DNA of 64,000 nt from Candidatus Aminicenantes bacterium (GTDB lineage: Bacteria > Acidobacteriota > Aminicenantia > JAMOAD01). The number at the start of each line of letters is the position of its first letter. Position 1 is the first letter of the stretch. The notes beneath the pieces were generated by a model. It was not told the DNA's origin, did not search any database, and was given only the letters and a program-made list of their open reading frames with translations. The DNA is taken from positions 6,750-70,749 of the forward strand of contig JAMOVU010000191.1 of the NCBI GenBank assembly GCA_027067555.1, written 5' to 3'. Below are positions 1 through 64,000 of this stretch, one piece after another. The position numbers were made by a program, and so were the translations under genes.

Positions 1-984
1 AAAGAGGTAAAAGTAAGTGTGATCAGAGACAGAGCTTTCAGTGTTTCCTCTCAGAGAATCTCTCAAACAATTTCAAGCGCTATTTCTGAAAGGCCTGTTA
101 CCCGGTTCAGATGGGGAAATAAAGAGGTTGATGTAATCTTTCAATTAAAAAAAGATAAAAACTTCACTTTAAGCAAACTAAAAAATATAACAGTGGAATC
201 CCAGTCAGGCTCATTACCTGTCTATGCTGTTGCAAGGTTCAGAATAGGAAAGGGAGCCCTTTCAATTGTAAAAGAAAACAAAAAGGCAATATTTACTGTT
301 GAAGCGAATACGGACATTCAAGGTATGTACAAAGTGAGAGATCTTGTAAAAAAAGCTATGGCAAATATAAAATTTCCTCCGGGATATAGCTGGAATATGG
401 GAGAGGATTGGAGAAGATTCAGAGAGGCACAGCAGAGCACAAATATGTCTCTTTTTTTAGGGATTTTTCTTATTTATGTTGTTATGGCATCACTTTTTGA
501 ATCATTCTCACAGCCATTTATTATTTTAATAACAGTGCCTCTTGCTCTCTTCGGAGTTGCAATAACCTTTCATCTGACAGGAGTTACCTTTGATAATGCA
601 TCCTCTTTAGGGCTTTTAATATTAATGGGAATAGTCGTAAACAATGGAATTATCCTAATTGATCACACCAATATTCTGCGAAAAAAGGGGAAAGCCCTTA
701 AAGAAGCGGTCGTTCAGGCGGGAAGGGACAGATTAAGGCCAATTCTAATGACAGCTCTTACGACAATTTTCGGACTTTTACCAATGAGTATGCCTCTGAT
801 TTTCCCCGGAGTTTTCGGACCTCCCGAGGGAAGAGCTTCAATGTGGGCGGGAATATCCCTTGTTGTTTTAGGGGGGCTTACAACCTCCACCTTCCTCACT
901 CTCACATTCCTACCATCTTTTTACTATATTTTTGAAACATGGAAGGCGAAGATATTTAAAAAAGCTGAGCAGCAGAACAGCTGA
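1..984 (+). CDS. RND efflux transporter permease (AcrB/CzcA family), C-terminal fragment; the N-terminus lies upstream of the window
   Basis: The ORF at 19..984 reads into the window start. The C-terminal transmembrane bundle of RND pumps is recognisable (FLGIFLIYVVMASLFESF...GLLILMGIVVNNGIILID, LRPILMTALTTIFGLLPM). Confidence 0.8.
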   Translation, partial: KEVKVSVIRDRAFSVSSQRISQTISSAISERPVTRFRWGNKEVDVIFQLKKDKNFTLSKLKNITVESQSGSLPVYAVARFRIGKGALSIVKENKKAIFTVEANTDIQGMYKVRDLVKKAMANIKFPPGYSWNMGEDWRRFREAQQSTNMSLFLGIFLIYVVMASLFESFSQPFIILITVPLALFGVAITFHLTGVTFDNASSLGLLILMGIVVNNGIILIDHTNILRKKGKALKEAVVQAGRDRLRPILMTALTTIFGLLPMSMPLIFPGVFGPPEGRASMWAGISLVVLGGLTTSTFLTLTFLPSFYYIFETWKAKIFKKAEQQNS

Positions 985-1085
985 ACAGCAGAGCAGCAGG
1001 AATTAAAATGAAAAATGAAGGAGTATTATGATACGAGTCGAGCAACCTCAAGAGATAAAAAAATGATAAATGAAATTGAATATAA

Positions 1086-1366
1086 AAATCATAATTTTTG
1101 TAGGGGCGGATTCCATATCCGTCCGTTTGGATTTTATATTTATATTTTCGGGCAGAAATTGATTCTGCCCCTACGGTGTTTTCAATTGGATTGTGATGTG
1201 TTGGTTTGTTTGTATGTATCTATGATTTTTCAAACCATTCGTAGGGGCGGATTCCATATCCGTCCGTTTCGGTTTTATATTTATATTTTCGGGCAGAAAT
1301 TGATTCTGCCCCTACTACGGTGTTTTTAAATGAATTGTGATGTATTGGTTTGTTTATATTAATGTA
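1086..1366. repeat. Two tandem copies of a ~145-bp REP/REPIN-like unit (GTAGGGGCGGATTC ... GATTCTGCCCCTAC inverted termini, internal hairpin GGGCAGAAATTGATTCTGCCC, conserved tail)
   Basis: The same unit recurs at 4858, 5303-5590, 10930-11165 and 14384-14489. The termini carry the GTAG/CTAC typical of REPs. The ORF at 1015..1329 is a translation artefact of this repeat. Confidence 0.85.
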
Positions 1367-1377
1367 TTTTTTTCGTT

Positions 1378-1403
1378 GTAGGGGAAATTCATGAATTACG
1401 CCA
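1378..1403. promoter_or_regulatory. Degenerate REP half-site (GTAGGGG) fused to a perfect 12-bp palindrome AATTCATGAATT, immediately 3' of the hsdR stop. It is the left member of imperfect direct repeats flanking the island.
   Basis: tAgGGGaAATTCaTGAATTaCgC here versus tAaGGGcAATTCgTGAATTgCaC at 14348..14373, about 19 of 24 identical in direct orientation. Confidence 0.4.
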
Positions 1404-1411
1404 ACGCTTGT

Positions 1412-4400
1412 TTATGCAGCCGTAAGTTTTTCAGCTATTTGCTCTGCCTGCTCAAGCACTGTTTCAGTCGCAAGTTTTTGCATATCAGGAGGATAGCCAT
1501 ACTTCCTGAGTGTTCTTTTCACTATTACCCTTAATTTTGCCTTTGCACTTTCCCTGATTGTCCAGTCTATGGAAGCATTCTCTTTAACCTTCTGAAACAA
1601 AACCACAGCCAATTCGCGTAATTTTTCCTTTCCCATTAATTCAACAGCACTCTTATTATTTGCCACTGCAGAATAAAATGCATACTCCTCTTCACTCAAG
1701 CCCATTTCCTCAGGCTCTTTATCGGCTTTTTGTATTTCTTTTGCTACATCAATAAGCTCTTCAATGAATTGAGCAGCGGTAATTATTTTATTGTGATATC
1801 TTTTGATAGCATTTTCCAGCATTTCCATTAAAGAACGACTCTGAACTATATTTTTTCTTGCTCTGCTCTTTATCTCATCATTTAATATTTTTTTCAGAAC
1901 CTCCATTGCGATATTCTTATGTTTCATATTTTTTACTTCAAGTAAAAACTCTTCGGACAAAATCTCAATATTGGGCTTTTTTATCCCGGCAGCATCAAAT
2001 ATATCCACAACCTCATCCGATACCAAAGCTTTGTCTATTACCTGTTTTATTGTTGTCTCCAAATCAACCCTTCCCTCTTTGCCCAGAAAAGATTTTGAAT
2101 CAAATTTCACAAGGCGTGATTTCACAGCCTGAAAAAAAGCCACTTCATCCTTAACCAATAGTGCTTCCTCATGAGGTATTGCAATCGCAAATGCCTTTGA
2201 TAATGCGGTCACCTCATCTATATATCTTTTTTTGCCATTCTCCAGTCCCAGAATATGTTCTTCGGCTTCCAATATTATATTCAGCTTTCTTGATGTATCG
2301 GCTTCAAAGTACTCCCTATAATTAAAGCCGAAAAACATCTGCCTTACAATCTCCAGCTTTTCGCTCATTACCATCACTGCTTCTTCCTGAGCAATGGCAG
2401 GTTTTCCTCTTCCACCGCCATCAGCATAAAAAGATAGTGCCTCTTTCAAATCCGAAGCTATTCCCAAATAATCCACAATAAGCCCGGCCGGTTTGTCCTT
2501 GTAAACTCTATTTACCCTTGCTATAGCCTGCATCAGGGTGTGGCCCCTCATCGGTTTGTCTATATACATTGTATGCAAAGATGGCACATCAAACCCTGTA
2601 AGCCACATGTCCCTTACAATCACAAGTTTTAATTCATTCTCCGGATCTTTCATTCTGTCAGCAAGTCTTCTCCTTTGCTCTTTTGTCGTATGATATTTTG
2701 CCATCTTAGGGCCATCCGAAGATGCTGCTGTCATCACAACTTTTATAAATCCTTTGTCCAAATCATCACTATGCCACTCGGGCCTGATTTTAATTATTTC
2801 CTCATACAAATCCACAGCTATCCTTCGGGACATTGCCACAATCATGCCTTTACCATCCATCACTGACAATCTTTCCTCAAAATGCAAAACTATATCCTCA
2901 GCTATTCTTTTTATCCTATCCTTACTTCCTATCAATGCTTCCAATCTGGTCCACTTTACCTTTGCTCTCTCCGTATCAGCAAGCTCCATCCTTGCAAGAT
3001 CCTCGTCCAATTCTTTTATTAATTTTTTCCCTTCCTCCGATATTCCCACCTTTGCGAGCCTGCTCTCATAATAGATAGGCACAGTCATTTTATCCTCTAC
3101 GGATTTTGAAATATCATATACATCTATATAATTCCCAAAAACAGCCGGTGTGTTCTTATCATCTTTTTCAATCGGAGTTCCGGTAAATCCTATATATGTA
3201 GCATTTGGCAGGGCATCTCTCATATACTTTGCAAAACCATACTTGATTTCACCTGTTTCCCTATCCACTTTGCCTTTGAAACCATACTGTGTTCTGTGTG
3301 CCTCATCAGCTATTACAACAATATTACTTCTATCTGATAATTTTTCATAAACATTCCCTTCCTCAGGATGAAATTTCTGAATTGTTGTGAAAACTATACC
3401 CCCTGAAGCAACTTTCAAAAGGTCTTTCAATTCTTTCCTTGTCTGCGCCTGTCTGGGCTCCTGCCTCAAAAGTTCTTTTGAAGAAACAAAGGTTTCAAAC
3501 AATTGATCATCCAGATCATTTCTATCGGTAATTACAACAATAGTCGGATTATTCAATAATTGAATAATCTTTGCAGTGTAAAAAACCATGGAGAGAGATT
3601 TTCCGCTCCCCTGAGTATGCCAGATAACACCTGCCTTTTTGTCTCCCACCGGTTGTTCAAAGGTGCTCCTTAATCCGTAAATTTCAGGATCTATTTTTAC
3701 AAAATCATATCCCCCTCTATTGATTGCACTTGCCCTTAAAGTTTCTCTTACGGCTTTGTTGACAGCATAGTACTGGTGATAAGCGGCAATCTTTTTATCC
3801 AATTTTATTGTAATTTGCTTTGTTTTTTCATCCTCTCTGGAAGATCTGTTAAATACAATAAAATACCTCAAAAAATCAATCAATGTGGTTTTATTTAACA
3901 AACCTTTAATTAGTATCTCCATTTGATTTACAAGAGGGGAGGATTCTGCAATACCATCGGAAGATTTCCATGCCATAAATCTGTCCCATCCGGCGGACAG
4001 ACTTCCAACTTTTGCATCAAGTCCATCCGATATGATAATCATTTCATTAAAAACAAATAATGAAGGAATAGTTGCTTTGTATGTTTGAATCTGCCTGAAA
4101 GCAGACATTAATGTAGCATTTTCATCCGCAGGATTTTTCAGTTCAAATACACCAATGGGGATTCCATTTATGAATAAAACTATATCAGGCCTTTTATTTA
4201 CACCATTTTCTATCACAGTGAATTGATTTACAGCAATAAATTCATTATTTTCGGGTTTTTCAAAATCAACAAGCCATACAATATCCCCCCTTTCTTCTCC
4301 ATCCTTTCTATAAACAACCTTTACCCCTTCTGTTAACAAGCGGTGAAAATTCTCATTGTTAACCAGAAGATCGGGGGAATTAGCCCTTTGCAATTGCCTT

Positions 4401-4627
4401 AATACATCATTTATGGTGTTTTCGGGTATATCAGAATTTATTCTACGAATAGATCGAATCAATACATCATAGAGTAAGACAGTATCATAAGTATTGCGTT
4501 TTTTTACAATAGTGTTTGAGACATCCGAGTCAGGAGCAATATCAGGACCGAAAACATAATCCCATCCGAGAGATTTAAGGAGTTTTATTGCAAAATTTTC
4601 GATATCGTTTTCAATTATTTTTGACAT
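1412..4627 (-). CDS. hsdR: Type I restriction enzyme R subunit (HsdR), 1071 aa
   Basis: Typical HsdR N-terminus MSKIIENDIENFAIKLLKSLGWDY, Walker A TQGSGKSLSMVF, DEAH box VIADEAHRTQ, SF2 motifs, and a C-terminal helical domain. Confidence 0.95.
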   Translation of the reverse strand: MSKIIENDIENFAIKLLKSLGWDYVFGPDIAPDSDVSNTIVKKRNTYDTVLLYDVLIRSIRRINSDIPENTINDVLRQLQRANSPDLLVNNENFHRLLTEGVKVVYRKDGEERGDIVWLVDFEKPENNEFIAVNQFTVIENGVNKRPDIVLFINGIPIGVFELKNPADENATLMSAFRQIQTYKATIPSLFVFNEMIIISDGLDAKVGSLSAGWDRFMAWKSSDGIAESSPLVNQMEILIKGLLNKTTLIDFLRYFIVFNRSSREDEKTKQITIKLDKKIAAYHQYYAVNKAVRETLRASAINRGGYDFVKIDPEIYGLRSTFEQPVGDKKAGVIWHTQGSGKSLSMVFYTAKIIQLLNNPTIVVITDRNDLDDQLFETFVSSKELLRQEPRQAQTRKELKDLLKVASGGIVFTTIQKFHPEEGNVYEKLSDRSNIVVIADEAHRTQYGFKGKVDRETGEIKYGFAKYMRDALPNATYIGFTGTPIEKDDKNTPAVFGNYIDVYDISKSVEDKMTVPIYYESRLAKVGISEEGKKLIKELDEDLARMELADTERAKVKWTRLEALIGSKDRIKRIAEDIVLHFEERLSVMDGKGMIVAMSRRIAVDLYEEIIKIRPEWHSDDLDKGFIKVVMTAASSDGPKMAKYHTTKEQRRRLADRMKDPENELKLVIVRDMWLTGFDVPSLHTMYIDKPMRGHTLMQAIARVNRVYKDKPAGLIVDYLGIASDLKEALSFYADGGGRGKPAIAQEEAVMVMSEKLEIVRQMFFGFNYREYFEADTSRKLNIILEAEEHILGLENGKKRYIDEVTALSKAFAIAIPHEEALLVKDEVAFFQAVKSRLVKFDSKSFLGKEGRVDLETTIKQVIDKALVSDEVVDIFDAAGIKKPNIEILSEEFLLEVKNMKHKNIAMEVLKKILNDEIKSRARKNIVQSRSLMEMLENAIKRYHNKIITAAQFIEELIDVAKEIQKADKEPEEMGLSEEEYAFYSAVANNKSAVELMGKEKLRELAVVLFQKVKENASIDWTIRESAKAKLRVIVKRTLRKYGYPPDMQKLATETVLEQAEQIAEKLTAA

Positions 4628-5306
4628 AGTATTTGTCTTCCTCCCATTTTAAAGGGTTGCTAATAATGTATTCTGCGATTTTCAAATAATCCTTTTCATC
4701 CCTAATAATATGTTCATAATAATTGCGCTGCCAGATTCTTTTTTTAAATGGAGGTAAAAGGTTTTGTTTTACCATTTTTATATATTCAACCGTGGTATAT
4801 CGTTTAAATGTTTGCACGATTTTGGGCAATGATACCTTCTCGATTATTTTACCTTTCGGAGGGATGGATTCCATATCCAACCGTTTTGTTTTTATATTTA
4901 TATTCCGGGCAGAAATTGATTCTGCCCCTACGGATAATTCGATAATTTCTACAATGGCATGAAAATGGTTGGGCATTATTATATATTCATGCAATCTTGC
5001 ATTTGGAAAAATTTTCGGTATTTTCAACCAAATTTTTTCTATCATCTTTCCCGCATCATTCAAAATTATTTTATTTTCAACAATTTTACCAAACAATTCA
5101 ATCCTGCCTTGTGTACATATTGTAATATAATATAAACCCGATTGCGAATAATCATAATTTTTTAATCGGATGGAATGGCGGCGGGGGAGAGGGCGATTGT
5201 GTTTTCTGGTCATGGGAATACCTCGTTTTTGATTATTCTTTGTTTTTCCAATTTTTGCATGGGTAATTTCTGAATTACCTGTATAAAACATTTTGATTTT
5301 TTCCAT
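4611..5306 (-). CDS. REP-associated tyrosine transposase (RAYT) / IS200-family Y1 HuH transposase. It carries an in-frame REPIN insertion. The true start is probably the internal Met (MTRKHN...).
   Basis: HuH motif NHFHAIVEI, SLPKIVQTFKRYTT, and the catalytic Tyr region WQRNYYEHIIRDEKDYLKIAEYIISNP. Between EI and IPPK there is a 26-aa segment (IELSVGAESISARNINIKTKRLDMES) encoded by a REPIN copy. Confidence 0.8.
   Translation of the reverse strand: MEKIKMFYTGNSEITHAKIGKTKNNQKRGIPMTRKHNRPLPRRHSIRLKNYDYSQSGLYYITICTQGRIELFGKIVENKIILNDAGKMIEKIWLKIPKIFPNARLHEYIIMPNHFHAIVEIIELSVGAESISARNINIKTKRLDMESIPPKGKIIEKVSLPKIVQTFKRYTTVEYIKMVKQNLLPPFKKRIWQRNYYEHIIRDEKDYLKIAEYIISNPLKWEEDKYYVKNN
4858..4930. repeat. 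REPIN copy inserted inside the RAYT coding sequence (in-frame, ~26 codons)
   Basis: gGAGGGatGGATTCCATATCC...GGGCAGAAATTGATTCTGCCCCTAC matches the island repeat. The left arm is degenerate. Confidence 0.75.
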
Positions 5307-5590
5307 GATTTTTCAAACCATTCGTAGGGGCGGATTCCATATCCGACCGTTTGGGTTCCATGTTCACATTTTCGGGCAGAAATGGATTCTGCCCCTACGG
5401 TGTTTTTAAATGGATTGTGATGGGATGGTTTGTTTGTATGTAACCATGATTTTTCAAACCATTCGTAGGGGCGGATTCCATATCCGCCCATTTGGGTTTT
5501 ATATTTATATTTTAGGGCAGAAATGGATTCTGCCCCTACGGGGTTTTTAAATAAATTGTGATGTGTTGGTTTGTTTGTTTTGTTGTTATG
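5303..5590. repeat. Two tandem REPIN-like units (leader, REPIN, tail) between the RAYT and the helicase gene
   Basis: GTAGGGGCGGATTCCATATCCG...GGGCAGAAATGGATTCTGCCCCTACGG occurs twice with the conserved tail GTTTTTAAAT.GATTGTGATG.GWTGGTTTGTTTGT. The ORF at 5210..5734 is a translation artefact (VGAESISA.K...GYGIRPYEWFEKSW occurs twice). Confidence 0.85.
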
Positions 5591-5730
5591 ACAGGGTAAT
5601 TTCTTATAATTGGGTGGTTTGGGAATTGCCCTTATGGATTGGGCATTTATTATTCTTAAAAGATAAATTTTATCAATTATATTGAAATTAAAACCGTCAT
5701 TATAATATACAAACATAAAATCAAAAACTT

Positions 5731-7932
5731 TCACAAATTCCCCTTTATCTTCTCAATTTCGTATTTTAAAAAAAGATGCGGTCTTTTATTTATCAAGCTA
5801 ATAACTTCTTTTATTAATTTTTCATCATTACTTATTTCTTCTAAATTAATTTCATTTTTTATTTTTTCTATTGCTGATTTTGGAATGCCATATTCTAATA
5901 ATACAGATAATTTTTCAGGAACAAAATCATTTTCTAATAATGTTGCATAATAAGCATAGTCTCCTGCTTCCAAATTTTTCTTTTCACAAACAAATTTTTG
6001 AATATTATTGACGACATTTAACCATTTGGGAACCTTAAATTGAAACCAATGTCTGAAAATATTAAAAACATCTCTTATAGCTTCATTAAACAACTCATTG
6101 TCATTATATTTTGAGAAATAATTTTTTTCTTTATAGTATGTATAATTTGATTTTATTAAAAAAAGAATATCCTTATTAACAGTATAATCAAAAGTTACTT
6201 TTATTAGACGTTTTTTAGTCATGGGTCTAGTAGTTTCTCCTGATCTAAGTAAATTATCCCATGATAATTCTATCAAATAGCTTAGCTGTTGATAGTTTGG
6301 TATCCCATTCCAAGTTATTAAATTTTGTTTTCTCTTAATATCTTTATATAACTGTTCCAAAATCCTTTTCTGTCCCCAAACAGAAACACCGTTTTTCCTG
6401 AATAACTCTCTTTCGTCGTCAGTTAACTCACTCAATTTTTTATATTGCTCAGTATTTTTTACGATATCTTTTACATCATTTTTATGTAATGTTATTAATA
6501 CTTCATCTTCAATAGGTTTTTGCTGATAAAAAGGTATATCGATAATTAATTTTTCTTTTTTAGGTGGCGGGTTAAAATTATATATTTTCCCAATATAGTG
6601 GATCATAAAACGTCCAGCTCTGCCTTTAATATTAGAGTAATCAAAAAAATCAATAGATTTTCTATTCCCTTTGGTGTTATCAAAAAAAACGATATTTTTG
6701 GCGCTTGTATTTACACCTTCAATTAAAGTAGTAGTACAGAATAAATATTTTAGTCTTCCTTCATTAAAATAATCTACAATTGAAGAATTAATATGTTTAA
6801 TTAGTGCACCATCATTTATGCCAATACTATATTCTAAAATTTCTATTAGATTCCAATTAGTATGTACATTTTCTTTTATCCATTCAATTAATGGCAACTC
6901 ATGATCTATCTTCTTTTCTACTTCATTATTTTTTAAATAATTACAAAACTTCCATGCCAAATCTCTTACTTTTTTAGGAGAAGAACAATAAATAATAAAT
7001 TGTTCTTTTTCAGTATTCAATAACTCAAATAACACATGTTCTTTATATTGTTTCTTTTCCCCACGACTACCAAACTTTTTTTTATGTTCCAAATAGACAT
7101 CTATTATTTTTGATTCAACTAATTTGTAATCAGTTTTGTAAAATACAGCATTGTATTTTTGTGCAAAACCTTCAGAAATCCCATCTATATTTGGACCTAA
7201 TAAATAAAATTTTGGATTGTACTTTTTTAGTAATTTGTAAAATGCATTATTTAAAATATAGGCTCGCTCATCATCTCGTTTTTGGCTTAATTTATAGAAC
7301 TCATCTATAATAAGAAAATCTATTGGTGGTAAATTGGGATATTCCATTACTCGTTCCGCAGTTAATAAAAACAAATTACCTTTATCAGTAGCAGGTTCTT
7401 GTGTTGTTTTGACAATAATTTTATATCTTTCCTTGTATCTTTTTAGTTTTTTTCTAGTCTCATCCAACAAAGCTAAAGTTGGTTGTATTACCACTATATT
7501 CTTATATTTTCCGCTTGCAACAATCTCTTCGATTAATAAACTTTTGCCAAAGCTTGTAGGAGCACTAACTATTAAATTTTTATCACTTTCCAAAATATAT
7601 TTGAGTATTTTTTGCTCTTCATGAAGATAGATATTCTCTAAATTTTCTGATAAATGAAACTCCTTTCTTATTTTTCCATCTATTGTAGATGGTTCACCTC
7701 TTTCTTTTTTTAAATATGGATAAAAACCTGCCATTTCTACTATGTCAAACCAAATATCCTTAGTATGTTCAGGGATTTTTTTGAAGTTCTCTAAAATATA
7801 AATGAGTAATCTGTGACCTAAGTTTTCATTATTTCGTAATTCATTAGCACAAATTTTGGCATAGCTAAAACTTTCATCAACAGATATCGAATCTTTGCTC
7901 TCTATATTTTTTATTATCGCTTCTATATTCAT
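5731..7932 (-). CDS. SF2 (DExH-type) helicase, 733 aa. HamB-like partner of the upstream nuclease-like protein (candidate Hachiman effector).
   Basis: Motif I-like LIVSAPTSFGKSLL, motif II FLIIDEFYKL, motif V-like FCTTTLIEGVN and motif VI IKGRAGRF. There are long N- and C-terminal extensions. The start overlaps the stop of the 338-aa ORF at 7932/7933. Confidence 0.6.
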   Translation of the reverse strand: MNIEAIIKNIESKDSISVDESFSYAKICANELRNNENLGHRLLIYILENFKKIPEHTKDIWFDIVEMAGFYPYLKKERGEPSTIDGKIRKEFHLSENLENIYLHEEQKILKYILESDKNLIVSAPTSFGKSLLIEEIVASGKYKNIVVIQPTLALLDETRKKLKRYKERYKIIVKTTQEPATDKGNLFLLTAERVMEYPNLPPIDFLIIDEFYKLSQKRDDERAYILNNAFYKLLKKYNPKFYLLGPNIDGISEGFAQKYNAVFYKTDYKLVESKIIDVYLEHKKKFGSRGEKKQYKEHVLFELLNTEKEQFIIYCSSPKKVRDLAWKFCNYLKNNEVEKKIDHELPLIEWIKENVHTNWNLIEILEYSIGINDGALIKHINSSIVDYFNEGRLKYLFCTTTLIEGVNTSAKNIVFFDNTKGNRKSIDFFDYSNIKGRAGRFMIHYIGKIYNFNPPPKKEKLIIDIPFYQQKPIEDEVLITLHKNDVKDIVKNTEQYKKLSELTDDERELFRKNGVSVWGQKRILEQLYKDIKRKQNLITWNGIPNYQQLSYLIELSWDNLLRSGETTRPMTKKRLIKVTFDYTVNKDILFLIKSNYTYYKEKNYFSKYNDNELFNEAIRDVFNIFRHWFQFKVPKWLNVVNNIQKFVCEKKNLEAGDYAYYATLLENDFVPEKLSVLLEYGIPKSAIEKIKNEINLEEISNDEKLIKEVISLINKRPHLFLKYEIEKIKGNL

Positions 7933-8949
7933 TTATATCCCTTGAATCTTTGAAAGTTTCCTATGCAATTCTTTCACTAATTCGCTTTTATTAGGAACGG
8001 GGAAAAGCATTACAATAACATTTAAATCAGAATGAATAGGTTCTCCTGAATTTTTATATTTCTTTTGTAACTCTTTAAACTTATTATAGAATATTTCTTT
8101 AAGATACCTTATTTCTCTTTCATATTCTCTAATAAATTCTTCATTTTCATCATTTGTATGGTTTGAAAAGACTTCAGATGTATATGTACACAACAGAGGT
8201 ATTGTTACAGATGAAAACAAATCTTGTAATTTACCATTTTGATTTGCAACTCTGTCCAATTCATCAAACCAATATTCTTTTTGTCTTAAAAATTCTTCAT
8301 ACTGATCTTTTGTATTTAAGTCGATATACTCTTCAAGTTTCAAAAAAGCGTTTTTTTTCTTCCCAATTAGCATAAACTCTCTTTTTAAGAAATCTTTTGT
8401 AAAATGTTCTTCAATATCATTTAATAACGCTTCTACCCCTTTTTTACCGTCTTTATATAACTTAGATTCACCAAGATAAATTGAACTACAGTCAGATTTC
8501 CTTAAATTAGGTCCAATATGAATTGCATCAAAACCATGCACTGTTATACCATCAGAATCCTTAAAGTATATTTTTGATACCAAAGGAACTGTATTAATAA
8601 AATCTCGCAAGATAAGATGTAATATCAATTCACCAAACTCACCTCGTTTTAGATATTTTTCCTGAATATCATCTTCGTACTCACCATTATTTTCTAAATA
8701 TGTTTTTTTTGATTGTTTAAAAACCTCTATTTTATATAGAGATTGAGCCGCCTCTTTTAATATTTTTCTTGTATAAGTCTGTTTTATACCCTCATGAAAT
8801 CCAAAAACAAAATCCACTAAAACATCCATCAATATATTTAATAAATCATCAAGTCTATATTTACCAAAATCGAAACCAACAAAATACGCTCTAAGATCTG
8901 CTTCTGATATATGCTCGGTAATAACTTCTTCAGAACCAAAAACACTCAT
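7933..8949 (-). CDS. PD-(D/E)xK nuclease-like protein, 338 aa (HamA/DUF1837-like candidate)
   Basis: GEFGELILHLIL (helix Glu) ... HGFDAIHIG ... 17 aa ... IYLGESKLY gives the D...ExK geometry. The ORF is wedged between hsdS (4-nt overlap at 8946..8949) and the helicase, so translational coupling is likely. Confidence 0.5.
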   Translation of the reverse strand: MSVFGSEEVITEHISEADLRAYFVGFDFGKYRLDDLLNILMDVLVDFVFGFHEGIKQTYTRKILKEAAQSLYKIEVFKQSKKTYLENNGEYEDDIQEKYLKRGEFGELILHLILRDFINTVPLVSKIYFKDSDGITVHGFDAIHIGPNLRKSDCSSIYLGESKLYKDGKKGVEALLNDIEEHFTKDFLKREFMLIGKKKNAFLKLEEYIDLNTKDQYEEFLRQKEYWFDELDRVANQNGKLQDLFSSVTIPLLCTYTSEVFSNHTNDENEEFIREYEREIRYLKEIFYNKFKELQKKYKNSGEPIHSDLNVIVMLFPVPNKSELVKELHRKLSKIQGI

Positions 8950-10124
8950 ACCTTCACCCTCACCTCCCCACTCATTAATTTTGGCAATAATGTGTCGCGT
9001 AGTTTTTCTAATGTGTGGATTTGTTGTTCGTTGCTTCTGATTTTGTCTAAAAATTTTTTTACTACTGTATGAAAATACAAGGACTTCTTTTCATTAAATG
9101 AAAAGGAGAGTTCAAAAATATCTCGTGCTTTGACTCTTTGATGACTTCCACTGGTTCCGCTTGCTGCGCCAATTAACTCATTAGTTACTTGAATAGATTT
9201 TAACAAATAATAAATAAAGCTAAAGTATTCTTTCTTCTTTGGAAAAACAACTATAAATTCTGTTGAACAAACAGAGTACTCTTTATTTTCAATTTTACCC
9301 CATATTGCCCAAACTCTTGGAAGTCTTGGATTTAATTTTGAGATCAATATTGAATGCTCAAAAACTTTATATTTATTACTTTTTATTTCCATTCCCAATT
9401 CCTTTATTGGTTTTTTCCCTGCGTCAAAAGCTGGAATACTAAAATGCAAGAATTCTATCTCCGGATCTTTGTTAGGCACAATATTTACTTTTTTATGTTC
9501 TGCAATCTCAAATAGCTGCTTCTCCTCCCAATCCTCCTCCGCCTCTTCTATAAACCATTTTCTAAATAGAGTTTCTGCCATGGCTTCTAATGTTTTGTTT
9601 TGGCGGTGGAGGAGATCTATTTTGTCATCAAGGGAGGAGAGGACAGAGGCAATGGCGCGTTGTTCGTCAATTGATTCTGGGATTATCCATTCTGTTTTTT
9701 TCATAAAATTCCATTCGGCTCTTGGCATTCTAGTTCCTGATGCTCCTTTTGTTGCTAAGTCTATAAATTCGTAAGTTGCAAATAAGTAAAACAAAAAATT
9801 TTTATCCGTATTTTCTTTGGGTGCAACTACCCAAATATCAGTAGAACAAATCCCTTTAAACTTAGGATTGTACAATTTCCTAAAATATGGTCTTAATTTA
9901 CCAAATAAAAACTCTTCTTCAGTGAAAATATATTTATTACTTTTAATATCATCCGAAAAACCAATAGTTTTTAATCTTAAAGAAGATTCCTCTATGTGTT
10001 CTAAACCTATATACGGTAATTTTTCATTACCAACTTTCCACGCTCTCTTTAATACCTGTGCTATTTCTTCTAATTTTACTTTTTTCCAACCTTTTAGCAT
10101 TCTTTCATCCATTCTCTGCACCAC
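8946..10124 (-). CDS. hsdS: Type I restriction-modification specificity subunit (HsdS), 392 aa, with two target-recognition domains
   Basis: Conserved central and C-terminal coiled-coil repeats LDDKIDLLHRQNKTLEAMAETLFRKWF and LDKIRSNEQQIHTLEKLRDTLLPKLMSGEVRV. Confidence 0.9.
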   Translation of the reverse strand: MVQRMDERMLKGWKKVKLEEIAQVLKRAWKVGNEKLPYIGLEHIEESSLRLKTIGFSDDIKSNKYIFTEEEFLFGKLRPYFRKLYNPKFKGICSTDIWVVAPKENTDKNFLFYLFATYEFIDLATKGASGTRMPRAEWNFMKKTEWIIPESIDEQRAIASVLSSLDDKIDLLHRQNKTLEAMAETLFRKWFIEEAEEDWEEKQLFEIAEHKKVNIVPNKDPEIEFLHFSIPAFDAGKKPIKELGMEIKSNKYKVFEHSILISKLNPRLPRVWAIWGKIENKEYSVCSTEFIVVFPKKKEYFSFIYYLLKSIQVTNELIGAASGTSGSHQRVKARDIFELSFSFNEKKSLYFHTVVKKFLDKIRSNEQQIHTLEKLRDTLLPKLMSGEVRVKV

Positions 10125-10917
10125 TTTTTATTTCCTCAACATAAGATTTTAGCCATTCGTATTTTTGTTTGACTTTCTCATCTGTACTATTTATATTTTT
10201 TTCAACTATCTCTTCTACTTCCCCTATTATTCGTTCGTAATTACTTTTACTTTCTCTGTTCCATACTATAGAAAATCTTTTATTTTCATTTATTATATTT
10301 TCTCCAATTTTACGTAACACTTTCCTATTCAATAAATCAAGAAAATAGATCCCATCCTTATCTTTTTTGATTCCATTAATAAGAAAACCATCATTTTGTT
10401 TTTCAAGAAAAGGAGATCCTTTTATGTTTTTGTTTTTAATGTATTCAACTAATTTTTCGTCAACTACAATCCTCGGATAAATAGCAATTTCGGATTCAAG
10501 TTTGTAAGCTTCTACCAAGCCAGGACCAATCAAAACATTTTCTTCTTTTTTCGGAAAATACATTTTACCTACTGTTATTGCTCCTCTGAAACAAAATCCC
10601 TTTTCCCAAAATCTATCCTGCAAATATCTGACAATCAAAAAAAGATGAGGTAAATTACGCGGCTCTTTTTTCATTATAAACGCGAAACTATCCGAAAAAT
10701 AAAAACTTCTTATATCCAAATTTCCATCTTTTGATGTTTCTTTGCTTGTAGATTTCGTAATCTTTGAATTGATTTTAATTACCTTAATTATATCTTCTAA
10801 TAACTTTTTATTTTCCCCATTTTCTATCTCTTTTAATAAATTTTTAACCCCCAAAACATCCAAATAGCATATAAAACAATCTTCTAAATTATATTCGCTC
10901 ATTTTAATTTCTCCCAT
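10105..10917 (-). CDS. Hypothetical protein of 270 aa with a class III nucleotidyl-cyclase-like palm-domain signature (possible signalling nucleotide cyclase; uncertain)
   Basis: ICYLDVLGVKNL resembles FADIVGFT. FYFSDSFAFI resembles IGDAYMAVF. FRGAITVGKMYF resembles RIGIHTGPVV. GPGLVEAYKLESE resembles GDTVNLAARLES, but the transition-state Asn/Arg are absent. The ORF overlaps the hsdS start by 20 nt. Confidence 0.35.
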   Translation of the reverse strand: MGEIKMSEYNLEDCFICYLDVLGVKNLLKEIENGENKKLLEDIIKVIKINSKITKSTSKETSKDGNLDIRSFYFSDSFAFIMKKEPRNLPHLFLIVRYLQDRFWEKGFCFRGAITVGKMYFPKKEENVLIGPGLVEAYKLESEIAIYPRIVVDEKLVEYIKNKNIKGSPFLEKQNDGFLINGIKKDKDGIYFLDLLNRKVLRKIGENIINENKRFSIVWNRESKSNYERIIGEVEEIVEKNINSTDEKVKQKYEWLKSYVEEIKSGAENG

Positions 10918-10929
10918 GTTTTGGTTTTT

Positions 10930-11165
10930 TGTTTATTTTATTTTTATATTTTCGGGCAGAAATTGATTCTGCCCCTACGGGGTTTTTAAATAAATTGTGA
11001 TGGGATGGTTTGTTTGTATGTAACCATGATTTTTTAAACCATTCGTAGGGACGGATTCCATATCCGCCCGTTTGGGTTTCATGTTCATATTTTCGGGCAG
11101 AAATAGATTCTGCCCCTACGGTATTTTCAATTGGATTGTGATGGGATGGTTTGTTTGTATCATTA
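10930..11165. repeat. About 1.5 REPIN-like units (a right-half partial copy followed by a full copy) between the cyclase-like gene and the AlbA_2 gene
   Basis: TTTTCGGGCAGAAATTGATTCTGCCCCTACGG, then the tail, then GTAGGGACGGATTCCATATCCGCCCG...CTGCCCCTACGG. The ORF at 10904..11179 is a repeat artefact. Confidence 0.85.
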
Positions 11166-11175
11166 ATTGTTTTAA

Positions 11176-12771
11176 TCATTTTTTATTTTTAACCATTTTT
11201 TCTTCTTTAATCAAAACATAAAATGCCAAACCGCGTTTAGTTAACTTGAATTTTTGTTTCGGACTGTTCAAATTATCTTTAATTGTATGCTCTATTAACT
11301 TAAAGTTATGTAGTTTTTTCAATATTTTATTTAACCCTCCGGAAATAGATTTTTGCCCCAATTCCAAAGAAATTTCTTTACGTGATTTAGGAGAATTCAA
11401 TAATATAAACAATATGCGCAAGAAAAGAGACTCTTGCTCTATCTCTTGCCTCAACTCTTGCCTCAACTCTTGCCTCAACTCTTGCTTTTCATTCTCAAGC
11501 CCGGCTTTTAGCCATCGGATAATTTCCTCGGAAAAAATTATAGATGAAGGGAATAGTTGTCCGTAATCATCTCTGGTTTTTTGTTTTTGGTCCGTAATCG
11601 TTCGTGATTGGGCATAATCGGTTTTTATGAATGTTACTCTGAATGAAAATCCGGGCTCGCTCCATTCCATCTTTATTTCCGGATATTTTTTTAATTCTTT
11701 GGAAATCAGTTTAAGCCCGTTTCCCCATTGCTCTATGATACCGAGCTTTTTAAAAACAGGTGCCAATACCTTATTTCTTATATCTGATTGACCTGATTCC
11801 ATATCATCAAAATCAATGGTAGGCATAAGCTTCCCGGGGCTTGTGATCTCTATTTTATCGTCAAATATGGCAATTTTAATATCTTTGCCTTTTAAAGAAT
11901 AATCTCTGTGAATCACTGCATTTCGTATGAGTTCACGGATTGCTACTACAGGATACTCCCACCTGTCTTTTCTGTAAACTCCCTCATATGAGGAGCCCTG
12001 AGAGATGTGCCTCAAAACAAATTTATAAGCCTCTTCCGCCTGAAAGCTCAACGGAGTTTCTATTGTTTTTTGATCTATGAATTCTCCGGGAATTTTTCCC
12101 TTGAATCTTGCACACTCTATTTTTGCATAAGGAAAAAGTCTTTTCCTGATTTCATCATTTGAAAGTAATACAAGGGCATTTGTGGGAAAATCCCTGTTCT
12201 GATCTGTGATAATCAAGTTCAGTTTTCTTAAAATTGTTTTGGTAAGCTTCTCTCCGGTGATTTCCTCAAATTGATTTCTAAATTGAGAGATGGTTAATTC
12301 ATTCGCTTCTTTTAAATGCACAAGAATAGAATCAAAGGAAATGTTTTGTTTCTGTCTTTCTAACTCTTCAATCATATCTTTGTCCGCAAGGCGGTTTGTT
12401 GAGCCGACTCGGATATAAGTTCCTTTCCATTTTCCCTTGTTTTTCAAATAATAGGGAGGATTGCTTCCTTTGTAAATTCTAACTTTTATAATATGTTTAC
12501 CTTGATAATTTACAAAAGAAATATCGGGCAGTACTATCGGATAGCAATTATCATGAATGATGTTGCTTATTTTTTCTTCCATTGAAATCAACTTTTCCTC
12601 GGAAATTCCTATGATTTTTCTTGGTTCATTTTTTATTCCTATGAAAATCTCACCTCCCGCATCATTAGCAAAAGCAACAACAGTTTTACATAAATCATTT
12701 TTTAAAGGAAGTGTTTCTTTAAATTCAAGCTTTCTTCCTTCTGGCTGTTTTAATAATTCTTCAATTTTCAT
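11176..12771 (-). CDS. AlbA_2 (Schlafen-like) plus HATPase_c_4 ATP-binding protein with a C-terminal wHTH. This is the family often annotated as a RecG-like transcriptional regulator in Type I R-M loci. 531 aa.
   Basis: [11 protein letters not shown]...[19 protein letters not shown] (AlbA_2), [14 protein letters not shown] (HATPase_c_4), and a C-terminal HTH-like segment. It contains (ELRQ)x3 encoded by a 15-bp tandem repeat at about 11440-11490. Confidence 0.75.
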
Positions 12772-14344
12772 TATCTTTTTCCGAATCAGATAAATCTATC
12801 TTTTCAAGATTTTCAAGAATCAATTTGTTTAATCTCTCTTCTTCCTTTAATTGTTCAAGAAATTCTGCCTTTAATTTTGAAAACCTTTCTTCAAAGTCAA
12901 AATCATCATCTTCTTCCGGAAGTCCGACATAACGACCCGGAGTGAGCACATAATCAAGCTCTCTTACCTCTTCTATTTTTACGGATTTGCAAAATCCCTT
13001 TACATCCTCATAGCTTTCATCTCCCCTCTGCCAATTGTGATAAGTATCAGCAATCTTTCTTATATCCTCCTCCGTTAATACACGGGTCCTTCTGTTTATA
13101 AGAGTACCCATATCTCTTGCATCTATGAAGAGAATCTCCCCTTTCCTATTTTTTTTGTTTCTGTTTAAAAACCATAAAGAGGCAGGTATCTGAGTGTTTA
13201 AAAATAGTTTTGTCGGAAGATTGACAATGCATTCGACAAGATCATTTTCAATAATATTCTTTCTTATCTCATATTCTCCTTTGCTTTTTGTGGTTAATGC
13301 TCCTTTTGCAAGAACAAAGCCAGCTCTTCCATTCGGATTCAGGTGATAGATAAAGTGTTGTATCCATGCGTAATTCGCATTTCCCACAGGGGGGACTCCG
13401 TATTTCCATCTGCCATCACTTCTGAGCAATTCTCCGCTCCAATCACTGTCATTGAAAGGAGGATTTGCTATTACAAAATCAGCTTTCAGATCTTTGTGAG
13501 CATCATTCAAAAAAGAGCCCTCAGGATTCCATTTTACCTGAGTTGAGTCAATCTGTCTTATCGCAAGGTTCATTTTACAGAGACGCCATGTAGTCTGATT
13601 ACTCTCCTGTCCGTATATTGATATGTCATCCACTTTTCCCTGATGCTCTTTTACAAATTTTTCGGATTGAACAAACATTCCGCCGGAACCGCAGCATGGG
13701 TCAAACACTCTTCCTCTGTAAGGTTCAAGCATCTCAACAAGTAGTTCAACAACACTTCGAGGAGTGTAAAATTGCCCCCCTTTTCTTCCCTCGGCAAGAG
13801 CAAATTGCCCTAAAAAATACTCGAAAACATGCCCCAAAATATCTGCACTTCTCTTTGTAGCCTCTCCCAGTGCAATATTACCTATCAAATCAATCAAACC
13901 GCCTAAAGACAGAGGATCCAGATTCCCCTTTGCATACACCTTTGGCAAAACACCTTTTAATGATGGATTTTCCTTTTCTATTATATCCATTGCATTATCC
14001 AATATCTTTCCTATTTCCGGATTTTTTGCATTATTAAGAAGGTATGACCATCTTGCTTCGGGTGGGACATAAAAAATATTTTTAGCCCTGTATTCATCTA
14101 TATCTTCGGGATCCGCCCCTTCTTCCACTTTGCTTTTTAGTTTTTCATACAGGTCTTCAAAAGCGTCTGAGATATACCGCAAAAATATTAAACCCAATAC
14201 CACATGTTTGTATTCAGCAGCATCAATATTTTTTCTTAGTTTATCCGCAGCTTTCCACAACTGTTTTTCAAGATTTTCCTCTTTTTCTTTTTTATTCATA
14301 TTGCCCTCTTTTTTTATTTTATCTTTTTTATTTGTGATTGGCAA
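12761..14344 (-). CDS. hsdM: Type I R-M N6-adenine DNA methyltransferase subunit (HsdM). The ORF begins at a TTG; the ATG ([15 protein letters not shown]) 15 codons in is the likelier start.
   Basis: HsdM N-domain [38 protein letters not shown] motif [11 protein letters not shown], and catalytic VIANPPFN. Confidence 0.93.
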
Positions 14345-14353
14345 GAATTAAGG

Positions 14354-14369
14354 GCAATTCGTGAATTGC
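14354..14369. promoter_or_regulatory. Perfect 16-bp palindrome GCAATTC-GT-GAATTGC sitting 10 nt 5' of the annotated TTG start of hsdM, and about 50 nt 5' of the likelier ATG. It is a candidate operator and the right member of the island-flanking repeats.
   Basis: The 7-bp inverted repeat was read directly from the sequence. It lies between an AT-rich -10-like TATTAT and the hsdM start. Its core AATTCRTGAATT is shared with the site at 1386..1397. Confidence 0.4.
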
Positions 14370-14383
14370 ACGCATAATAATTT

Positions 14384-14489
14384 TTGATGTTTTCCATGAT
14401 TTTTTAAACCCTTTGTAGGGGCGGATTCTGTATCCGACCGTTTGGATTTTATGTTCATATTTTCGGGCAGAAATGGATTCTGCCCCTAC
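14384..14489. repeat. Single REPIN-like unit at the right edge of the island
   Basis: Leader CCATGATTTTTTAAACCCTTT, then GTAGGGGCGGATTCTGTATCCGACCG...GGGCAGAAATGGATTCTGCCCCTAC. Confidence 0.85.
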
Positions 14490-14974
14490 ATTGTTTTATC
14501 GAACTCTTTTTTTAATTTTTCAAAGGTTTTTTCTATACCTTCAAACATAACCTTTGTTTCTCCGAATAAGGGCATAAAATTGGCATCCCCTTCCCATCGG
14601 GGAACTATGTGAAGATGAAAGTGATCGGGAACACCGGCACCTGCAGGTCTTCCAAGATTCATTCCAATGTTAAAACCCTGAGGATGATAAACATTTTCAA
14701 GAATCTCAAGGGCTTTTAACATTAAGGTGTTCATCTCATCTATTGTTTCTTTCTTTGCCTTTAAAGGAGAGTCAAGATGCTCATAGGGAGCAATTAAAAG
14801 ATGACCATTATTGTAAGGATAAAGGTTTAAAATTATAAAAGAGTGTTTGCCTTTGAAAAGAATGTATCTTTCTTCGGGTTTTTTATGTTTTGAAGCTTCA
14901 CATAAAAAACATTCCTCGTTATCAAGCCCCTCTTTTATATACTTCTCTCTCCAGGGGGTTACAAGATATTTCAT
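14486..14974 (-). CDS. HIT-superfamily protein (GalT/Ap4A-phosphorylase-like branch), 162 aa
   Basis: The histidine triad HFHLHIVPR is near the C-terminus, and there is an N-terminal CxxC. Confidence 0.7.
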   Translation of the reverse strand: MKYLVTPWREKYIKEGLDNEECFLCEASKHKKPEERYILFKGKHSFIILNLYPYNNGHLLIAPYEHLDSPLKAKKETIDEMNTLMLKALEILENVYHPQGFNIGMNLGRPAGAGVPDHFHLHIVPRWEGDANFMPLFGETKVMFEGIEKTFEKLKKEFDKTM

Positions 14975-14980
14975 TGTATC

Positions 14981-15220
14981 TCACTTATTTAAGGCTCTTA
15001 GAATGACATCCGAGGTTTTGTAGTTTACTCTGACAAAGTACTTTCCGTTTGCTTTGAATATTTTCGGGGTAAAAACTCCTAAACCTCTCAGCTCTATTCT
15101 ATTGCCTTCTCTTAAAAAATTCGTAAAAATACTGAAAAAGAGGTCAACATATTTTTTGGTATCATCATAGGTGTATCCGAGTTCTCTTCTAATCTGATCA
15201 ATAAGAGACTTTTTAGTCAT
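14981..15220 (-). CDS. HU/IHF-family DNA-binding protein, 79 aa
   Basis: MTKKSLIDQIRRELG...RIELRGLGVF has the same length and pattern as the HU/IHF fold. Confidence 0.65.
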   Translation of the reverse strand: MTKKSLIDQIRRELGYTYDDTKKYVDLFFSIFTNFLREGNRIELRGLGVFTPKIFKANGKYFVRVNYKTSDVILRALNK

Positions 15221-16943
15221 TCTTTTTGTTCATAATCTCTTTTTTGATAAGATCCCCTATTGTTGTCTTTTGATCAGTGGTTCCCACTTTTCTTAATTGC
15301 TCCATTTCCTTCTTCATCTTCTCTCTTAAAGCCTTTTTATAGCTTAGTATGATTTTTCTGTTTTCCCTATCTATAATCTTGATATAAGCTTCCTTTTCTT
15401 CGCCTACGGAAAGAACTTCTGAAATATCTTCTATTTTTTTTGTTGAAATCTCTCCCTTTCTGATAATGCCCTCAAGACCACCGTCAAGCTCTACTACAAC
15501 AAAGTTTTCCAGAATTTTTTTAACCTTGGTGTTAATAAGGTCACCCTCTTTATACCTGGAGAAAAATTCCGCCCATTTATCACCTTCAAGCTGTTTCACC
15601 CCTAATAAAATTCTTCCGCTATCTTCTTCTATAGAAAGTATAAGAGCTTTTATGACATCTCCTTCTTTGACAACTTCCGAAGGATGCTCAACATAGCCCC
15701 ATCCAAGATCACCCTTTCTTATAAAGCCATCAACATCAGGCATTATATTGACTATAATTCCGCTATCAGCAAGTTTTTTAACTTTTACTTCAACAATATC
15801 ACCTTCTTTGTATGTTGAAAGGAATTTCTCCCATGGAGAAGGCTCAAGCTGTTTTATTCCTATGTAAATTAATCTTTTCTCAGGTATTATATCCAAAACT
15901 TTTCCAATAACCCTATCCTCTATTTCAAAGACAAAATCAAGGGATTTTATCTTTTTGCCCCAGTAAACATCTTCTCCTCTTAACCTTGCATTAACCCCCT
16001 CTTCAAGCTCAACAAGAGCATAGCCCTGTTTAAAACCTATGACTCTTCCCTTTATCTTTGTTCCAATTTTGTACTTTTTGGGAGCGGTAATCCAGGGATC
16101 TTCCTGAAAAGCCTTATAACTTAAAATTATTCTCTCTCTGCTTTTATCCACCTCTAAAACTTTGAACTTATAAGTCTTTCCTATTTTTAATTTTTTTCTT
16201 ATATCGGGAAGATAGCCCCAGGATATCTCACTTTTGGGAACAAAGGCTGTAAGAGATGATTTAAGCTCAACCAGAGCTCCTGCCTTTTTTATTTTTGTGA
16301 CAGTAGCTTCCACCTCATCTCCCACTTTTAAAGAGGAAAAAAGTTTGTCTTTTTCTCTTTTTAAATCCTCCAGAAGAAGAGCTTTTCTTGAGACAACTCC
16401 GCTTTTATTTTTTTCATCAATTCTTATTATTTTAAATCTGAATTCTTTTCCCAAAATCTCATCGGGATTTGAAACAGGTCTTATATCTGCTTGGGAATCA
16501 GGTAAAAAGAGTTCCACCCCCGCATCCACGATATAACCTCTCTTAATTTTTCTTACAACAGGAGCCAGAAGAGGCTCATTATTCTTAAAGTATCTCTCAA
16601 CTTTCTCCCAACCTAAAATTTCATCAGCTTCTTTTTTTGAAAGTACGATTTCCCTTGATGAAATCTTTTTTACCACTGCTTTTATAAAACTTCCCTCTGA
16701 AAAGGGAATTTCTCCTTTATAATTAACGCACTCTTCTATTGGAATGAAGCCTTCCTGCTTATAACCGATATCCACTATTACATCGCTTTGACCAATTTTA
16801 ATAACTTTACCTTCAACCATTTCATTTTTTTTCAGCTGTTTTAATTCATACTGTTCAATCAAATCTTCCATTTTCTCCATCTTCTTCTCCTCATCCTTAA
16901 TTTTGTCTTCTTTTAATTCTCCCATTTGTATCCTTCCCTCCAC
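15213..16943 (-). CDS. rpsA: 30S ribosomal protein S1 (multiple S1 domains)
   Basis: Repeated S1 motifs GxVxxIxxxGxxVDIG...GFIP. The arrangement is ispH-rpsA adjacent and overlapping. Confidence 0.9.
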   Translation of the reverse strand: MEGRIQMGELKEDKIKDEEKKMEKMEDLIEQYELKQLKKNEMVEGKVIKIGQSDVIVDIGYKQEGFIPIEECVNYKGEIPFSEGSFIKAVVKKISSREIVLSKKEADEILGWEKVERYFKNNEPLLAPVVRKIKRGYIVDAGVELFLPDSQADIRPVSNPDEILGKEFRFKIIRIDEKNKSGVVSRKALLLEDLKREKDKLFSSLKVGDEVEATVTKIKKAGALVELKSSLTAFVPKSEISWGYLPDIRKKLKIGKTYKFKVLEVDKSRERIILSYKAFQEDPWITAPKKYKIGTKIKGRVIGFKQGYALVELEEGVNARLRGEDVYWGKKIKSLDFVFEIEDRVIGKVLDIIPEKRLIYIGIKQLEPSPWEKFLSTYKEGDIVEVKVKKLADSGIIVNIMPDVDGFIRKGDLGWGYVEHPSEVVKEGDVIKALILSIEEDSGRILLGVKQLEGDKWAEFFSRYKEGDLINTKVKKILENFVVVELDGGLEGIIRKGEISTKKIEDISEVLSVGEEKEAYIKIIDRENRKIILSYKKALREKMKKEMEQLRKVGTTDQKTTIGDLIKKEIMNKKND

Positions 16944-17797
16944 ACGGTTTCCACATTATCATGGTGTTTTTCTATTTTGCTCACGAGGGCCTTGATTTCA
17001 TAATCCGGAGTTGATGCCCCGGCGCTTATTCCTAATATATTAACACCCTCTAAAAGCTCAGGACTAAAATCTTTCGCTCTTTCTATATGGTATGTTTTTG
17101 GCTGGTATTTTTTAGCTCTTTCATAAAGAGTCCTTGTATTAGAACTATGTTTTCCTCCTAAAATAATCATCATATCAGATTCTTTTGCCAATTTTATTGT
17201 GTCCTTTTGTCTCATTACCGTAGTATAACAGATTGTATCATAAATAAGAGGGTTTGTTGAGTGTTTTTTAATAAAATCTACTATATTTTCAAATTTTTCG
17301 GGATTAAATGTAGTTTGCGCAATAACACCCAAGCTTTTTTTCAGAATATCATCTGAAAGCTCGTCTATGCTACTTATCACTTTTGCATCGGGGCCACCAT
17401 AACCCACCTCTCCTTTTACCTCAGGGTGTTCGGGTTTTCCTATTATTATTGGTAATCTCTTCTCTTCATATATTCTTTTGACAAGTAACTGGGCTTTTTT
17501 TACCAAGGGACAGGTTGTATCCACAATTTTCGCATTCTTTTTTTTCAAGAGCTCCTCTTCCTGAGGAGAGATTCCATGGGTTCTTATAACCACAGTAGTT
17601 CCCGGCTCAATTTTCTCCAGGGAATCAATGCTAAAAACTCCTCTTTTTTTCAAATCTTCCACAACAACTTTATTATGTATAAGTTCTCCGTAAACATAAA
17701 GAGGAGTATTCCCCTTTTCTACCTCTTCTTCAATTATTTTTAAAGCTCTCTTTACTCCGAAGCAAAACCCGGCTTCGGAAGCTACAATAATCTTCAT
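16913..17797 (-). CDS. ispH: 4-hydroxy-3-methylbut-2-enyl diphosphate reductase (IspH/LytB)
   Basis: MKIIVASEAGFCFGVKRAL and the conserved Cys/His pattern of LytB. Confidence 0.9.
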   Translation of the reverse strand: MKIIVASEAGFCFGVKRALKIIEEEVEKGNTPLYVYGELIHNKVVVEDLKKRGVFSIDSLEKIEPGTTVVIRTHGISPQEEELLKKKNAKIVDTTCPLVKKAQLLVKRIYEEKRLPIIIGKPEHPEVKGEVGYGGPDAKVISSIDELSDDILKKSLGVIAQTTFNPEKFENIVDFIKKHSTNPLIYDTICYTTVMRQKDTIKLAKESDMMIILGGKHSSNTRTLYERAKKYQPKTYHIERAKDFSPELLEGVNILGISAGASTPDYEIKALVSKIEKHHDNVETVWREGYKWEN

Positions 17798-17852
17798 TTT
17801 CGGTAGTATAATTGTCTATTTCTTTTTTGTCAAGGTTTTGAAATATATTAGC

Positions 17853-18701
17853 TTAAAACAAAATATTCAGTGTTTTAAAAATAATGGAAGAGGCAATATA
17901 AGAATATTGAGGTAGGTTTTTTATAGGTAAAAATTCAGTAAAATCTATCCCCACAATCTTCTTTTCAGTTTTTTTTATAATTTTTAAAATTTTTTCATAC
18001 TCTTCCAATGTACCCCCTTCTATTTCCGGAGTTCCCACTGCAGGAATTATGGAAGGATCAAAAAAATCAAAGTCAACGGAAATATATATCTTCTCATCTG
18101 TTTGACTCAATCTTTTTGCAAATTTTTTTTCATCAAAATTTTTCAAATCAAAAATTTCAATGCCATCTTTTTTAGAAAATTCAAAATCTTCGATTGAGCC
18201 AGCTCTCATCCCCACCCCGGTGATATCAAAGCCCTCTTCATATATTCTTCTCATAACACAGGCATGGGAAAATTTGGTCCCCTCATAAGAATCTCTCATA
18301 TCATAGTGAGCATCAAAAAAAACAATTGAAAAATTACCCTTTATTTTCTTGATTGCTCTGACAATCGGAAGTGTAATAGTATGCTCCCCTCCTATTGAAA
18401 TGAAATATTTACTTTCCTTATATTCTTCTTTAACTCTTTTTTCAATTTTTCCAAGCGAAATTTCTTCACTATCTTCCTTTTTGAATTCCACCGGTTTTAA
18501 AGTGTAAAAATCTTCATCTCTGTAAATCTTACCTGTTTCAGGGTCAAAAAGTTCAAGAGAGTATGAGTTTTTAATTATTTCTTCCGGGGCTCTGGATGTC
18601 CCCTTTAGAAAAGATGTTGTTTTTTCATACGGAATGGGAAGAAAGAGATATTTTGCTTTTTCATAGGAAAGGTTTTCACTATCAAGAAAAGTATCAACCA
18701 T
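17853..18701 (-). CDS. Arginase/agmatinase-family ureohydrolase (probable agmatinase)
   Basis: GGEHTITLPIV, FDAHYDMRD and SVDFDFFDPS, which are the Mn-binding motifs. Confidence 0.8.
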   Translation of the reverse strand: MVDTFLDSENLSYEKAKYLFLPIPYEKTTSFLKGTSRAPEEIIKNSYSLELFDPETGKIYRDEDFYTLKPVEFKKEDSEEISLGKIEKRVKEEYKESKYFISIGGEHTITLPIVRAIKKIKGNFSIVFFDAHYDMRDSYEGTKFSHACVMRRIYEEGFDITGVGMRAGSIEDFEFSKKDGIEIFDLKNFDEKKFAKRLSQTDEKIYISVDFDFFDPSIIPAVGTPEIEGGTLEEYEKILKIIKKTEKKIVGIDFTEFLPIKNLPQYSYIASSIIFKTLNILF

Positions 18702-19863
18702 TTATAGCTTCCGCTATTTTTGAAATTCCTTCTCTTATATCTTCCTCTGACGCTGCATAGGAAATTCTAATAAAACCCTCTGTTCCGAAAGCCTCCCCGG
18801 GAACTACCACCACATGAAATTTTTCAATAAGATGCTCGGAGAATTCATAAGTGTTTTTAAACTTTCCTTTGATAGCATCTTTTACATAGGGAAAAAGGTA
18901 AAAAGCTCCTTCCGGTTTTGTTATTTTTATTTTGGGAATCTTTTTTAAAAGAGAATAAGCAAGATCTCTTCTTCTCTCATACTCTCTTACCATTTTTTCA
19001 ATCTCATCCTTCTCATCAGTTAAAGCTACAAGAGCTGCATATTGAGAGGGGGTTGCAGGGTTTGATGTAGAATGACTTTGAAGTATTTTCATATAATTTA
19101 TTATTTCTTCAGGACCAAAGGTAAATCCCACTCTCCATCCTGTCATTGCAAAAGTTTTTGAAAAAGAACCCGAAATCAAAACTCTGTCTTTTGCCTCTGG
19201 GAAAATTTTTAAAGGAGACGGATATTCAGAATTATCATAAATTATTCTTCTATAACACTCATCCACAAGAAGATAAAAGTCGTATTCAATTGCAGCTTTC
19301 AATAGTTTCTCAAGCTCTTCCTCCTTCATTATTATTCCCGTAGGGTTTGAAGGGGAAGAAAGGATAAAAAGTTTTATACCTTTTTTTATTTCAGGTAAAT
19401 AATCTTCAAATTTATAGTAAAAATTCTTACCATTCCAGGAGTCAATAAAAACAGGTGTAGCCCCTGTGAATTTTACTATTTCAGGATATGATACCCAGTA
19501 GGGTTTTGGGATTAAAACTCTATCTTTTTCTGACAGAAGTACATTAGCTATGAGAAAAATTGAAAACTTACTGCCCGGATGAATCATTATCTCATTAAGA
19601 TTAAATCTGTATCCCTGTTCCCTTTCGTAAACTTTGATGAGAGCTTCCCTGAGCTCCTTGATTCCGGACGCCATTGTATATTTTGTTTTATTTCCCCTGA
19701 TAGCTTTTATTCCAGCCTCTTTTATGTATTCGGGAGTGGGAAAATCAGGTTCACCCACACTTAAGGAAATTACTCTTTTTCCTTGATCTTTTAACTCCTT
19801 TGCCTTTACAACAAGTGCTAAGGTTGAACTTATTTTTAATTTTTTAATTTTTTCATTCAGCAT
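18694..19863 (-). CDS. PLP-dependent aminotransferase class I (aspartate aminotransferase-like)
   Basis: The Lys motif SFSKTFAMTGWRVGF and NPTG. Confidence 0.85.
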   Translation of the reverse strand: MLNEKIKKLKISSTLALVVKAKELKDQGKRVISLSVGEPDFPTPEYIKEAGIKAIRGNKTKYTMASGIKELREALIKVYEREQGYRFNLNEIMIHPGSKFSIFLIANVLLSEKDRVLIPKPYWVSYPEIVKFTGATPVFIDSWNGKNFYYKFEDYLPEIKKGIKLFILSSPSNPTGIIMKEEELEKLLKAAIEYDFYLLVDECYRRIIYDNSEYPSPLKIFPEAKDRVLISGSFSKTFAMTGWRVGFTFGPEEIINYMKILQSHSTSNPATPSQYAALVALTDEKDEIEKMVREYERRRDLAYSLLKKIPKIKITKPEGAFYLFPYVKDAIKGKFKNTYEFSEHLIEKFHVVVVPGEAFGTEGFIRISYAASEEDIREGISKIAEAING

Positions 19864-19926
19864 TAACTATTATATATAAATAGAAAGGGCATTTCAATCA
19901 ATTTTTAAAAAATAACAAACAATCCT

Positions 19927-20907
19927 TTACAGAAAGCCTTTCTCTTTCATCCAATCATCATTAAATATTGTGCTTACATATTTAAAGGCAGTATCAGGAA
20001 AAATTGTAACTATTCTCGCAGGTTTATCCAATTTTTCCAGAAGCTTAATAACTCCCCAATAAGCGGCTCCGCTGGATCCTCCTCCTAAAATCGCCTCTTC
20101 TCTTACTAATTTTCTCGTATAAAGAAAGGCCTCTTTATCGCTTATTTTATACATATCATCTATAACCGAAAAATCAACACACTTTATTAAAAATTCATCT
20201 CCAAGACCTTCCAGAAGATATGGAGAAGCTTTTGTGATTTTGCCATAATGAAAATAATCGTAAAAAATGGAACCTACGGGATCTATCGCTATCACTTTAA
20301 TGTTCGGATCCTTTTCCTTTAAATATCTACCTACTCCGCAAATAGTTCCCCCGGTCCCAATTCCAGCAACAAAATAATCTATTTTCCCTTCCATCTGCTC
20401 CCAGATTTCAGGACCTGTGGTCATATAATGAGCCTCATTATTGTCTCTATTGTTGTGCTGATCCGGAAAATAAGAGTTGGGGGTTTTTTCAACTATGGAA
20501 GGGGTAATATTATTATAGCTATTCGGGTCTTCAGGGGGAAGGGTACTATCCACTTTGATAAGGTCAACACCAAGAGCTTCAAGAAGATTGACTTTTTCCT
20601 TGCTTGTTCGATCCCTTATAACAATCTTTAGTTTATATCCTTTTTGAATTGCAACCAATGCAAGCCCTAAAGCAGTATTTCCTGAAGAATTTTCAATTAT
20701 TATTGAATCTTCCTTTATCTTCCCCTCTCTTTCAGCTTTTTCTATCATATATTTTGCAATTCTATCCTTAATACTTCCCATGGGATTGTAAAATTCAAGT
20801 TTTGCATAAACCTCTGCATTAACCTTATTTTTTAATTTATTAAGTTTTACAAGGGGTGTGTTTCCCACAACATCAAGGATATTCTCATATACATTTTTTT
20901 TCATCAT
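19927..20907 (-). CDS. Cysteine synthase / CBS-family PLP enzyme (fold-type II)
   Basis: GSIKDR in the PLP-Lys region and the [15 protein letters not shown] glycine loop. Confidence 0.8.
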
Positions 20908-21932
20908 TTATCTCCGATTATATTTTTGATATTTTCTTCATAAGGTGGAAGTATAACACCTTTTTCAGTAATAATCCCGGAAACATATCTTGAAGGGGTA
21001 ACATCAAAAGCAGGGTTTTTTATTTTAACTTCTTCGGGAGCAATCCTCTTTCCATTGATAACCAAAACTTCATTTCTATTTCTTTCCTCAATGGGAATCT
21101 CTTCTCCACTTCTAAGTGAAAGATCAAATGTGGAGTAGGGAGCTGCTACATAAAAGGGGATACCATGCTCCTTTGCCAAAACAGCTACGGAGTAAGTCCC
21201 TATTTTATTGGCAAAATCTCCATTTGCGACTATTCGGTCAGCACCAACAACCACCTTTTTTATCTCTCCCTTTTTCATAAAAAAGCCTGCCATATTATCA
21301 GAAATCAAATATGTCTCTATCCCATCCTTTAAAAGTTCCCATGTAGTAAGTCTTGCTCCTTGAAGAAAAGGCCTTGTTTCATCGGCAAATACTCTGATTT
21401 TCTTCCCTGAGAAATGAGCTGCTCTTATAACACCCAAAGCTGTTCCATACCCGCCAGTTGCCAGAGCTCCCGCATTACAATGGGTTAGTATTGTATCTCC
21501 ATTATCAATGAGAGAATTTCCGAATTCTCCCATCTTTTTATTCATCTCAACATCTTCTCTTTCTATCTCAAGAGCCTCTTCTATCAGAGCTTTTGATTTT
21601 TCCCCATAGCTTTTTCCTTGAGAAGACTCATATTTTATTTTCATCCTATCTATAGCCCAAAAAAGATTTTTTGCAGTGGGCCTTGTTTTGGAAAGTCTTT
21701 CACATATATTTAGAAAAGCATTTTTATCATCCTTTCCTAAGTTCTTGTACCCCAGAGCTATCCCCATTGCAGCAGCAATACCGATAGCCGGAGCTCCTCT
21801 TATTATCATCTTTTCAATTGCTTCAGCCACTTCCTCAAAGGTTTTTAATTCATGGTAAATTTCCTCCACAGGAAGTTTTCTCTGATCAACCATAATTATC
21901 CTGTCATCTTTCCACTCTATTGTCGGTAGCAT
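20904..21932 (-). CDS. mtnA: S-methyl-5-thioribose-1-phosphate isomerase (eIF-2B alpha/beta/delta family)
   Basis: [21 protein letters not shown] and the family core [12 protein letters not shown]. Confidence 0.85.
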
Positions 21933-22707
21933 AATACCTCCTTAAAATTTTTTCATACTTTTCAGCAAGCTTTTTATCCATACTCTTTAAAATAAATTTT
22001 ATTGAATAAAGAATATCTCTTTTGTATATTTCTCCTATACCAAATTCAAGGCTTAGGATAGCCTCTGTCAGTGCTTTTTCTCTCCTTTTGGAATTGAGGT
22101 AAAGAGAGAATAGATAATAATGCAAAAGGGGAGAGGAAAAATCTTTGTTTGTGAGCTTTTCAATAATTTTTATTCCAGAAATATATTTTTTTTCATTGAT
22201 TCTTTTTTCTCTAAAAAGAAGTATCAAAGATTGTGAATAAATCTCAGCAGCAGAAATTTTCAGATTATATTTTTTTGTTTTCAGAAGATTTGCCGAGAGC
22301 TCTTTTGAGATTTCATAATAGCCCTTTTTTAAAAAATAGATTGATTTCAATAGTAAAAATTCCTCTCTAAAAAGTACAGGTGGATAGGAAACCTTCTCAA
22401 TTTCATTGATAGCCTTTTCATCCTCCCCGATTTCAAGATAAGATAGAGCTTTGTAGTATTTTTTCAAAAAGGGAGAAAGCTCTTCTTTATCCGCTTCCTC
22501 AATAACAGTTTTAAAGTATGCAATTGATTCTTTTGTATATCCCCCTGTTTTAAGGGCTTTGGCTTTATTAAAAAGGCTGTTAATCCTTGTTTGAGGAGAG
22601 ACGCAGGAGAAGAAAAATATTGAAAATAATATTAAAAGAAAAAGCTTATGATAATTTTTCAAATATAATCTCCCTGAAATTCTTTTTATCATAAATTTCC
22701 TCTGCAA
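21904..22707 (-). CDS. Hypothetical lipoprotein (signal peptide with an FFSC lipobox), helical/TPR-like
   Basis: [15 protein letters not shown] lipobox. No catalytic motifs were seen. Confidence 0.5.
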
Positions 22708-23197
22708 AAGCTTTAACCATCAGATTTATTGTATTAAAAAGATTATCTTTTATTTTTGATGTTTTTATCTTCTTAATTCCTTCCAAAATCTTTTTTCTTT
22801 TGTTTTTATATATTTTTGAAATCCGGTAAAGGTTTCCTTTCTTTAGCTCGTCTTGCAATATAAAACACAAAAAGGGTTCTTTCAATTCTATCAAAGGATA
22901 AAGTATTTTAAATTCTTCTCTTAATGTTTTCAAATCCTTTTCTCTTATCTCCTTTTGATAAAGTTTACTTAAAACTTTATTCTCCTCGAAAAAATATAAA
23001 ATAAAATCATCCGGCTTTGAACTTACGATTGTGCTCAGTCTGGGAATTATTATCTTTGTATTTTCATTTATCCGCTCATTTCTTTTTAATGCTGTGTAAA
23101 TAAGGGAAAAAAGAATATAAGCTGCTTCCTCTTGATTCTTTAATAAATGTGGTTTTACCAAATCATAAAATTTCTTAATTAGTGCACTAAAATTCAT
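22646..23197 (-). CDS. Hypothetical protein, 183 aa
   Basis: An ORF with coding-like composition and no recognisable motifs. Confidence 0.4.
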   Translation of the reverse strand: MNFSALIKKFYDLVKPHLLKNQEEAAYILFSLIYTALKRNERINENTKIIIPRLSTIVSSKPDDFILYFFEENKVLSKLYQKEIREKDLKTLREEFKILYPLIELKEPFLCFILQDELKKGNLYRISKIYKNKRKKILEGIKKIKTSKIKDNLFNTINLMVKAFAEEIYDKKNFREIIFEKLS

Positions 23198-23327
23198 CTT
23201 TTCTCCGATAAGATTTAATTATTTTACTCTAATCAATTTGTTTTATCAACAGAAAATTTTCTCCTCTAACTTTATTTTGGGAGAAAAAAATCGGCAAGAA
23301 AAGATTAAATTTTATAGTGGTTTCTAT

Positions 23328-24431
23328 TTAAGCTTCCTCTGATTCTGGCTCATCCTTTGTTATTACAAAGGACAGAGCAATTAATGTTACCCCTACCAGA
23401 ATTATTGTTACTGAAATATTTGAAATTTTTGAAAAAAGCCCGGAAAAAATTTTATTTAAAAGAAGTATTATTCTTTCTGAAAAAATTGCTTCTATTTGAG
23501 AAACCTCAGAATCATAATTAAGATTTATTGCACTTATTGGAATTATCCCTATGGTTTTTACTATTCCTGATACAAAAGAGTGAAGAGCAAGACTTCCAAC
23601 TCCAGTTATTACAGTAGCTCCTCCACCCCATCTCAATATCCCCTGAATTGAAGAATCAGCAACAACAGCCCCTAAAAAAATAAAAAAGAATGGAATAAGG
23701 AAAACAACATAGGAGTAAGTATTTAAAGTTCTTAAAATTTTTATGTTTCTAATGGTTTCCGATGGATTATTTCGATAATTTGAAAAAGCTCCATGATTTT
23801 TTAGGATGTCAGTTTCATCGGGCATCTCTTTAACAGAGGCTTCAAGGTTTTTCTTTATCAATTCTTTTATCTTTTCTTCACTTAAAGAGGTTGGATTACA
23901 GGTAGGCGGATTTTCTCTGAAATTTTCTATCTTTACAAGCCACTCCTCTTCTTCTGTTTTGGAACATGGAGGAAGATTTTTAATTAATTTTGCAAGATAA
24001 TCGGAGAGATAATCTCCAGTAATAGCTGCCTTCAAAGGCCTGAGATTAAGTTTTATAGAGCGTATTTCAGTTTCACCTGAGAGGACTTTCCCCAAAAGAT
24101 ACATTGAATCTGAAAGATCCTCCTCAAACCATTTTGTAAAACCGGCTTTTTCCATTACCTCCTTTGTGGGGATTCCAACTTTTGCCATTGCTGTAAGCCA
24201 CTTTCTTGATTCCTCATCTATTTCCGGATCATCGGGATTTTCCTTTGCTTTCTCTATTAAATCATTAACAAGCTCGGGAATTTCAGTGACAATCATCTGA
24301 GGTAAATCTTTATAAAATTGAGAAGAGAGAGCTCCCTTTGCAATTCCAACACCCCATATTATACCAAATAGAATAGGCATTCCTAAAAATAAAAGAATCA
24401 GTGCTCCAAAAATTTTTCTAAGGACATTCAT
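23328..24431 (-). CDS. Hypothetical membrane protein, 367 aa
   Basis: N- and C-terminal transmembrane helices (ILLFLGMPILFGIIWGVGIA...; C-terminal ITLIALSFVIT). Confidence 0.5.
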   Translation of the reverse strand: MNVLRKIFGALILLFLGMPILFGIIWGVGIAKGALSSQFYKDLPQMIVTEIPELVNDLIEKAKENPDDPEIDEESRKWLTAMAKVGIPTKEVMEKAGFTKWFEEDLSDSMYLLGKVLSGETEIRSIKLNLRPLKAAITGDYLSDYLAKLIKNLPPCSKTEEEEWLVKIENFRENPPTCNPTSLSEEKIKELIKKNLEASVKEMPDETDILKNHGAFSNYRNNPSETIRNIKILRTLNTYSYVVFLIPFFFIFLGAVVADSSIQGILRWGGGATVITGVGSLALHSFVSGIVKTIGIIPISAINLNYDSEVSQIEAIFSERIILLLNKIFSGLFSKISNISVTIILVGVTLIALSFVITKDEPESEEA

Positions 24432-24487
24432 TTAAAACCCTCCGTCTTTAATACTTATTATAACGGAATTTTCGTATTTTTGTTCCC

Positions 24488-24985
24488 TTAAAACCTTCTT
24501 CTTTTGCTAATACTTACAAATCTCATTATTCTGTAAGTTATATACCGCTGTTTTTCTTTTGGGAATTTTTTTACTTCTTCTGTTGCTTTTTCAAGGAAGA
24601 TAATATCAATCTTTGCCTGATTTTCGTGAATTTCCTTAACAAGAGCTTTTGTTTTTGCTATATCTCCACTGTTTATACTCTGGAAGAGCTCTCTTTTCAA
24701 GTTGATTTGTTTTACGATCAAAGGCCTTAATGTCACAAAAATATTCTTGAAAAAAGCCCTTAATTCTCTTCTCTCTTCTGCGGTAAGTTTTATATCCTTA
24801 TAGGAATAACGGGGATGATGAAATGAATTTCTGATATTTTCCGGTGCTTTTGTCTCAGGTGGGGGAAGGGGAGAAATTTGATTTGCATGAGTTGCTCTTT
24901 CATAGATTAAGTATCCTATAATTCCTATATTAAGAGCAAAGGAAAAAACCAAAAGAAAAATTATTAATCTATTCTGTTCGCTCAT
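24488..24985 (-). CDS. Periplasmic Spy/CpxP-like protein (LTxxQ-type), downstream of the ECF sigma / anti-sigma pair
   Basis: A signal/TM anchor, then LTAEERRELRAFFKNI and KALVKEIHENQ. The context is sigma, anti-sigma, then periplasmic protein. Confidence 0.5.
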   Translation of the reverse strand: MSEQNRLIIFLLVFSFALNIGIIGYLIYERATHANQISPLPPPETKAPENIRNSFHHPRYSYKDIKLTAEERRELRAFFKNIFVTLRPLIVKQINLKRELFQSINSGDIAKTKALVKEIHENQAKIDIIFLEKATEEVKKFPKEKQRYITYRIMRFVSISKRRRF

Positions 24986-25394
24986 TTAAAACCTCCTCGG
25001 CTGATATACTTTGAATATACGGTTCAATGTAAAAAGTATTCTCTTTTATAAGAGATAGGGTTTTGTCTTCCTCTTTTTTATTCAAACCCATTCCCAGAAG
25101 AACACCTATTATTAAACCTAAGGCAAAAACAATAGGATAAAGAAACTTTGTTATTTGATGGAAAAGGGAGTCTCTTTTTTGCTTTTCTATTAACTCCATT
25201 GTTTTAAAATCAAGCTCTGGCGGAACTTTTACTTTTTCCTCTTCAATATTATTTACAAAAGAAGAGAGAATTTCAAACTCTCTTTTGCATGAGGTACATT
25301 TTTTCAAATGTTCCTCAAACTCTTTTTTCAAATTATCTTCAATTTCCCCGCTTATATATATTAAAAAAAGCTCTTTTGCTTCAGAGCACCTCAT
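24969..25394 (-). CDS. Anti-sigma factor, zf-HC2 type, with a C-terminal transmembrane helix
   Basis: MRCSEAKELF...EEHLKKCTSCKREFE (H-x3-C-x2-C) and a TM helix LYPIVFALGLIIGVLLGMGL. Confidence 0.75.
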   Translation of the reverse strand: MRCSEAKELFLIYISGEIEDNLKKEFEEHLKKCTSCKREFEILSSFVNNIEEEKVKVPPELDFKTMELIEKQKRDSLFHQITKFLYPIVFALGLIIGVLLGMGLNKKEEDKTLSLIKENTFYIEPYIQSISAEEVLNERTE

Positions 25395-25962
25395 TTTTTT
25401 CTACCTCCTTTGCTTTATAATTTTTATTTCTATTATTCCTTTCTTCAATTAACCTGTAAATTTTTATTATATTTTTACCTGCCCTGCTCAAAAGAGACTC
25501 CACTGCCTTAACAGAAATATCGAGCTCACTGGAAATATCCTTTAAACTGTATCCCTCAAACTTTTGAAGTATTAGAACCATCCTTTGAGAGGGGGGAAGC
25601 TTTTTTAAAATCAAATTCACAAGCTCTTTATCACTCAATTTTTTCAAAATCAAATCTTCATAAATCAGTTCTGCTATTTTTTCTATACTTACACTTGCTT
25701 TCTCTTTTCTTAAAAAACTGAAAGTAGCATTAAGGCAAATCCTACGAAGGTATGGCCAGAAAGGTCTTGATGGGTCAATTTTTTTCTTATTTTTAAAAAC
25801 ATTTAAAAAAACTTCCTGAAATATATCCTCAGCTTTTTCTCTGTTTTTTACTATATTGTAAATAAGAGAATAAACCCTATTCTTATACTCCCCGTAAATT
25901 TTGTAAAAAGCAGACTTATCCCCTTTCTGAAAAGCAATTAGAATCTCTCTCTCATTCTCCAT
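25381..25962 (-). CDS. RNA polymerase ECF-type sigma-70 factor
   Basis: Region 2 (DIFQEVFLNVF) and region 4 HTH (LSQRMVLILQKFEGYSLKDISSELDISVKAVESLLSRA). Confidence 0.85.
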   Translation of the reverse strand: MENEREILIAFQKGDKSAFYKIYGEYKNRVYSLIYNIVKNREKAEDIFQEVFLNVFKNKKKIDPSRPFWPYLRRICLNATFSFLRKEKASVSIEKIAELIYEDLILKKLSDKELVNLILKKLPPSQRMVLILQKFEGYSLKDISSELDISVKAVESLLSRAGKNIIKIYRLIEERNNRNKNYKAKEVEKNEVL

Positions 25963-25997
25963 AAATATACTACGCTAAAAAAGAGGAAAAACCTTTC

Positions 25998-26339
25998 CTA
26001 TCCCGGAGGCCATCCGAACTTTCTCCCTCCAAGCAGATGAAGATGGATATGAAAAACCTCTTGGCCTGCATTTTTACCATTGTTAAAAACGAGTCTGAAA
26101 CCATCCTTTGTAAGTCCTTTTTCCTCTGCTATTTTTTTTGCTGTAAAAATTAATTCTCCAACCAAAGAGATATTCTCTTCTTTAATTTCCGCTATGTAGG
26201 GAATGTGTTTTTTAGGGATTATTAAGATATGAACCGGTGCCTGAGGGTTAATGTCTTCAAAAGCAACTATCCTTTCATTTTCAAAAACTATTTTAGAGGG
26301 TATTTCCTTTGCGGCAATCTTGCAGAAAATACAATCCAT
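25998..26339 (-). CDS. HIT-family nucleotide hydrolase (Hint-like)
   Basis: MDCIFCKI... and HIHLHLLGG. Confidence 0.85.
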   Translation of the reverse strand: MDCIFCKIAAKEIPSKIVFENERIVAFEDINPQAPVHILIIPKKHIPYIAEIKEENISLVGELIFTAKKIAEEKGLTKDGFRLVFNNGKNAGQEVFHIHLHLLGGRKFGWPPG

Positions 26340-26349
26340 TTATCCCTCC

Positions 26350-27606
26350 TTACTCTGTTTTATTTATATTTCCGCCTACTTTTTTTAATTTTTCCGCAAG
26401 TTTTTCATATCCCCTTTCAAGATGATAGATATCGTGAATTATGGTTTTCCCATTGGCAATTAAAGCTGCTATTACAAGGGAAGCGGAAGCTCTCAAGTCT
26501 GTAGCTAATACCTCAGCTCCCGAAAGTTCTGTTTTCCCCATTACACTTACTTCTCCGTTTCCGAGTTTCTTTATATTAGCACCCAATCTTAAAAGTTCGT
26601 CAACATGGTGAAACCTACCGGGAAAGATTGTATCTCTTATTATGGACCTACCCTCTGCTTGCGTAAGAAGAACCATAAATTGAGCCTGCATATCTGTGGG
26701 GAAGCCGGGAAATGGCTGGGTTTCTATATCAACAGGATTTATTTTTTCGCTTCTCCTTACCATATAATAATCACTCCCTTCTTTCGGGAAAACCCCTGCC
26801 TCATTTAATTTTAATATAATGCTCCTTACATGCTCTGGAATTACATTTGAGATACGAAGATTTTTTGCTATTAGAGAACCAATTATTAAATAAGTACCTG
26901 TTTCTATTCTATCAGGTATTATCGAATACTCTACAGGATGAAGTTTTTTTACACCCTTTACTTTTATTATGTCCGTACCGGCACCTTCTATCTTTGCTCC
27001 CATTTTAATCAAGAGGTTTGCGAGATCTGTAACCTCAGGTTCTTTTGCCGCATTTTCTATAACTGTTTCTCCCTCTGCCAAAACAGCTGCCATAAGAATG
27101 TTTTCAGTGCCAGTAACACTTACCTTTTCAAAATTCAATCTTGTCCCCTTAAGTCTTCTTTTCACTTTTGCAATTATTGTCCCATGCTCCACCCTTATTT
27201 CAGCCCCCATTCTTCTTAAATTCTCTATGTGAAGATCCACAGGCCTTGCGCCTATTTTACATCCTCCCGGGTAAGCAACTCTCACTTCTCCATACCTGGT
27301 TAGAAGCGGTCCTAATACAAGAATGGAAGCCCTCATCTTTTTTACATATTCATAAGGGGCCTCAAGAGAGGATAACTTTTTATTATTAAGGCGAATTAAA
27401 TTATTTTTTTCATCTATGGTAATCTCCCCTCCCAATCCTTTAATAAGGAGGGTCATTGATTTTATATCCTCTACAATAGGTATGTTTTTAAGGAGGATTT
27501 CATCCGTTAAAAGGGAGGCAGCCATAGCCGGAAGTGCAGAATTTTTTGCTCCGGAAATTCTGATTTCTCCCTCTAACTCATTCTGTCCTATTACCTCTAA
27601 TTTCAT
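26350..27606 (-). CDS. murA: UDP-N-acetylglucosamine 1-carboxyvinyltransferase
   Basis: [20 protein letters not shown], and EPSP-synthase-fold length. Confidence 0.9.
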
Positions 27607-27677
27607 AAAGAATGATAATCTAAATTAACAATTCTGTAAATAGACTGATTAACAAGGAGGTGTTTTTCAAGTAAAAA

Positions 27678-28733
27678 CTAAGGATTGTTCTTGTTCTTCA
27701 GATAGTCCAAATCTGCTTTTACCATCATCTTTACAAGTTCATGGAAACTTACCTGTGGCTCCCAACCAAGTTTGTTTTTTGCCTTTGTATAATCTCCCCA
27801 GAGAAAACGAACATCCAGAGGTCTGTAATAACGGGGGTTTATTTCCACTAAAACCTTCCCGGAAGCTTTGTCTATTCCTTTCTCATCAACACCTTCTCCT
27901 TTCCATTCAAGCTCTATTCCAACCTCTTTAAAGGCAAGTTCAACAAATTCCCTTACTGAATGGGATTCTCCCGAAGCAATTACAAAATCTTCCGGCTCCT
28001 CCTGCTGAAGCATCATCCACATAGCTCTTACATAATCGCCTGCAAAGCCCCAATCTCTTTTAGCATCAAGGTTTCCCAAATAGAGCTTTTCCTCCAAACC
28101 GAGCTTTATCGCAGCCACTCCCAAAGTTATTTTCCTTGTGACAAAATTTTCCCCTCTTCTCGGGCTTTCATGATTAAAAAGAATTCCATTGCAAGCGAAA
28201 ACCCCATAAGATTCTCTGTAGTTTACAGTTATCCAGTAAGCATAAAGTTTTGCAACTGCATAAGGGCTTGAAGGATGAAAAGGAGTTGTCTCCTTTTGAG
28301 GAAACTCCGTAGTATTTCCGAAAAGTTCGCTTGTTGAAGCCTGATAAAATTTTGTCTTATCCTGTAAGTTAAGCTCCACTATTGTATCAAGAATCCTGAG
28401 TGTACCCACAGCATCTGAATTTGCTGTGTACTCCGGAGCTTCAAAAGATATTCTTACATGACTCTGGGCTGCTAAATTGTATATCTCATCAGGCTGAACT
28501 TTAGCTATGATTTTATATATCGAAGAACTATCTGTCATATCTCCGTAATGTAGAAAAATCTTTTGTCCGTTTTCCCTTGCTCTCCTGACTATTGGATCTA
28601 TTCTGAACCTATTAATAAGGGAACTTGTCCTTCGAACTATTCCGTGAACTTCATATCCCTTTTCAAGCAAAAACTCTGCAAGATAGGAACCATCCTGTCC
28701 TGTTATTCCAGTTATTAAAGCTTTTTTGTTCAT
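27678..28733 (-). CDS. gmd: GDP-mannose 4,6-dehydratase
   Basis: [34 protein letters not shown] and the [10 protein letters not shown] catalytic Y/K. Confidence 0.9.
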
Positions 28734-28745
28734 CTTTTCCTCCTT

Positions 28746-30146
28746 TTACTCAAGACCAGCGAGGGTCTCCAATATTGCTTCTTTATCCGGTAAAGAAGCA
28801 TTTGAAAATTTTGTGGTAGCTCCTGTAAAAATCAAAAGCTCAGAGCCTATTGTACCGTTTCTATGCTTGGCAATTATAATTTCAGCTATTCCTCCCAGAC
28901 GGGTTTCATTCGGAAAATAAATTTCAGGTCTGTAAACAAACATGACAAGGTCAGCATCCTGCTCTATTGCTCCCGATTCTCTCAAATCAGACAAACGGGG
29001 TCTTCTTGCACCGGGTCTTTGCTCCACAGCTCTTGAAAGCTGAGAGATTGCAATGATTGGTATATTTAACTCTTTTGCAAGCTCCTTTAATCCTCTTGAG
29101 ATTAAACTAACTTCACTTACCCTTGATTCTATGTATTTACCGGCTTTCATAAGCTGAATATAATCCACTATAATCAAATCGCACTTATGAATATCATAAA
29201 GCCTTTTTGCCCTTGCATTAAGCTCCATAATGGAAATTCCACCAGTCTCATCTATAAAGATATTCATGTTTGAAATATTATTGGCAGAATCATATATTCT
29301 CTCTCTTTCTTCGGCTGTTAGAATACCATCCCTTATCTTATTGGAGAAAATTCCCGAATCAAGAGAAACAAGCCTTTTGTATAGTTCTTCTTTACTCATC
29401 TCAAGGGAAAAAATTCCGACGCACCCACCTCTTTTTGCCACATTGTAAGCAACATTCAGGGCAAAAGCTGTTTTCCCCATGCCCGGTCTTCCTGCTACAA
29501 TAATTAGATTCTGCTTTTGAAAACCTCCGGTTCTCTTATCAATATCAATAAAACCAGTTGAAAGCCCAGGATTATAACCTTTCCTCTTTTTCTCAAGTTC
29601 TTCCAAAAAAACATTGTGTATCTGTTCAACTTTCACAAAACCTTTGGAAACACCTCCTTCGGCAAGTTCTAAGAGTTTAACCTGGGCCATATCAAGTATT
29701 TCTTCCGAAGGAGTAACTTCCTCCGTTACTGAAGATATGAGATTGTTTGCCAGATAAAAGAGTTCTCTTTTTAGAGTCTTCTCTTTGAGAATCTTAACAT
29801 AATGCTCTATTGTCTCAAGATGAGGGACACCATCGGGAAGCTCTGACACATAACTTAAGCCTCCGGCAGCATCTATAAGATCTCTGTCTCTTAAATATTC
29901 CACAAGGGCTACTAAATCACACCTATCATGCTCCTGAAAAACCTCCTTAATTGCTTTGTAAATTATCTGATGGGTTTTTAAGTAGAAATCTTTTTTCTCA
30001 AGGTTTAAAAAATCTTCATAAAAGAGTTGATTATTCTTAAGTACAGCTCCTAAAACAGATTTTTCAGTATTTACGCTTGCAGGAAGCTCAGGGACTAAAT
30101 TCTTTTTCTTTCTCTTCTTTCCCGAATCCTCTTGAGACGAGGCCAT
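28746..30146 (-). CDS. dnaB: Replicative DNA helicase DnaB
   Basis: N-domain SVLGAVL, Walker A GRPGMGKTAFALN, and H4 ISQLSR. Confidence 0.9.
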   Translation of the reverse strand: MASSQEDSGKKRKKKNLVPELPASVNTEKSVLGAVLKNNQLFYEDFLNLEKKDFYLKTHQIIYKAIKEVFQEHDRCDLVALVEYLRDRDLIDAAGGLSYVSELPDGVPHLETIEHYVKILKEKTLKRELFYLANNLISSVTEEVTPSEEILDMAQVKLLELAEGGVSKGFVKVEQIHNVFLEELEKKRKGYNPGLSTGFIDIDKRTGGFQKQNLIIVAGRPGMGKTAFALNVAYNVAKRGGCVGIFSLEMSKEELYKRLVSLDSGIFSNKIRDGILTAEERERIYDSANNISNMNIFIDETGGISIMELNARAKRLYDIHKCDLIIVDYIQLMKAGKYIESRVSEVSLISRGLKELAKELNIPIIAISQLSRAVEQRPGARRPRLSDLRESGAIEQDADLVMFVYRPEIYFPNETRLGGIAEIIIAKHRNGTIGSELLIFTGATTKFSNASLPDKEAILETLAGLE

Positions 30147-30149
30147 CTT

Positions 30150-30596
30150 TTATTCTTCTTTTTCCACATTAATTTTTAAGAGAGCTTTTACTGAAGGGTG
30201 GATTCTAACCTCAACTTCATACTCTCCTAATTTTTTAATGTGTTCATGCAAAAGAATATTCTTTTTATCCACTTCTATCCCTTCTGCTTTAAGGGCATCC
30301 TCTATATCAGCTGATGTAACTGATCCAAAAAGAGTATCCTCTTCACCCGCTTTTTTCTTTATTGTTATAGAAAGAGATTCGATTCTGTTTTTCAATTCCT
30401 CTACTGTTTTAATTTCTCTTTCCCTCTCTTTCTCGAGTTTTTTCTTTTTCTCCTCAATCATTTTAATATTGCTGTCCGTTACTTTTATAGCAACCCCCTT
30501 GGGGATAAGATAGTTTCTTGCGAAACCATCTTTTACCTTTACAATCTCTCCTTTTTTCCCTACATTCTCTATATCTTCCAAAAGTATAATTCTCAT
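30150..30596 (-). CDS. rplI: 50S ribosomal protein L9
   Basis: MRIILLEDIENVGKKGEIVKVKDGFARNYLIPKG. Confidence 0.9.
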   Translation of the reverse strand: MRIILLEDIENVGKKGEIVKVKDGFARNYLIPKGVAIKVTDSNIKMIEEKKKKLEKEREREIKTVEELKNRIESLSITIKKKAGEEDTLFGSVTSADIEDALKAEGIEVDKKNILLHEHIKKLGEYEVEVRIHPSVKALLKINVEKEE

Positions 30597-30606
30597 TCTT
30601 TCCCTC

Positions 30607-30858
30607 CTATTTCACGATAAATGGTAGTAAAGCCATATGTCTTGCTCTTTTAATTGCTATTGTTAGCCTTTTCTGATGATAGTGACATGTACCGGTAAGT
30701 CGCCTTGACATTATCTTTCCATTTTCGTGGATATAATTTTTTAGAAGATTTGGATCTTTGTAATCGATATACCACATATTATGCTTGCAAAACCAACAAA
30801 ATTTCTTCTTTTGGAAATAATTGGGTCTGTTTCCTTTTTTATTTTGATTATTTGCCAT
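30607..30858 (-). CDS. rpsR: 30S ribosomal protein S18
   Basis: [29 protein letters not shown]. Confidence 0.9.
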
Positions 30859-30869
30859 TTTTCTCCTCC

Positions 30870-31229
30870 TTAAAGATCTGATGCTGATGGTTTTTCAGGT
30901 TTTTTAGCTCTTTTCTTTTCTAATTTTTCAGGTTTTTTCAGCTCTCTGTCAAGTTTAATAATAAGCCATCTTAAAATAGCCTCTGTGTGTCTTATTCTGG
31001 TTTCAAGCTCCAATGGAATGTTTGGCGGAGCTGTGAAATTAAGAAGAACATAGTAACCTTCGGTGAACTTTTGAATTTCATAGGCAAGGGTTCTTTTTCC
31101 CCAATCTTCTTCTCTCGTGATTTCTCCGCCACCTTCAACAATGATGTTTTTGATAATATCAACTGTTTTTTTCCTTTCCTCTTCTGAGAGGTTGGGTTTG
31201 AGAATAAACATTAACTCATAATTTTTCAT
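30870..31229 (-). CDS. rpsF: 30S ribosomal protein S6
   Basis: [18 protein letters not shown]. No ssb lies between rpsF and rpsR (11-nt gap). Confidence 0.88.
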
Positions 31230-31248
31230 TTAATCCTCCTTATGGTTT

Positions 31249-31839
31249 TTAGCCTACCGATTCATCGGCAAGCAAGGGTTTTCTTTTATTAAATTTTGTC
31301 ATAGTTTTTTCAATACCAAGACTTAAAAGACTAATTATAATTTCTGGTATTGTATCAATCGTCTTTTTAATTATTTCAAATTCCTTTTCAGGGAATGCAG
31401 ACAGCACAAAATCCGCAAGATTATAGTATTTTTCTCCATTATTTATTCCTACGCGCAAGCGAGGGAATTTTTCTGTCCTTAGCTCTTCTATTATTGAAAT
31501 CATCCCTTTATGTGTGCCTGCGCCCCCTTCTTTTCGCAATCTGAGAGTTCCCAGAGGAAGGTCTATATCATCATATACTATTAAAATCTCCTCTGGTGTT
31601 GCTTTTTTTTCATTCACCCACTTTTTTACGGATTTCCCCGATAAATTCATAAAGGTCATTGGTTTGATTAGGTAGTGCCTCTTGCCTTTAAAATTAAATT
31701 CTCCATAAACACTGCTGTTTTTACTTTTTCCTACTTTAACATTGAAATTTTCTGCTAATCTATCTATACTCATAAATCCCACATTATGCCTCGTCCTGCA
31801 ATACTCTTCGCCCGGATTTCCAAGACCAAAGATAAGCAC
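31249..31839 (-). CDS. pth: Peptidyl-tRNA hydrolase
   Basis: MLIFGLGNPGEEYCRTRHNVGF. Confidence 0.9.
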   Translation of the reverse strand: MLIFGLGNPGEEYCRTRHNVGFMSIDRLAENFNVKVGKSKNSSVYGEFNFKGKRHYLIKPMTFMNLSGKSVKKWVNEKKATPEEILIVYDDIDLPLGTLRLRKEGGAGTHKGMISIIEELRTEKFPRLRVGINNGEKYYNLADFVLSAFPEKEFEIIKKTIDTIPEIIISLLSLGIEKTMTKFNKRKPLLADESVG

Positions 31840-31845
31840 AGTTTT

Positions 31846-32499
31846 TTATTCTTCCTCAGGTTCACTTTTACCTTTTTCTTCCACTTCAGGTTCTGCTTTT
31901 TCTTCTCCCTCAACTTCTTCTTCGACTTCTTCTTCTTCCTCTTCAACTCCAGTTGTGACTGTTGCAATAACAACAGATTCATCTGTAAGTAGGGTGTATT
32001 TCTCATCAAGATCAAGATCCGAAACTTTAAGAGACTGACCTGCATGGAGTTCGCTGACATCAACCACTATCTCTTCTATGATATCCTTTGGTAAACACAT
32101 AAGTTCAATTTCTCTTGTGATAAAATCAAGAAAACCTCCTTCCTGTTTAACTCCTATAGGAGTACCTTTCAAGTGAACAGGAACAGTGATTTCAACCGGT
32201 CTGTTAAGATCAACTCTTTTGAAATCAACATGTATGATATCTCTTCCAAGATAATCATATTGAAGCTCATAAATCATGGCATCTTCTGTTTTCTTTCCGT
32301 ACTTGAGTTTCAGCGTTGTGTTTATTCCCATTTTGGCTTTTAGAATGGCTTTAACATCATCAAGGCTAACAGTAAGAGCTACGCTTTCTTTGTTTTCTCC
32401 ATAAATAACAGCTGGCAATTTGCCTTCAGCTCTAAGCTTTTTAGCTAACTCTTTTCCCTTTTTTTCTCTTAATTCAGCTTTAATTTCCAAGTGTTCCAT
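31846..32499 (-). CDS. rplY: 50S ribosomal protein L25 / general stress protein Ctc, with an acidic E-rich C-terminal tail
   Basis: LKAELREKKGKELAKKLRAEGKLPAVIYG. The tail is (E/V/K)-rich low complexity, and the ORFs on both strands at 31742..32063 are artefacts of it. Confidence 0.85.
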   Translation of the reverse strand: MEHLEIKAELREKKGKELAKKLRAEGKLPAVIYGENKESVALTVSLDDVKAILKAKMGINTTLKLKYGKKTEDAMIYELQYDYLGRDIIHVDFKRVDLNRPVEITVPVHLKGTPIGVKQEGGFLDFITREIELMCLPKDIIEEIVVDVSELHAGQSLKVSDLDLDEKYTLLTDESVVIATVTTGVEEEEEEVEEEVEGEEKAEPEVEEKGKSEPEEE

Positions 32500-32511
32500 T
32501 TTTTCACTCCT

Positions 32512-33450
32512 TTATAAAAATAGTCTGCTAACTGAGGTTTCCTCATGTATGCTTCTTATAGCTTCTCCCAAAAGGGGAGCTGTTGATAAAACCTCTATTT
32601 TTTTACATTTTTTTGTTTCTTCGGACAAAGGTATTGTATCTGTAACTATTAATTTTTCAAGGTTTGAATTTCTTATTCTTTCAAGAGCAGGACCTGAAAG
32701 AACTGCATGTGTGGCGGCAGCATAAACCTTTGTAGCTCCTTTTTTAATTAATGCCTCAACAGTATTGGTTAAAGTTCCGGCTGTATCAACGATATCATCA
32801 ACAATAACCGCAATTTTGTCCTTTACTTTCCCTATTATATGTCTTAACTCAGCTTTGTTAGGCTCATACCTTCTTTTATCCACTATTGCAAGGTATGCAT
32901 TTAACTCCTCCGCAAACATTCTTGCTCTTTCCACCCCTCCGGCATCCGGGGAAACAACCACAATATTTTCTTCCGGCATTATCTTTTTAAAATGCTCCAC
33001 AAGAATCGGAAGAGCCATAAGATTATCAACAGGGATATTAAAGAAGCCCTGAATTTGAGGGGCATGAAGGTCTATTGTAAGAACTCTGTTAAACCCACTT
33101 GCTGTAATAATATCTGCTACCAATCTGCTGGAAATGGGAACCCTTGGTCTGTCTTTTCTGTCCTGCCTTGCATATCCATAATACGGAATAACAGCTGTTA
33201 TTCTTCCTGCAGAAGCTCTCCTTGCAGCATCTCCCATTATGAGAAGCTCCATAATGTGAAAGTTTACATCATTGGAAAGTGATTGAAAGATGAAGATATC
33301 AGCCCCCCTAATATTTTCAAGCATCTGATATCTTATCTCTCCGTCTGAAAAGGTTTTCAAGATTTGGTTTCCCAATGGTAGTTCAAGGTACTCTGCAAGT
33401 TTCTCCGCCAATTCAGGGTTGGATGAACCTGCAAAAATTTTAATCTTTTC
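32512..33450 (-). CDS. prs: Ribose-phosphate pyrophosphokinase. The ORF as reported extends 5' across tRNA-Gln; the true start is probably near KIKIFAGSSNPELAEKL.
   Basis: FSDGEIRYQMLENIRGADIF, DLHAPQIQGFF and the PRPP-binding VVSPDAGGVERAR...IVDDIVDTAGT. Confidence 0.85.
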   Translation of the reverse strand, partial: EKIKIFAGSSNPELAEKLAEYLELPLGNQILKTFSDGEIRYQMLENIRGADIFIFQSLSNDVNFHIMELLIMGDAARRASAGRITAVIPYYGYARQDRKDRPRVPISSRLVADIITASGFNRVLTIDLHAPQIQGFFNIPVDNLMALPILVEHFKKIMPEENIVVVSPDAGGVERARMFAEELNAYLAIVDKRRYEPNKAELRHIIGKVKDKIAVIVDDIVDTAGTLTNTVEALIKKGATKVYAAATHAVLSGPALERIRNSNLEKLIVTDTIPLSEETKKCKKIEVLSTAPLLGEAIRSIHEETSVSRLFL

Positions 33451-33463
33451 AAAAAGCACTTTA

Positions 33464-34366
33464 CTACTCTCCTCTATTTTTTGTACTGGGGCGGGAGGAT
33501 TCGAACCCCCGAATGTCAGGACCAAAACCTGATGCCTTACCGCTTGGCGACGCCCCAAAATTAGAGAAATAATTTTCTCTATTTATGGCCTCAAATAAAT
33601 ATAAACCTTCTTTCTGCGGAATATTTGATCTTTTTTTAAATCCTGCAAAAAAACTTGCTCCGCTTCCACTCATTAATACAAAATCGCTTAAATTAAGCAT
33701 CTCTTTTTTTACCTCTTTTAATTCAGGGTAGAGTTTTAAAGCTACCTCTTCCAATCTATTAATAAATCTATTAAAATTTCCTCCTAAAAAATGAGCATAT
33801 ATTTTACTTTTATCTCCATATTCTGTCAAGTTTTCGTAAGCAGCCTTTGTGGAAACATTAATTTTCGGAATTTTAAGGAGAAAATATTTATGAGGAGTGG
33901 GTGAAACAGGAATAACAATTTCTCCTCTACCCATTACTAAAGCGGATCCGCCAAACAGAAAAAATGGAACATCGGAGCCTATTTTGCAAGCGATTCTCCA
34001 TAGTTTTTCAAAAGGTATTTTCAAATCTAAAAAATTATTCAATAATAAAAGCACAGCTGCTGCATTAGAGCTCCCCCCTCCAAGCCCGCTACCGGGAGGG
34101 ATTTTTTTTTCAATAAAAATTCGGATTCCTTCTCTAATTCCAAGAGCATTAACAGCTCTAACCACAGTATTTTTATTATCTATCTTTATATTTTTATCTG
34201 AAAACTCTATCTTAACTTTTCCTCTCTTTCTCTCAATTACAATTTTATCTGCAATTGAAATTGTTTGAAATAATGAAAAAATCTCATGATAGCCATCTTC
34301 TCTCTTTCCTGTTATTTCAAGAAAAAGATTTAATTTTCCATAGGAATTGGCCTCAATTTTCTCCAT
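33464..34366 (-). CDS. ispE: 4-diphosphocytidyl-2-C-methyl-D-erythritol kinase. The last ~30 codons of the ORF run through tRNA-Gln, so the C-terminus is likely mis-extended.
   Basis: KLNLFLEITGKREDGYHEI and the GHMP-kinase loop PPGSGLGGGSSNAAAVL. Confidence 0.8.
   Translation of the reverse strand: MEKIEANSYGKLNLFLEITGKREDGYHEIFSLFQTISIADKIVIERKRGKVKIEFSDKNIKIDNKNTVVRAVNALGIREGIRIFIEKKIPPGSGLGGGSSNAAAVLLLLNNFLDLKIPFEKLWRIACKIGSDVPFFLFGGSALVMGRGEIVIPVSPTPHKYFLLKIPKINVSTKAAYENLTEYGDKSKIYAHFLGGNFNRFINRLEEVALKLYPELKEVKKEMLNLSDFVLMSGSGASFFAGFKKRSNIPQKEGLYLFEAINRENYFSNFGASPSGKASGFGPDIRGFESSRPSTKNRGE
33486..33557 (-). tRNA. tRNA-Gln (anticodon TTG), 72 nt, CCA not encoded
   Basis: Reverse complement is UGGGGCG-UC-GCCAAGCGGUAAGGC-AUCAGG-UUUUGGU-CCUGAC-AUUC-GGGGG-UUCGAAU-CCUCC-CGCCCCA-G. 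The cloverleaf was checked by hand. Confidence 0.85.
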
Positions 34367-36692
34367 TAAAACACTCCTTTATGTTAAAGACTTCTTTATA
34401 ATTATCCAGCTTTGGTTGTTTGTATGATTTCGGTTGATTAACTTTAAATTTTAAAAGCTTTATCTTTAACAAAAAATCTCCTTTTTTTACCTCTATTTTT
34501 TTTGGAAACCCTTGATTATAAGAATCTATCTTTATATATTTATTTTCATATTCCAGATTATAATCATAATTTATTCCAAGATAGTAAAGAAACTCTTTTT
34601 CAGTGGTTTTTAAGCCTATTAAGAAATTCATTATTTCTTTAAATGTTCCTATATAAAATAATTTTTTTCTCTTATTTAATAAAACATAATTATCGTCACT
34701 TTTATAAAGCTCTGCAAATTCTGTCATAGGAAATCGGTAAAGCTTTAAAATAAATTTTTTATCCCTTTCATAATAAAGCTTTATTCTAAAAGGTGAGATT
34801 TTTTTGTTAACATAAATTTTTGCGGAATAAAGAGCTTGGAAAGAGTTTACTTTTTTTACAAAAGTTTTAAGTTTTCTAAGCTTAGAAAAAACATAAGCTT
34901 GTCTTTTTATAATTTTTTTATACGGACAAGAGGTCTTGCTTAAAACACTTTCATAAGTGATTTTTGCTTTTCTAAAATTCTGGATTTTAAAGTATAAATC
35001 CGCAAGATGAATCTTGATTTCCACATCCTCTGAAAGCACTTCCAATGCCTTTTTAAAGTATTTTTCTGCCTTTTTAAAATCTCCTTTTTTGTAGAAAAAA
35101 TATCCGACTGTATCCTGTATGGCTGGTGATTCTGATTTTTTCAAAATTTCAATATACTCTTTAATACCCTTTATTTTTGCATTCTTAGTGAGAGCATAGT
35201 AGACATAATAATTTATGTAATTTTTGTTTTCCGGTTCTTCCTCAATAGCTCTTTTAAAAAAAGCAAGTGCTTTTGTGGTTTTGTTTTTCTCTTCATAGTA
35301 TCTTCCATAAAGAAAAAATCTATAACTGTTTTTCAGGATTTTTTGGGGGAGGGAGGAAATTAATTTTTTCATGCATTCTGTTTTATTGAACTCAAGAAGA
35401 GTTTTAAAAACAAATGGAATTAATGTTCTTTTCTGAATTATGAAGTTTTTTAATTTATTTAAATTACAATCTGTTTTTATTATGAAAAGAAGTTTGAACT
35501 TTTCAGAGTGATTTTTAAGAGAATTTATTATTTCCTGATTTTCTACCAAGAGAGCTGCTTTAAAAATTTTAAATTTTAAGCTATCTGAAAACTTTGAAAA
35601 ATTCTTCTTTTCATTTAAAAGCTCTTTTAACTTTTCTTTATTCTGAGTTTCGAGAAAGTATGACAAATCAACATCAAAAGAAAAAATTTTGAGAAAGTCG
35701 GGATTTATAAAAGAGGGAAGCTCTCTTCGATGCAAATAAAAATGGGAAGCTCTATAACAACCAAACACAAAATAATATCTTGCCAAGAGGTAATGAGTAA
35801 AAGGCAGATCTTCGCTTTTACTTAAACTCTCCTTTAAAAGAGGTAAAAGTTTTCTAAATTTCTTACTATAAAAAAGGGAAAAGAGGTAAAATCTCTTAAT
35901 TCCCATTGATTTTTCAATTAATTTATTATTTTCAATAAATTTTGCAATTTTTTCATACTCTCCCATTTTAAACCATAGGCGTAGACCCTCTTCTATTAGA
36001 TCAAGCTTTCCCAAAGGTATTGTACTTTCTATGATTGGAATATAAAGATTCTCATCTTTTAAAAGTTCTCCCTTTTTCTTGTTAATAGCATTATCCAAAA
36101 TGTATTTTGCAACTCTTTCCTTAATTTCATTGCTATTTATCTTTTTAAAATTTGATAGCAACCAATCATAGTCTTTTAACTTTAATTTCAGGAGAGTGAT
36201 TTCATCAAAGATGGCCTTAATTTTTGTATTTAGGGAATAAGCTTTGGATAATATTTTAATGGCTCTTTCATATTTTCCCGAATACTTTAATGCTTCGCCA
36301 TAAAAATAAGTTGAAAGAAAATCATCGGGGACTTTTTCCAGATAAAGAGAAAAATACTTTTTAGCATTTTCAAGATCCTCTCCTCTCCCCTCTTTCATAA
36401 ATTTAAAAAAGTAAACCTTCCCCATATCTTTTAATAATCGCTTGTTGCTTCCATTTATTTTTTCTGCTTTTTTAAAATAATTTATGGCTTTTTCATAATC
36501 GATTGTTTCAAGCTCTCCTAATTTAACATAGTAAAAAAAATCCTTGTTTTCTGTTTTTAAAAGAACTTCCCTTGCTTTTTCCACCTCTCCAATGTTTTCC
36601 AGAAAAGTTGCCCAACCATAATTAAAATAAAGATTCAAGTTTTTTACAGGATTTAGAAGTAGCAAAAGATTAAAAAAAAGTACAATTCTCAT
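34353..36692 (-). CDS. Large TPR-repeat protein, 779 aa, with an N-terminal hydrophobic signal
   Basis: Repeated A/Y/F-spaced TPR-like units (AIKILSKAYSLN, ALAFFKRAIEEEP, AEKYFKKALEVLS). Confidence 0.55.
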   Translation of the reverse strand: MRIVLFFNLLLLLNPVKNLNLYFNYGWATFLENIGEVEKAREVLLKTENKDFFYYVKLGELETIDYEKAINYFKKAEKINGSNKRLLKDMGKVYFFKFMKEGRGEDLENAKKYFSLYLEKVPDDFLSTYFYGEALKYSGKYERAIKILSKAYSLNTKIKAIFDEITLLKLKLKDYDWLLSNFKKINSNEIKERVAKYILDNAINKKKGELLKDENLYIPIIESTIPLGKLDLIEEGLRLWFKMGEYEKIAKFIENNKLIEKSMGIKRFYLFSLFYSKKFRKLLPLLKESLSKSEDLPFTHYLLARYYFVFGCYRASHFYLHRRELPSFINPDFLKIFSFDVDLSYFLETQNKEKLKELLNEKKNFSKFSDSLKFKIFKAALLVENQEIINSLKNHSEKFKLLFIIKTDCNLNKLKNFIIQKRTLIPFVFKTLLEFNKTECMKKLISSLPQKILKNSYRFFLYGRYYEEKNKTTKALAFFKRAIEEEPENKNYINYYVYYALTKNAKIKGIKEYIEILKKSESPAIQDTVGYFFYKKGDFKKAEKYFKKALEVLSEDVEIKIHLADLYFKIQNFRKAKITYESVLSKTSCPYKKIIKRQAYVFSKLRKLKTFVKKVNSFQALYSAKIYVNKKISPFRIKLYYERDKKFILKLYRFPMTEFAELYKSDDNYVLLNKRKKLFYIGTFKEIMNFLIGLKTTEKEFLYYLGINYDYNLEYENKYIKIDSYNQGFPKKIEVKKGDFLLKIKLLKFKVNQPKSYKQPKLDNYKEVFNIKECFNGEN

Positions 36693-36738
36693 AATGGGAT
36701 TTTATCATAAATATGAAGGTTATTCACACCAATGCTTT

Positions 36739-37761
36739 TTATTTTTGTATTTTAGAAAGAATCAGGTCTACCTTTTTTAGAATGTCGATTGGCTTAATTT
36801 TAGTCATACAAATTGGGTTGGAACATTTTCTCTTAAAACAACCGGAACATTTCAGTTTATAGAAAACAACTTCCGAAATCGGGTTTACAGGACCGTTTCT
36901 TGAAGGAAGAGTGGGACCAAAAAAACTTACTGTTGGAGTTTTTACAGCTTCCGCAATATGAAGGGGAAGAGTATCTCCGCTAACTAAAAGCAAGGAACTT
37001 TTAATTAAAGGAAATAATTCTTTAATGGTAAAGGGAGGAGCAAGAAGAGCACCGGATTCCAAAGCCACTTTTGCAGCATCTTTTTTCTCAAAATCATTTC
37101 CCCACAATACAAGGGGAATAAAATTTCTATCAATAATACCTTTTGCTATATCTATCCACTTTTTCACACCAAGCCTTTTAGTTTCCCATCCTCCTCCCAC
37201 ATTGAGAATAATTACTTTTTTAGTATTTATGTTTTTTAACTTCTCTTTAACACCATTTTCTAATTTTTTTGTGAAATTGAAAGATGGAAAAGAGATGGTA
37301 GTTGTTTTTATATTAATGGAGGAGAGAAGATGTATATTTTTACTTATAATATGCTCTGTTTCTTCAAAATAAGGGACCGTTTCTTTGTAAAAAAAACGAG
37401 ATGTTTTTTCTCTTAGATTTTTGTTTGAAAATCCAATTTTTCTTTTTGAATTAATTAAAGAGGTTACCACAGCGGATTTCATGGTCCCCTGAAAATCAAA
37501 AAGAATATCAGCTTTTATGCTCTTCAGTTTTCTGATTTTTGAGATATTTTTTACTATTTTCTTACCTCTTCTTAAATCTTTTGTGTCAATTGTGTAGATT
37601 TTGTCAATTCCATCCACCATTTCAAGAATTTCCTTTCCATTCTTTTCCACTATCCAGGTAATTTCTGATGAGGGGAATTTTTCCCTTAATAATTTAAAAG
37701 CGGGAAGAGTGTGGATTATATCTCCCAGAGAGCTGAGCTTCACAATTACTATTTTATCCAT
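36739..37761 (-). CDS. Glycosyltransferase family 9 (ADP-heptose:LPS heptosyltransferase, WaaC/WaaF-like)
   Basis: MDKIVIVKLSSLGDIIHTLPAF and the C-terminal GDTLPLHIA. Confidence 0.8.
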   Translation of the reverse strand: MDKIVIVKLSSLGDIIHTLPAFKLLREKFPSSEITWIVEKNGKEILEMVDGIDKIYTIDTKDLRRGKKIVKNISKIRKLKSIKADILFDFQGTMKSAVVTSLINSKRKIGFSNKNLREKTSRFFYKETVPYFEETEHIISKNIHLLSSINIKTTTISFPSFNFTKKLENGVKEKLKNINTKKVIILNVGGGWETKRLGVKKWIDIAKGIIDRNFIPLVLWGNDFEKKDAAKVALESGALLAPPFTIKELFPLIKSSLLLVSGDTLPLHIAEAVKTPTVSFFGPTLPSRNGPVNPISEVVFYKLKCSGCFKRKCSNPICMTKIKPIDILKKVDLILSKIQK

Positions 37762-38242
37762 AAAGCTCCTCTATCTTTTTTATTATATCAGTAGTAGAAT
37801 GTTCCTTTTTCTCTCCTACAATAATAGTTCTAATTCCAAGAGAAGCGGAAAATTTACTTTCAGCTACAGTTTCCACCGTATAATCGGGTCCTTTCACATG
37901 AAAGTGCGGTTTTAATTCCTTGAGTATATTTTTTACTGTGTCCTCCTCAAAAATCACAACATAATCCACAATATTAATGGAAGCAACTAAAAGACTTCGC
38001 TCCTTTTCATTCATTATTGGTCTATTTTCCCCTTTGAGTTTTTTTACAGAAGAATCACTGTTTATTGCAACTATCAAAATATCTCCGAGCTCTTTTGCTT
38101 TTTTGAGATAGACAATGTGCCCATAATGAAGAAGATCAAAAGCTCCATTGGCAAGAACTATCGTTTTTTCCTCTTTTTTAAGATTTTTAACTATATCTTT
38201 TAAAGAGCTCAGAGATTTTATCTTTGTACTTGTTAATTCCAT
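37754..38242 (-). CDS. D-glycero-beta-D-manno-heptose 1-phosphate adenylyltransferase (HldE domain II as a separate gene)
   Basis: Cytidylyltransferase HxGH motif ANGAFDLLHYGHIVYL. Confidence 0.85.
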   Translation of the reverse strand: MELTSTKIKSLSSLKDIVKNLKKEEKTIVLANGAFDLLHYGHIVYLKKAKELGDILIVAINSDSSVKKLKGENRPIMNEKERSLLVASINIVDYVVIFEEDTVKNILKELKPHFHVKGPDYTVETVAESKFSASLGIRTIIVGEKKEHSTTDIIKKIEELYG

Positions 38243-39197
38243 TAATAAGTTCCTCCGGCGTTATTGTTGAGGCACCTGCTTTCATTACAGTTAAAGCCCC
38301 GGCGACATTGGAAAGGATTGCAGATTTGAAAAAACTTTTTGAGATTATCCAGGAAGATGCGAAAACAGAAATCACTGTATCTCCTGCTCCTGTAACATCA
38401 ACAATATTTTTATCTCCAAAAATAGGAATTTTATATTCATTTGAATTTTTTTCCATAAGATACATTCCTTCGGAACCCAAAGTTATTAGAATAGCTTCAG
38501 CTTGTGTAATCCTCAGAAGTTTTCTTCCTACTTTTTGCAGGTTGTTATTTTTTATTTTCAAATTGGCAGATTCATAAGCTTCTGTTATGTTCGGGGTAGC
38601 TGATGTAATACTTCTGAATTTAGAAAGCTCAAATCTTGAATCCACAAAAATAGGAGGTAGATTACTTTTATCCTTCTTTAGTTTATTTAAGGTTTTATAG
38701 GAACTAATCCCATACCCATAATCTGAAAAAACAATAACATCATAGTTTCTATATATAGAATCCAGAATCTCAAAGAATTTTTTTGGAAGATTTTCAATTC
38801 TTTTACCTCTATCTATTCTAAAAACCTGCTGCTTCCTGGTATTTGTTTCTCCGGCAAGAACCCTTGTTTTTAAAGGAGTTTTAAACTTTTTTGTTTTAAG
38901 TATCATTGAATCTGAAATTCCACTATCTACCAAAAGGCTTTTTATCCTTTCGCCTTCTTCATCCTCTCCCACCACTGATAGTGTATCAATTTGAGCCCCT
39001 AAGTCCTTAAAATTTCTTACTGTGTTTCCTCCCCCGCCAAGTTTGTATTCAACAAAATCCTCTTCCAGCACAAGAATAGGAGCCTCTCTTGAAACCCTTG
39101 ATGTTGTTGCATAGACATACTTATCCACTACAAAATCGCCGACTACTAAAACCCTGATACTTTTAAAGTTCTTTACTATCTTTTTTAAATTTTCCAT
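38187..39197 (-). CDS. D-glycero-beta-D-manno-heptose-7-phosphate kinase (HldE domain I, PfkB family, as a separate gene)
   Basis: VLVVGDFVVDKY and the PfkB anion hole DVTGAGDTVISVFA. Confidence 0.85.
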   Translation of the reverse strand: MENLKKIVKNFKSIRVLVVGDFVVDKYVYATTSRVSREAPILVLEEDFVEYKLGGGGNTVRNFKDLGAQIDTLSVVGEDEEGERIKSLLVDSGISDSMILKTKKFKTPLKTRVLAGETNTRKQQVFRIDRGKRIENLPKKFFEILDSIYRNYDVIVFSDYGYGISSYKTLNKLKKDKSNLPPIFVDSRFELSKFRSITSATPNITEAYESANLKIKNNNLQKVGRKLLRITQAEAILITLGSEGMYLMEKNSNEYKIPIFGDKNIVDVTGAGDTVISVFASSWIISKSFFKSAILSNVAGALTVMKAGASTITPEELINGINKYKDKISELFKRYS

Positions 39198-39200
39198 ATA

Positions 39201-40040
39201 TCAAATATCATCTATCTTAGCAAGACAGCTTTTTTTAAGTTTTAGAATTTTCTTCCACCTTTTTTTTGATTCTTCAACCTTTTTTCTGTAATTTTCACTT
39301 TCAAAATACTCCAAAATTCTTTTTCTTATCGGGAAAATCTGAGAATCACACTTCCACATGTATGTTTTGCTGAAAAGTCCGTACCTGATGCAATCTCTAT
39401 AAACAGCCCAAGCCAAGTTTACAAAACCCAATTCTTCTATGAATTTCTCATAAAGAGCCCTAAATTCCCCTTCTTTTTCCGGGTGCAAAAATTTAAAATA
39501 ATCTTTATACATCATAGCATTATGGAAGAACTGAGGTTTTGCCTGAATCCCATCTACCTCAAGCTCTCTCGCGAGTACTCTAAAAAGAATATAGAGTTCT
39601 CTTTTTATTCCCAGGCCCGGATATTTTTGTCCCGGTAATTTTTTTCTTTTTTCAGTAAACCTTGCTTTCGGGTTCTGAAGTGTCAGCCACTCTATTGTAA
39701 GGAATTTTAACCTTTGTTCCCCGAAAAATGCTTTCATTTCGTCCGTGGGAGCAAAATTTTCTATCTTTATTTTCAAATCAACTATAAGATGATCCTTATT
39801 CTTAAATTTATCATAAATAGTAAGCCTCTGAAGAGCCATATCAAGAGGCTCTATTTCTATTTTCAGCTCTTTAAAACCTAATTTACTTGCTTTTTTCACG
39901 AGACCAAGCCTTTCTATAAAGAGAAACATTTCCTTTAAGGTATATCTGTTTAAAAATAGGGAAGAACCCTCTGAGTACTGAAGCTGGTTAAAAATATCCT
40001 TTTCGCTTATCTCCAAGATATCATAGTCTTTATCTTTCAT
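39201..40040 (-). CDS. Hypothetical protein, 279 aa, adjacent to the heptose/LPS genes
   Basis: An ORF with no recognisable catalytic motifs. Confidence 0.4.
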   Translation of the reverse strand: MKDKDYDILEISEKDIFNQLQYSEGSSLFLNRYTLKEMFLFIERLGLVKKASKLGFKELKIEIEPLDMALQRLTIYDKFKNKDHLIVDLKIKIENFAPTDEMKAFFGEQRLKFLTIEWLTLQNPKARFTEKRKKLPGQKYPGLGIKRELYILFRVLARELEVDGIQAKPQFFHNAMMYKDYFKFLHPEKEGEFRALYEKFIEELGFVNLAWAVYRDCIRYGLFSKTYMWKCDSQIFPIRKRILEYFESENYRKKVEESKKRWKKILKLKKSCLAKIDDI

Positions 40041-40157
40041 CTTTTAGTTTACCTTTTTAATGTTAATTAGTCAATTCTACGGTTTTCTTTTATTCTTTGT
40101 TTATAGATCTCCTTCCTTGATTTTTTCCTGTTTTTCATATATAAATATAGGGATTGC

Positions 40158-40250
<93 letters not shown>

Positions 40251-40259
40251 CTTAAACCG

Positions 40260-42908
40260 ATGACACAGAGCAAAGATAATTTAACCCCTGTAATGAAACA
40301 GTATCTTGAGATTAAGGGGGAGTATGAAGATACAATCCTTCTTTACAGAATGGGGGATTTTTACGAACTCTTTTTTGAAGATGCTATTGAAGGGGCGAAG
40401 ATTCTCAATATAGCATTAACTTCAAGAGACAAAAACAAGGAAAACCCGATTCCAATGTGTGGTTTTCCATATCATGCTGCTGATACATACATAAAAAAAC
40501 TCTTGGAGGCTGGCAAGAGAGTTGCTGTATGTGAGCAGGTTGAGGATCCTAAAAAGGCTAAAAAAATAGTAAAAAGAGAGGTTGTCAAAGTCCTTACACC
40601 GGGAACCGCTCTCGAATATGAGGATAATAAAGATAATAATTTTATAGCAAGTATTTTTCTTGATGGAAATAATTGGGGGCTCTTTCTTTTGGATATTTCC
40701 ACAGGAGAAGCTTTTGCCACTGAAGAGGAAAATGATTTTGAGCTAAACAGACTTGTGGAAGAAATAAATAAGTATGCTCCATCTGAGCTTATTCATCAGC
40801 AATCGAATGATTCCACAGTATATAATATTTTGGATAGAATTTTTACAAAAAACATAATTTTAAATGAAATTGAAGATTGGCACTTTAATTATGAAACAGG
40901 AGTCAAAGCAATAAAAGAGAATTATAAAGTTAATACTCTTGAAGGATTTGGCCTTGATGGCAAAAAAATGAGCGTTTCAGCGGCCGGTGGACTTTTCAGG
41001 TATGTTAGCAAAGTAAGAAAAGGAAATTTACCGGAATTTAAGACAGTAAGATTTTATTCCAAGAGTGATTTTATGATAGTTGATTCCATATCAATGAGAA
41101 CTTTGGAAATTTTCAAAGAATCACGGAGTCAAAAAAAAGAGGGTTCTCTTTTCTGGGTGCTCGATCAAACCGAAACTTCAATGGGAAGCAGAACTTTAAA
41201 GAATTGGATAATGCACCCTTTAATGGATGTAAATGAGATAAGAAATAGACAGGATGCAATTGAGGAACTTATTGGTAAAACAATTGAAAGAAATGAGCTC
41301 AGGAAGAAAATAGGAAATATTTTTGACCTTGACAGGTTATCTTCTAAAATCTCTTCGGAAAACGCAAACCCGAAAGACTTAATAGCGCTTTTATCATCTG
41401 TTGAAAAATTGCCTGATATTAAATTTTATCTGAAAGATTCAACATCCTCCCTATTAAAAGAGATTTACGAAAATATAGATACTTTGCAGGATATTAAAGA
41501 ACTTATAAAATCTTCCATTAATGAAAATCCGCCTTATACTTTAACAGATGGAGGAATAATAAAAGATGGATATTCTCAGGAATTGGATGAATTAAGGAAA
41601 ATTTCTCTTTCCGGAAAAGAATATATTGCATCTCTTGAAATCAAGGAAAAGGAAAGAACAGAGATTAGCTCTTTGAGAATAGGCTATAATAAAGTTTTTG
41701 GTTTTTACATTGAGATTTCGAAAGCTGCTTTAAAGGGAAAAATTCTTCCTCCTGATTATATAAGAAAACAGACTCTTGTTAATTCTGAAAGATATATTTC
41801 CGAAGAACTAAAAAAATATGAAGAAATGGTAATAGGAGCAGAGGAAAAAATAAAAAATCTTGAGTACGAGCTTTTTGTGGAAATTAGAAAAAAGATTAAG
41901 GAAAATGTAAAGAGAATTTTAAAAACCTCTGAGGCAATTTCAATTCTTGATGTCCTCTTGTCTTTATCAGAGGTTGCAATAAGAAATGGTTATCATCGAC
42001 CTGTAGTTTATGAGGGTGATACAATTGAGATTGTTCAGGGAAGACATCCGGTTGTTGAAAGGCTAAGTACTAAAACTTTCGTTCCCAATGATACATATTT
42101 GAATACAACTACTGATCAAATAATAATACTTACAGGTCCCAATATGGGAGGAAAATCCACTTATTTGCGGCAGGTTGCACTTATAACCCTTTTGGCTCAG
42201 ATAGGCTCATTTATTCCGGCAAGCTCAGGCAAAATAGGCGTTGTGGACAGGATTTTCACAAGAATAGGGGCTTCGGATTATTTAGGGGGAGGACAATCGA
42301 CATTTATGGTTGAAATGGTTGAGACTGCAAATATATTAAACAATGCAACAAGTAAAAGTCTTGTTCTTTTGGATGAAATAGGAAGAGGTACTTCCACTTA
42401 TGATGGGATGGCAATAGCATGGGCTGTTCTTGAATATCTTCACAGTAATGGAAAAATCAGGCCAAAAACTCTTTTTGCCACTCATTATCATCAACTTACA
42501 ATGATAGAGGAGTATCTTAAAAGGGTAAAAAATTATCACATAACAGTGAAGAAAACAAAAAAGGGAATGGTCTTTCTATATAAGGTTTACCAAGGACCGA
42601 GCGATGAGAGTTTCGGGATAGATGTTGCGAAACTTGCAGGAATTCCTGATAATGTTGTTAAAAGAGCAAAAGATATACTTTTTTCAATAGAAAGAAAGGA
42701 TGGTATTATTGAAAGGAAAAAGATAGAGGAGAAGTTCGGGGGGAAGACTATTTTTGATTTTGAGGTAAAAAAGGAGAGGGAAAAGGGAGATGAAAGGTTT
42801 GAGGAATTAAAAGAATTCATAGGAAAAATAAATATAAATGAAATTTCTCCTTTACAAGCATTAAATTTACTTAATGAGATAAAGGAAAAGGTTGAAAGAA
42901 AAGAGTAA
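40260..42908 (+). CDS. mutS: DNA mismatch repair protein MutS
   Basis: N-terminus TPVMKQYLEIKGEYEDTILLYRMGDFYELFFEDA, Walker A GPNMGGKSTYLRQ, and DEIGRGTSTYDG. Confidence 0.95.
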   Translation: MTQSKDNLTPVMKQYLEIKGEYEDTILLYRMGDFYELFFEDAIEGAKILNIALTSRDKNKENPIPMCGFPYHAADTYIKKLLEAGKRVAVCEQVEDPKKAKKIVKREVVKVLTPGTALEYEDNKDNNFIASIFLDGNNWGLFLLDISTGEAFATEEENDFELNRLVEEINKYAPSELIHQQSNDSTVYNILDRIFTKNIILNEIEDWHFNYETGVKAIKENYKVNTLEGFGLDGKKMSVSAAGGLFRYVSKVRKGNLPEFKTVRFYSKSDFMIVDSISMRTLEIFKESRSQKKEGSLFWVLDQTETSMGSRTLKNWIMHPLMDVNEIRNRQDAIEELIGKTIERNELRKKIGNIFDLDRLSSKISSENANPKDLIALLSSVEKLPDIKFYLKDSTSSLLKEIYENIDTLQDIKELIKSSINENPPYTLTDGGIIKDGYSQELDELRKISLSGKEYIASLEIKEKERTEISSLRIGYNKVFGFYIEISKAALKGKILPPDYIRKQTLVNSERYISEELKKYEEMVIGAEEKIKNLEYELFVEIRKKIKENVKRILKTSEAISILDVLLSLSEVAIRNGYHRPVVYEGDTIEIVQGRHPVVERLSTKTFVPNDTYLNTTTDQIIILTGPNMGGKSTYLRQVALITLLAQIGSFIPASSGKIGVVDRIFTRIGASDYLGGGQSTFMVEMVETANILNNATSKSLVLLDEIGRGTSTYDGMAIAWAVLEYLHSNGKIRPKTLFATHYHQLTMIEEYLKRVKNYHITVKKTKKGMVFLYKVYQGPSDESFGIDVAKLAGIPDNVVKRAKDILFSIERKDGIIERKKIEEKFGGKTIFDFEVKKEREKGDERFEELKEFIGKININEISPLQALNLLNEIKEKVERKE

Positions 42909-42910
42909 AA

Positions 42911-42988
42911 TGGCAGCGCTACGGGGATTCGAACCCCGGTTTGATGGCTGAGAACCACCCGTCCTAGGCCTGGCTAGACGATAGCGCC
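42911..42988 (-). tRNA. tRNA-Glu (anticodon CTC), 78 nt including CCA
   Basis: Reverse complement is GGCGCUA-UC-GUCU-AGCCAGGCCUA-GGAC-G-GGUGG-UUCUCAG-CCAUC-AAAC-CGGGG-UUCGAAU-CCCCG-UAGCGCU-G-CCA. The D-arm is E. coli tRNA-Glu-like. Confidence 0.8.
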
Positions 42989-43037
42989 GCTTGAAAGGTG
43001 ATATTATAAAATAAAATAGCCTCTGATTCAAGCGGTC

Positions 43038-45209
43038 TTAGAGGATTGATTTCTCTAATATATAGACAATACTTGAATACCAATCGTATTTAATCTGTTT
43101 ATATATAGTCCTATCAAGCACCCAGTAAGACTGATTAATCCTTTTTGAGTACACGGGGATTCCGTTTTTATTATATTTTGTTGCCATTAAGTATTTATAT
43201 TGAAAGAAAGGGAAGAGTCTTAATCCCTTTTTCTTCCAAAAAACTATATATTCATCAGATGAGGAGGATATTAAAAGATTTGTTGTATAGTCTGTTTTAA
43301 GACTTCTTTCCCAGATAATATTTAGGTTATTGTCAAATTTTATTATTATTAATTCTCTTTTTTTATCAATTGAATATAAAGAGGAAACAAAGGAAAAGAT
43401 AAAACCATCGGTGGTTTTAATTATTTTAGGGTTTGCTTTTATTATGTTTTCATGTTTAAACTTTCTCTTTTTTATTATATCTCCATTTTCATTAAAAATG
43501 GTAAAAGTGATAAAGGATTCTTTTTTTTCATTGGTACTTTTTTCTATTGAAGTAATAAGTATTTTTTTATTATTTAAAACAATGGAAGGAGCGGGAGAAA
43601 CTATATAATTTTTTTCTCCAATGTCTTTAATCCAGATTATGTTACCATTTGAATCTGTTTTTAAAATTTTAGTTTTTATTGGAATTTTTTCTCCCAAGAC
43701 AACACAGATATGGATATAATTGTTTTCATCATCTACAAAAGTTTTTACTATGGAAGAGGTAAGGCCTCCTATACTGAAATCTCTTTCCAAAAGTAATTCT
43801 CCATTCTGTTTTAATTTTGCAAAATAACTCTTTGTTATTCTCATGTTTGTAATATGACTTCCACTTATAAGAATTTCTTTATTTTTGTCGATAACCAAGG
43901 AGGAAACAGTAATGTTTGAGAATTTTTTGCTTTTGAGAAAGATTTTTCTTTTGATTAGCTTGTTATTTTTTTCGCTGTTTATTATTTTGGAAAGAGACAT
44001 TCTATCCCATGGAAACAGCCCGTATCCGAATGAGTATATTATTATATTATTGCTTCTGCTTTTTGTTGTTATATAAAGTTCGCCATTCGGAGAATCTTCT
44101 CCGATTGAGGCGGACATGGGAATTGTGAAATTATTAAGAAATTTCATCTTTTCATAACTAAAGTATTTTAGTTTTTTATTTTCTTTTTTAGGTAAAATAT
44201 TAACAATTAAGGATAGAATTATATAAAGGGATAAGAGGGAATAAATAGTAATTTTTTTTCTCTTTTTTCTCTTTTTTCTCTTTTTTCCTTTTATAAGCAC
44301 ATGTTCCAGATCTTTTTTTTGGATTTTTTCTAAGTCTTTTTTTAATTCTGAAATATTTTCATATCTTTTTTCCTTTTTCTTATTGGTTGCTTTTTTTATT
44401 ATTTTGTTAAGTTCTTTTTCAATTATTGGGTCTGTTAATTCCACTTCTTTTGTCTCTCCAAACATAATTTCTTCAACCACACTTGTTAGAGTATTGCTCT
44501 TTATCATCTTTTCTTCTGAAAACATTTCATAAAGAATGACACCGAGAGAAAAGATATCTGTTCGTTCATCAAGGCCTTTACCTTCAAGTGCTTCTGGAGA
44601 CATATAATTGAGAGTCCCTCTGATTTTAATACTTTCTCCTTCTGAGATGGTAGTGGTAATTGTTAATGAACCTGTAATGTCTGAAATATCATTTTTTATG
44701 AATTTTGATACACCGAAATCAATGATTTTAACCTTCTTATCTTTAGTAATCAGTATATTTGAGGGTTTTAAATCTCTATGAATTATTCCTTTAGAATGTA
44801 TAGCCTCCAATCCATTGCATATTTGGATTGCTATATCTATTTTGTCCTTGAATGTTAGCTCTCCCTTGTTTATCTTTTCTCCTAAAGATTCCCCCTCTAT
44901 GTATTGCATGACCATAAAGCTTGTTTTATCTTTTACTATAAAGTCGTAAAGGGTACAGACATTTTCGTGTTCTATTTGAGCTAATTTTACAGCTTCTTTT
45001 TCAATTTTTTTAACACTGGTTGCAAGAGGATTCTTTATTATTTTTATTGCTACATTTTTTTTTAATTTTCTATCGTATGCTTTGTAAATAACACCCATTC
45101 CCCCTTCACCGAGTTCTTTAATGATTTTGTATCTTTCTGAGATAGCCTTAAAGGCAATTAAATTATCAAAGCTAAAGGATTCCGTTTCGTTTATTCTATT
45201 TTTCTCCAT
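43038..45209 (-). CDS. Ser/Thr protein kinase (Hanks-type N-terminal domain), then a basic KRKK stretch, a TM helix, and a large extracytoplasmic beta-rich domain
   Basis: GEGGMGVIYKA, HRDLKPSNILI, DFGVSK and a TM helix ITIYSLLSLYIILSLIVNIL. The KGKKRKKRKKRKK stretch is encoded by an 11-bp tandem repeat at about 44232-44290. Confidence 0.85.
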   Translation of the reverse strand: MEKNRINETESFSFDNLIAFKAISERYKIIKELGEGGMGVIYKAYDRKLKKNVAIKIIKNPLATSVKKIEKEAVKLAQIEHENVCTLYDFIVKDKTSFMVMQYIEGESLGEKINKGELTFKDKIDIAIQICNGLEAIHSKGIIHRDLKPSNILITKDKKVKIIDFGVSKFIKNDISDITGSLTITTTISEGESIKIRGTLNYMSPEALEGKGLDERTDIFSLGVILYEMFSEEKMIKSNTLTSVVEEIMFGETKEVELTDPIIEKELNKIIKKATNKKKEKRYENISELKKDLEKIQKKDLEHVLIKGKKRKKRKKRKKITIYSLLSLYIILSLIVNILPKKENKKLKYFSYEKMKFLNNFTIPMSASIGEDSPNGELYITTKSRSNNIIIYSFGYGLFPWDRMSLSKIINSEKNNKLIKRKIFLKSKKFSNITVSSLVIDKNKEILISGSHITNMRITKSYFAKLKQNGELLLERDFSIGGLTSSIVKTFVDDENNYIHICVVLGEKIPIKTKILKTDSNGNIIWIKDIGEKNYIVSPAPSIVLNNKKILITSIEKSTNEKKESFITFTIFNENGDIIKKRKFKHENIIKANPKIIKTTDGFIFSFVSSLYSIDKKRELIIIKFDNNLNIIWERSLKTDYTTNLLISSSSDEYIVFWKKKGLRLFPFFQYKYLMATKYNKNGIPVYSKRINQSYWVLDRTIYKQIKYDWYSSIVYILEKSIL

Positions 45210-45306
45210 GGTTTAAAGGATTAAAAATATTAGAACATCTGAAAAAAATAGTCAATATCTTCTATTTTTCTAAAACTTTTACAAAGAGGAGAGAGTTAAT
45301 GCTTTT

Positions 45307-46236
45307 CTATAGAAAAAAGACAAGCTCAACTTGAGTGCCGGTATTTTTTTCGGATAAAATTACTAATTTATCAGCAAATCTTTTCATATTTGGAATCCCC
45401 ATACCAGCCCCGAATCCCATTTCTCTTATGTAATCAGGAGCCGTGGAAAAGCCTTCTTTCATTGCTTGATCAAGGTTTTCAATACCCACTCCATTATCAA
45501 TTACCCTCACTATTATTTTATCTTTTTTCAAAAAACATAAAATTTCCCCTTCTCCTTTACTGTGGATAACCACATTGGTTTCAGCTTCATAAACTGCTAT
45601 TCCCACTTTTCGAGCTATATCCTGATTTATACCTTTTTTAATCAGAAAATTTTTTAGTATCGCTGCTCCCTCACCTGCTTTACTTATGTCGGATGTGTCT
45701 ATTCTGTGTCTGAATTCAGCATCCTCTCTGTATAACTTTTCTCCTGTAATTAGAGAAAGTTCTTTATTGAGAATTGAATCTCTCTTTTTATCGTGAAGGT
45801 ATAATAAGTTAAATTTATCTAAAATTTTATGAAGGATGTCCACCTTTGTTAGAATCCCGCAGAGAGTGCCATTTTTGTCAACTACCGGAAATCTTCCGAA
45901 TTTGAATTTATCAAATTTTTGAACAATGGTGGGCAGTGTTTCATCCTTATTGAGAGAGACTACATTTTTTGTCATAATGTTTTCTATATCTTCTTCTATT
46001 TTTCCCATTTCAAGAGCTTTAATTATATCTTCAATACTGATTATGCCAATTAGTAGGTTTTTATCATCTACAATTGGAATACCCGAAATCTTTTTTATTT
46101 TCATAAGTTCTTTTGCTTGAGATATCTTTTTATCCGCAGTGAGTGTACTTACATGTTTCGTCATTATTTCTTCTGCTGTAAGATCTTCGAAGATAAAAGC
46201 GTATTTACTTAATCTGCACTCCTGGTTATTACTCAT
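45307..46236 (-). CDS. CBS-pair domain protein with a C-terminal GHKL (HATPase_c, RsbW-like) ATP-binding domain
   Basis: Two CBS motifs (IMTKHVSTL..., IMTKNVVSL...) and the GHKL boxes VIDNGVGIEN ... GFGAGMGIPNM. Confidence 0.7.
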   Translation of the reverse strand: MSNNQECRLSKYAFIFEDLTAEEIMTKHVSTLTADKKISQAKELMKIKKISGIPIVDDKNLLIGIISIEDIIKALEMGKIEEDIENIMTKNVVSLNKDETLPTIVQKFDKFKFGRFPVVDKNGTLCGILTKVDILHKILDKFNLLYLHDKKRDSILNKELSLITGEKLYREDAEFRHRIDTSDISKAGEGAAILKNFLIKKGINQDIARKVGIAVYEAETNVVIHSKGEGEILCFLKKDKIIVRVIDNGVGIENLDQAMKEGFSTAPDYIREMGFGAGMGIPNMKRFADKLVILSEKNTGTQVELVFFL

Positions 46237-46576
46237 CTATTCCTCGTAAGCCGGCTGTATATAGTTTTCCGCATGCTGAATACATGTAATTATTTGTTTT
46301 TATTATAATTAGATTACTCCCTTTAGCCATATTAATTGTTTCCGGTGGAATTTCTTTCCCCCTTACGAAAATTAATCCCATAAGATCTGTTACTATGGCG
46401 GTTCTCACTGCCTGTGCAGATGTGTTACCGGTAAGAATTAACATCCCTGGTTTTGAAAGAGCTAAAACATCGCTCATCATATCGGCAGCTCCTATTAAAT
46501 TTACCTCTTCATTGAGCTTATCTTTACCTATGATTAATTCACCTTTAAGTATTGTAAGAATCTCTTTAACTTTCAT
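46229..46576 (-). CDS. DRTGG-domain protein, 115 aa
   Basis: Length and pattern (LIGAADMMSDVLA...LILTGNTSAQAVRTA) match the DRTGG fold. It is co-oriented with and overlaps the CBS-GHKL gene. Confidence 0.55.
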   Translation of the reverse strand: MKVKEILTILKGELIIGKDKLNEEVNLIGAADMMSDVLALSKPGMLILTGNTSAQAVRTAIVTDLMGLIFVRGKEIPPETINMAKGSNLIIIKTNNYMYSACGKLYTAGLRGIDE

Positions 46577-46688
46577 TATACCCTCTTTGTGTAATTAATA
46601 AAATAATATAATTCTTTTTTCTTAAATTGTCAAGATTTTAACAATTTAATAAAAACGAAACCCGCTTCTGTTTTTTAGCGTCTTTTTT

Positions 46689-47528
46689 TTAAATTTCTTC
46701 TCTTTTTTCCAAGATTTCTTTTAACTTATCTTCGCCCAAGTACTCTTTTATATATTTGTCCCCTATGCTTTCAAGCTTACCTCTTATAAATTCAACAAGT
46801 TCATCTATGTTAAATTCCTCTTTTTTCTTGAAAAGATTTCTTTTCCAATGAAGAAGATATCCTGAAATGCACATTGGTTGGTATCTTTTGTAAAAATCTT
46901 TTTTAAAGAGATTTTTCAGAGATTTGGGATTTTCCACATCAAGACTGTTCCAATCTATTTTAAAGCCTAACTTTAAAAGTAGGTTTCTTCTTTCCTCTCT
47001 TGTGTTTGATTCGTAAAGAGGAGAGAAGTAGTTAACTTTATACTTTTTTGAATAATCTTTGATTAATTGTAGGTATTCGGGAAAATTGTCTGCGGTAACA
47101 ATGATTTTTTCGCCGTCAGGAGCTTGTTCCCAATTGGCTCCGTCTGTATAATCATAGATTCCGTTTTCAAGAGCATAGAGTATACTCATCACTGCCATTG
47201 AAGCTCTGCAAGGGATACACCAGGATGTTTCATTCCCAAATCTTTTTGAATTTTTCCAAAAGCCTTTTACCGCCATTTCCTTGAAAAGAGCTTTCATATT
47301 GATAAGGTTGTAAACTACCTTATCTTCTCCTAATAGTCTTTTTAAATTTTCAACATTTGGTTTGCTAAAGTTCATCCCAAAGTGAAGATAGCCTTTGTAA
47401 AATGTTAAAAGGTGAACTTTATTATATTTTTTCCCGAGCTCATAAGCTAAGTAAAGGGAATCTATCCCTCCCGAAAATTGAATTACAACCTCATTTTTTT
47501 TCATCTGTTTCTCCTTATTTTTTATCAC
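46689..47528 (-). CDS. PP-loop ATP pyrophosphatase-family protein (QueC/ExsB-like)
   Basis: The SGGxDS P-loop VVIQFSGGIDSLYLA and a C-terminal Cys cluster CIPCRASM. Confidence 0.55.
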   Translation of the reverse strand: MIKNKEKQMKKNEVVIQFSGGIDSLYLAYELGKKYNKVHLLTFYKGYLHFGMNFSKPNVENLKRLLGEDKVVYNLINMKALFKEMAVKGFWKNSKRFGNETSWCIPCRASMAVMSILYALENGIYDYTDGANWEQAPDGEKIIVTADNFPEYLQLIKDYSKKYKVNYFSPLYESNTREERRNLLLKLGFKIDWNSLDVENPKSLKNLFKKDFYKRYQPMCISGYLLHWKRNLFKKKEEFNIDELVEFIRGKLESIGDKYIKEYLGEDKLKEILEKREEI

Positions 47529-47568
47529 CTATTTTATCTTATTTTTACCTGATGTGTAAAACAATTTC

Positions 47569-50500
47569 CTAATTGGTAGAGAGATCTTTTAATATTAGCG
47601 GAAGTGTTCTTTTCAGCTTTTCTATTGAAGTAAAGGAAAAAGATATCCTTAAATCTTCAAGAGATTCCCCTTTGTATTTTCTTAAAGTTTCTATAATCCT
47701 TTTTTCTGAAATTTTTGAAAGAGGGGAAAACTCTATCGTCAGTTTTTCATATTTGTAATCCATTTTGATTATTCTTAATCTCAGAGAATAAATTCTTAAC
47801 ATAACAACAAAAATAAGATTTTTTATTTCTAATGGAAGATTTCCGAATCTATCAAATAGCTCCTCTTCCAATTCCTTTAATTCGGAAAGGTTTTTAATTG
47901 AAGAAAATCGTTTGTAGAGGGCTAATCTCTGGGATGATTGAGGGATGTATGCTTCCGGTATTATATAAGTTAGAGGTAAATTTATTTCCGGAGAAACTTC
48001 ATATTCTTCCTCTCCTTTCATCTCTTTTATAGTTTTATTTAGAAGCCAGAGATAGTATTCAAATCCCACTGCTCTAAGATGCCCATGCTGCTCTTTTCCC
48101 AAAAGATTTCCCGCTCCTCTTATCTCAAGGTCCATTGCAGCTAATCTGAAACCAGAGCCTAATTCCTGAAATTCTCTTATGGCTTTGAGTCTTTTTTTAG
48201 CTTTTTCATTTAAAAGATGTTTTGAATTTATAAGAAAATAAGCATAGGCTTTTCTATTTCCCCTTCCGATTCTTCCTCTTAATTGATAGAGCTGGGAGAG
48301 CCCGAAATTCTGAGCATCAATCACAATTAGAGTGTTAACATTTTCTATATCAATTCCATTTTCAATGATGGTTGTGGAGATTAAAATTTTTGTCTTCTTA
48401 TTAATAAAATTGAGCATCCTTTCTTCTATGGTTCTATTTGGTAGCTTTGAATGGATTATTGTGTTTTCAATTGAAGGTATTAATCTTTTTATCAGATTTC
48501 CGAAACTTTCTATTCTTTCTATGTTGTTGTAAATTATGTAAACCTGACCATCTCTTGCAATTTCAAATTTTATAGCTTCCTTTATTATTTCCTCATTGTA
48601 TTCCTCTACAATTGTAGCAATTTCCATTCTTCCAGGGGGAGGAGTTTCTATAATACTAAGATCTTTAACCCCTGAGAGAGCCATATTCAGGGTTCTCGGG
48701 ATGGGAGTGGCGCTTAAACTTAAAACATGGATGTTTTCCTTCATTTTTAGAATTTTATCTTTGTGTTTTACTCCGAATCTCTGCTCTTCATCTATTATCA
48801 AAAGAGCTAAATTTTTAAATTTAATTTTGTCTGATAAGAGAGCATGGGTTCCTACTATTATATCTATTTCTCCTTTTTCTATTTTTTCATAGATTTTTTT
48901 CTTTTTTGCAGGGGTAGTCATTCTTGATAATTCCTCTATTTTATAAGGAAAGCCTGAAAATCTTTTTTTAAAATTTCTAAAATGCTGCTCAGCTAAAATA
49001 GTTGTGGGGCATAAAAGTGCTACCTGTTTTTTGTTCGAAACTGCTCTGAAAGCTGCTCGCATTGCTATTTCGGTTTTTCCGAATCCTACATCTCCACAGA
49101 GAAGTCTATCCATGGGTTGTTCCTGTTTTAAATCATAGGATATCTCTTCCCAGCTTCTCTTCTGATCTTCTGTTTCCTCAAATTCAAAATTTGAGATAAA
49201 AAGAGCTTCCTTTTCCTCGTCCGGATAAAGAGGGGAGGCTTTTAGTGATTTCCTCTTTGCGTATAATTTTAGAAGATCTCTTGCTATTTTAAATATTCCA
49301 GATTTAACTTTTTCGCGTGTTCTTGTCCAATTCTTACTCCCAAGCTTATCCAGAACCGGTATATAACCTTCGGGACCTGAGTATCTATAAACAAGATTAA
49401 AATCTTCAATAGCAACATAGACTTTATCTCCTCCGGAATATTCAAGTACAAGAAATTCCGAATAATTATCTTTTATCTTAAGTTTTTTTATTCCTTTAAA
49501 AAGGGCTATTCCGTATTTTGTATGGACAACAAAATCGCCCTCTTTGAAACCGAGTTGAAAATGAAAAGAAGCAGCTTTCTTTTCTATTTTTCTCTCTTTG
49601 GCTTTTTTAAAAAAATGGACGAAATTTATATTTACTCCTTCTGAAAGGACAAAGGAAAATCCATCCTCTATTTCATCTTTTACAAAGTAAATTTTTGTAA
49701 AGTTTTTTTCATCAATCTCTTTAATAATTTTTTCCTTTATTTTTTCATCTTTTGTAAAAATCAGAAAGATTTCATTTTTACTTTTTTCAACCGTTTCAGA
49801 AAAAGAATTTTCATTAAAATTTAGTTTTCTATAGGGAAAATAGAAAGCATTTTTTTCGGGGATGTGTGAAAATTCCAAAGAATTAAATGTCTTGGCAAAA
49901 GGTATGTTTTTCTTAAAAAATAGGTTTAATGGAGGTGAAAGAAAGAAGGAGATATTTTTTTCCCGATGTTTTTGCCAGTCTTCTTTTAATTGTTTTATAT
50001 AATCTTCATAATTTTCAATATCCTTTATAAATATTTTTTCTTGTTCTATTAATAAGGAATCTTCATTATTAAGAAAGACTCTGAATATTTCTTCTCCCTG
50101 GAAGTAAAGCCCCTCACTCCAGTATTTGAATAATCTTTTTAATATATTACTTGTTAGAGAGTTATCCCATTTCTTTTTAAGAATAGGTTTTAAGTCCTCT
50201 TTTTCTTTTTTTGTTAAAAATTCTGCTATCGTAAGTATTTGAGCTTTTTCTATTTTTTTAATTGTTCTTTGTGTTGAAGGGTCAAAGTGCCTTATGGAAA
50301 AAATTTCATCACCATCAAAATCTATTCTTATAGGAAAAGATTCTCCGAGAGGGAAAATATCTATAATGTGACCTCTTACAGAGAAATCTCCTTGATAAAT
50401 TGTAAGATCTCTTTCAGAATAAGAAAATTGTCGTAATTTTTTTATCAAAAATTCTTGAGAAATCTCCTCTCCTGTTTCTATTTTCAAACTATATTCTTTT

Positions 50501-50913
50501 ATTGCTGAGAGTGGAGGAAGAGGGAATAAAAGGGAGTTCGGATCTGTAATAATAACTTTTTTTCTGTCCTTTTTTAAAATAGAAATAAAAGCTCTTATTC
50601 TTTCGTAAGAAATGAATAGTGGAGTATCTTTTATTAGATAAGGGGAGTTATAGGAAGAAGGGAGCAGTAAAACATCGGTTTCTTTATTGTAAAGATTTAA
50701 GAAAGATGAGATTTGTTTTTTCAAAATGAATATATCCTTATCTGAAATTATCAAAAAATCATTGCTGGATTTTGAAATAAAAGATGAAATTAAGTGTGAG
50801 AAACCACTATCGAAGGGCCTTATTATTTTTGCTTGTTTTTTTTCATTGAAACTCTTAATTAATTCTTTAAATTTGTTATATCCAAATAAAAACTTTACTA
50901 CATTGGATTCCAT
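47569..50913 (-). CDS. mfd: Transcription-repair coupling factor Mfd
   Basis: UvrB-homology N-terminus, Walker A LLCGDVGFGKTEIAMRAAFRAV, DEEQRFGV, and the C-terminal TRCF domain. Confidence 0.92.
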   Translation of the reverse strand: MESNVVKFLFGYNKFKELIKSFNEKKQAKIIRPFDSGFSHLISSFISKSSNDFLIISDKDIFILKKQISSFLNLYNKETDVLLLPSSYNSPYLIKDTPLFISYERIRAFISILKKDRKKVIITDPNSLLFPLPPLSAIKEYSLKIETGEEISQEFLIKKLRQFSYSERDLTIYQGDFSVRGHIIDIFPLGESFPIRIDFDGDEIFSIRHFDPSTQRTIKKIEKAQILTIAEFLTKKEKEDLKPILKKKWDNSLTSNILKRLFKYWSEGLYFQGEEIFRVFLNNEDSLLIEQEKIFIKDIENYEDYIKQLKEDWQKHREKNISFFLSPPLNLFFKKNIPFAKTFNSLEFSHIPEKNAFYFPYRKLNFNENSFSETVEKSKNEIFLIFTKDEKIKEKIIKEIDEKNFTKIYFVKDEIEDGFSFVLSEGVNINFVHFFKKAKERKIEKKAASFHFQLGFKEGDFVVHTKYGIALFKGIKKLKIKDNYSEFLVLEYSGGDKVYVAIEDFNLVYRYSGPEGYIPVLDKLGSKNWTRTREKVKSGIFKIARDLLKLYAKRKSLKASPLYPDEEKEALFISNFEFEETEDQKRSWEEISYDLKQEQPMDRLLCGDVGFGKTEIAMRAAFRAVSNKKQVALLCPTTILAEQHFRNFKKRFSGFPYKIEELSRMTTPAKKKKIYEKIEKGEIDIIVGTHALLSDKIKFKNLALLIIDEEQRFGVKHKDKILKMKENIHVLSLSATPIPRTLNMALSGVKDLSIIETPPPGRMEIATIVEEYNEEIIKEAIKFEIARDGQVYIIYNNIERIESFGNLIKRLIPSIENTIIHSKLPNRTIEERMLNFINKKTKILISTTIIENGIDIENVNTLIVIDAQNFGLSQLYQLRGRIGRGNRKAYAYFLINSKHLLNEKAKKRLKAIREFQELGSGFRLAAMDLEIRGAGNLLGKEQHGHLRAVGFEYYLWLLNKTIKEMKGEEEYEVSPEINLPLTYIIPEAYIPQSSQRLALYKRFSSIKNLSELKELEEELFDRFGNLPLEIKNLIFVVMLRIYSLRLRIIKMDYKYEKLTIEFSPLSKISEKRIIETLRKYKGESLEDLRISFSFTSIEKLKRTLPLILKDLSTN

Positions 50914-51563
50914 TATCTAAAAAAAATAACAGTATAGTGGGACAAAAGTTCTTTTTTCCAGTATTTTTCAAGTTTTGTTGCTCTTTCGAGTTTTATCTTT
51001 TTTTCAATGATTGCGGCTGCTTCCGTAAGAGGTTTAATGGGTAAGTTTAATTTTTTTTGATTGGGTAGATATACTTTTTTGTAATAATTTTCTATTTCAT
51101 CAAATCTTACTATTACCTTTGACATTAAAACTTTCTCTTTCATTTTATTAAAAAAAAGATAATCTTTTATAAATTTACTAAGATCCTCTAAATTCATATT
51201 GTATACTTTTAATTGTTTTTTCAGGTTTTCAATACCTCCATAATCCTCTATTAATTTTTCTTTAAATGAATTTATATTAAGATCCTCTGAGGTCTCATAA
51301 TCTCTTTTAAATTCATAGATAACAGCCTTTATGAGGATTATTTTATTTAAAATGTCTTCATCAGTCAAACTTTTATCTCTGAAAAAGAAATCCCGTGCAA
51401 GGGAAAGATCAAAAACTGTTATATATTCATTCTCAAATTTCACAAGTGGTAGATCAATAGTTATGGAATTTAAAGTTGAAACTAACGCAAGACTAAAAAA
51501 TATTACCCACCGCAAAATATACATGGAATTTCCTCCTAACTTTTTTTTCAAGATTCCAGCCAA
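50913..51563 (-). CDS. Hypothetical secreted protein, 216 aa (SurA-N-like chaperone?)
   Basis: Signal/TM segment ILRWVIFFSLALVSTLNS. It lies between bamA and mfd. Confidence 0.4.
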   Translation of the reverse strand: MAGILKKKLGGNSMYILRWVIFFSLALVSTLNSITIDLPLVKFENEYITVFDLSLARDFFFRDKSLTDEDILNKIILIKAVIYEFKRDYETSEDLNINSFKEKLIEDYGGIENLKKQLKVYNMNLEDLSKFIKDYLFFNKMKEKVLMSKVIVRFDEIENYYKKVYLPNQKKLNLPIKPLTEAAAIIEKKIKLERATKLEKYWKKELLSHYTVIFFR

Positions 51564-53958
51564 AATCTATTCTTAATGGGCCCAGTGGAGTTCTGTATCT
51601 TAAGCCTATCCCAACAGCATCATCAAAACTTTTTTTCCAGATATCCGAGGTTTCCCTCACTATATTTCCCTTATCATAGAAAAAGGCTACTCTTAGGTCT
51701 TCAATGGGAAGAGGTGATGGAAGTATTATTTCAAAATTATTTAAAAGTTCAGCTTTTCCTCCCAATGGAGCTCCTGTTTCTGGATCAAGGGGGCCGAGTT
51801 CATCTATAGCATTTCCTCTAAAAGAGGAGCTTCCTCCTGCAAAATATCTTTCTACAATGGGTATATTCCCCCATCCTGCTCCCCACCTTATATTATCAAA
51901 AATTACGATATCATTTTTTAATAACCAGAACTTTTGATATTTTCCGGAAATTTTGAGGTATTTTGAAGTTGTTCCTAAAAATGGAAAGGCATAGGTAAGA
52001 TTCATAGAATAAAAATTACCATGAGTGGGATTAAAGGGGTCATCTCTTTTATCTCTTGTATATGAAAAAGCTATGTTAGTTGTTGAAAAAGGTGCATTTT
52101 CCCTGTCAACCTCAGAAGGGGAAATATTTAATGATAGCAATTTTGTATTGACAATTGAGAAGTTCATAGAAAAAAATGATTTTGTTTCTATTTTTTTTAT
52201 AAGATTTACCGTTAAGCCTCTCCTTCTATAAGAATAACTTCTTAAAGACTCCTCTTCAAACCAGGAACTAAAAAATGATTTTAACATAAAAGAAGTTTTC
52301 CACGGGGTATCAAAACTCAGAATAATTCTCTTTTCATTTTTACCATATTTCATTACAAAAGAGTAAGAATTTGCTTTTCCAAAAAGATTGTATTTTTGGT
52401 ATTCAAGCATAAGTTTTAAGCCAACTCTTTCACCCCACCCAAGGCCATAACTCAGATAATCACTTTTTTCCGGGGCTGTTTTTATGATTATTACCTTTTT
52501 ATTTTTTGAAATATTCAGAGTTTTTATTTCTATCCTTTTAAATACGCCAAGACTTTCGAGAGTGTTAAGAGAAAGTTGAAGCTTTTTTTTATCAAGATAG
52601 TCTCCTTTTTTCAGCTTAATACTATTCCAGAAAAGGGAATTATTTATATTTTTCTCTCCGATCCATAATATATCATGTACGGTAAATCTCTCTCCCTCTT
52701 TTACAATAAAAGTTAATGATATGAAATTCCCTTTTTTTTCTATTTTAGTGTCTATTTTTATATTATCAAACCCTCTCTTATAGTATTCAGTGAGAAGGGA
52801 AGTTTTCCATCTTTGAATTTCACTGTTGTTAAATGGTAATGATTCTTTTATCCCAATTTTTTCTTTCAAGTATAATATATTAAAAAAGTGGATCCCCTTG
52901 AATTTTATATTTTTAATGATAGTTTGGGGGCCTTCATTTATTATGATTTTAAGGTTTAATCTACTGTTAATAGGTGTAGCATTGTAAAATACTTTTGTTC
53001 TTTTAAATCCATTATTCCAGTAGAAAATTTGAAGTTCGTAGATGATGTCTTTTAAGACAGAGGCATCAAAGTAACCGTAATAGAAAAATTCTTTAATATA
53101 TTTTGAGATTATTTTTTTTAATTCTTTGTTTGAAAAATGTATATTCCCTTTAAAACTAATCTTTCCCAATCTAAATCTTTTCCCTTTTTTAACTATGTAT
53201 GAGATTCTTAAATAATCTTTTTTTTCTCTTTTTCTTATCTCCACATTTGGAAAAAAATATCCCTTTTTTCTCAGCTCAAACAAAATTTTATTTTTCCCTT
53301 CTTCTATTGCCCATGGTGGGAAAACGACATTCTCCCATAAGGGATAAAAAATAGATTTTTTTATCCTAATTCCAATAACATTTAATATTATTTTTTTTCC
53401 TTTTTTTGATTCAAATATAATGTTTACTTTATTTTTACTTGGCCTTTTTACTTTTGAATTTACAGAACACATGAAGTATCCTCTTTTTTTCAGATAGTTG
53501 GATATTATCCTTTCTGACTCTTTTAAGTCTGAGATTCTAAAAATCTTCGATCTTTTGATTTTAATCTTTTTTGAAATACCCAAAATATCACTTTTTGTTA
53601 ATCCTTTAAATGTAATATCCTCTGTAATAATTCTTCCTTCTATTTTATAAAATATTTTTAAAACATTTTTATTTTTTACTTTTACAAGAATAAACTTATC
53701 TTTATTTACAAGATAACCGTTTTCCTCTATTATTTTTGTTGTGTTTTTTATTATTTCTTCAATTTTTCTCTTTGAAAAAGGCTTTTCTTCCAATTCTTCT
53801 CTCAGTTTTTTATATAAAGATTGTTTTAAATTTTTGTCTATTTTAAAATGAGAAAAAGAAAGATGGATTTGATCTATTGTAATTAGGTTTTTAAAATTAA
53901 TTTGAATTTTGCATCCATTTCTTTCTTTTATAGCAGAAATTTTAATATCACTAAACAA
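51493..53958 (-). CDS. bamA: Outer-membrane protein assembly factor BamA (POTRA repeats plus an Omp85 beta-barrel). The mature part is separated from its signal-peptide ORF (53951..54199) by an apparent 1-nt frameshift.
   Basis: POTRA-like repeats, a C-terminal barrel ending ...YFAVGNIF with the terminal aromatic residue. The upstream 82-aa ORF supplies MKAFLRKFLSTILLFFSFSFLYS. Confidence 0.8.
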   Translation of the reverse strand: MFSDIKISAIKERNGCKIQINFKNLITIDQIHLSFSHFKIDKNLKQSLYKKLREELEEKPFSKRKIEEIIKNTTKIIEENGYLVNKDKFILVKVKNKNVLKIFYKIEGRIITEDITFKGLTKSDILGISKKIKIKRSKIFRISDLKESERIISNYLKKRGYFMCSVNSKVKRPSKNKVNIIFESKKGKKIILNVIGIRIKKSIFYPLWENVVFPPWAIEEGKNKILFELRKKGYFFPNVEIRKREKKDYLRISYIVKKGKRFRLGKISFKGNIHFSNKELKKIISKYIKEFFYYGYFDASVLKDIIYELQIFYWNNGFKRTKVFYNATPINSRLNLKIIINEGPQTIIKNIKFKGIHFFNILYLKEKIGIKESLPFNNSEIQRWKTSLLTEYYKRGFDNIKIDTKIEKKGNFISLTFIVKEGERFTVHDILWIGEKNINNSLFWNSIKLKKGDYLDKKKLQLSLNTLESLGVFKRIEIKTLNISKNKKVIIIKTAPEKSDYLSYGLGWGERVGLKLMLEYQKYNLFGKANSYSFVMKYGKNEKRIILSFDTPWKTSFMLKSFFSSWFEEESLRSYSYRRRGLTVNLIKKIETKSFFSMNFSIVNTKLLSLNISPSEVDRENAPFSTTNIAFSYTRDKRDDPFNPTHGNFYSMNLTYAFPFLGTTSKYLKISGKYQKFWLLKNDIVIFDNIRWGAGWGNIPIVERYFAGGSSSFRGNAIDELGPLDPETGAPLGGKAELLNNFEIILPSPLPIEDLRVAFFYDKGNIVRETSDIWKKSFDDAVGIGLRYRTPLGPLRIDFGWNLEKKVRRKFHVYFAVGNIF

Positions 53959-54195
53959 ACCCAGAGATAGAAGATTTTTTAAATCCCGATCTATTTTTTT
54001 TATAGAAAAGATTTCTCCTTCTTTTGTTGAAAGAATTTTTTTTATATCTGCTTTTCCGATTTCCCCCTTTTTTGAGATTAATTTCTAATGTGGTTATTTT
54101 TTTATTCAGACAGAGTTCCCAAGGTACCGAAGAGTAAAGAAAGGAAAAAGAAAAAAATAATAAAATTGTGCTCAAAAATTTTCTTAAAAATGCCT

Positions 54196-57100
54196 TCATT
54201 TTCTCCTTCTAACTATTCTGAATTCTAAACTGTAATAACCATTTTCATCTCTATAAGCAATAAGAGATATATTCCTTGATAATGAATATTCGCCATATAC
54301 CATGTAATTATTTTGATTAGTTAAGTCAAAAGTGTAAATTACAAATAGATTTTTTGCTATTTTATTTCCCACAGCAATTCGGGGTGAGGGTTCAGAAGAT
54401 GAAGCATTCATAAAAGGATATACCCGAATAATATCCGGTCTGAACTTTTTTGGGGTAAGAGAGTTAATTATTCCGGTGAATGATGAGGCTATTAGAGTGG
54501 AGGAACTTTGCATATTTGCTATTTCACTTGAATAGCTTCTTCTGTAAGATTCTCCCATTGCTATTAATGTAAGGACCTCCTGGGGTGGAAGTGGTGGAGA
54601 TGATGTCAGTTCAGGGATTGGATGGTCGTAATATCCTTTTATTGAAAAGTTAACTCTATAATCCTTTATGTAGCTTTCACTGATTATGTTTAATCTGGGA
54701 TTTATATAGTATGGATTATCAAATATAAGGTCCCCTTTTATAATGTTAAATTTTTGGTCCGAGAAATACATAAAACCTTTCTTTACTTTTATGTTTCCTA
54801 TTATCACGGGATTTAAGTAATTTCCTCTGATATGAAAATCGTATTTAATCTCGCCTTCAAATAAACTATTTCTTACCCAGGAATTTCCATTTGATACAAA
54901 ATTCACATCAAAATTAAATATTTTCATAAAGTCATTCTGCTCTCCAATTGGTTCCGGGGAGGATGAAAAACTTATGCCTTCTTCAAATTCTCTCTGCCAC
55001 TCCATTTCATTTACAAATATAAGACCGCTGACTTTTATACTATCTCCCTCTTTTTTTAGATTTATATTTGTATCCGCTATTCCTTTAACTCTTTCCATTG
55101 GCATTAATTTTAAGGAATTACCCTGGAAATTAATGTTTAGATCTTTTATTTCCGCTCCTTTAAGTCTTATTATCCCCCCTCCGGATATCTCACCTCCACC
55201 GAGGATTCCCTTAAATTTAGAAATTGTTATATTGTTAGATCTAATAATTGCTAAAATATCAAAATTATTTATACTTTGGGAATAATCCGGAATTACCAGT
55301 GTATCTCCTTTTGCAGTAATAAAACCATTAAAAACAGGGGTTTCATAATTTCCTGAAATATTTAAGGAAAGTTTCAATTCTCCCACATTATATTTCCAAG
55401 GGAGAATATAGTTTATGTCTTTTGTATTTAAGAGGAGGTCCAATAGCAGATTTTCATTTTTCCAGTTAATCTCACCTTTTATTTTGGTTAAAAGTTTATT
55501 GTCTTCTGAATGTATTTTTAAATTTAATCGGATGGAGTTTTCAAAAGGTATGCTTATGCCTTTAAATATTAATGGTATTTCTGTGGGCGACAACCCCTTA
55601 AATCTGTCTATTTTTCCTGATATCAGAAGAGGATCTTTGGAAAATTTACCTTTTCCTTTTATTTTGATATCTGTTTCTCCTGAGAATTTTTTAATATAAG
55701 AACTTACTTTTATCCCTTTTCCTGAGATATCAATGTTAAAAGAATCATATTTTTTATTAATATAACTGAGAGTAAAAGAACCCTTTACTTCTCCTCCGTT
55801 ATAAGTGGCATCAATGTTTTTTAAGGAAAATTCACCTGAGTTATTATTCTGTTTACTTTCAATTTTAGCCAAAAAGTTTTTAAACCTCATTTCTCCGTAA
55901 GTAAATAAATCTCCTTTTACACTTCCATTTACCTCAAATTTTTCTTTATCAAAAAGTTTAATTTTAAATTTTCCTTCCCCACGCCCTCCAATAGGAAGCT
56001 CAAGTTCCAGAATTTTATTAATTCCTTTTATATCCGCTTCTTTTACAGAAAGATTAATTTCGGATAAATCTTTGTTGGCTTTTATATCTCCATAACCTGA
56101 GTATTTAGTCCCTGAGAAATTAAAAATGCCCTTTGTAATTTTATTTTTTGTCTTTAATTTTGCTTTAAGTTTTCCTATGTAAACTCCTTGAGAAAGAAAA
56201 TCTTTGAAATTAAGGGAAAGATCCAATTCTGGATTCAAAAAATTTCCTTTTCCTTTTAAGGTGATAATTCCATCTGCTTCGGGTTTCCAGGGGGAGAAAT
56301 CTATTTCAGTAAAGAAGAAAATTGGATTTAAGTACCTTTTTAGGCTTTTAAAATTTCCTGAAAAATTAATATCTTCATATCTTTCCTTTTTAAAATCTAT
56401 AACAGAATTGTAGGAAAACGAATCCTCTTCACTGAAAATTTTTTCAGCTTTTACGGATAAAAGTTCTTTATCTAAATTGTAATAAAAATTAATGTCTCCT
56501 TTTAGTTTGAGAGGATTTCTCCCGGAAAAATTGTCATTGCAGATAGCTTTTCCAGTTAAGTTATTTGTTTTAAAATTCATTCTTATATTTGCATCACATA
56601 AAGATTCAAAAGGTAATGAATACTCATATAAGTTTAAGAAATCATTAAAATACATCTTATTGATTTTTAAGTTCATTATATCTTTATTGATAATTCCATT
56701 CACGGAGGTATCTTTCATTTTTATTTTAAATTTTATGTTTTGTGAGATTTCTATCTTGGCTGAAATCTCTTTTATCTTTAGATTTCCTATATTACCGTTT
56801 TTCCCGAAAGCCGTTATAATTGTTTTGGCTTTCCCTTTTGAATCACTGAAGATTTTTATTTCTCCGCTTCCCATTCCTTCAAATATAAAAGGAAGTAAAA
56901 AATCTTTTTCAATTTGAGTTAGCTCTCCCTGAGGAAGAAGAGTAAATGAGTATTTAGTTTTTTCTCCCAGGTAAATTCTTCCTCTTCCTGTAAAATAGAG
57001 ATTACCGGAATATAATTTTATCTTTCTAAAGTTTAATTTCCCGCTATCACTTATAGAAAAGCTTAATTCTCCAAACCCGGAAATTTTATAGAGGTCATTT

Positions 57101-57534
57101 ATAGTCAATTTTAACTCTTTTGAGGATAATTTCATTATCATAGTTTTCTCAATTTTTTTAAATTCTCCGTCCACTTTATTTGCTTCTATTTTAACCCCTT
57201 CCATTAAAAGTTTCAGACTTCCATCTGTGAACTTTCCACGGAAATCTGCTGATGGGAAATTTATTTTGCCTCCCCCTTTTATCTTTTTTGTTTTTACAAG
57301 ATTCAGTGTTATTTCCGGTTTGTTTAAATTTAAGTAAAGAGTGGGTTTAAATGGAAAAAATCTAAAATCCTCGAGTTTAATTTCTGAAGCGAGAGCTTTG
57401 AAGGAAAAGTTTTTTCCTTTTTTCTTTATATGAAATAAATTTATCTTAAGGGGGATATAACTATATTTGATATCTTTTACTTCCCCTAAATAATTGCTAA
57501 CTTTCTTTGAGAATATTTTTTGCCATCCTACCAA
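54196..57534 (-). CDS. Translocation and assembly module TamB-like protein (DUF490/AsmA-like), 1112 aa
   Basis: An N-terminal TM anchor, long repetitive beta-rich taco-like sequence, a conserved C-terminal DUF490-like segment, and a position upstream of bamA. Confidence 0.7.
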   Translation of the reverse strand: MVGWQKIFSKKVSNYLGEVKDIKYSYIPLKINLFHIKKKGKNFSFKALASEIKLEDFRFFPFKPTLYLNLNKPEITLNLVKTKKIKGGGKINFPSADFRGKFTDGSLKLLMEGVKIEANKVDGEFKKIEKTMIMKLSSKELKLTINDLYKISGFGELSFSISDSGKLNFRKIKLYSGNLYFTGRGRIYLGEKTKYSFTLLPQGELTQIEKDFLLPFIFEGMGSGEIKIFSDSKGKAKTIITAFGKNGNIGNLKIKEISAKIEISQNIKFKIKMKDTSVNGIINKDIMNLKINKMYFNDFLNLYEYSLPFESLCDANIRMNFKTNNLTGKAICNDNFSGRNPLKLKGDINFYYNLDKELLSVKAEKIFSEEDSFSYNSVIDFKKERYEDINFSGNFKSLKRYLNPIFFFTEIDFSPWKPEADGIITLKGKGNFLNPELDLSLNFKDFLSQGVYIGKLKAKLKTKNKITKGIFNFSGTKYSGYGDIKANKDLSEINLSVKEADIKGINKILELELPIGGRGEGKFKIKLFDKEKFEVNGSVKGDLFTYGEMRFKNFLAKIESKQNNNSGEFSLKNIDATYNGGEVKGSFTLSYINKKYDSFNIDISGKGIKVSSYIKKFSGETDIKIKGKGKFSKDPLLISGKIDRFKGLSPTEIPLIFKGISIPFENSIRLNLKIHSEDNKLLTKIKGEINWKNENLLLDLLLNTKDINYILPWKYNVGELKLSLNISGNYETPVFNGFITAKGDTLVIPDYSQSINNFDILAIIRSNNITISKFKGILGGGEISGGGIIRLKGAEIKDLNINFQGNSLKLMPMERVKGIADTNINLKKEGDSIKVSGLIFVNEMEWQREFEEGISFSSSPEPIGEQNDFMKIFNFDVNFVSNGNSWVRNSLFEGEIKYDFHIRGNYLNPVIIGNIKVKKGFMYFSDQKFNIIKGDLIFDNPYYINPRLNIISESYIKDYRVNFSIKGYYDHPIPELTSSPPLPPQEVLTLIAMGESYRRSYSSEIANMQSSSTLIASSFTGIINSLTPKKFRPDIIRVYPFMNASSSEPSPRIAVGNKIAKNLFVIYTFDLTNQNNYMVYGEYSLSRNISLIAYRDENGYYSLEFRIVRRRK

Positions 57535-57596
57535 AAAAAGAAAAATTATAAGAAATATGGCAAAAAAAAAGCGCTAATTTTTAAAATTCTTTTCAT

Positions 57597-58244
57597 TTAT
57601 TTTTTTACTGATTCCCAGTCTTTTAAAAATCTTTCTATTCCTATGTCTGTGAGAGGGTGTTTCATTAATTTTTCTAAAACAGTGTAAGGAATTGTGGCAA
57701 TATCTGCTCCCATTAAAGCAGCTTCTACAAAATGTAAGGGGTGTCTGACGGAAGCAACAATTATCTGAGTTTCTATAAGATAATTATCAAAAATGTTTAC
57801 AATTTGATTTACCATTTCCATTCCTGTTGTACTTATATCATCCAATCTTCCTACAAAGGGACTTACAAAGGTTGCTCCGGCTTTTGCAGCAAGTAGAGCC
57901 TGTGAAGGGGAGAAAATAAGTGTTACATTTGTCTTAATATTCATGCTATTAAGTTCTTTCACTGCTTTTAAACCTTCAAAAGTAGCCGGAATTTTAATAA
58001 CTATGTTCTCATCTATTTTGGCTAAATCCTCAGCTTCCTTAATCATTCCTTTGCTGTCAAGGGATACAACTTCAGCGGAAACAGGGCCTTTTACTATATT
58101 GCAAATTTCTTTTAATGCAGCTTTATAATCGCTAAAACCTTCCTTTGCAATAAGTGTAGGGTTTGTGGTTACTCCATCAACAACCCCGTATTCAACACCT
58201 TTTTTTATGTGTTCAATTTTTGCGGTATCAAGAAAAATTTTCAT
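57597..58244 (-). CDS. Transaldolase / fructose-6-phosphate aldolase family
   Basis: [36 protein letters not shown] and the Schiff-base Lys region. Confidence 0.88.
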
Positions 58245-58726
58245 CTTTCCTCCTTTCTAAAACTTATTACCAATCTTTTATCAAAAATAGCATCAAACTG
58301 CAAAAACTCAGAGAATATTTTATCAATCAGAGTGTAAAAGTCAAGTTTTTCCCTTTCGGGGTAAAAGGGATAATTTATTACTCTCTTCCCATCATTGTGA
58401 ATTGTGAGTAAATGGGGTTTATCAAAGAAGTTTTCCTCTTTTAAGATGATAGGATTAAAAATATAAAAATTCTCTTCTACTACAATGGAAAAAAGAAGCT
58501 CTTTCTTTTTATAAAAGAAACCTATTTTAATCAATGTTTTTGTTTTTCCCCTTAGATTTAGAGAAGCAGGGTGGAGTGTATAATTGGAAATTTTTTCTAA
58601 GAAGTAGTCAGGAATATAAGGGGTACAATTTTTTAGAGGGATAGCTTCTTTTTCCCCTTTTTGGACTCTTAAACCTTTTATCTCAAAACAATTTTTTAAT
58701 TCTTTGCAACAGATAAAGTATTTCAA
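58241..58726 (-). CDS. Hypothetical protein, 161 aa
   Basis: An ORF that overlaps the tal start. Confidence 0.4.
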
Positions 58727-58727
58727 C

Positions 58728-59717
58728 TTAAAACCTGATCTTTATTATTTTTGATTTTTTGCTTTTGTTTCCTGTTTTGTCAACGGCAATAATGTAAAAG
58801 TAGTAAGTTCTTACCTTTTTGTCTTTCTTTTTAAAGATAAATTTATTTTCTTTTATGGGCTTATCATTAGGGATATTTCGGAATATTGTGCCATTGGTAC
58901 TTGTAAAAATTAGATACCCTTCTATATCTTTTTCCGGAGGTTTGTTCCATTGAATTATAAGGAACCCTTCTGGTGATACCAGGTATCTTATGTTCTCTGG
59001 AGGGGAAGGAGGTCTTTTATCTTTAAAAAGGAATACTATGGGCTTTGAGAGCTCTGTTTCTACAAGGTCTCTTTCTCTTATAATTCCCGAAAGATAGTAT
59101 ACTGTCTTTTCTTCAGCTCTTAAATTATCATTAAATTCTGTAGTCTCCCCATCAAGTTTTTTGTAGAATTTTTTTGTATCATTTTTGTAAATATAGAAAC
59201 CTTCAAAATCTTCTTCACTCTCCCATTTGAAATTAATCTTGTTATCTTTGATTTCTTTTGAGATTATTTTTGGAGGTGATTTTGATTCTAATATGGTGAA
59301 TTTTATTTCATCACTTTTTGATTCAAGCTTTTTATTATAAGAATAAACTTTTAAGATAAGCTCTCCAGTTGAAGGTGGTGTAAACTCCGCAAAAAACTTC
59401 CCATCCTCTATTTTCACATTTTCTTTTTCGTAAAAGACAGTTTTTTTTATTGTGCTACTCGTGGTTTCTTCCTCTTTTTGTTTTATTATGTACCCTTTTA
59501 TTAGAATTTTGGAAAGGAAATTAAGAGGGGTTCCATTCTTAAGTTTGTTGGGGTATGAGATTTTTATAAGGATCTTGTTTCCTCTTTGAGAGACTTTTAT
59601 TTCAGTGGGTTTCGGAGGGATTGGTAAAGGCTTAATTATAAGTGGCCCTCTTTCTCCGCAAAAACTAAAGAAGAGAATAAAAACGAATAAAAATGAAACT
59701 CTTTTTTCTCTTATCAC
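58728..59717 (-). CDS. Hypothetical secreted protein with FN3-like repeats, 329 aa
   Basis: Signal peptide [13 protein letters not shown] and beta-rich FN3-like segments. Confidence 0.45.
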
Positions 59718-61096
59718 AATATATACTTTGAAAGATCCTGGTCTTCTACTATGCCGGTTAATCTTTCGTCTATGTACTTTTTGTCTATCACAATTTTTTT
59801 ACCCCGTAACTCCGGTGCATTGAAAGAAATCTCCTCCATTACCTTTTCTATAATTGTGTGAAGTCTTCTTGCCCCTATGTTTTCAGTCTCCTGATTAACC
59901 TTTTCAGCAAGTTTAGCTATTTCATGAATTGCTTCATCCTTAAACTCAACCTCTACATCCTCTGTTTTCATTAGTGCTATATACTGTTTTGTAAGAGCGT
60001 TTTTTGGCTCTGTTAAAATTCTTACGAATTCCTCTTCTCCCAATGGATGAAGTTCAACTCTTATGGGGAATCTTCCTTGAAGCTCCGGTATAAGATCAGA
60101 GGGTTTTGAAACATGAAAGGCACCTGCTCCTATGAATAGAATGTGATCTGTTTTTACGATTCCATATTTTGTATAAACGGATGTTCCTTCTATTAAGGGT
60201 AAAAGATCTCTTTGAACTCCTTCTCTGCTAACATCCGGGCCTCTTCCTCCTTCTCTCCCCGCTATCTTATCTATTTCATCAAGAAAAATAATTCCGGTTT
60301 GTTCTACCAGCTCAAGAGCTATTTTTATAACTTCATCCATGTCGATCATACTTTTTTCTTCTTCTTCAAGAAGATACTTTTTAGCCTCCGCAACAGTCAT
60401 AGTCTTTTTCTTTGTCTTTTTTGGGAACATATCCGGAAAGATTCCCTGAATTGAAATACCAATTTCTTCAAGGCCTGTATTGGAAAATATCTCCAGAGGT
60501 TTTATGCTCTTTTCACTTACTTCTATTTCGACTTTTCTTTGATCCAGATCTCCGTTTCTTAATTTTTCTCTCCATTTTTCTCGTGTCTTTTTCCATCTTT
60601 CAACCTTTTTCTCAAATTCTTCATTTCCTTCTTCTGCGATGAATTTTGGTTGAGGTAAGAGAATATCCAGTAACTTTTCTTCTGCCTTTTGCTCTGCTTT
60701 TTTCTTAATTTCCTTTATCTTTTGGGATTTTACCATATCTACGGAAATCTCTGTTAAATCTCTTATCATTGTTTCAACATCTCTTCCCACATATCCTACT
60801 TCAGTGAATTTTGATGCCTCTATTTTAAGAAAAGGAGAGGATGTTAGTTTGGCAAGTCTTCTTGCGATCTCAGTTTTACCCACCCCGGTGGGTCCTATCA
60901 TTAAAATATTTTTAGGTGCGATATCATCTGCTATCTCTTTTGGAAGGAGTTTTCTTCTATATCTATTCCTGAGAGCAATTGCTACAGCTTTTTTAGCATC
61001 TGCCTGACCCACAATATATTTATCAAGCTCTTCAACAATTTCCTTCGGGGTTAACTCCTGTCTTTTATAAAAGTCATCCAAATTTCCATTTTTCAT
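59714..61096 (-). CDS. hslU: ATP-dependent protease ATPase subunit HslU
   Basis: [21 protein letters not shown] and the I-domain. Confidence 0.92.
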
Positions 61097-61641
61097 TATA
61101 AAACCTCTATTATTATATTCTCATTAGTATAAATACAGATTTCTGATGCAATCTTTAAAGATTTTTTAACTATTTCCTCTGCATCCAAATCAGTATTTCT
61201 TAAAAGAGCTCTTGCGGCTGCGAGCGCATAGGGACCTCCTGAACCTATTGCAATCACATTATCTTCAGGCTCTATAAGATCCCCTGTTCCTGAAATAAGG
61301 AAAATAGTCTCTTTATCTGCTACTAAAAGAAGAGCTTCAAGTCTTCTTAAATATTTGTCCATTCTCCAATCTTTCGAGAGTTCAACTGCCGCTCTTCTTA
61401 GATTTCCTCTGTATTCATCAAGTTTTGCTTCAAATTTTGAGAAGAGTGTAAAGGCATCCGAAGTTGCTCCGGCAAAGCCAGCGAGAACCTTCTCTTTATA
61501 AAGCCTTCTTACTTTTTGTGCATTACTTTTGATAATTGTATTGCCAAGAGTGACCTGTCCATCTCCTCCTATTACTGTTTTTCCATCTTTTTTTAATGCA
61601 AGAATTGTAGTACTTCTTATTGCTTTATTTTCGCTTTCCAT
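61096..61641 (-). CDS. hslV: ATP-dependent protease subunit HslV
   Basis: [24 protein letters not shown], which includes the N-terminal Thr nucleophile after Met removal. Confidence 0.92.
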
Positions 61642-61734
61642 TTATTCTCTCCTTTGAGCTATAATTTACCTCTTTTAGTATTTTTAGTCAAGGTAAAAAT
61701 TATTCTTTCCTTATTTTTTGTTTGTTATGCTTTT

Positions 61735-64000
61735 TTAAATTATACGGTTAAGTTTCTTTTTTTTCAAAAATGAATTGAATTTTTTGAGCTCTGTTTTTTC
61801 AAAGGATTCTATCTTTTGTATGGTGTTTTCATATTCAGGGACTAACTCTTCCCTGTAAGTTTTTAGTACTGCTTTTGACGGAGCGGAAAAAGATCTCTGA
61901 ACCGCTGTGTAAATATTCATGAGATTTTCAAGAATTTTATTACCTTCCATCCAGTAATTTTTTGAATATCTTGCTATGCTTTTTTTCAATTCTATTGTTC
62001 TTTTGAGAAAATTATCAATTTCTTTAATGCTTTCCCGGTCTGGAGTTTCCGATTGATTTAATAAAGTTTTCTTTAAATTTTGAAGCTGAAATTCAATATT
62101 ATCAAGTTTTCTAAGTTTTAAATTTAGATTTGAAATTTGCTCTCTTAATTTAAGAGTAAAGTTGAGCTGTTTTTTTAGTCCTTCCGGATCGTATTTTACA
62201 GTTGGGTCAATTTTTACGAAAATTATTTTTTTCTCCTTTATCCCGCCTGCGCTTATTTCTATTTCATACTTCCCGGGTAAGACCTGTGGCCCAACAGTAC
62301 CACCAAACCATCCTCTAACTGCTTTCCCTCCTACTTTTCTCGGAGTTGCCGGATCATATCTAAGGTCCCAAACAATATAATTAATTCCTTTTTTAAGAGT
62401 TATTTTTTCTTTTCTAATTAATTTCCCTTTCTCATCATAAACTTTGAGATATGAAGGTTTCTTCGCTTCTTTTTTTAGGTAGTAATATATTTTTGCTCCG
62501 TATGGAGGATTCTCTCCCACATAGATGCTATCTCCCATAAATTCTCTTATACTGTATGTTTTAAAAAGGATGGGCTCTTTTATGGAAAAAATTTGAAAAT
62601 TACTTTTTGCTATTTTTTTAATTTCCTCCAGGGGAGAAATATTATCAAGTATCCAGATTCCTCTCCCATGAGTAGCTAATATTAAGTCTTTATTGTGGAT
62701 TTTTATATCATAAATAGGAACATTAGGTAGATTGGACATATTTAATCTTTCCCAATTCTTACCTCCATCCCATGAAACAAAAAGGCCGAGTTCAGTTCCT
62801 GCAAAAAGAAGATTTTTATTTATGGGATCTTCTTTTATCACATGGACATATGCTCTTTTAGGGAGGTTGGAAGATATCTTTTTCCATGTTTTCCCAAAAT
62901 CCTCTGTTTTAAAAATATAAGGGGAAAAATCATTGAACATATGTCTGTCAAAGGAGACATAAGCGCTACTTTTTGAGAAATTTGATGGTTCCACATAAGA
63001 AACATAAGTTTCTTTTTTTAGTTTTTTTATGTTTTTTATAACATTTATCCAATTTTTTCCACCGTCTTTTGTGAAATGAAGATTACCATCATCCGTACCA
63101 GCCCAGAGAATCTTTTCATCAATGGGAGATTCTGAAAGAGCTGTTATTGTACTGTAATATTCAGCCGTTGTATTTTCATTATAAAGGGGTTCGCCACCTC
63201 CCTTTTCTCTGTCTTTTAGATCTGAGGTGAGATCCGGGCTAATTATTTCCCAGTTTAAACCAAAATCTTCGGATTTAAAAACAACATTTCCGGCAAAATA
63301 TACTCTGTCTTCATTAAAGTGAGATTTTATAATAGGAGAATTCCAATTAAATCTATACTTAAGGTGGTAGACAGGTCCTCCATCATTTCTTTTGGGATAA
63401 GGAGTGTTTGCTATTTCTTCGCCAGTGTTAAGATTTACAAGGGATATTCCACCAGCTTGAAACTCTGAAAGGTATAATCCTCTTTTATTTTTATTGGCTA
63501 CAACATAAAAACCATCTCCCCCACCTATTTTAAACCAAAAATCATTTAATATTCCATAATAATATTTTGTTTGGGATGGTCCGCACCAGCTTCCATTATC
63601 CTGAAGGCCTCCGCAAACATAGTAAAAAGGTTCTCTTTCATCTATACTTACATGGTAAAATTGAGATATTGTAAGATTATTTATAAAATTCCATGTTTTT
63701 CCTCGATCATAAGAGATTGCAAGACCTCCGTCGTTCCCTACTATTAAATGACCGGAATCTTTAGGATCTATCCATAATGTATGGAAATCAACATGAATTT
63801 TTCGGGCAATTCTCTTAAATGATTTTCCCCCATCCTCTGAAAGCCAAAGTCTTGATGAAACAGCGTATATCCTATTTTCATCATTCGGGTCAATCCTTAA
63901 TTCGGTGTAATAAAAACCTCTGTTTACTATTTCAAAGTTTTTATTTATTGGTTTAAAGGTAATTCCTCTGTCTTCTGATTTGAAAAGCACATAACCTTTT
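61735..64000 (-). CDS. BNR/sortilin (VPS10)-like repeat protein. The N-terminus runs off the window end.
   Basis: Multiple BNR motifs (SEDGGKSF, SYDRGKTW, TKDGGKNW, TEDFGKTW, SWDGGKNW). Confidence 0.7.
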   Translation of the reverse strand, partial: KGYVLFKSEDRGITFKPINKNFEIVNRGFYYTELRIDPNDENRIYAVSSRLWLSEDGGKSFKRIARKIHVDFHTLWIDPKDSGHLIVGNDGGLAISYDRGKTWNFINNLTISQFYHVSIDEREPFYYVCGGLQDNGSWCGPSQTKYYYGILNDFWFKIGGGDGFYVVANKNKRGLYLSEFQAGGISLVNLNTGEEIANTPYPKRNDGGPVYHLKYRFNWNSPIIKSHFNEDRVYFAGNVVFKSEDFGLNWEIISPDLTSDLKDREKGGGEPLYNENTTAEYYSTITALSESPIDEKILWAGTDDGNLHFTKDGGKNWINVIKNIKKLKKETYVSYVEPSNFSKSSAYVSFDRHMFNDFSPYIFKTEDFGKTWKKISSNLPKRAYVHVIKEDPINKNLLFAGTELGLFVSWDGGKNWERLNMSNLPNVPIYDIKIHNKDLILATHGRGIWILDNISPLEEIKKIAKSNFQIFSIKEPILFKTYSIREFMGDSIYVGENPPYGAKIYYYLKKEAKKPSYLKVYDEKGKLIRKEKITLKKGINYIVWDLRYDPATPRKVGGKAVRGWFGGTVGPQVLPGKYEIEISAGGIKEKKIIFVKIDPTVKYDPEGLKKQLNFTLKLREQISNLNLKLRKLDNIEFQLQNLKKTLLNQSETPDRESIKEIDNFLKRTIELKKSIARYSKNYWMEGNKILENLMNIYTAVQRSFSAPSKAVLKTYREELVPEYENTIQKIESFEKTELKKFNSFLKKKKLNRII

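What the first reader, a model, noticed from the sequence alone, without database searches (positions are those of the whole stretch)
1086..14489. REPIN-like ~145-bp repeat family (GTAG termini, internal hairpin) confined to the defense island
Eight whole or partial copies occur at 1100, 1241, 4858, 5324, 5466, about 10940 (half), 11045 and 14415. None is seen in the other ~50 kb. Each unit has near-perfect inverted termini (GTAGGGGCGGATTC / GATTCTGCCCCTAC), an internal stem-loop (GGGCAGAAAT-N-GATTCTGCCC) and a conserved ~55-bp tail. They occur singly or as tandem doublets, exactly at the boundaries between gene modules, and a cognate RAYT lies in the same island. REP/RAYT systems are mostly described in Proteobacteria. 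A REPIN population this clustered may be mediating cassette shuffling in the island, or acting as terminators/insulators between modules.
Basis: seen in the sequence. Interest (0 to 1): 0.65.

Follow-up and report, generated by a model that had tools for sequence, protein, structure and literature searches.

The report
REPIN repeats around their RAYT transposase
These are small hairpin-forming DNA repeats (REPINs) clustered around the domesticated transposase gene (RAYT) that acts on them; this kind of element is already known, but here, as in relatives from several other bacterial lineages, it sits inside a restriction-modification defence operon, which I did not find described.

Summary
There are eight copies, all on the + strand, between 1100 and 14489, and none in the other ~50 kb. 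Each core is a REPIN: two 25-nt hairpins with a GTAG foot, in inverted orientation and about 25 nt apart. Lineage-specific flanks extend the core into a 141-nt, BIME-like unit. The gene at 4611-5213 (- strand) is a RAYT/TnpA_REP of Quentin subclass 2.4 (Bertels Group 4). The copy at 4858 is not intergenic. It lies in frame inside this gene, which is a published hallmark of that subclass. The ideas of cassette shuffling and of "module boundaries" are only weakly supported, and "mostly Proteobacteria" is out of date. Two further results emerged. First, the two REP arms are near-invariant in at least ten lineages named as different phyla or classes, although the RAYT proteins are only 42-68% identical. 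Second, this RAYT clade sits in a conserved hsdM-hsdS-RAYT-hsdR cassette that appears to be horizontally transferred. Genome-wide copy number in the source organism could not be determined. Verdict: a new member of a known kind, in an undescribed and conserved genomic home.

The parts
1100..1362 (+). REPIN doublet c1 + c2. Cores are 1100-1174 and 1241-1315. A 66-nt linker spans 1175-1240 and a 44-nt right flank spans 1319-1362. The doublet lies between the acrB-like gene end (984) and the hsdR end (1412).
   Evidence: On the + strand the left hairpin plus its T-run matches the intrinsic-terminator pattern.
1378..1402 (+). Decayed hairpin of a second REP family (GTAGGGGAAATTCATGAATTACGCC), 10 nt beyond the hsdR stop codon.
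   Evidence: The intact 'double-foot' form GTAGGGGCAATTCATGAATTGCCCCTAC is present in the Deferribacter locus L150.
1412..4627 (-). hsdR, the Type I restriction subunit.
   Evidence: Pfam HSDR_N, SWI2_SNF2 and T1RH-like_C; PADLOC REase_I.
4611..5213 (-). RAYT / TnpA_REP gene (200 aa from M32 of the long ORF 4611-5306). Its stop overlaps the hsdR start by 17 nt.
   Evidence: Pfam Y1_Tnp. NCBIfam REP_Tyr_transpos scores 69.5 bits, below the cut-off of 80. Sequence match to 4ER8 and best fold match to 4ER8. The motifs NHFH, WQ, Y182 and YIISNP are conserved. The same 200-aa protein is called as a gene in public records.
4858..4931 (-). REPIN c3, in frame inside the RAYT gene between the HUH and Tyr motifs. 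It encodes VGAESISARNINIKTKRLDMESIPP. The A-type arm is perfect; the G-type arm is decayed and its foot reads CTCC instead of CTAC.
   Evidence: The encoded segment (residues 95-123) is modelled with pLDDT below 50, consistent with a loop.
5303..5583 (+). REPIN doublet c4 + c5. The left flank is 5303-5323, the cores are 5324-5398 and 5465-5539, and the right flank is 5540-5583. It lies between the HamB stop (5731) and the RAYT start (5213).
5731..8949 (-). Hachiman genes HamB (5731-7932) and HamA (7933-8949), nested in the R-M operon.
   Evidence: Pfam HamA; PADLOC HamA1 at 1.5e-103 and HamB1 at 2e-234.
8946..10124 (-). hsdS, the specificity subunit.
10105..10917 (-). Gene of unknown function (265-270 aa) inserted between the AlbA_2 gene and hsdS.
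   Evidence: No Pfam, PADLOC or NCBIfam hit. PHROG 23933, of unknown function, at 1e-25.
10932..11163 (+). Half copy c6 (spacer remnant plus A-type arm, 10932-10978), linker 10979-11044, full copy c7 (core 11045-11119) and right flank 11120-11163. They lie between the unknown gene and the AlbA_2 gene stop (11176).
11176..12771 (-). AlbA_2 / HATPase_c_4 protein, a common passenger of Type I R-M operons.
   Evidence: Homologues sit in the same position in L010 and L150.
12761..14344 (-). hsdM methyltransferase. The likely true start is near 14299, the 512-aa call in the public record.
14347..14372 (+). Second decayed hairpin of the second REP family (TTAAGGGCAATTCGTGAATTGCACGC), just upstream of hsdM.
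   Evidence: The 18-nt motif is found only here and at 1382-1399; 0.05 matches are expected by chance.
14394..14489 (+). REPIN c8: left flank 14394-14414 and core 14415-14489, with no right flank. Its GTAG foot supplies the TAG stop codon of the HIT-family gene (14486-14974, - strand).

Best explanation
This is a REPtron: a domesticated HUH/Y1 transposase gene (RAYT, also called TnpA_REP; Quentin subclass 2.4, Bertels Group 4) together with its cognate REPINs.

Anatomy. Each REPIN is two 25-nt REP hairpins with a GTAG foot, in inverted orientation and about 25 nt apart. One arm is 'G-type', GTAGGGGCGGATTCCATATCCGCCC. The other is 'A-type', GTAGGGGCAGAATCnATTTCTGCCC. The two differ at two stem pairs, each by a compensated change. 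In this lineage the core travels with a 22-nt left flank and a 44-nt right flank, giving a 141-nt unit that can sit in tandem, as in E. coli BIMEs. One REPIN lies in frame inside the RAYT gene and encodes a disordered loop. Seven lie outside genes. The whole REPtron is nested in a Type I R-M operon, and the hsdM-hsdS-RAYT-hsdR order was inherited together with that operon.

Shown here: the anatomy; covariation in the hairpins; RAYT family membership; the intragenic copy; the conserved synteny; the restriction of copies to the island within about 69 kb.

Inferred mechanism, from what is established for E. coli TnpA_REP and IS200/IS605 TnpA. The RAYT binds the GTAG-footed hairpin on single-stranded DNA, for example at the replication fork, then cuts and rejoins it. 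This copies REPINs preferentially to nearby sites. The seed would be the copy inside or next to its own gene, since the intragenic and extragenic copies share the AT-rich spacer. In a tightly packed operon the copies persist only in the two intergenic gaps, at the two ends, and in the tolerant loop of the RAYT itself.

Likely side effects. On the sense (-) strand the hairpins are very stable but have no U-tract, so they would be mRNA-structure or 3'-exonuclease barriers rather than terminators. On the antisense (+) strand the G-type hairpin is followed by a T-run, so it could terminate acrB read-through and antisense transcription.
For: Repeat family and coordinates.

Folding. Core z-scores are -3.1 to -5.2 as ssDNA, giving either two 8-bp hairpins or one long REPIN hairpin. 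The sense-strand RNA of a doublet folds at -93.7 kcal/mol, z = -8.5.

Covariation. Among 298 REP instances across the fetched loci, the two variable stem pairs are A-T/A-T (159), G-C/T-A (116), A-T/T-A (15) and G-C/A-T (2). Only 6 instances are mispaired.

RAYT identity. Y1_Tnp; REP_Tyr_transpos is the best NCBIfam hit; 4ER8 by sequence and as best fold match; NHFH, WQ, Y182 and YIxxNP conserved. These match the subclass 2.4 signature in Table 1 of PMC6006769.

Intragenic REP. All 16 aligned homologues carry an insert that starts with an invariant VGA straight after the HUH strand. That paper describes this as unique to subclass 2.4. The segment is modelled as a low-confidence loop.

Shared spacer between c3 and the extragenic copies.

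Copying out of the gene. In Deferribacter, the extragenic REP upstream of the RAYT matches the intragenic copy at 90% over 41 nt, including 6 coding nt upstream of GTAG (family D2). This points to copying from the gene outward.

Synteny hsdS-RAYT-hsdR in L001, L010, L091, L150, L151/152, L156/157, L158 and L159.

Terminator-like pattern on the + strand only.
Against: - No mobility was observed. The one other strain available (99.8% identical) has the same copies, so there is no presence/absence polymorphism and no empty site.
- The conserved flanks and the in-register similarity of whole doublets (family D1) suggest copying of units larger than a REPIN, by recombination or duplication, rather than precise RAYT cut-and-paste.
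- The G-type arm is imperfect in 6 of 7 copies, so many copies may be inert.
- With only 8 copies the family falls short of the 'high copy, dispersed' definition of REPs, and the genome-wide number is unknown.
- Nothing here tests the proposed RNA-level effects.
Confidence: 0.8

Rival explanations
1. The REPINs are working recombination or landing sites through which defence cassettes (Hachiman, the unknown 270-aa gene) were captured into the R-M operon. They would be hairpin sites processed as single strands by the RAYT, in loose analogy to integron attC sites and IntI.
For: Simpler relatives have hsdM-hsdS-RAYT-hsdR (L151/L152) or AlbA_2-hsdS-RAYT-hsdR (L010). Compared with these, each extra module in the window adjoins a REPIN doublet: c7/c6 next to the unknown gene, and c5/c4 next to HamAB. 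Copy c6 is cut off inside its spacer, 15-30 nt from the start of the unknown gene, which looks like a junction scar. REPs of two families bracket the whole operon.
Against: HamA overlaps hsdS by 4 nt and the unknown gene overlaps hsdS by 20 nt, so neither module has a REPIN on both sides. In Deferribacter abyssi, three passenger genes (RhuM/Fic, DUF1016/YhcG, AlbA_2) sit between hsdM and hsdS with no REP at any junction. L151 has no REP outside the RAYT gene. A REP between hsdS and the RAYT is also present in L001 and L150, which lack Hachiman. REPINs occupying whatever gaps exist explains the same pattern.
Confidence: 0.1
2. The copies are kept mainly because they are useful cis-regulatory elements of the operon. 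They would act as mRNA stabilisers or attenuators that set the ratio of hsdM/S to hsdR, and as terminators or insulators against convergent and antisense transcription. The RAYT would be only their historical source.
For: All copies share one orientation relative to the operon. The sense-strand RNA structures are very stable. Terminator-like hairpin plus T-run motifs occur on the antisense strand, including directly downstream of the convergent acrB-like gene. A REPIN sits immediately before RAYT-hsdR. The A-type arm is perfect in all 8 copies, 0 mismatches in 192 nt against 12 in 175 for the G-type arm, p = 1e-4. From my own knowledge, E. coli REPs are known to stabilise upstream mRNA.
Against: There are only 5 independent sites, so a shared orientation has p of about 0.06 by chance, and strand-specific insertion would also produce it. 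Relatives with the same operon manage with no intergenic REPINs (L151). There are no expression data. The tail is not significantly structured, z about -1.
Confidence: 0.25
3. The 141-nt units are ordinary MITEs, deletion derivatives of an insertion sequence with terminal inverted repeats, or plain local segmental duplications. In either case they would be unrelated to the RAYT.
For: Each unit has terminal inverted repeats and non-REP flanks. Whole doublets resemble each other in register. The composite unit was found nowhere else.
Against: The 'inverted repeats' are two self-complementary hairpins with GTAG feet. They are identical to the REP arms found beside and inside RAYT genes in many other genomes. 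No other transposase is present in the island. One copy lies at the canonical in-frame position of the RAYT.
Confidence: 0.03
4. Assembly artefact: repeats misplaced or collapsed by a metagenome assembler.
For: Short-read assemblies break at these repeats. The Logan contigs end in them, and the ENA contig ends 107 nt beyond the c1/c2 doublet.
Against: Two independent assemblies (the window's 75.7-kb record and ENA k141_783370) agree across all eight copies, with a single SNP in the repeats. The copies differ from one another by 3-11%, which is enough for unambiguous placement.
Confidence: 0.02

Closest known systems
REPtrons of TnpA_REP subclass 2.4 (Quentin, Siguier, Chandler & Fichant 2018, PMC6006769), equal to Group 4 RAYTs (Bertels et al. 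2017, PMC5581495)
   Same: The HuH motif NH[IFV]H, WQ and YIxNNP-like motifs, and a length of about 194-200 aa. Long GTAG-footed REPs with a G-C-rich stem base lie close to the gene. A REP is inserted in frame between the HuH and Tyr motifs. The taxonomic distribution is scattered across many phyla.
   Different: Here the REPtron is nested between hsdS and hsdR of a Type I R-M operon. Neither paper mentions this context: 'restriction' and 'hsd' occur 0 times in PMC6006769. The extragenic REPINs carry conserved flanks and form 141-nt tandem units. They extend 3.4 kb to one side of the gene and 9.2 kb to the other, whereas that paper surveyed +/- 1 kb.
REPINs of Pseudomonas fluorescens SBW25 (Bertels & Rainey 2011; from my own knowledge)
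   Same: Two REPs in inverted orientation, separated by a short spacer, able to fold into one long hairpin, and associated with a single-copy RAYT.
   Different: SBW25 has hundreds of copies dispersed over the genome, and its RAYT belongs to another group. Here 8 copies were seen, all within 13.4 kb. The two arms are distinct, compensated variants.
BIMEs of E. coli (mosaics of REP Y/Z units with conserved linker motifs; from my own knowledge)
   Same: REPs of alternating orientation are joined by conserved non-palindromic linkers, and the unit can be repeated in tandem.
   Different: The linkers have no sequence relationship to those of E. coli. Binding of IHF, gyrase or Pol I is unknown. The RAYT belongs to subclass 2.4, not 2.2.
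IS200/IS605 TnpA (IS608, ISDra2)
   Same: The same HUH/Y1 fold: Foldseek ranks these directly after 4ER8. The presumed chemistry on single-stranded hairpins is also the same.
   Different: The RAYT gene is single-copy here and has no IS ends. The repeats are REP hairpins rather than left and right IS ends.
Rickettsia palindromic elements and intragenic REPs (Di Nocera et al. 2013, PMC3733652)
   Same: A palindromic repeat inserted in frame in a protein-coding gene. The GTAG foot supplies a TAG stop codon to a neighbouring ORF, as at the HIT gene here.
   Different: The host gene is the RAYT itself, and the insertion is conserved at one position across the whole clade.

Membership tests
REP (repetitive extragenic palindrome), GTAG class | A GT[AG]G tetranucleotide at the 5' foot of the hairpin. 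| tested here: met
   GTAG is present on 13 of the 14 hairpins reported by the generic finder. The exception is the copy-c7 G-type arm, which has GTAG but a G-to-A change in the stem. The fifteenth arm, the decayed G-type arm of the intragenic copy, has GGAG and is not reported by that finder.
REP (repetitive extragenic palindrome), GTAG class | A 20-40 nt imperfect palindrome that folds as a stem-loop, with compensatory variation in the stem. | tested here: met
   8-bp stems with 5-nt loops; fold z-scores -3.1 to -5.2. 292 of 298 instances keep both variable pairs, and four pair combinations are seen.
REP (repetitive extragenic palindrome), GTAG class | High copy number, dispersed in extragenic space of the genome. 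| tested here: inconclusive
   The window has 8 REPINs, all within 13.4 kb, and none in about 55 kb of flanking sequence. No other contig of the source genome could be obtained. The same REP is dispersed over a 5.7-Mb Desulfobacteraceae contig, with at least 38 separate 8-kb blocks.
REPIN | Two REPs in inverted orientation, separated by a short spacer, able to form one long hairpin. | tested here: met
   Six full pairs plus the decayed intragenic pair. The long-hairpin fold is the minimum-free-energy structure for copy c4 as DNA and for both units of the doublet as RNA.
RAYT / TnpA_REP (HUH Y1 nuclease) | An HUH motif and a catalytic Tyr on the IS200-like fold. | tested here: met
   NHFH at residues 82-85. 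Y182 aligns with Y115 of E. coli TnpA_REP. Foldseek top hit is 4ER8, E = 4.6e-6, followed by IS608 and ISDra2 TnpA.
RAYT / TnpA_REP (HUH Y1 nuclease) | Passes a curated family model. | tested here: inconclusive
   NCBIfam REP_Tyr_transpos NF047646 is the best hit but scores 69.5 bits against a cut-off of 80. The match is split by the REP-encoded insert. Pfam Y1_Tnp scores 24.1 bits against a cut-off of 23.
RAYT / TnpA_REP (HUH Y1 nuclease) | Single copy, flanked by its cognate REPs (REPtron). | tested here: met
   One copy in the window. REPINs lie 111 nt upstream of the gene and one lies inside it.
TnpA_REP subclass 2.4 (Quentin 2018) | Motifs NH[IFV]H / WQ / YIxNNP, about 194 aa, and a REP inserted in frame between HuH and Tyr. 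| tested here: met
   NHFH, WQ and YIISNP (S in place of the first N), 200 aa. The insert VGAESISAR...MESIPP occupies residues 95-119.
RAYT activity on these REPs | Binding and cleavage of the single-stranded GTAG hairpin. | not testable with these tools
   Needs biochemistry.
BIME-like mosaic | REPs of alternating orientation joined by conserved linkers, repeatable in tandem. | tested here: met
   Period 141 nt. A 66-nt linker is conserved between the doublets at 1100, 5324 and 10904.
MITE | Terminal inverted repeats plus target-site duplication, derived from an IS. | tested here: not met
   The termini are REP hairpins. No parent IS is present in the window and no direct repeat flanks the units. 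No empty site was available for a strict test of target-site duplication.
Intrinsic terminator | A G+C-rich hairpin followed by a U-run on the transcribed strand. | tested here: inconclusive
   The pattern is met only on the + strand, antisense to the operon and sense for acrB, for c1, c2 and c5. No copy matches on the - strand.

The most novel reading that the evidence does not exclude
The RAYT may be an integral, co-transferred part of a Type I R-M cassette (hsdM-hsdS-RAYT-hsdR, with the RAYT translationally coupled to hsdR) rather than a chance passenger, and its GTAG hairpins may be the cis sites through which the cassette is moved or remodelled as single-stranded DNA. That remodelling would include capture of extra defence genes such as Hachiman, and bracketing of the operon by REPs. 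If so, this would be a HUH-nuclease, hairpin-based platform for defence cassettes. It would also explain why the REP arms stay near-invariant across phyla while the protein drifts. The conserved architecture and its horizontal spread are shown here; the functional link is not.
Probability: 0.12. Interest if true: 0.8.

Novelty: new member of a known kind. Interest (0 to 1): 0.45.

Why it matters
RAYTs and REPINs are usually presented as vertically inherited, single-copy 'domesticated' transposases with their own within-genome replicator populations, studied mostly in Pseudomonas and enterobacteria. This locus is a clean example from an uncultured, low-G+C lineage. It also shows three things that can now be tested.

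1. One clade of subclass 2.4 RAYTs lives inside a Type I restriction-modification operon. It travels with that operon between distant lineages: hsdM is 82-85% identical across hosts whose housekeeping MutS is far more diverged. This offers a concrete route for RAYT persistence and horizontal spread, namely hitch-hiking on an addictive defence module.

2. The two REP arms are more conserved than the catalytic-motif codons of the enzyme that is thought to recognise them, and one REPIN always sits inside the gene. The intragenic copy is therefore a candidate 'master copy' or autoregulatory site.

3. A cultured carrier exists (Deferribacter abyssi), so experiments are possible.

For annotation, the ORFs at 5210-5734 and 10904-11179 that public records call as genes run largely through the repeats and have no family match; they are probably not real genes.

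Tried and rejected
1. Genome-wide distribution in the source organism.
- A metagenome scan with the lineage-specific tail ATTGTGATGNNNTGGTTTGTTT gave 28 single hits, all chance matches of 22-32 nt.
- Searching for other ORFs that read through the 141-nt unit found only the two ORFs of this island. The word-indexed search missed the positive control. The exhaustive search recovered it and nothing else convincing. Both ORF clusters come only from this contig and its sister-strain contig.
- Result: the composite unit has been seen nowhere else, but a dispersed population of bare REPINs in the source genome cannot be excluded.

2. Tail as a decayed copy of RAYT coding sequence flanking the intragenic REPIN. 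Local alignments were no better than shuffles, p = 0.08-0.83. Rejected.

3. Tail as a structured element. Fold z-score about -1. Rejected.

4. Known RNA family. No Rfam match at gathering threshold, and only E of about 0.6 noise at relaxed threshold.

5. Sigma-70 promoters in the units. Promoter-like sites in the region are no more frequent than in shuffles, 60 against 61.

6. The operon as a REP-bounded transposon in general. L151 has no REP or other convincing repeat at the operon ends. Not general.

7. Presence/absence polymorphism. The sister strain L118 has identical copies.

8. Viral origin. The A-type REP occurs once in 2.9 million viral contigs.

9. Replication-strand inference from GC skew. 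The skew flips with gene orientation at 40-44 kb, so it tracks coding strand and was not used.

10. Structure of the unknown 270-aa protein. The single-sequence model had pLDDT 42.7 and is unusable.

Full report

Yes. The repeat finder recovers a family with a 141-nt period. The right-hand motif GGGCAGAAATNGATTCTGCCCCTAC occurs eight times without a mismatch, always on the + strand, at 1150, 1291, 4907, 5374, 5515, 10954, 11095 and 14465. None is expected by chance. The left-hand motif occurs at 1100, 1241, 5324, 5465, 11045 and 14415. It is decayed at 4858 and missing from the half copy near 10932. A generic search for GTAG followed by a hairpin finds these 14 hairpins in the 64 kb and nothing else. 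About 5 kb beyond the right end, read from a sister strain, is also free of them. Five independent sites all falling in the first 14.5 kb has p of about 6e-4 under uniform placement.

**2. Anatomy**

- Each 75-nt core holds two 25-nt hairpins with an 8-bp stem, a 5-nt loop and a GTAG foot, in inverted orientation and about 25 nt apart.
- As single strands the cores fold well beyond shuffled controls (z = -3.1 to -5.2). They form either two hairpins or one long REPIN hairpin.
- The sense-strand RNA of a doublet folds at -93.7 kcal/mol, z = -8.5.
- The two arms are not identical. The 'G-type' arm is GTAGGGGCGGATTCCATATCCGCCC and the 'A-type' arm is GTAGGGGCAGAATCnATTTCTGCCC. They differ at two stem pairs, both compensated.
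- Over 298 instances in all fetched loci, those two pairs are A-T/A-T (159), G-C/T-A (116), A-T/T-A (15) or G-C/A-T (2), with only 6 mispaired. That is clear covariation for the hairpin.
It is a 44-nt right flank that follows every full extragenic copy, plus a 22-nt left flank that precedes a core. It is not significantly structured.
- In the window the A-type arm is perfect in 8 of 8 copies, while the G-type arm is imperfect in 6 of 7: 0 mismatches in 192 nt against 12 in 175, p = 1e-4. I have no tested explanation for this asymmetry.

**3. Gene context**

All island genes are on the - strand. In order of transcription they are:

- hsdM (12761-14344)
- an AlbA_2/HATPase_c_4 protein (11176-12771)
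- a gene of unknown function (10105-10917)
- hsdS (8946-10124)
- Hachiman HamA (7933-8949) and HamB (5731-7932)
- a Y1 transposase (4611-5213)
- hsdR (1412-4627)

So this is a Type I R-M operon with nested passengers. The rest of the window is housekeeping: MutS, Mfd, BamA, TamB, arginase and three tRNAs.

The repeats lie in five places:
- downstream of hsdR, facing the convergent acrB-like gene (c1, c2);
- inside the transposase gene (c3);
- between HamB and the transposase gene (c4, c5);
- between the AlbA_2 gene and the unknown gene (c6, c7);
- between the HIT-family gene and hsdM (c8). There the GTAG foot supplies the HIT stop codon, a feature noted for GTAG REPs by Di Nocera et al. (PMC3733652).

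There is no copy at the hsdS/HamA junction, which overlaps by 4 nt. 'Exactly at module boundaries' therefore overstates the pattern. The copies fill the gaps that exist.

**4. The transposase is a RAYT, and copy c3 is inside it**

- The 200-aa protein has NHFH (the HUH motif), WQ, and Y182, which aligns with the catalytic Y115 of E. coli TnpA_REP. It also has YIISNP.
- Its best NCBIfam model is REP_Tyr_transpos. The score is below cut-off because the match is split by an insert.
- An AlphaFold model has a confident core. Its best PDB match is 4ER8, the E. coli RAYT bound to a REP hairpin, followed by IS608 and ISDra2 TnpA.
- Copy c3 reads in frame as VGAESISARNINIKTKRLDMESIPP, between the HUH strand and the next helix. 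This segment is modelled as a low-confidence loop.
- All 16 aligned homologues carry an insert at this position that begins with an invariant VGA, which is GTAGGGGC read as codons.
- This is a published hallmark. Quentin et al. 2018 (PMC6006769) describe subclass 2.4 as having NH[IFV]H/WQ/YIxNNP motifs, about 194 aa, abundance in Cyanobacteria and Bacteroidetes, and REPs uniquely inserted in frame between HuH and Tyr. It corresponds to Group 4 of Bertels et al. 2017 (PMC5581495).
- The REPIN can sit in either polarity inside the gene. The peptide VGAE...MESAPT corresponds to the A-type arm first, and VGAD...MDSAPT to the G-type arm first.
- In the window the intragenic and extragenic copies share polarity and the AT-rich spacer, so they belong to one lineage.

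**5. The same REP in distant genomes**

- Many are in Desulfobacteraceae, including at least 38 dispersed blocks on a single 5.7-Mb contig.
- Others are in MAGs labelled TA06, Planctomycetota, Lentimicrobiaceae, Lentisphaeria, Sulfurovum/Campylobacterota, Aminicenantia and Clostridia.
- In these genomes the A-type and G-type arms again pair up in inverted orientation. The arms are invariant and the spacers are variable.
- RAYT proteins from these loci are only 42-68% identical to the window's.
- At the nucleotide level the intragenic arms show 92% and 86% mean pairwise identity, against 67-79% for the codons of the catalytic motifs.
- MAG binning errors could inflate the taxonomic spread. The divergence of the linked proteins shows that these are nevertheless separate lineages.
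- The 66-nt tail is absent from all of them.

**6. A conserved home: hsdM-hsdS-RAYT-hsdR**

- Among loci recovered through the REP pattern, the RAYT sits between hsdS and hsdR in L001 (TA06), L010 (Lentimicrobiaceae) and L091 (Lentisphaeria). It sits beside hsdS, hsdM and a RhuM-like gene in L054 and L067.
- I then sampled the closest protein homologues without regard to context.
  - Deferribacter abyssi (P0006) and P0009/P0010 lie between hsdS and hsdR.
  - More distant homologues (P0024, P0038, P0058) do not.
- A rough neighbour-joining tree put the window in a clade with L001, L150, L151, P0002, P0003 and P0005.
- The prediction that the three untested members would also be R-M-embedded held for all three.
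- In this cassette the RAYT stop overlaps the hsdR start by 11-17 nt.
- Identities to the window are hsdM 82-85%, hsdR 59-70%, RAYT 60-68% and hsdS 31-44%.
- The window's MutS has nearest named relatives in Aminicenantes at only 50-52%. I infer that the cassette moves horizontally.
- Full-text searches found no description of a RAYT inside Type I R-M operons.

**7. What distinguishes the window**

- Relatives have one to a few REPs in or next to the RAYT gene. The window has four additional extragenic sites spread over the operon, and these carry the lineage-specific flanks.
- A second, decayed REP family (GGG[CA]AATTC[AG]TGAATT[GA]C) occurs exactly twice. One copy lies just inside c2 and the other just inside c8, so the pair brackets hsdM...hsdR. 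Its intact 'double-foot' form is present in the Deferribacter locus.
- Compared with simpler cassettes, the unknown gene and Hachiman each adjoin a REPIN doublet. Copy c6 is truncated close to the start of the unknown gene.
- This is suggestive of recombination at REPINs, but neither passenger is flanked on both sides. The Deferribacter passengers have no REPs at their junctions.

**8. Mechanism**

Shown: a RAYT with an intact catalytic signature; cognate hairpins under structural selection; one copy in the gene and seven nearby; inheritance of the arrangement with the R-M operon.

Inferred, from the established chemistry of E. coli TnpA_REP and IS200/IS605 TnpA. The enzyme binds the GTAG-footed hairpin on single-stranded DNA and cuts and rejoins it, seeding copies preferentially nearby. 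In Deferribacter, the extragenic REP upstream of the gene matches the intragenic copy including 6 coding nucleotides (family D2). This argues for copying from the gene outward.

Counter-points. The conserved flanks and the in-register similarity of whole doublets fit recombination or duplication of larger units as well as, or better than, precise transposition. No mobility was seen between the two available strains.

Transcription. On the sense strand the hairpins lack a U-tract. On the antisense strand, c1, c2 and c5 match a terminator pattern. Any regulatory role would therefore be mRNA structuring together with antisense or convergent termination. This is untested.

**9. Verdict**

The element type, including the in-frame copy, is already described, so it is a new member of a known kind from an uncultured lineage. 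'Confined to the island' holds for about 69 kb but is untested genome-wide. The cassette-shuffling idea has weak support. The added value lies in two things: the conserved, apparently horizontally transferred hsdM-hsdS-RAYT-hsdR cassette, and the cross-phylum invariance of the two REP arms. Both are worth a specialist's attention.

Noticed in passing
window 1412-14344; L001, L150, L151, L152, L156, L157, L158, L159: A conserved cassette hsdM-hsdS-RAYT-hsdR, with the RAYT stop overlapping the hsdR start by 11-17 nt. It is found in Deferribacter abyssi, a TA06 MAG and several metagenome contigs. hsdM is 82-85% identical to the window's, although the window's MutS is at most about 52% identical to any named relative. 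I did not find this described in the paper library.
   Followed up: yes
window 1378-1402 and 14347-14372; L150 8256-8283: Two decayed copies of a second, palindromic 'double-foot' REP family bracket the whole R-M operon, just inside the outermost REPINs. In Deferribacter the intact form lies within the stretch that aligns to hsdR as one continuous tblastn match.
   Followed up: partly
window 10105-10917 (-): A 265-270 aa protein inserted between the AlbA_2 gene and hsdS has no Pfam, PADLOC or NCBIfam match; its only match is PHROG 23933, of unknown function, at 1e-25. By eye, the pattern D-x-L-G ... FSDSF ... RGAITVG recalls class III nucleotidyl cyclases. That is a recollection, not a test. 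A single-sequence structure model was unusable (pLDDT 42.7).
   Followed up: partly
window 5210-5734 (-), 10904-11179 (-), 1015-1329 (+): These ORFs of 174, 91 and 104 aa run largely through the repeat units, which are open in frame because 141 = 47 x 3. They have no family match, and the first two are called as genes in public records. They are probably spurious.
   Followed up: yes
L151 7268-7350 versus L152: Two near-identical loci differ in RAYT length (191 against 199 aa) by one extra copy of a 24-nt REP-derived tandem repeat encoding ADSISAQH. The intragenic insert therefore varies in length between close strains.
   Followed up: partly
window 10983, 11443-11454, 17503-17843 versus L118: The sister-strain contig (ENA ERZ27262658 k141_783370) is identical across the island except for one SNP in a repeat tail, one SNP at 11539 and a 12-nt indel in the AlbA_2 gene. 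It then shows a cluster of SNPs and loses synteny beyond 17843, which suggests a recombination breakpoint next to the LytB gene.
   Followed up: partly
window 14486-14489: The TAG stop codon of the HIT-family gene is the GTAG foot of REPIN c8.
   Followed up: yes
L155 7133-7157; L027 (RAYT at 513-1115): Some RAYT homologues carry a second in-frame REP insert, in the N-terminal region before the LND(A)G motif.
   Followed up: no
L001 130-262; L156 1503-2100: The hsdS-RAYT gap of relatives holds debris of RAYT 5' ends or HUH regions together with REPs: a stranded MSRYNPNI start in L001, and a fragment of RAYT residues 60-102 in L156. This indicates repeated local duplication and rearrangement around the REPs.
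   Followed up: partly
window 33486-33557 (-), 40158-40247 (+), 42914-42988 (-): Three tRNA genes. GC skew flips sign around the + strand MutS gene (40-44 kb), so in this window skew follows the coding strand.
   Followed up: no
L161 (IMGVR_UViG_3300005512_002797) 1619-1643: This is the only exact A-type REP match among 2.9 million viral contigs.
   Followed up: no

Follow-up and report, generated by a model that had tools for sequence, protein, structure and literature searches.

Defence genes are found nested inside the operons of Type I restriction-modification (R-M) systems; a habit described as ‘guilt-by-embedding’ by Payne et al. (2024, bioRxiv 10.1101/2024.01.29.577857), whose supplementary tables for genes embedded in Type I R-M, BREX and DISARM systems include the AlbA_2/HATPase_c_4 architecture as FAM_00002. 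In Vibrio cholerae, for example, TgvAB is nested in the Type I R-M system of VPI-2, where synergy with R-M has been seen (PMC11411939). PrrC and RloC are triggered when phage proteins neutralise Type I R-M. The locus analysed here lies within a 64,000-nt stretch (‘the window’) of a Candidatus Aminicenantes bacterium contig, JAMOVU010000191.1. Like the published nested operons, it places same-strand defence genes between hsdM/hsdS and hsdR, its cargo is variable, and that cargo includes a member of the AlbA_2/HATPase_c_4 family; unlike them, it fills two separate cargo slots at once and carries a RAYT/REPIN element. Our preferred explanation, which we consider probable, is that an intact Type I R-M operon has become a mosaic defence island through genes nested in two slots: slot 1 (hsdM–hsdS) would have received a COG2865-type AlbA_2/HATPase_c_4 protein together with a protein that we refer to as P270, an R-M-linked accessory enzyme, and slot 2 (hsdS–hsdR) a complete type I Hachiman system plus a RAYT, the REPINs of which would have spread to nearby intergenic gaps.

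Table 1. Features of the defence island (positions within the window)
Feature	Positions	Strand	Remarks
Downstream island border	1037-1373	.	two tandem REPINs
hsdR	1412-4627	-	Type I restriction/translocase subunit
RAYT ORF as first called	4611-5306	-	Y1/RAYT transposase
RAYT, 200 aa, likely start 5213	4611-5213	-	putative REP-associated tyrosine transposase
Spacer hamB/RAYT	5214-5730	.	two tandem REPINs, 5324-5398 and 5465-5539
hamB	5731-7932	-	Hachiman SF2 (Ski2-like) helicase
hamA	7933-8949	-	Hachiman effector nuclease (DUF1837)
hsdS	8946-10124	-	specificity subunit, two target-recognition domains
P270 ORF, 270 aa as first called	10105-10917	-	
P270, 265 aa, likely start 10902	10105-10902	-	stop overlaps hsdS start
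REPIN-filled spacer AlbA_2/P270	10903-11175	.	about 1.5 REPINs; REP motif at 10965, 11045, 11106; repeat families D1-D8
AlbA_2+HATPase_c_4 ORF	11176-12771	-	Schlafen-like, COG2865 type
hsdM ORF	12761-14344	-	Type I N6-adenine DNA methyltransferase subunit
Upstream island border, hsdM to HIT-family gene	14352-14497	.	one REPIN

Working along the minus strand from hsdM, we see eight intact and co-oriented genes: hsdM, AlbA_2/HATPase_c_4, P270 (a 265-aa protein), hsdS, hamA, hamB, RAYT and hsdR (Table 1). The original prediction had counted nine; the co-orientation stands, and the lower count leaves out translated REPINs. Its hsdM-hsdS-hsdR order is borne out by ORF positions and profile identities alike, as is the tight packing of the five junctions that it named: hsdM and the AlbA_2 gene overlap by 11 nt, P270 and hsdS by 20 nt (or 8 nt under the public annotation), hsdS and hamA by 4 nt, and RAYT and hsdR by 17 nt, with hamA and hamB directly abutting (a gap of 0 nt). 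The public annotation has hsdM begin with the ATG at 14299 and encode a protein of 512 aa. Single-strand orientation had also been taken as a hallmark of the island, but the minus strand is the background state here, prevailing across the rest of the window: at 14.3–64 kb, essentially all ORFs that reach 120 aa or more lie on it, one 882-aa gene excepted. Neither co-orientation nor the presence of REPINs is informative about co-transcription, and the region might be transcribed as three units, parted by the two REPIN spacers (273 and 517 nt).

Judged by domain content, HsdM, HsdS and HsdR together have all the parts of a Type I R-M system. HsdM matches N6_Mtase (Pfam PF02384, 4.3e-114), HsdM_N (PF12161, 6.6e-30) and PADLOC MTase_I (1.2e-197), and has an NPPF motif at residues 294–297; its score against TIGR00497 is 206 bits, below the equivalog cut-off of 243, and we therefore place it in a divergent lineage. 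The two target-recognition domains of HsdS are seen as two stretches of Methylase_S (PF01420), the protein matching PADLOC Specificity_I over its full length (residues 13–392, 3.3e-69). HsdR contains HSDR_N (1.3e-49), SWI2_SNF2 (7e-78) and T1RH-like_C (3.2e-132) as well as T1R_D3-like, carries GSGKS and DEAH motifs, and scores 611 bits against TIGR00348 (2.9e-183; cut-off 284.55) and 1266 bits against PADLOC REase_I.

Immediately after hsdS come the genes for a 338-aa nuclease-like protein and a 733-aa helicase. In the model published for Hachiman (Tuck et al. 2024, PMC12278908), the HamB helicase responds to DNA ends or damage by letting go of HamA, a nuclease that then clears DNA. The first protein matches HamA (PF08878, 3.7e-38) and, over its full length, PADLOC HamA1 (1.5e-103); the D-E(X)K motif, as defined in PMC12278908, corresponds to D141 and E161-x-K163. 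The second matches PADLOC HamB1 over its full length (residues 9–730, 2e-234), with Walker A (GKS, 129–131), motif II (DEFY, 210–213; DEGH in the E. coli protein) and motif VI (GRAGR, 437–441) all present. These full-length matches rule out a novel nuclease-helicase pair; by profile, gene order (hamA then hamB), D-E(X)K and intact helicase motifs, hamA and hamB form a complete type I Hachiman system of the kind already described, which differs from those elsewhere in that its hamA is nested right after hsdS, with a 4-nt overlap. Two of the three proteins once put forward as the best candidates for an undescribed system are thus HamA and HamB, with a solved mechanism (PADLOC, PMC12278908), and the proposal holds for the 270-aa protein only; P270 is the sole truly uncharacterised component of the island.

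The other occupant of slot 1 combines SLFN_AlbA_2 (5.4e-27) and HATPase_c_4 (1.3e-24) domains; like Hachiman, it is of defence type, and the inserted genes are not all housekeeping. Relatives that share the backbone (HsdM 76–80% and HsdR 61–67% identical) carry other cargo. Locus L003 has Fic, ORF6N, AlbA_2, ORF6N and P270, followed by hsdS and PDDEXK_3; L082 has RhuM, DUF1016 and P270, followed by hsdS; and L086 has AlbA_2 and P270, followed by hsdS and then DUF6161 ... UDG ... PLDc, its AlbA_2 protein being a 70%-identical orthologue in the same position, the gene for which overlaps that of P270 with no spacer between, as against the REPIN spacer in the window. In L194/L195 the stretch that starts at the 3′ end of hsdS and takes in hamA and hamB has 85% nucleotide identity to the window (window versus L194: HamA 66% and HamB 90% identical), P270 is missing, ORF6N lies upstream of hsdS and a RAYT is again found downstream. 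GC content is similarly patchy: 26–28% for hamAB, 28% for P270 and 37% for hsdM and hsdR, compared with 32.7% for the window. By synteny, the island is a mosaic, its modules variable on a common backbone rather than part of a conserved core; the picture originally proposed, of a Type I R-M scaffold with accessory defence cargo, is upheld, with cargo that occupies the M-to-S and S-to-R slots and differs among relatives.

Both the variation of the cargo and the GC mosaic would also suit a second reading, in which the cargo is selfish or mobile DNA in a tolerant site, its modules functionally untied and divided among at least three separate transcription units. The RAYT and REPINs, with REPIN spacers parting three blocks, are in keeping with this, as is minus-strand co-orientation that is the local default. 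Saying this, the five overlapping or abutting junctions suggest translational coupling within blocks, the catalytic motifs are all intact, and no integrase or tRNA was found at the island borders; the nested genes are, moreover, of defence type rather than transposons, as fits ‘guilt-by-embedding’. On balance we judge purely selfish cargo to be rather unlikely, though worth keeping in mind.

The RAYT itself, a putative member of the REP-associated family, matches NCBIfam REP_Tyr_transpos (NF047646, 5.5e-19) at 68.5 bits, under the 80-bit cut-off, and Pfam Y1_Tnp (4.1e-5), with its HUH motif (HFH) at residues 83–85 and YY at 165–166. Scanning the window gave 15 REP-motif matches against 1.18 expected by chance, all within 1100–14489, the other 49.5 kb being free of them; 14 exact or near-exact motifs form inverted pairs ∼61 nt apart, all less than 10 kb from the RAYT. 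The REPIN unit is 141 nt long, and one such unit folds into a long hairpin (−22.1 kcal/mol, z = −2.9). A HUH/Tyr Y1 transposase with inverted REP doublets and long hairpins clustered around its gene recalls other RAYT/REPIN systems; here, unlike in those, the RAYT is nested in an R-M operon, overlaps the hsdR start and scores below the NCBIfam cut-off. REPINs fill four gaps—1100–1315 (downstream of hsdR), 5324–5539 (hamB/RAYT), 10965–11119 (AlbA_2/P270) and 14415–14489 (upstream of hsdM)—and a further REP pair sits, in frame, within the RAYT coding sequence (∼4859–4931), a further departure from such systems, shared with the RAYT homologue of L194/L195. They had been said to mark every module junction but are absent from M/AlbA_2, P270/S, S/hamA and RAYT/R; REPINs do not delimit modules. 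Three ORFs were rejected as genes, each being a translated REPIN: one of 91 aa (10904–11179), one of 174 aa (5210–5734) and one of 104 aa on the plus strand (1015–1329).

Turning to P270, its AF2 model (pLDDT 93.8, pTM 0.92) comprises an N-terminal class III nucleotidyl-cyclase-fold domain (∼residues 5–160) and a C-terminal extension of ∼100 aa; the earlier guess of a cyclase-like/palm protein was right at the level of fold. In this model D15 sits at the end of β1, S70-D71 at a hairpin turn, and R106-G107 at the opening of the next strand; positions that we take to be the canonical sites of the cyclase domain. The protein retains both metal-binding aspartates of class III cyclases (β1 and the β2–β3 hairpin) along with their phosphate-binding arginine. 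Class III cyclases act as dimers. Aligned by eye, their canonical motif G-x-x-V-N-x-A-x-R-L-E-S reads G-P-G-L-V-E-A-Y-K-L-E-S in P270, such that the transition-state-stabilising Asn appears to be replaced, and Lys to stand in for Arg. The extension is a further point of difference from PycC and class III cyclases, being an extra, conserved ∼100 aa with D181, D183, K247 and W250; P270 has no match to these cyclases in sequence, its likeness to them being confined to the fold. The family amounts to ∼16,000 sequence clusters and is without a Pfam, NCBIfam or PADLOC model; the PDC/HEC candidate models of PADLOC v2.0.0 likewise give no match to P270. We infer that P270 would be a catalytically active, NTP-using enzyme (a cyclase or nucleotidyltransferase), serving as an R-M-linked accessory defence gene.

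A cyclase fold in a defence island invites comparison with Pycsar, and P270 might be a Pycsar-like cyclase that signals to an effector encoded elsewhere in the genome. This we consider very unlikely: PF00211 does not match the window protein (a single weak match, 9e-4, was obtained among 94 relatives), PADLOC PycC matches neither P270 nor 93 relatives, and at the level of fold general adenylyl/guanylyl cyclases score above PycC. Pycsar has an adjacent effector in which a cNMP-binding domain is fused to TM or TIR, whereas the neighbours of P270 are the AlbA_2 protein and hsdS; TM, TIR or cNMP-binding effectors are absent beside it in the window, and over ∼80 loci no such effector is seen to recur. 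Since P270 has no conserved neighbour that encodes an effector or receptor, any signalling role would be one without a visible target.

Genomic context ties the closer members of the family to R-M, P270 belonging to a subfamily that occurs almost exclusively within DNA-methyltransferase-based systems. Counting a locus as linked if hsdM, hsdS, hsdR or a methyltransferase of Eco57I type lies in the same orientation no more than 5 kb away, we score 18 of 24 assessable loci for homologues at least 39% identical to P270 (16 of the 24 with such a gene within 600 nt), none of 18 loci for those 31–39% identical, and 13 of 103 where identity is lower than 31%. Against the link, a few close members lie amid housekeeping genes (L083, L010), and most distant ones have no R-M genes beside them. 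The linked systems are of several unrelated kinds: Type I (at least three HsdM lineages), an Eco57I-type methyltransferase with a PLD/SNF2 helicase, and MmeI-like enzymes. P270 is coupled directly to hsdS in the window and in eight other loci (L002, L003, L082, L086, L088, L114, L120 and L121), and the adjacency is kept throughout the lineage with HsdM 76–80% identical. P270 holds a place that is usually that of hsdM, the gene whose translation is coupled to that of hsdS; M-S translational coupling has been described for EcoKI (PMC3510504).

Such an intimate arrangement, in hsdM's canonical upstream position, maintained within a lineage and seen in three R-M architectures, each time with the methyltransferase/specificity portion, could mean that P270 is an accessory or regulatory R-M subunit, tuning methylation or restriction via a nucleotide signal or M2S binding, for example, rather than a defence effector. 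We hold this to be unlikely, as close R-M relatives function without P270 (ORF6N-hsdS-hamA in L194/L195) and its position is inconstant, falling after S in L084 and L088 and in the methyltransferase–helicase gap in L087. The family as a whole, furthermore, is mostly found away from R-M, with members also on plasmids and proviral contigs; occurrences typical of mobile, stand-alone accessory genes.

Alternatively, the two genes of slot 1 may constitute one sensor-effector module, inserted jointly between hsdM and hsdS. The order AlbA_2-then-P270 does recur, in the window, L086, L114 and L003 (with ORF6N between), in L009, where it follows SNF2-DUF4391 and is not part of a Type I system, and, as a distant pair, in L060. 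An AlbA_2-like gene is nevertheless upstream of P270 at only ∼5 of 21 close loci (L086 added by hand) and 1 of 94 distant ones, and L082, L085, L004, L084 and L087 have P270 in R-M systems that lack AlbA_2. Because AlbA_2/HATPase_c_4 is itself listed as an embedded family (R-M, BREX, DISARM), some co-occurrence within the one niche is to be expected, and a joint module strikes us as improbable.

Returning to P270 as an R-M-linked accessory enzyme, it may be a back-up that fires on restriction failure, as PrrC and RloC do. The likeness lies in genomic habit, PrrC and RloC being single genes for which Type I R-M operons are nearly the sole setting; these proteins combine an ABC-ATPase with an anticodon-nuclease domain, and P270 has a cyclase fold in which those domains are absent. 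Taken further, the analogy would make P270 a new restriction guard: co-translated with HsdS, silenced by the methyltransferase/specificity complex, and freed when a phage anti-restriction protein disables R-M, it would then synthesise a nucleotide product or consume NTPs, leading to aborted infection. An effector-less, cyclase-based counterpart of PrrC/RloC of this sort, operating also with Eco57I- and MmeI-type systems, is a speculative proposal that we consider unlikely.

Overall, the island, most parts of which have already been named, is a textbook case of the published nesting pattern, and with two independent cargo slots filled in one operon it shows that nesting can stack. What it adds is one concrete, testable target: a family without a model, with a confident cyclase fold and conserved catalytic aspartates, a subfamily of which, at about three-quarters of the loci that could be assessed, is nested in DNA-methyltransferase-based R-M and as a rule coupled to hsdS. 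Were P270 a defence enzyme, it would be a new kind of restriction-system guard or else a cyclase that needs no effector of its own; either outcome, if true, would add a mechanism to the immune strategies of bacteria.

Along the minus strand of the island, from 14344 down to 1412, the ORF call gives products of 527, 531, 91, 270, 392, 338, 733, 174, 231 and 1071 aa, amongst which we see, in order, hsdM, the AlbA_2/HATPase_c_4 gene, P270 (the 270-aa ORF, with a 265-aa product), hsdS, hamA, hamB, a probable REP-associated tyrosine transposase (RAYT) and hsdR. Nested within an intact Type I R-M operon are a Hachiman system, a RAYT/REPIN element, a COG2865 protein (AlbA_2/HATPase_c_4) and P270, and these make up the island. 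A motif scan finds every catalytic motif intact: NPPF in HsdM, GSGKS and DEAH in HsdR, D141 and E161-x-K163 in HamA, Walker A and DEFY in HamB, and HUH and YY in the RAYT. The start/stop junctions proposed in the original prediction are borne out, with overlaps of 11 nt (hsdM/AlbA_2), 20 nt (P270/hsdS), 4 nt (hsdS/hamA) and 17 nt (RAYT/hsdR), and hamA and hamB abutting; the blocks are set apart by REPIN-filled spacers, one of 273 nt between AlbA_2 and P270 and one of 517 nt between hamB and the RAYT. A 12-nt tandem repeat of at least three copies within the AlbA_2/HATPase_c_4 gene encodes (QELR)n near the C-terminus.

Features of the window and of the gathered loci with homologues (L numbers, each with its own coordinates)
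Feature	Locus	Coordinates	Strand	Evidence or remark
HsdM	window		-	N6_Mtase 4.3e-114 (profile search)
AlbA_2 + HATPase_c_4 protein	window		-	profile search
12-nt tandem repeat	window	11430-11477
P270	window	10105-10902	-	predicted class III nucleotidyl-cyclase fold
HsdS	window		-	two Methylase_S stretches; PADLOC Specificity_I 3.3e-69
HamA	window		-	PF08878 3.7e-38; PADLOC HamA1 1.5e-103
HamB	window		-	PADLOC HamB1 2e-234, full length
RAYT	window	4611-5213	-	NF047646 5.5e-19
HsdR	window		-	TIGR00348 2.9e-183
REP pair inside RAYT	window	4859-4931
Internal REP motif of RAYT homologue	L194	6748-6866
Internal REP motif of RAYT homologue	L195	5944-6062
REPIN ORF, 104 aa	window	1015-1329	+
REPIN ORF, 174 aa	window	5210-5734	-
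REPIN ORF, 91 aa	window	10904-11179	-
REPIN ORFs called protein-coding	L001	9724-9999; 15169-15693
Hachiman comparison	window	5731-8949
Hachiman comparison	L194	1231-4446
882-aa gene	window	40260-42908
MNT/HepT pair and OLD-family protein	L004	12211-14850
MNT/HepT pair	L085	11565-12213
P270 fusion with N-terminal domain	L032	1776-3560
P270 fusion with N-terminal domain	L038	9029-10870
P270 fusion with N-terminal domain	L045	9041-10867
P270 fusion with N-terminal domain	L064	9074-10876
P270 fusion with N-terminal domain	L079	8951-10879
Tandem P270-family pair	L028	8952-10747
Tandem P270-family pair	L030	2063-3858
Tandem P270-family pair	L059	9935-11791
Ubiquitin-like set	L084	12754-15622

Housekeeping genes flank the island (an AcrB-type transporter to the left; HIT, HU, S1 and IspH to the right). 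Window 1-20,000 contains no tRNA genes and window 1-16,000 no Rfam families, and none of the genes called in the surroundings of the island is an integrase; promoter-like sites score no better than the shuffled level, and the REPIN hairpins score as terminators on the non-coding strand only. The island genes do share one strand, as originally claimed, but this is not distinctive, since nearly all large ORFs elsewhere in the window are also on the minus strand. Between 14300 and 64000 the strand bias is extreme, ORFs of at least 120 aa being essentially all minus with the exception of one 882-aa gene.

The REP motif GTAGGGGCNGAWTC occurs in 15 copies against 1.18 expected, all within 1100-14489, with 0 in the other 49.5 kb. 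Its copies pair as inverted repeats (REPINs) to form long hairpins (-22.1 kcal/mol, z = -2.9), located at both outer island borders, in the AlbA_2-P270 and hamB-RAYT gaps and, as one degenerate pair, inside the RAYT ORF. No REPIN lies at the hsdM/AlbA_2, P270/hsdS, hsdS/hamA or RAYT/hsdR junctions, so the claim that these elements mark every module junction is wrong; they simply occupy intergenic gaps close to their RAYT. The 91-aa and 174-aa ORFs have a peptide in common ('...NKPSHHN...VGAESISA...GGYGIRPYEWF...') and coincide with a 141-nt direct-repeat family, and are thus translated repeats that we reject as genes, though both are called in the public assembly. The REPIN arrays yield three ORFs in all, two of them being annotation artefacts of that metagenome assembly (L001). 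The REP pair inside the RAYT coding sequence is in frame, falls past the HUH motif and ahead of the catalytic Tyr, and encodes ...VGAESISAR...MESIPP...; the same internal motif is seen in RAYT homologues (47-52% identical) at L194 and L195.

The nuclease-helicase pair, put forward as a candidate for an undescribed system, matches the HamA and HamB profiles and is Hachiman, in which HamB recognises damaged DNA or DNA ends, whereupon HamA, being a nuclease of the D-E(X)K type, degrades DNA (PMC12278908). Type I R-M operons with defence genes nested in them are already on record, both for TgvAB on V. cholerae VPI-2 (PMC11411939) and in the survey by Payne et al. on 'guilt-by-embedding' (10.1101/2024.01.29.577857); the supplementary tables of the latter, on genes that sit inside BREX, DISARM and Type I R-M systems, list AlbA_2 + HATPase_c_4 (+HTH), COG2865, as FAM_00002. 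The original prediction was largely right in its observation and half right in its interpretation; the general phenomenon and most of the parts are already known.

Three relatives (L003, L086 and L082) have the R-M backbone of the window (HsdM 76-80% identical; HsdR, where present, 61-67%). The first reads hsdM, Fic, ORF6N, AlbA_2, ORF6N, P270, hsdS, PDDEXK_3, hsdR; the second hsdM, AlbA_2 (70% identical over residues 1-408 only, the C-terminal 120 aa being unalignable), P270, hsdS, DUF6161, ..., UDG, ..., PLDc, hsdR; and the third hsdM, RhuM, DUF1016, P270, hsdS. Hachiman is absent from all three (0/3). Window 5730-9028, comprising the hsdS 3' end, hamA and hamB, is found as an 85% nucleotide-identical segment at L194 and L195, each with a RAYT homologue downstream of it; at L195, ORF6N and not P270 stands upstream of hsdS. 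GC content is 26-28% in hamAB, 28% in P270 and 37% in hsdM and hsdR, for 32.7% across the window. Taken together, the differing layouts, the segment shared with L194 and L195 and the mosaic GC indicate that both cargo slots, hsdM-to-hsdS and hsdS-to-hsdR, are variable; the relatives hold different cargo, not an identical arrangement conserved as core. Variable cargo might also be a set of functionally unrelated selfish insertions, a reading we consider unlikely though worth keeping in mind. Within the block shared with L194, HamB is 90% and HamA 66% identical, implying that the nuclease subunit is diverging much faster than the helicase. Type I operons with an 820-aa HsdM (L004, L085) carry an MNT/HepT toxin-antitoxin pair in the hsdS-to-hsdR slot, joined in L004 (Thermosulfurimonas dismutans) by an OLD-family AAA_15+TOPRIM protein; this cargo is a further case of stacked nesting.

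The 270-aa protein, singled out originally as a candidate for something undescribed, has kept that standing: it finds no credible match in Pfam, NCBIfam or PADLOC and still belongs to no family of theirs, and the literature searched holds no description of a cyclase-like gene within Type I R-M operons. Its sole match, PycTM to residues 4-55 (0.0041), we treat as noise. A P270-family profile run against all PDB sequences returned one spurious coiled-coil match and nothing else; Foldseek against viral structures (BFVD) gave no significant match, and tblastn against phage genomes none. The first homologue search returned 119 proteins, all unnamed and without Pfam domains, and an exhaustive profile search 16,128 cluster representatives at E <= 1e-3 (2,053 at <= 1e-30). 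Fused TPRs and one weak PF00211 match apart, 94 diverse members have no Pfam, NCBIfam or PADLOC match, and 94/94 match phrog_23933 (function unknown). Homologues are also present on 68 plasmid records, every one annotated 'hypothetical', and in 25 IMG/VR contigs.

Residues D15, G18, D71, R106, G107, G126 and P143 are invariant in the family alignment and map, on the predicted model, to the end of beta1, the turn of the beta-hairpin and the start of the next strand—positions which in class III cyclases carry a pair of aspartates that bind metal and an arginine that binds phosphate. By-eye alignment suggests that the transition-state Asn has probably been lost; the C-terminal region of ~100 aa conserves D181, D183, K247 and W250. 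Pycsar systems combine a cyclase recognisable by PF00211/PycC with an effector, whereas P270 lacks both such a match and an effector, and we reject its membership.

We gathered 80 P270 loci from genomes, 80 from metagenomes and several more via exact-match look-ups, scoring nearby R-M genes with iterated profiles and measuring identity against the window protein. Amongst homologues at least 39% identical, 18 of 24 assessable loci have an R-M gene on the same strand within 5 kb and 16 within 600 nt; at 31-39% identity both counts are 0 (18 loci), and below 31% they are 13 and 8 (103 loci). These contexts are heterogeneous, spanning Type I systems from at least three HsdM lineages, an Eco57I-type methyltransferase with a PLD/SNF2 helicase downstream of it (L005, L087) and SNF2-DUF4391 clusters (L009, L011). 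The close subfamily is specialised to methyltransferase-based restriction systems, mostly directly upstream of hsdS. So placed, P270 could conceivably be a regulatory subunit of the R-M system, which seems to us improbable.

When the four genes either side of P270 were clustered over 79 loci, no conserved partner recurred except R-M subunits, RhuM and AlbA_2; the 129 immediate neighbours cover 125 different Pfam families, headed by Methylase_S, N6_Mtase and RhuM. With no other partner recurring, P270 is a stand-alone gene. That AlbA_2 and P270 form one two-gene module is quite doubtful, the two being paired at only ~5 of 21 close loci. Five Bacteroidota homologues of P270 have in common a fused N-terminal domain of ~320 aa, the fusions of L032 and L038 directly following Eco57I/MmeI-family methyltransferases, as also at metagenome locus L178; this domain has no Pfam match and no credible PDB match, and is thus uninformative as a 'Rosetta stone' fusion. 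Tandem paralogous P270-family pairs adjoin hsdM at three loci (two methanogen, one Ruminococcaceae). At L084 a ubiquitin-like / DUF2604 / ThiF (E1-like) set adjoins an hsdR-hsdM-hsdS-P270 cluster and resembles bacterial ubiquitin-like conjugation defence systems.

We infer that P270 would be an active NTP-using enzyme, working as an R-M-linked accessory defence gene. Against this stand the probable loss of the transition-state Asn, the lack of a visible effector gene, and the surroundings other than R-M in which a few close members and most distant ones lie. A function as guard of the R-M system is an attractive, if unproven, proposal, given the coupling to hsdS and a PrrC-like genomic habit, the likeness to PrrC being one of habit. 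The cyclase-fold family represented by P270 is the one novel, testable lead at the island.

Follow-up and report, generated by a model that had tools for sequence, protein, structure and literature searches.

A subclass 2.4 RAYT gene carrying a copy of the REPIN it is thought to mobilise: an old feature of the subfamily

In the 64-kb window, the whole stretch of DNA analysed, the reading frame of the RAYT gene includes a copy of the REPIN that the RAYT is presumed to mobilise. This feature of the subfamily is old and was reported in 2018, and it does not reflect a fresh self-insertion. The reading that we regard as probable is that of an intact subclass 2.4 RAYT (RAYT Group 4 of Bertels) with an old, REP-occupied and tolerated loop, whose resident copy has since decayed. 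The features on which this reading is built are listed in Table 1.

Table 1. Coordinates of the RAYT gene, its in-gene REPIN and the surrounding repeats in the window.
Feature	Position	Strand	Basis or remark
RAYT / TnpA_REP gene, subclass 2.4, 200 aa	4611..5213	-	ORF, gene calls, Pfam, 4ER8
In-frame ORF extension upstream of the RAYT start	5214..5306	-	overlaps the flank of a 141-nt repeat unit
In-gene REPIN, 74 nt, encodes V95-P119 (VGAESISARNINIKTKRLDMESIPP)	4858..4931	-	81-88% identity to six extragenic REPINs
Gene-proximal REP, GTAG foot, 8-bp stem, 5-nt loop, intact; encodes VGAESISA	4907..4931	-	fold
Gene-distal REP arm, decayed; encodes LDMESIPP (homologs: ADMESAPT)	4858..4883	+	alignment, fold
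Two tandem 141-nt units, one full REPIN each (5324-5398, 5465-5539), directly upstream of RAYT	5303..5578	.	
Tandem pair of 141-nt units containing REPINs (1100-1174, 1241-1315), shortly downstream of hsdR	1100..1359	.	
Lone REP (10954-10978) and full REPIN (11045-11119), between an SLFN/AlbA_2 gene and a 270-aa ORF	10954..11119	.	
Full REPIN between a HIT-family gene and the hsdM start	14415..14489	.	
hsdR, Type I restriction subunit; start overlaps RAYT stop by 17 nt	1412..4627	-	ORF, Pfam

Identity and integrity of the RAYT gene

The open frame spans 4611..5306 on the minus strand (231 aa in the ORF list), with the likely start of the gene at the ATG at 5213 (M32 of the ORF), which is where gene callers place it on each of two independent contigs and where the database protein P0001 begins; a GAGG motif lies 7 nt 5' of this ATG. 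Since the gene callers and P0001 begin at M32, the upstream extension, within which the repeat unit designated D1 starts at 5292, is probably untranslated. The identical protein forms one database cluster and is present on two read contigs, and the nearest named relative at locus level comes from a candidate division TA06 MAG (60% identity). No second RAYT copy was noticed in the window, whose first 16 kb were screened systematically for ORFs, and PADLOC gave the RAYT no match, its neighbours being HamA and HamB.

A RAYT is defined functionally by the binding of its cognate REP as ssDNA and by cleavage at the GTAG foot. Judged from its sequence, the gene is an intact HUH/Y1 RAYT, a domesticated transposase. 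Pfam Y1_Tnp matches the protein with E=4e-5 and 24.1 bits against a 23-bit threshold, a PDB sequence search returned 4ER8, the E. coli RAYT, as its sole match, and 4ER8 was also the top Foldseek match of the RAYT model (E=2e-6); together with the subclass 2.4 motifs, these matches bear out the identification as a RAYT made in an earlier sequence-only reading. The HUH motif, N82-H83-F84-H85, has columns that are invariant in a 40-sequence alignment and agrees with the subclass 2.4 motif NH[IFV]H. The WQ motif, W161-Q162, belongs to the GTAG-recognition region W161-R171, and the catalytic Tyr, Y182 in YIISNP, aligns to Y115 of 4ER8; this Y motif is counted as YIxNNP with one substitution, S185 for N. 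All invariant columns of the 40-sequence alignment are kept, including H83, H85, W161, E167, Y182, N186 and P187, and the catalytic and REP-recognition residues are conserved in the alignment to 4ER8 and homologs. The sequence-only reading rightly held the catalytic Tyr region to be intact, but the segment it pointed to, WQRNYYEH, lacks the catalytic Tyr and aligns to W94-H101 of 4ER8. Among the GTAG-recognition residues of 4ER8 (W94, Q95, W99, E100, H101, R104), W94, Q95, E100, H101 and R104 align to W161, Q162, E167, H168 and R171, the last lying just past WQRNYYEH, and this recognition region is likewise intact.

Anatomy and decay of the in-gene REPIN

The in-gene REPIN runs from V95 through the first two bases of P119, between H85 and Y182, and the frame stays open through it. 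That the extra segment is an in-frame copy of the local REPIN was upheld, with 81-88% identity to six extragenic copies and no interrupting stop, and the peptide quoted for it was exact; the location given was right, but the end lies at 4931 and not at 4930, and the equation of exactly 26 extra codons with the REPIN is approximate, the element amounting to about 25 codons. The gene-proximal REP folds as ssDNA at -8.6 kcal/mol (z -4.7) and shares 25/25 bases with the extragenic copies at 1150, 1291 and 10954. The gene-distal arm has GGAG for GTAG at its foot and a weakened stem, with a fold of -4.2 kcal/mol (z -1.0). The in-gene REPIN is the most diverged of its family, at 81-88% identity versus 89-97% among the extragenic copies. 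Its spacer (TTTTATATTTATAT) is 1 nt shorter than the extragenic spacers and near-identical to those of the window, and this shared spacer relates the in-gene copy to the local extragenic REPINs within the lineage; it is unlike the spacers at the equivalent position in L003 and L007, the closest homologs.

In the AlphaFold2 model, residues 95-123 have pLDDT <50 and no secondary structure, lying between a strand (83-90) and a helix (129-149) of a core that is mostly >90. Residues 95-123, which include the REPIN-encoded V95-P119, are thus predicted to form a disordered surface loop on a confident core, and the suggestion that the transposase tolerates its own substrate as a loop insertion agrees with this model. 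The segment corresponds to the variable beta3-alphaC insertion of subclass 2.4, and across homologs the MPNHxH motif and the conserved W lie 49 to 130 residues apart. In IS200 TnpA the HUH motif is followed almost directly by a PPK helix cap (Pfam Y1_Tnp consensus); the expectation that HUH leads directly to PPK is correct for that enzyme and fails for the subclass of the window RAYT.

Extragenic REPINs of the window

A 24-nt REP probe gave 8 matches in the window versus 0 in 100 shuffles. Full REPINs comprise the in-gene copy and six more, all within 14 kb, 74-75 nt in length, with 81-97% pairwise identity and arms that are 81-85% complementary. With two inverted REPs, a short spacer, several copies and a RAYT nearby, the repeats around the gene are REPINs and not IS ends. 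Long REPs with the GT[AG]G foot are found within 1000 nt of the gene, those at 5374-5398, 5465-5489 and 5515-5539 lying 160-330 nt upstream of the RAYT start, and their hairpins are stable as ssDNA. Apart from the copy inside the RAYT ORF, the window REPINs are confined to the gaps of one 13-kb defence operon. A known structured RNA was considered as well, and Rfam returned no match at E up to 1 for positions 1-16000.

Occupancy, phase and matching of REPs in homologs

The equivalent loop of 39/39 aligned close homologs, from several phyla, contains VGA[D/E]SISA...RADMESAPT in whole or in part, or a lineage variant of it. The sequence-only reading had named a segment at this position in homologs, unrelated to the repeat, as grounds for refutation; the outcome is mixed, in that a segment is indeed present there, but it is related to the repeat. 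A REP with foot and hairpin occupies the loop at 58/78 homolog loci, while 20/78 have no detectable hairpin, and the 6-nt foot motif is absent from the loop at 11/74 loci of the foot survey, e.g. L078, where 49 residues separate the HuH motif from the conserved W; hence not all loops are REP-occupied, and empty ones exist. GT[AG]GGG reaches 7.06 per kb in the loops versus 0.20 per kb in the remainder of those genes. The feet stand in codon phase 0, where they read V-G, in 54/62 cases, and their positions are narrow, mostly 5-12 codons past the HUH motif.

At 30/42 loci a local extragenic REP shares at least 90% identity with the in-gene REP, compared with 91/1722 cross-locus pairs (5%); at 12/42 loci, e.g. 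L006, the in-gene REP is unlike the REPs in the compared flanks. A compensatory change from GGGCAGAA/TTCTGCCC to GGGCGGAT/ATCCGCCC keeps both the hairpin and the peptide, VGAESISA becoming VGADSISA. P0034 and P0058 have an extra REP in another loop, so new in-frame insertions do occur.

Comparison with known systems

REP insertions within the tnpA_REP genes are a hallmark of subclass 2.4, described by Quentin, Siguier, Chandler and Fichant (2018, BMC Genomics 19:475, PMC6006769); the equivalent group in Bertels et al. 2017 (PMC5581495) is RAYT Group 4. It is characterized by the motifs NH[IFV]H, WQ and YIxNNP, by a variable beta3-alphaC insertion, and by flanking long REPs that have a 5' foot GT[AG]G and a stem closed at its base by three G-C pairs (PMC6006769). 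The window RAYT resembles it in motifs, length (~194 aa), variable insertion, flanking long REPs and patchy spread over phyla, and nothing essential differs, the Y motif here being YIISNP with S for N. No description of a codon-phase bias of REP feet was found in Quentin 2018 (PMC6006769). RAYTs are single copy per genome, vertically inherited and not found on plasmids (PMC5581495).

The E. coli RAYT (4ER8; Messing et al. 2012, PMC3479197; subclass 2.2) shares with the window RAYT the HUH/Y1 fold, a catalytic Tyr in Y-I-x-x-N-P and a REP-flanked gene. Unlike the window RAYT, it has a short beta3-alphaC loop, no in-gene REP and no N-terminal RLxxYDYS extension, and identity is 19% over the fold alignment. 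IS200/IS605 TnpA (e.g. IS608, PDB 2A6M, 2VJV) has the same HUH/Y1 fold and ssDNA hairpin substrates, but it is multi-copy and sits inside an IS with subterminal LE/RE hairpins, often with tnpB, whereas the window gene, of which no second copy was noticed, has neither IS structure nor tnpB around it, is embedded in the hsd operon and overlaps hsdR.

REPINs were defined as two inverted REP hairpins with a short spacer, multi-copy and RAYT-associated (Bertels and Rainey 2011, PMC3116915). Those of the window likewise consist of an inverted hairpin pair in multiple copies clustered around a single RAYT gene, but their arms are non-identical hairpins (GGGCGGAT... and GGGCAGAA...), and they differ further in their 141-nt tandem doublets, their confinement to one operon and the copy inside the RAYT ORF. 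Di Nocera et al. 2013 (PMC3733652) surveyed REP singles and dimers that lie in frame in coding genes, frequently those of DNA metabolism, and contribute 20-30 amino acids; in the parts of that survey consulted, host genes in general are treated and RAYT is not singled out as a regular target.

Proposed origin of the in-gene REPIN and alternative explanations

In the reading that we favour, the loop that joins the HUH strand (beta3) to helix alphaC in subclass 2.4 would serve as a landing pad at which the enzyme's own REP/REPIN DNA is tolerated. The inserted palindromes would be translated as a disordered surface loop, GTAGGGGC... giving V-G-A and ...GCCCCTAC giving A-P-T or P-L, and the catalytic HUH and Tyr and the GTAG-recognition residues would stay intact despite the insertion. 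REP occupancy of the loop would be old and widespread, and the window copy would have decayed after its arrival, with one foot mutated and the spacer 1 nt shorter. We infer that the loop is translated and harmless. Since the loop sequence tracks the REP family of each genome, repeated re-insertion at one site or gene conversion from extragenic copies presumably took place, and the match between the resident REP and the host family points to concerted evolution of the in-gene copy and the dispersed REP population. So strong a preference for one codon phase is more readily explained by one ancestral insertion than by re-insertion occurring freely.

A very recent self-targeting event, in which the RAYT has just put its own REPIN into its own gene, in frame by chance, was among the options of the sequence-only reading. 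It would account for an in-gene spacer that resembles the extragenic window copies and not those of L003 and L007, and for the complete match of the proximal REP to three extragenic copies, but virtually every close homolog has the equivalent loop occupied (REP-derived in 39/39 of those aligned, with a hairpin in 58/78 loci), among them L003, L007 and L087, which share the hsdS-RAYT-hsdR synteny and have REPs at the equivalent site. The window copy is, moreover, the most diverged of its family, with a GGAG distal foot and a weakened stem, and we consider a recent event very unlikely. The in-gene REPIN might instead be a selected cis-element and not a passenger, either as a heritable master from which the genomic REPIN population is seeded or re-seeded, or as a set of hairpins that regulate RAYT and the translationally coupled hsdR in DNA or mRNA. 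The phase-locked feet (54/62) in a narrow position, the compensatory changes that keep hairpin and peptide, the overlap of RAYT stop and hsdR start in four loci, and loci such as L005, where an in-gene REPIN is kept and the 10 kb on each side contain no extragenic copy, are in line with this; against it stand the decayed arm of the window copy, which is for that reason no pristine master, the 20/78 homolog loci with no REP hairpin in the loop, and the abundant dispersal of the REP type away from RAYT, and such a role appears improbable. A metagenome scan with GTAGGGGCRGAWTCNATWTCYGCCC gave at least 120 matches, 94 of them on the 80 stretches analysed, and 92/94 had no RAYT on the stretch; the in-gene copy as sole persistent reservoir of the REP is thus not supported.

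It was also considered that the extragenic 141-nt units arose by duplication of parts of the RAYT gene, from gene to intergenic space, with the shared part being ordinary coding sequence. By eye, an AACCAT..CAT remnant of the HUH codons seemed present in the unit flanks, and an anchored comparison gave a marginal signal in the 20 nt left of the foot (p 0.013-0.10 for five copies, 0.63 for the sixth), but the right flank shows nothing in that comparison and local alignments of unit and gene flanks are no better than shuffles (all p >=0.17), for which the fragment with its HUH remnant was rejected. The shared element also has REP anatomy, with a GTAG foot and G+C-based hairpins, and occurs dispersed on many metagenome contigs with no RAYT, leaving a gene-fragment origin with hardly any probability. 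A decaying pseudogene with an accidentally open frame through the repeat is just as hard to credit: the Pfam score is barely above threshold and the loop is of low complexity, but the open frame is full-length, the invariant columns are all kept, the AlphaFold2 core is confident, and low Pfam scores are typical throughout the subfamily, in which many RAYT homologs have no precomputed Pfam hit.

Type I restriction-modification context and implications

RAYT lies directly upstream of hsdR inside Type I R-M operons at 7/67 loci, and L003, L007 and L087 share the RAYT-hsdR junction. The RAYT stop overlaps the hsdR start at four loci; for the window, the overlap of 17 nt noted earlier was confirmed. 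In-frame double-foot REPs also occur in the hsdR genes of L003 and L023. The R-M-linked RAYTs do not form one tight clade in an NJ tree of RAYT cores (185 columns, no support values), a tree used for this question alone. The searched text of Quentin 2018 contains neither 'restriction' nor 'hsd', so the Type I R-M context is not mentioned there, and no link between RAYT and Type I R-M was found in the literature searched, a weak absence given the thin coverage of subscription journals. Nor was any mention found in that literature of the confinement of window REPINs to one defence operon.

That the RAYT/REP module is a working part of Type I R-M and defence operons, and not a passenger, is a long shot. 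By one route, the REP hairpins of the operon gaps and the phase-locked one within the RAYT ORF, which is translationally coupled to hsdR, could set the expression of HsdR versus HsdM/S; by another, the HUH nuclease itself could contribute to defence. In a related reading, the in-gene REPIN may be an ancestral element retained by concerted evolution; if so, enzyme and substrate copy would always be inherited or transferred together.

The window gene is one more example of the phenomenon published in 2018, and no new concept is needed to account for it. The survey puts numbers on that phenomenon, in that loop occupancy is the rule (58/78 loci), the feet are phase-locked and the resident REP matches the host family. 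That subclass 2.4 RAYTs recur directly upstream of hsdR, in several lineages and phyla, offers a concrete lead that is cheap to test, as does the restriction of the window REPINs to gaps within a single defence operon.

RAYT gene and predicted fold

Gene prediction on each of two independent metagenome contigs, like an identical database protein (P0001), starts RAYT at the ATG at 5213, with GAGG located 7 nt upstream on sequence inspection; the open frame itself continues further upstream. The RAYT stop overlaps the hsdR ATG by 17 nt. The RAYT peptide quoted in the sequence-only reading is exact, and the overlap it reported agrees with the coordinates.

The Pfam Y1_Tnp match is only just over threshold, and the sole match in a PDB sequence search is E. 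coli TnpA_REP (4ER8). With a 40-sequence alignment as input, the AlphaFold2 model reaches a pTM of 0.73 with core block-mean pLDDT values of 86-98. Residues 95-123, which follow the HUH strand (83-90) and precede a long helix (129-149), are predicted below pLDDT 50 and without secondary structure. The top-ranking structure in Foldseek is 4ER8, ahead of IS608, ISDra2 and IS200 TnpA. The HUH motif (H83, H85) is present, and W161, Q162, E167, H168 and R171 align with the GTAG-recognition set of 4ER8. Y182, in YIISNP, aligns opposite Y115 of 4ER8, which we take to be the catalytic tyrosine; the stretch WQRNYYEH, where the catalytic residue had earlier been placed, is instead the recognition region. 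Since no invariant residue has been lost, the reading of the gene as a pseudogene was rejected.

REPIN family of the window and its in-gene copy

With a 24-nt probe taken from a neighbouring repeat, the window gives 8 sites, compared with zero across 100 dinucleotide shuffles; an origin of the repeats as RAYT gene fragments was rejected by shuffle tests. The unit is a REPIN: a pair of non-identical REP hairpins, inverted relative to each other, flanks a spacer of ~25 nt. Intact arms folded as ssDNA give -8.6 and -6.5 kcal/mol (z -5.5 and -2.8). Most copies lie in 141-nt tandem doublets. All 8-9 REP copies of the 64 kb fall at 1100-14489, in gaps of the restriction-modification (R-M)/Hachiman operon or just outside it, in one orientation throughout relative to its transcription, and no REP copy was found in the remaining ~50 kb. 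REPINs flank the blocks [hsdM+SLFN], [270-aa ORF+hsdS+HamAB] and [RAYT+hsdR]. A 174-aa ORF that runs across the two upstream REPINs (…VGAESISA…GGYGIRPY…) was predicted as a gene on contig L001; it consists of repeat sequence and is almost certainly spurious.

The copy inside RAYT, in frame as first proposed, aligns end to end with all six full extragenic copies. Its proximal REP is intact, sharing 25/25 bases with three extragenic copies. In the distal arm the foot reads GGAG and the stem is weakened (-4.2 kcal/mol, z -1.0). Identity to the extragenic copies is 81-88%, against 89-97% among the latter, making it the most diverged member rather than a fresh one. Its spacer is near-identical to local extragenic spacers and unlike same-position spacers in the nearest homologs, so it has common ancestry with the local REPINs within this lineage.

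Features of the window (operon genes in operon order) and of homolog loci
Feature	Position	Strand	Remark
Composite defence operon	1412-14344	(-)	
hsdM	12761-14344	(-)	
SLFN/AlbA_2+HATPase_c_4 gene	11176-12771	(-)	
270-aa ORF	10105-10917	(-)	no family
hsdS	8946-10124	(-)	
HamA (Hachiman)	7933-8949	(-)	
HamB (Hachiman)	5731-7932	(-)	PADLOC E=2e-234
RAYT, open frame	4611-5306	(-)	231 aa
RAYT from ATG	4611-5213	(-)	200 aa
hsdR	1412-4627		
In-gene REPIN	4858-4931		74 nt; V95 to second base of P119
Proximal in-gene REP	4907-4931		sense strand
Distal in-gene arm	4858-4883		
Full extragenic REPINs	1100, 1241, 5324, 5465, 11045, 14415		75 nt each
REPIN arm one			GTAG+GGGCGGAT-TCCAT-ATCCGCCC
REPIN arm two			GTAG+GGGCAGAA-TCNAT-TTCTGCCC
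174-aa ORF	5210-5734	(-)	
12-nt tandem repeat	11430-11485		ACTCTTGCCTCA, 4.7 copies, in SLFN/AlbA_2 gene
hsdR double-foot REP, L003	11256-11283		next to RAYT
hsdR double-foot REPs, L023	5095-5122, 5335-5362		next to RAYT
RAYT-hsdR, L003	10001-13784		
RAYT-hsdR, L007	263-2996		
RAYT-hsdR, L087	8001-11808		
RAYT-hsdR, L023	3799-7659		
RAYT-hsdR, L059	10001-13725		
RAYT-hsdR, L062	216-2871		
RAYT with three loop REPs, L006	10001-10825		P0085

Loop occupancy across homologs

REP-derived sequence occupies the RAYT loop in 39/39 homologs aligned with P0001, including Deferribacter, Chlorobium, Algoriphagus, Thiotrichales, Cytophagales and many metagenomic sequences. The peptide at this place is VGA[D/E]SISA...RA[D/E]M[E/D]SAPT or a variant found in particular lineages (e.g. 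VGATLVVA...GQPQGIAPT; VGADLCVC...GRHAGLPL), and it is encoded by GTAGGGGC-hairpin and hairpin-GCCCCTAC. A survey of 78 loci, drawn from 80 scan loci (one genome per species) and look-ups, shows that in 58 the loop contains a bona fide REP with both foot and hairpin. GT[AG]GGG density is 7.06 per kb in loops versus 0.20 per kb elsewhere in these genes. The first foot mostly lies 5-12 codons past the HUH hexapeptide, and 54/62 feet are in codon phase 0, phase 1 being likewise stop-free. REPs occur in the gene as well as around it at 42 loci; at 30 of these, the in-gene REP shares at least 90% identity with a local extragenic one, compared with 91/1722 cross-locus controls. A few homologs (e.g. 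at loci L078 and L086) have a short, unoccupied loop, and in two homolog proteins (P0034, P0058) a different loop contains a further REP; thus empty sites and new in-frame insertions both exist. At locus L006, three REPs share the loop with a long tandem array that encodes THATHATSTHTAH-type repeats, and the gene-flanking REPs differ in sequence type from those in the gene. Among the matches listed, the REP type GTAGGGGC[AG]GA[AT]TCNAT[AT]TC[CT]GCCC occurs commonly across many metagenome contigs (L091-L170), including human-gut assemblies, and RAYT is nearly always absent from the analysed stretch around it.

REPs within RAYT genes are already published. TnpA_REP subclass 2.4 (Quentin, Siguier, Chandler, Fichant 2018, PMC6006769), equivalent to Bertels' Group 4, has NH[IFV]H, WQ and YIxNNP motifs, a length of about 194 aa, and a variable beta3-alphaC insertion; that study names REPs lying within the tnpA_REP genes as a feature unique to it. 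The window RAYT shows each testable defining feature. Di Nocera et al. 2013 (PMC3733652) likewise list REPs that lie in frame in other genes.

Association with Type I R-M operons

The window RAYT lies in a Type I R-M operon that has a Hachiman system nested inside it. Of the 67 RAYT loci with 1.5 kb or more of downstream sequence, 7 (the window, L003, L007, L087, L023, L059, L062) have a same-strand hsdR whose start lies -16 to +91 nt from the RAYT stop, often overlapping it. RAYT lies elsewhere in a Type I operon at three further loci (L060, L082, L005), giving 7-10 of 67 across several phyla, a frequency that may be inflated because loci were picked by similarity to the window RAYT. In a rough NJ tree, R-M-linked RAYTs spread over several RAYT lineages. 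No mention of the association was found in the searchable literature.

The hsdR genes of L003 and L023 contain in-frame double-foot REPs (GTAGGGGC...GCCCCTAC, 28 nt) in codon phase 0, encoding VGAIHELPLQ, VGAKNLLPLQ and VGANDYLPLR (pattern VGA...PLQ); at the first of these sites the window HsdR reads GIAESSPLV. In L003 the hsdR frame is interrupted by a stop at codon 822, so this gene may be a pseudogene. L023 and window HsdR are 66% identical, whereas their RAYTs share only 43% and the L023 REP is a different, double-foot type.

Origin of the in-gene REPIN

The sequence-only reading offered two interpretations: that the transposase tolerates its own substrate inserted into a loop, or that the self-insertion is very recent. 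The former is supported; the latter is disfavoured by conservation of the loop REP in homologs and by decay of the window's copy. That decay also weighs against a selected cis-element or master copy, for which the phase lock of the feet and compensatory changes preserving the hairpin would speak; with the REP type widely dispersed away from RAYT (92/94 metagenome matches listed lack the gene on the analysed stretch), we regard such a role as improbable.

The numbers for R-M linkage, phase lock and concerted evolution are leads, not results. The loop is quite likely a tolerated landing pad, long occupied by the enzyme's own substrate DNA, which would be translated as a disordered, presumably neutral surface segment and may be held similar to the genome's REP family through same-site re-insertion or gene conversion.

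Follow-up and report, generated by a model that had tools for sequence, protein, structure and literature searches.

Does the pair of adjacent minus-strand ORFs at positions 5731–8949 of the 64,000-nt stretch of Candidatus Aminicenantes DNA analysed here (the window) encode a Hachiman defence system, or a divergent nuclease–helicase module that merely resembles one? The initial annotation had proposed a Hachiman-like pair, a DUF1837-type nuclease directly 5' of an SF2 helicase, while allowing for a new variant. We addressed the question through profile searches, structure prediction, ortholog alignments, and comparison of gene neighborhoods, all of which point to Hachiman type I-A.

Gene Layout and Family Assignment

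Both predicted ORFs are present and begin with ATG: hamA (7933–8949, minus strand) encodes a 338-aa DUF1837/PD-(D/E)xK nuclease, the predicted Hachiman type I-A effector, and hamB (5731–7932, minus strand) encodes a 733-aa Ski2/Hel308-like SF2 helicase, the predicted sensor/regulator. The stop and start codons of the pair, reported earlier as overlapping, do not overlap; the TAA stop of hamA directly abuts the ATG of hamB (...CAA GGG ATA TAA ATG AAT ATA GAA..., a gap of 0 nt), and a 4-nt ATGA overlap is found instead at the hsdS/hamA junction (8946–8949). The pair forms a two-gene cassette, with hamA immediately 5' of hamB on the same strand, and this order is strictly kept: each of the 80 genome loci retrieved, from many bacterial and archaeal phyla, has hamB directly 3' of hamA.

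Profile scores for both proteins are far beyond chance. HamA matches Pfam HamA/DUF1837 (PF08878) over residues 34–293 with 132 bits (cut-off 25) and PADLOC HamA1 over residues 3–337 (E = 1.5e-103, 344 bits; profile of 310 positions), i.e., over essentially the whole of both protein and profile; 1,147 HamA homologs were retrieved at E ≤ 1e-5, many of them annotated DUF1837/HamA. HamB aligns at residues 9–730 with positions 7–717 of the 719 in PADLOC HamB1 (PDLC00182; E = 2e-234, 778 bits) and is matched end to end by E. coli K-12 HamB (8zue_B; E = 7.5e-74, residues 10–701). Pfam finds DEAD, ResIII, and Helicase_C in HamB, the generic DEAD model reaching only 36.5 bits, and the protein belongs to the HamB clade of SF2 helicases rather than being any DEAD/ResIII protein. 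Together with profiles and synteny, the predicted structure described below bears out the Hachiman reading of the pair.

Cui et al. 2025 distinguish subtype I-A by a DUF1837-only HamA with conserved (D/E)xK residues, and the HamA described here has this architecture: a Pfam search identified no second domain, and there is no extra N-terminal effector domain. Assignment to Hachiman type II was rejected, with HamA2 scoring 173 bits vs. 344 for HamA1 and HamB2 616 bits vs. 778 for HamB1. Type II systems (PADLOC HamA2/HamB2) carry an extra third gene, hamC; here a REP-array pseudo-ORF and then a RAYT gene come next on the 3' side of hamB, with no conserved partner gene. We therefore hold with high confidence that the locus is a complete and apparently functional Hachiman type I-A system, its HamAB nuclease–helicase pair carried as cargo of a restriction–modification (R-M) operon.

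A Type I R-M Operon Surrounds hamAB

A type I R-M operon carries the hamAB pair as cargo, placed between its hsdS and hsdR genes. The operon opens with the methyltransferase gene hsdM (12761–14344, minus strand), which matches NCBIfam TIGR00497 at E = 8.6e-61 with 206 bits, under the curated cut-off of 242.75; in assembly L001, this hsdM gene is listed with the Pfam domains HsdM_N and N6_Mtase. The specificity subunit gene hsdS (8946–10124, minus strand) contains two stretches of Pfam Methylase_S, and the last gene is hsdR (1412–4627, minus strand), encoding the restriction/translocase subunit (NCBIfam TIGR00348, 611 bits; cut-off 284.55). Given the 4-nt overlap of the end of hsdS with the start of hamA, hamAB is probably cotranscribed with the R-M operon. 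A promoter scan was uninformative (58 promoter-like sites between positions 1000 and 15000 vs. 60.7 expected), so we infer the operon structure solely from gene overlaps; terminator-like matches on the plus strand in the same interval are REP hairpins.

Directly 3' of hamB, a doublet of a 141-nt REP-like repeat (5261–5680; families D1–D5 of the repeat search) splits the hamAB block from a RAYT–hsdR block. The REP hairpin motif occurs in 8 copies against 0 expected in a motif search, and the repeats found no match in Rfam, which recognizes only three tRNAs in the whole window. A RAYT transposase gene lies downstream of hamB, after the REP-array pseudo-ORF. The hamAB stretch is low in GC (0.26–0.29, vs. 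about 0.33–0.39 nearby).

Other cargo of the hsd operon in the window comprises an SLFN_AlbA_2 gene and one for a 270-aa protein of no assigned family, on the same strand as the hsd genes; in relatives, the cargo includes Fic, AAA_21, and PDDEXK_3. Genes of the "restriction-linked" kind, such as PrrC and RloA/B/C, are established cargo of type I R-M operons, and the present locus is like those operons in having extra defence genes inserted among the hsd genes, all in one orientation. No explicit description of hamAB as hsdS–hsdR cargo was found in open-access papers.

This arrangement raises the question of whether HamAB has become functionally integrated with R-M, the two being translationally coupled and selected to move together as one layered system, in which unmodified invading DNA, cleaved or translocated by the R-M enzymes, would yield ends or aberrant DNA sensed by HamAB, both layers being expressed from the one operon. 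The 4-nt hsdS/hamA overlap with all genes on one strand would suit such coupling, and the same hsdS–hamA–hamB junction recurs in Sulfurimonas (L006, with a HamA 55% identical and a full hsdM...hsdR operon), in Desulfothermus (L026), and on a metagenome contig (L083). Wherever hamA starts within −4 to +2 nt of a same-strand upstream gene, that gene is an R-M gene in every such locus examined, a count over hamA loci that does not by itself demonstrate enrichment relative to other defence systems. The coupled upstream genes are of four kinds, namely hsdS, HsdR (L028 and L084), an MmeI-like type IIL gene (L075), and a Dcm methylase gene of an NgoPII type II system (L088); coupling involves type I operons, where it occurs at two positions, as well as type IIL and type II genes, and is repeated in this HamAB clade. 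Published work adds that Hachiman responds to DNA damage (PMC12278908) and that protection by a native S. thermophilus island of Hachiman plus type II R-M was far stronger than that by Hachiman expressed on its own from a plasmid; that comparison is confounded by the island's own R-M restriction and a differing expression context, the available text describing no R-M-only control (PMC12322248).

Several observations weigh against integration. For the majority of the 80 loci, hamA heads a transcription unit of its own (the upstream gap exceeds 50 nt, or the same strand has no ORF upstream), so R-M is not a requirement; on plasmids, E. coli HamAB likewise works by itself (PMC12278908, PMC11914072). 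Defence genes generally cluster and hitch-hike in R-M operons, and in relatives different genes occupy the hsdS–hsdR slot (AAA_21 in L006, PDDEXK_3 in L090). On balance, we regard functional integration as improbable, though it is the least improbable of the alternatives considered. The nesting of hamAB between hsdS and hsdR, together with tight coupling to several R-M types in relatives, provides natural constructs with which to ask whether R-M cleavage feeds the Hachiman DNA-damage sensor. This operon context is the one modest, mildly unusual point of the pair.

REP-like repeats and a RAYT gene immediately 3' of hamB mark a dynamic region, and one might accordingly suspect a decaying, nonfunctional Hachiman remnant. 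That reading is very unlikely, and three observations speak against it: neither ORF is broken and each matches its PADLOC profile end to end, the catalytic and ATPase residues are all retained, and identical HamA and HamB proteins occur in the independent assemblies L001 and L002. We return, then, to an intact Hachiman type I-A pair and to the features of its two proteins.

HamA Active Site and Fold

The D...ExK geometry proposed for the 338-aa protein is borne out. The catalytic core (8461–8631, minus strand) comprises E107 (8629–8631), D141 (8527–8529), E161 (8467–8469), and K163 (8461–8463), all four of which are invariant both in an alignment of 28 orthologs and in one of 79. The string FDAIHIG contains D141, and YLGESK contains E161 and K163; the counterparts of this E-x-K pair are E138/K140 in the ECOR31 protein and E150/K152 in the DEC14B protein.

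An AF2 model of HamA (pLDDT 89.3, pTM 0.91) places D141 just before, and E161/K163 within, consecutive predicted β-strands that follow a helix at residues 106–118. The restriction-endonuclease-like α/β core, with D at a strand start and ExK on the next strand, is that of the PD-(D/E)xK superfamily. Foldseek comparison of the model with the PDB returns two significant matches only, and both are HamA: 8zue_A (E = 8e-6) and 8vxy_A (E = 1e-4). The predicted fold is therefore that of the experimentally solved HamA proteins, at 10–15% sequence identity. Sequence searches of the PDB with HamA gave no match (phmmer at a threshold of E 0.01; 28-sequence profile at a threshold of E 1), and for this reason the link to solved HamA structures is drawn from the predicted fold. 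Among NCBIfam models, none matched HamA.

HamB Helicase Motifs

The strings APTSFGKS and DEFY, quoted in the initial annotation as atypical helicase motifs, are present in HamB. APTSFGKS is motif I (Walker A; residues 124–131, 7540–7563, minus strand) and contains K130; all of its residues other than F are invariant in 73 of 73 HamB orthologs, and the F is retained in 72, with Y in the remaining one. Motif II (Walker B, DEFY; residues 210–213, 7294–7305, minus strand) is invariant in all 73. Both do differ from the generic SF2 consensus (GxGKT and DExH), but they are the norm for HamB: the K-12 protein reads SAPTSMGKS, with M for F, and IDEFYKL. These strings are a diagnostic signature of the HamB clade here, with no deviation from it.

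Motif VI (IKGRAGR; residues 435–441, 6610–6630, minus strand) carries the arginine finger, with G437, R438, G440, and R441 unchanged throughout the 73 orthologs. Across motifs I, III, V, and VI, core positions are invariant and only conservative exchanges occur elsewhere. The ATPase residues K130, D210/E211, and R438/R441 are accordingly all present and invariant in the same set; published work on the E. coli and S. thermophilus systems has established that defence needs the ATPase motifs (PMC12278908, PMC11914072, PMC13064477). The regions outside the helicase core, the N-terminal ~110 and C-terminal ~250 residues, had been noted as free of recognizable motifs; both are spanned by the HamB profile match and the 8zue_B alignment given above, and they are family-specific domains.

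Could the pair nevertheless be a divergent or new nuclease–helicase module that only resembles Hachiman? The departure of motifs I and II from the textbook forms and the lack of a sequence-level PDB match for HamA had lent this view some appeal. It is refuted by the full-length and very strong matches to HamA1, HamB1, and Pfam HamA, the (near-)invariance of motifs I and II among HamB orthologs, the agreement of the fold with solved HamA structures, and the more than 1,100 HamA homologs, and we consider it extremely unlikely. Least credible of all, and equally refuted by profile scores and context, is a housekeeping Hel308/Ski2-like DNA-repair helicase with an associated nuclease and no role in defence: HamB is weakly similar to Hel308, Ski2, Mtr4, and the Pol-theta helicase domain, but NCBIfam yields only sub-threshold Hel308-type matches (NF040935, 39.5 bits vs. 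a cut-off of 1200), against 778 bits for the HamB profile, the genes are embedded in an R-M operon, in low-GC DNA flanked by REP-like repeats, and orthologs, at 40–60% identity, are patchy across bacteria and archaea and lie beside integrases, prophages, and Zorya.

The Hachiman type I-A locus is thus one more ortholog of the commonest Hachiman subtype, of a kind picked up automatically by PADLOC or Pfam, and the value of the pair is as a clean negative for novelty.

Proposed Mechanism

By analogy with the E. coli systems, HamA and HamB would form a 1:1 complex, in which the Ski2/Hel308-like HamB may keep the PD-(D/E)xK nuclease inactive while the complex scans intact dsDNA. Phage infection would then generate aberrant or damaged DNA (free 3' ends, ssDNA) as the trigger, ATP-dependent HamB activity would license HamA, and HamA would degrade phage and host DNA nonspecifically, so that infection is aborted. 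We infer complex formation, trigger, and outcome from what has been reported for HamAB of E. coli and of S. thermophilus (PMC12278908, PMC11914072, PMC13064477). The published systems disagree in detail, and the exact activation step is therefore not transferable with certainty: in ECOR31, the helicase activity of HamB on damaged DNA reportedly frees HamA and switches it on (PMC12278908), whereas in K-12 and DEC14B (PMC11914072) and in S. thermophilus (PMC13064477) cleavage is by the HamAB complex and is stimulated by ATP binding or hydrolysis.

Comparison with Known Hachiman Systems

In its HamB, the locus resembles the E. coli K-12 Hachiman (AbpAB; type I-B; PDB 8ZUE; Cui et al. 2025, PMC11914072), whose HamB has 729 aa. 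The K-12 HamA differs: at 538 aa, it has a Cap4 nuclease domain at its N terminus, and its DUF1837 domain is catalytically dead (PMC11914072), while the HamA described here consists of DUF1837 only and keeps E107, D141, E161, and K163. In this respect, the locus is likened by its description to type I-A of E. coli DEC14B (Cui et al. 2025), a host from a different phylum, in which a DUF1837-only HamA with an active D...ExK is paired with an SF2 HamB. The DEC14B system loses defence upon E150A/K152A or Walker A mutation, and its DNA substrates are degraded nonspecifically by HamAB, not by HamA alone; type I-A accounts for 86% of known HamA (PMC11914072).

E. coli ECOR31 HamAB (PDB 8VX9, 8VXA, 8VXC, and 8VXY; Tuck et al. 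2024, PMC12278908) is more distant. Its HamB is 1,174 aa long and is assigned by Tian et al. to another clade, III-A, in which HamB contains an OB-fold domain (PMC13064477); it aligns with the present HamB at E = 1e-4 in the C-terminal RecA2 region only. HamB here thus resembles the short K-12 type I-B protein far more than that of ECOR31, while the HamA architecture is that of type I-A, a combination of type I-A HamA and short K-12-like HamB that is represented in no solved structure.

[quoted passage not shown] 2025, PMC13064477) has a HamB of a different clade from the one described here. In its HamA, six conserved positions, G89, D90, E93, D127, E147, and K149, were mutated to alanine, and all substitutions but G89A abolished defence (PMC13064477); the spacing of these six residues is exactly that of G103, E104, E107, D141, E161, and K163. 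In both Pez-Ham and the present locus, Hachiman is operon-attached to another module: in S. thermophilus, the partner is the PezAT toxin–antitoxin, which represses Hachiman, and in Candidatus Aminicenantes it is a type I R-M operon.

HamA and HamB form a Hachiman pair

To establish the identity of the nuclease-helicase module, we examined its gene boundaries and compared both products with defense-system profiles. Two minus-strand ORFs, a 338-aa DUF1837 nuclease (hamA, 7933..8949) and a 733-aa SF2 helicase (hamB, 5731..7932), lie exactly where the initial annotation had placed the pair (5731-8949), and the strings it quoted (FDAIHIG, YLGESK, APTSFGKS, and DEFY) are all present in the window proteins. 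The two genes had been described as overlapping; instead, the junction reads CAA GGG ATA TAA ATG AAT ATA GAA, with the hamA stop immediately 5' of the hamB start, so that the genes abut with a 0-nt gap. A 4-nt ATGA overlap is found at the upstream end of the pair, between the stop of hsdS (8946..10124) and the start of hamA.

The proposed comparison with PF08878 and HamB profiles gave strong matches on both sides. HamA scores 132 bits against Pfam PF08878 (HamA, formerly DUF1837; cut-off 25). Its alignment to PADLOC HamA1 (PDLC00150; E 1.5e-103) pairs residues 3-337 with profile positions 3-309/310, and that of HamB to PADLOC HamB1 (PDLC00182; E 2e-234, 778 bits) pairs residues 9-730 with positions 7-717/719. 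Searching with HamA retrieved 1,147 proteins at E <= 1e-5, many labelled DUF1837/HamA, and one protein identical to the window HamA is already in public collections. The HamA profile was also used to retrieve 80 genome loci, and in every one of them hamA is directly followed on the same strand by the gene for a HamB orthologue.

HamA fold and active site

Searches of the PDB with the HamA sequence found no match, either with the single sequence or with a 28-sequence profile; the structure was therefore predicted from the HamA homologue alignment A1 (mean pLDDT 89.3, pTM 0.91). Foldseek comparison of this model with the PDB yields significant matches only to 8zue_A (E 8e-6) and 8vxy_A (E 1e-4), both HamA chains; PaqCI is the non-HamA structural neighbor of HamA in both structural papers (PMC12278908, PMC11914072).

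Four residues (E107, D141, E161, and K163) never vary among 28 aligned homologues (49-82% identity), nor among 79 HamA sequences from genome loci of many bacterial and archaeal phyla, which bears out the D...ExK geometry proposed earlier for this protein. In the model, D141 just precedes strand 142-147 and E161 and K163 sit on strand 155-165, both strands following the helix 106-118 that carries E107; as predicted, this layout is the classical PD-(D/E)xK arrangement. Window residues G103/E104/E107/D141/E161/K163 are spaced as G89/D90/E93/D127/E147/K149 of S. thermophilus HamA, each window residue being numbered 14 higher, and alanine substitutions at those six positions, except G89, abolished defense (PMC13064477). 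E161-x-K163 likewise corresponds to E138/K140 of the E. coli ECOR31 system and E150/K152 of DEC14B.

HamB motifs are those of its family

Among solved structures, the best match to HamB by far is 8ZUE chain B, the 729-aa E. coli K-12 Hachiman helicase (E 7.5e-74, residues 10-701 aligned). The ~110 residues at the N terminus and ~250 at the C terminus, in which the initial annotation recognized no motifs, fall within both this alignment and the HamB1 profile, and we thus assign them as family-specific, HamB-specific helical domains. Weaker structural-database matches to Ski2, Mtr4, Hel308, and Pol-theta helicases agree with published work that places HamB among the Ski2-like SF2 helicases (PMC12278908).

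The helicase motifs had been called atypical, and the case for a divergent or new variant rested mainly on them. Across 73 HamB orthologues (44-60% identical), however, motif I (A-P-T-S-F-G-K-S) is invariant save one F/Y exchange and motif II (D-E-F-Y) is invariant; these orthologues also show T-x-E-R (motif III), T-x-T-x-I-E-G-V-N (motif V), and G-R-[AS]-G-R (motif VI). K-12 HamB carries the near-identical SAPTSMGKS and IDEFYKL at the positions of the first two. With motifs normal for the family and full-length HamA1 and HamB1 matches, the novel-module reading is wrong, and the Hachiman reading, supported by the profiles, the HamA fold, and the conserved synteny, is right. A housekeeping Hel308 is ruled out, as the NCBIfam Hel308 equivalog requires 1200 bits and HamB reaches 39.5.

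The host operon and its repeats

Every gene from 14344 to 1412 lies on the minus strand, and together they constitute a type I restriction-modification (R-M) operon with cargo, an arrangement that recurs on an independent metagenome contig (L001). In operon order, these are hsdM (12761-14344), a 531-aa SLFN_AlbA_2 + HATPase_c_4 protein gene (11176-12771), a 270-aa protein gene (10105-10917), hsdS (8946-10124), hamA, hamB, a REP-associated tyrosine transposase (RAYT)-like gene (4611-5306), and hsdR (1412-4627). GC content falls to 0.26-0.29 across hamAB. The gene of the 531-aa protein shares 11 nt with hsdM; its product resembles pAgo-associated and SIR2-PNTD proteins weakly in PADLOC, and SLFN_AlbA_2-type counterparts stand at the equivalent operon position in L006 (a Sulfurimonas MAG) and L090. 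The 270-aa protein, whose gene extends 20 nt past the hsdS start, has no Pfam or NCBIfam match and no meaningful PADLOC match, and its 119 homologues are all "hypothetical"; since it lies in or beside a type I R-M operon in three of the four contexts examined (L090, L092, and the window itself, not L091), it is a candidate "restriction-linked" gene. Beyond the operon, ispH (16913-17797, minus strand) has two relatives at 75-78% identity, and its homologues from named organisms reach 50% identity at most; the host lineage seems to be uncultured and poorly sampled.

A 141-nt REP-like repeat with two hairpins (GGGGCGGATTCCATATCCGTCC and GGGCAGAAATNGATTCTGCCCC) occurs mostly as tandem doublets (1037-1373, 5261-5680, and 10901-11260); a lone unit stands at 14352-14497 and a partial one at 4844-4933. 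An Rfam search returned no match for the repeat. The second hairpin, GGGCAGAAATNGATTCTGCCCC, occurs 8 times against 0 expected; every copy has the same orientation and lies in the first 15 kb, and the remaining 49 kb is free of it. Between them, the repeats mark off three operon blocks: hsdM + SLFN; 270 aa + hsdS + hamA + hamB; and RAYT + hsdR. The RAYT-like gene overlaps the hsdR start by 17 nt and matches NCBIfam REP_Tyr_transpos in two stretches (68.5 bits, under the cut-off of 80); the partial repeat lies in frame within it (~residues 125-155), separating the HUH half (NHFHAIV) from a C-terminal half matching Y1_Tnp. Three ORFs in the arrays (5210-5734, minus, 174 aa; 10904-11179, minus, 91 aa; 1015-1329, plus, 104 aa) are translated repeats with recurring peptides such as GAESISARKYEH...GGYGIRPYEWF and no family matches; two are annotated as genes on L001, but they are probably not genes.

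Recurrent attachment of hamA to R-M genes

The closest parallel to the window is L006, where an integrase precedes hsdM-SLFN-hsdS-hamA-hamB-AAA_21-x-hsdR with the same junctions (-4 for hsdS/hamA, 0 nt for hamA/hamB) and identities of 55% (HamA), 59% (HamB), 73% (HsdM), and 65% (HsdR). Defining tight coupling as hamA within -4 to +2 nt of the upstream gene, we found it at L006, L026, L028, L075, L083, L084/L085, and L088/L089. The upstream gene is an R-M gene in every such case examined, and it is of four kinds: hsdS (also overlapping hamA by 4 nt in L026, from Desulfothermus, and contig L083), hsdR (an EcoEI-type HsdR gene in L028, and in L084 the hsdR that closes an hsdMSR operon within a prophage of Peregrinibacteria), an MmeI-like type IIL enzyme gene (L075), and the Dcm methylase gene of an NgoPII type II system (L088).

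In L084 (Candidatus Peregrinibacteria, CP065009.1), the hsdM-hsdS-hsdR-hamA-hamB cassette (4175-13285) sits mid structural module, with terminase, portal, and minor capsid genes on one side and major capsid and tail genes on the other, which means that a phage carries R-M and Hachiman as a moron. In L086 (10001-21056), a close HamAB relative (HamA 63% identical) precedes DUF2779, after which comes a Zorya-like operon (ZorA-like, OmpA-like, EH_Signature, SNF2+Mrr_cat), a typical defense island.

The consistency of the upstream partner could reflect functional coupling of R-M and Hachiman beyond coincidental embedding. One study has a weak bearing on this idea, describing a native S. thermophilus island of Hachiman and type II R-M that protected far better than plasmid-borne Hachiman alone, although that comparison mixes synergy with the R-M system's own contribution and expression context (PMC12322248). 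On the other hand, hamA opens its own unit at the majority of the 80 genome loci, Hachiman is effective alone in E. coli (PMC12278908, PMC11914072), the hsdS-hsdR slot holds other cargo in relatives, and among defense systems attachment was counted for hamA alone. We thus treat functional coupling as a minority hypothesis and consider it improbable; the recurrent operonic attachment itself is the only lead that we keep from this locus.

Proposed mechanism and relation to known systems

By homology with published systems (PMC12278908, PMC11914072, PMC13064477), HamA and HamB would form a heterodimer, with HamA inactive alone, that surveys DNA. Aberrant or damaged DNA arising upon infection may then lead HamB, through ATP binding and hydrolysis, to license HamA, which would degrade DNA indiscriminately and abort the infection. 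Among these published systems, both release of HamA and action inside the complex have been described.

The window pair has every testable character of type I Hachiman. Because HamA consists of DUF1837 only and keeps its catalytic residues, it belongs to type I-A as classified by Cui et al., a type accounting for 86% of known HamA (PMC11914072). HamB is close to the short helicase of K-12 (type I-B), and its resemblance to the 1,174-aa HamB of ECOR31 is remote. The pair is thus an uncharacterized but entirely typical type I-A Hachiman system.
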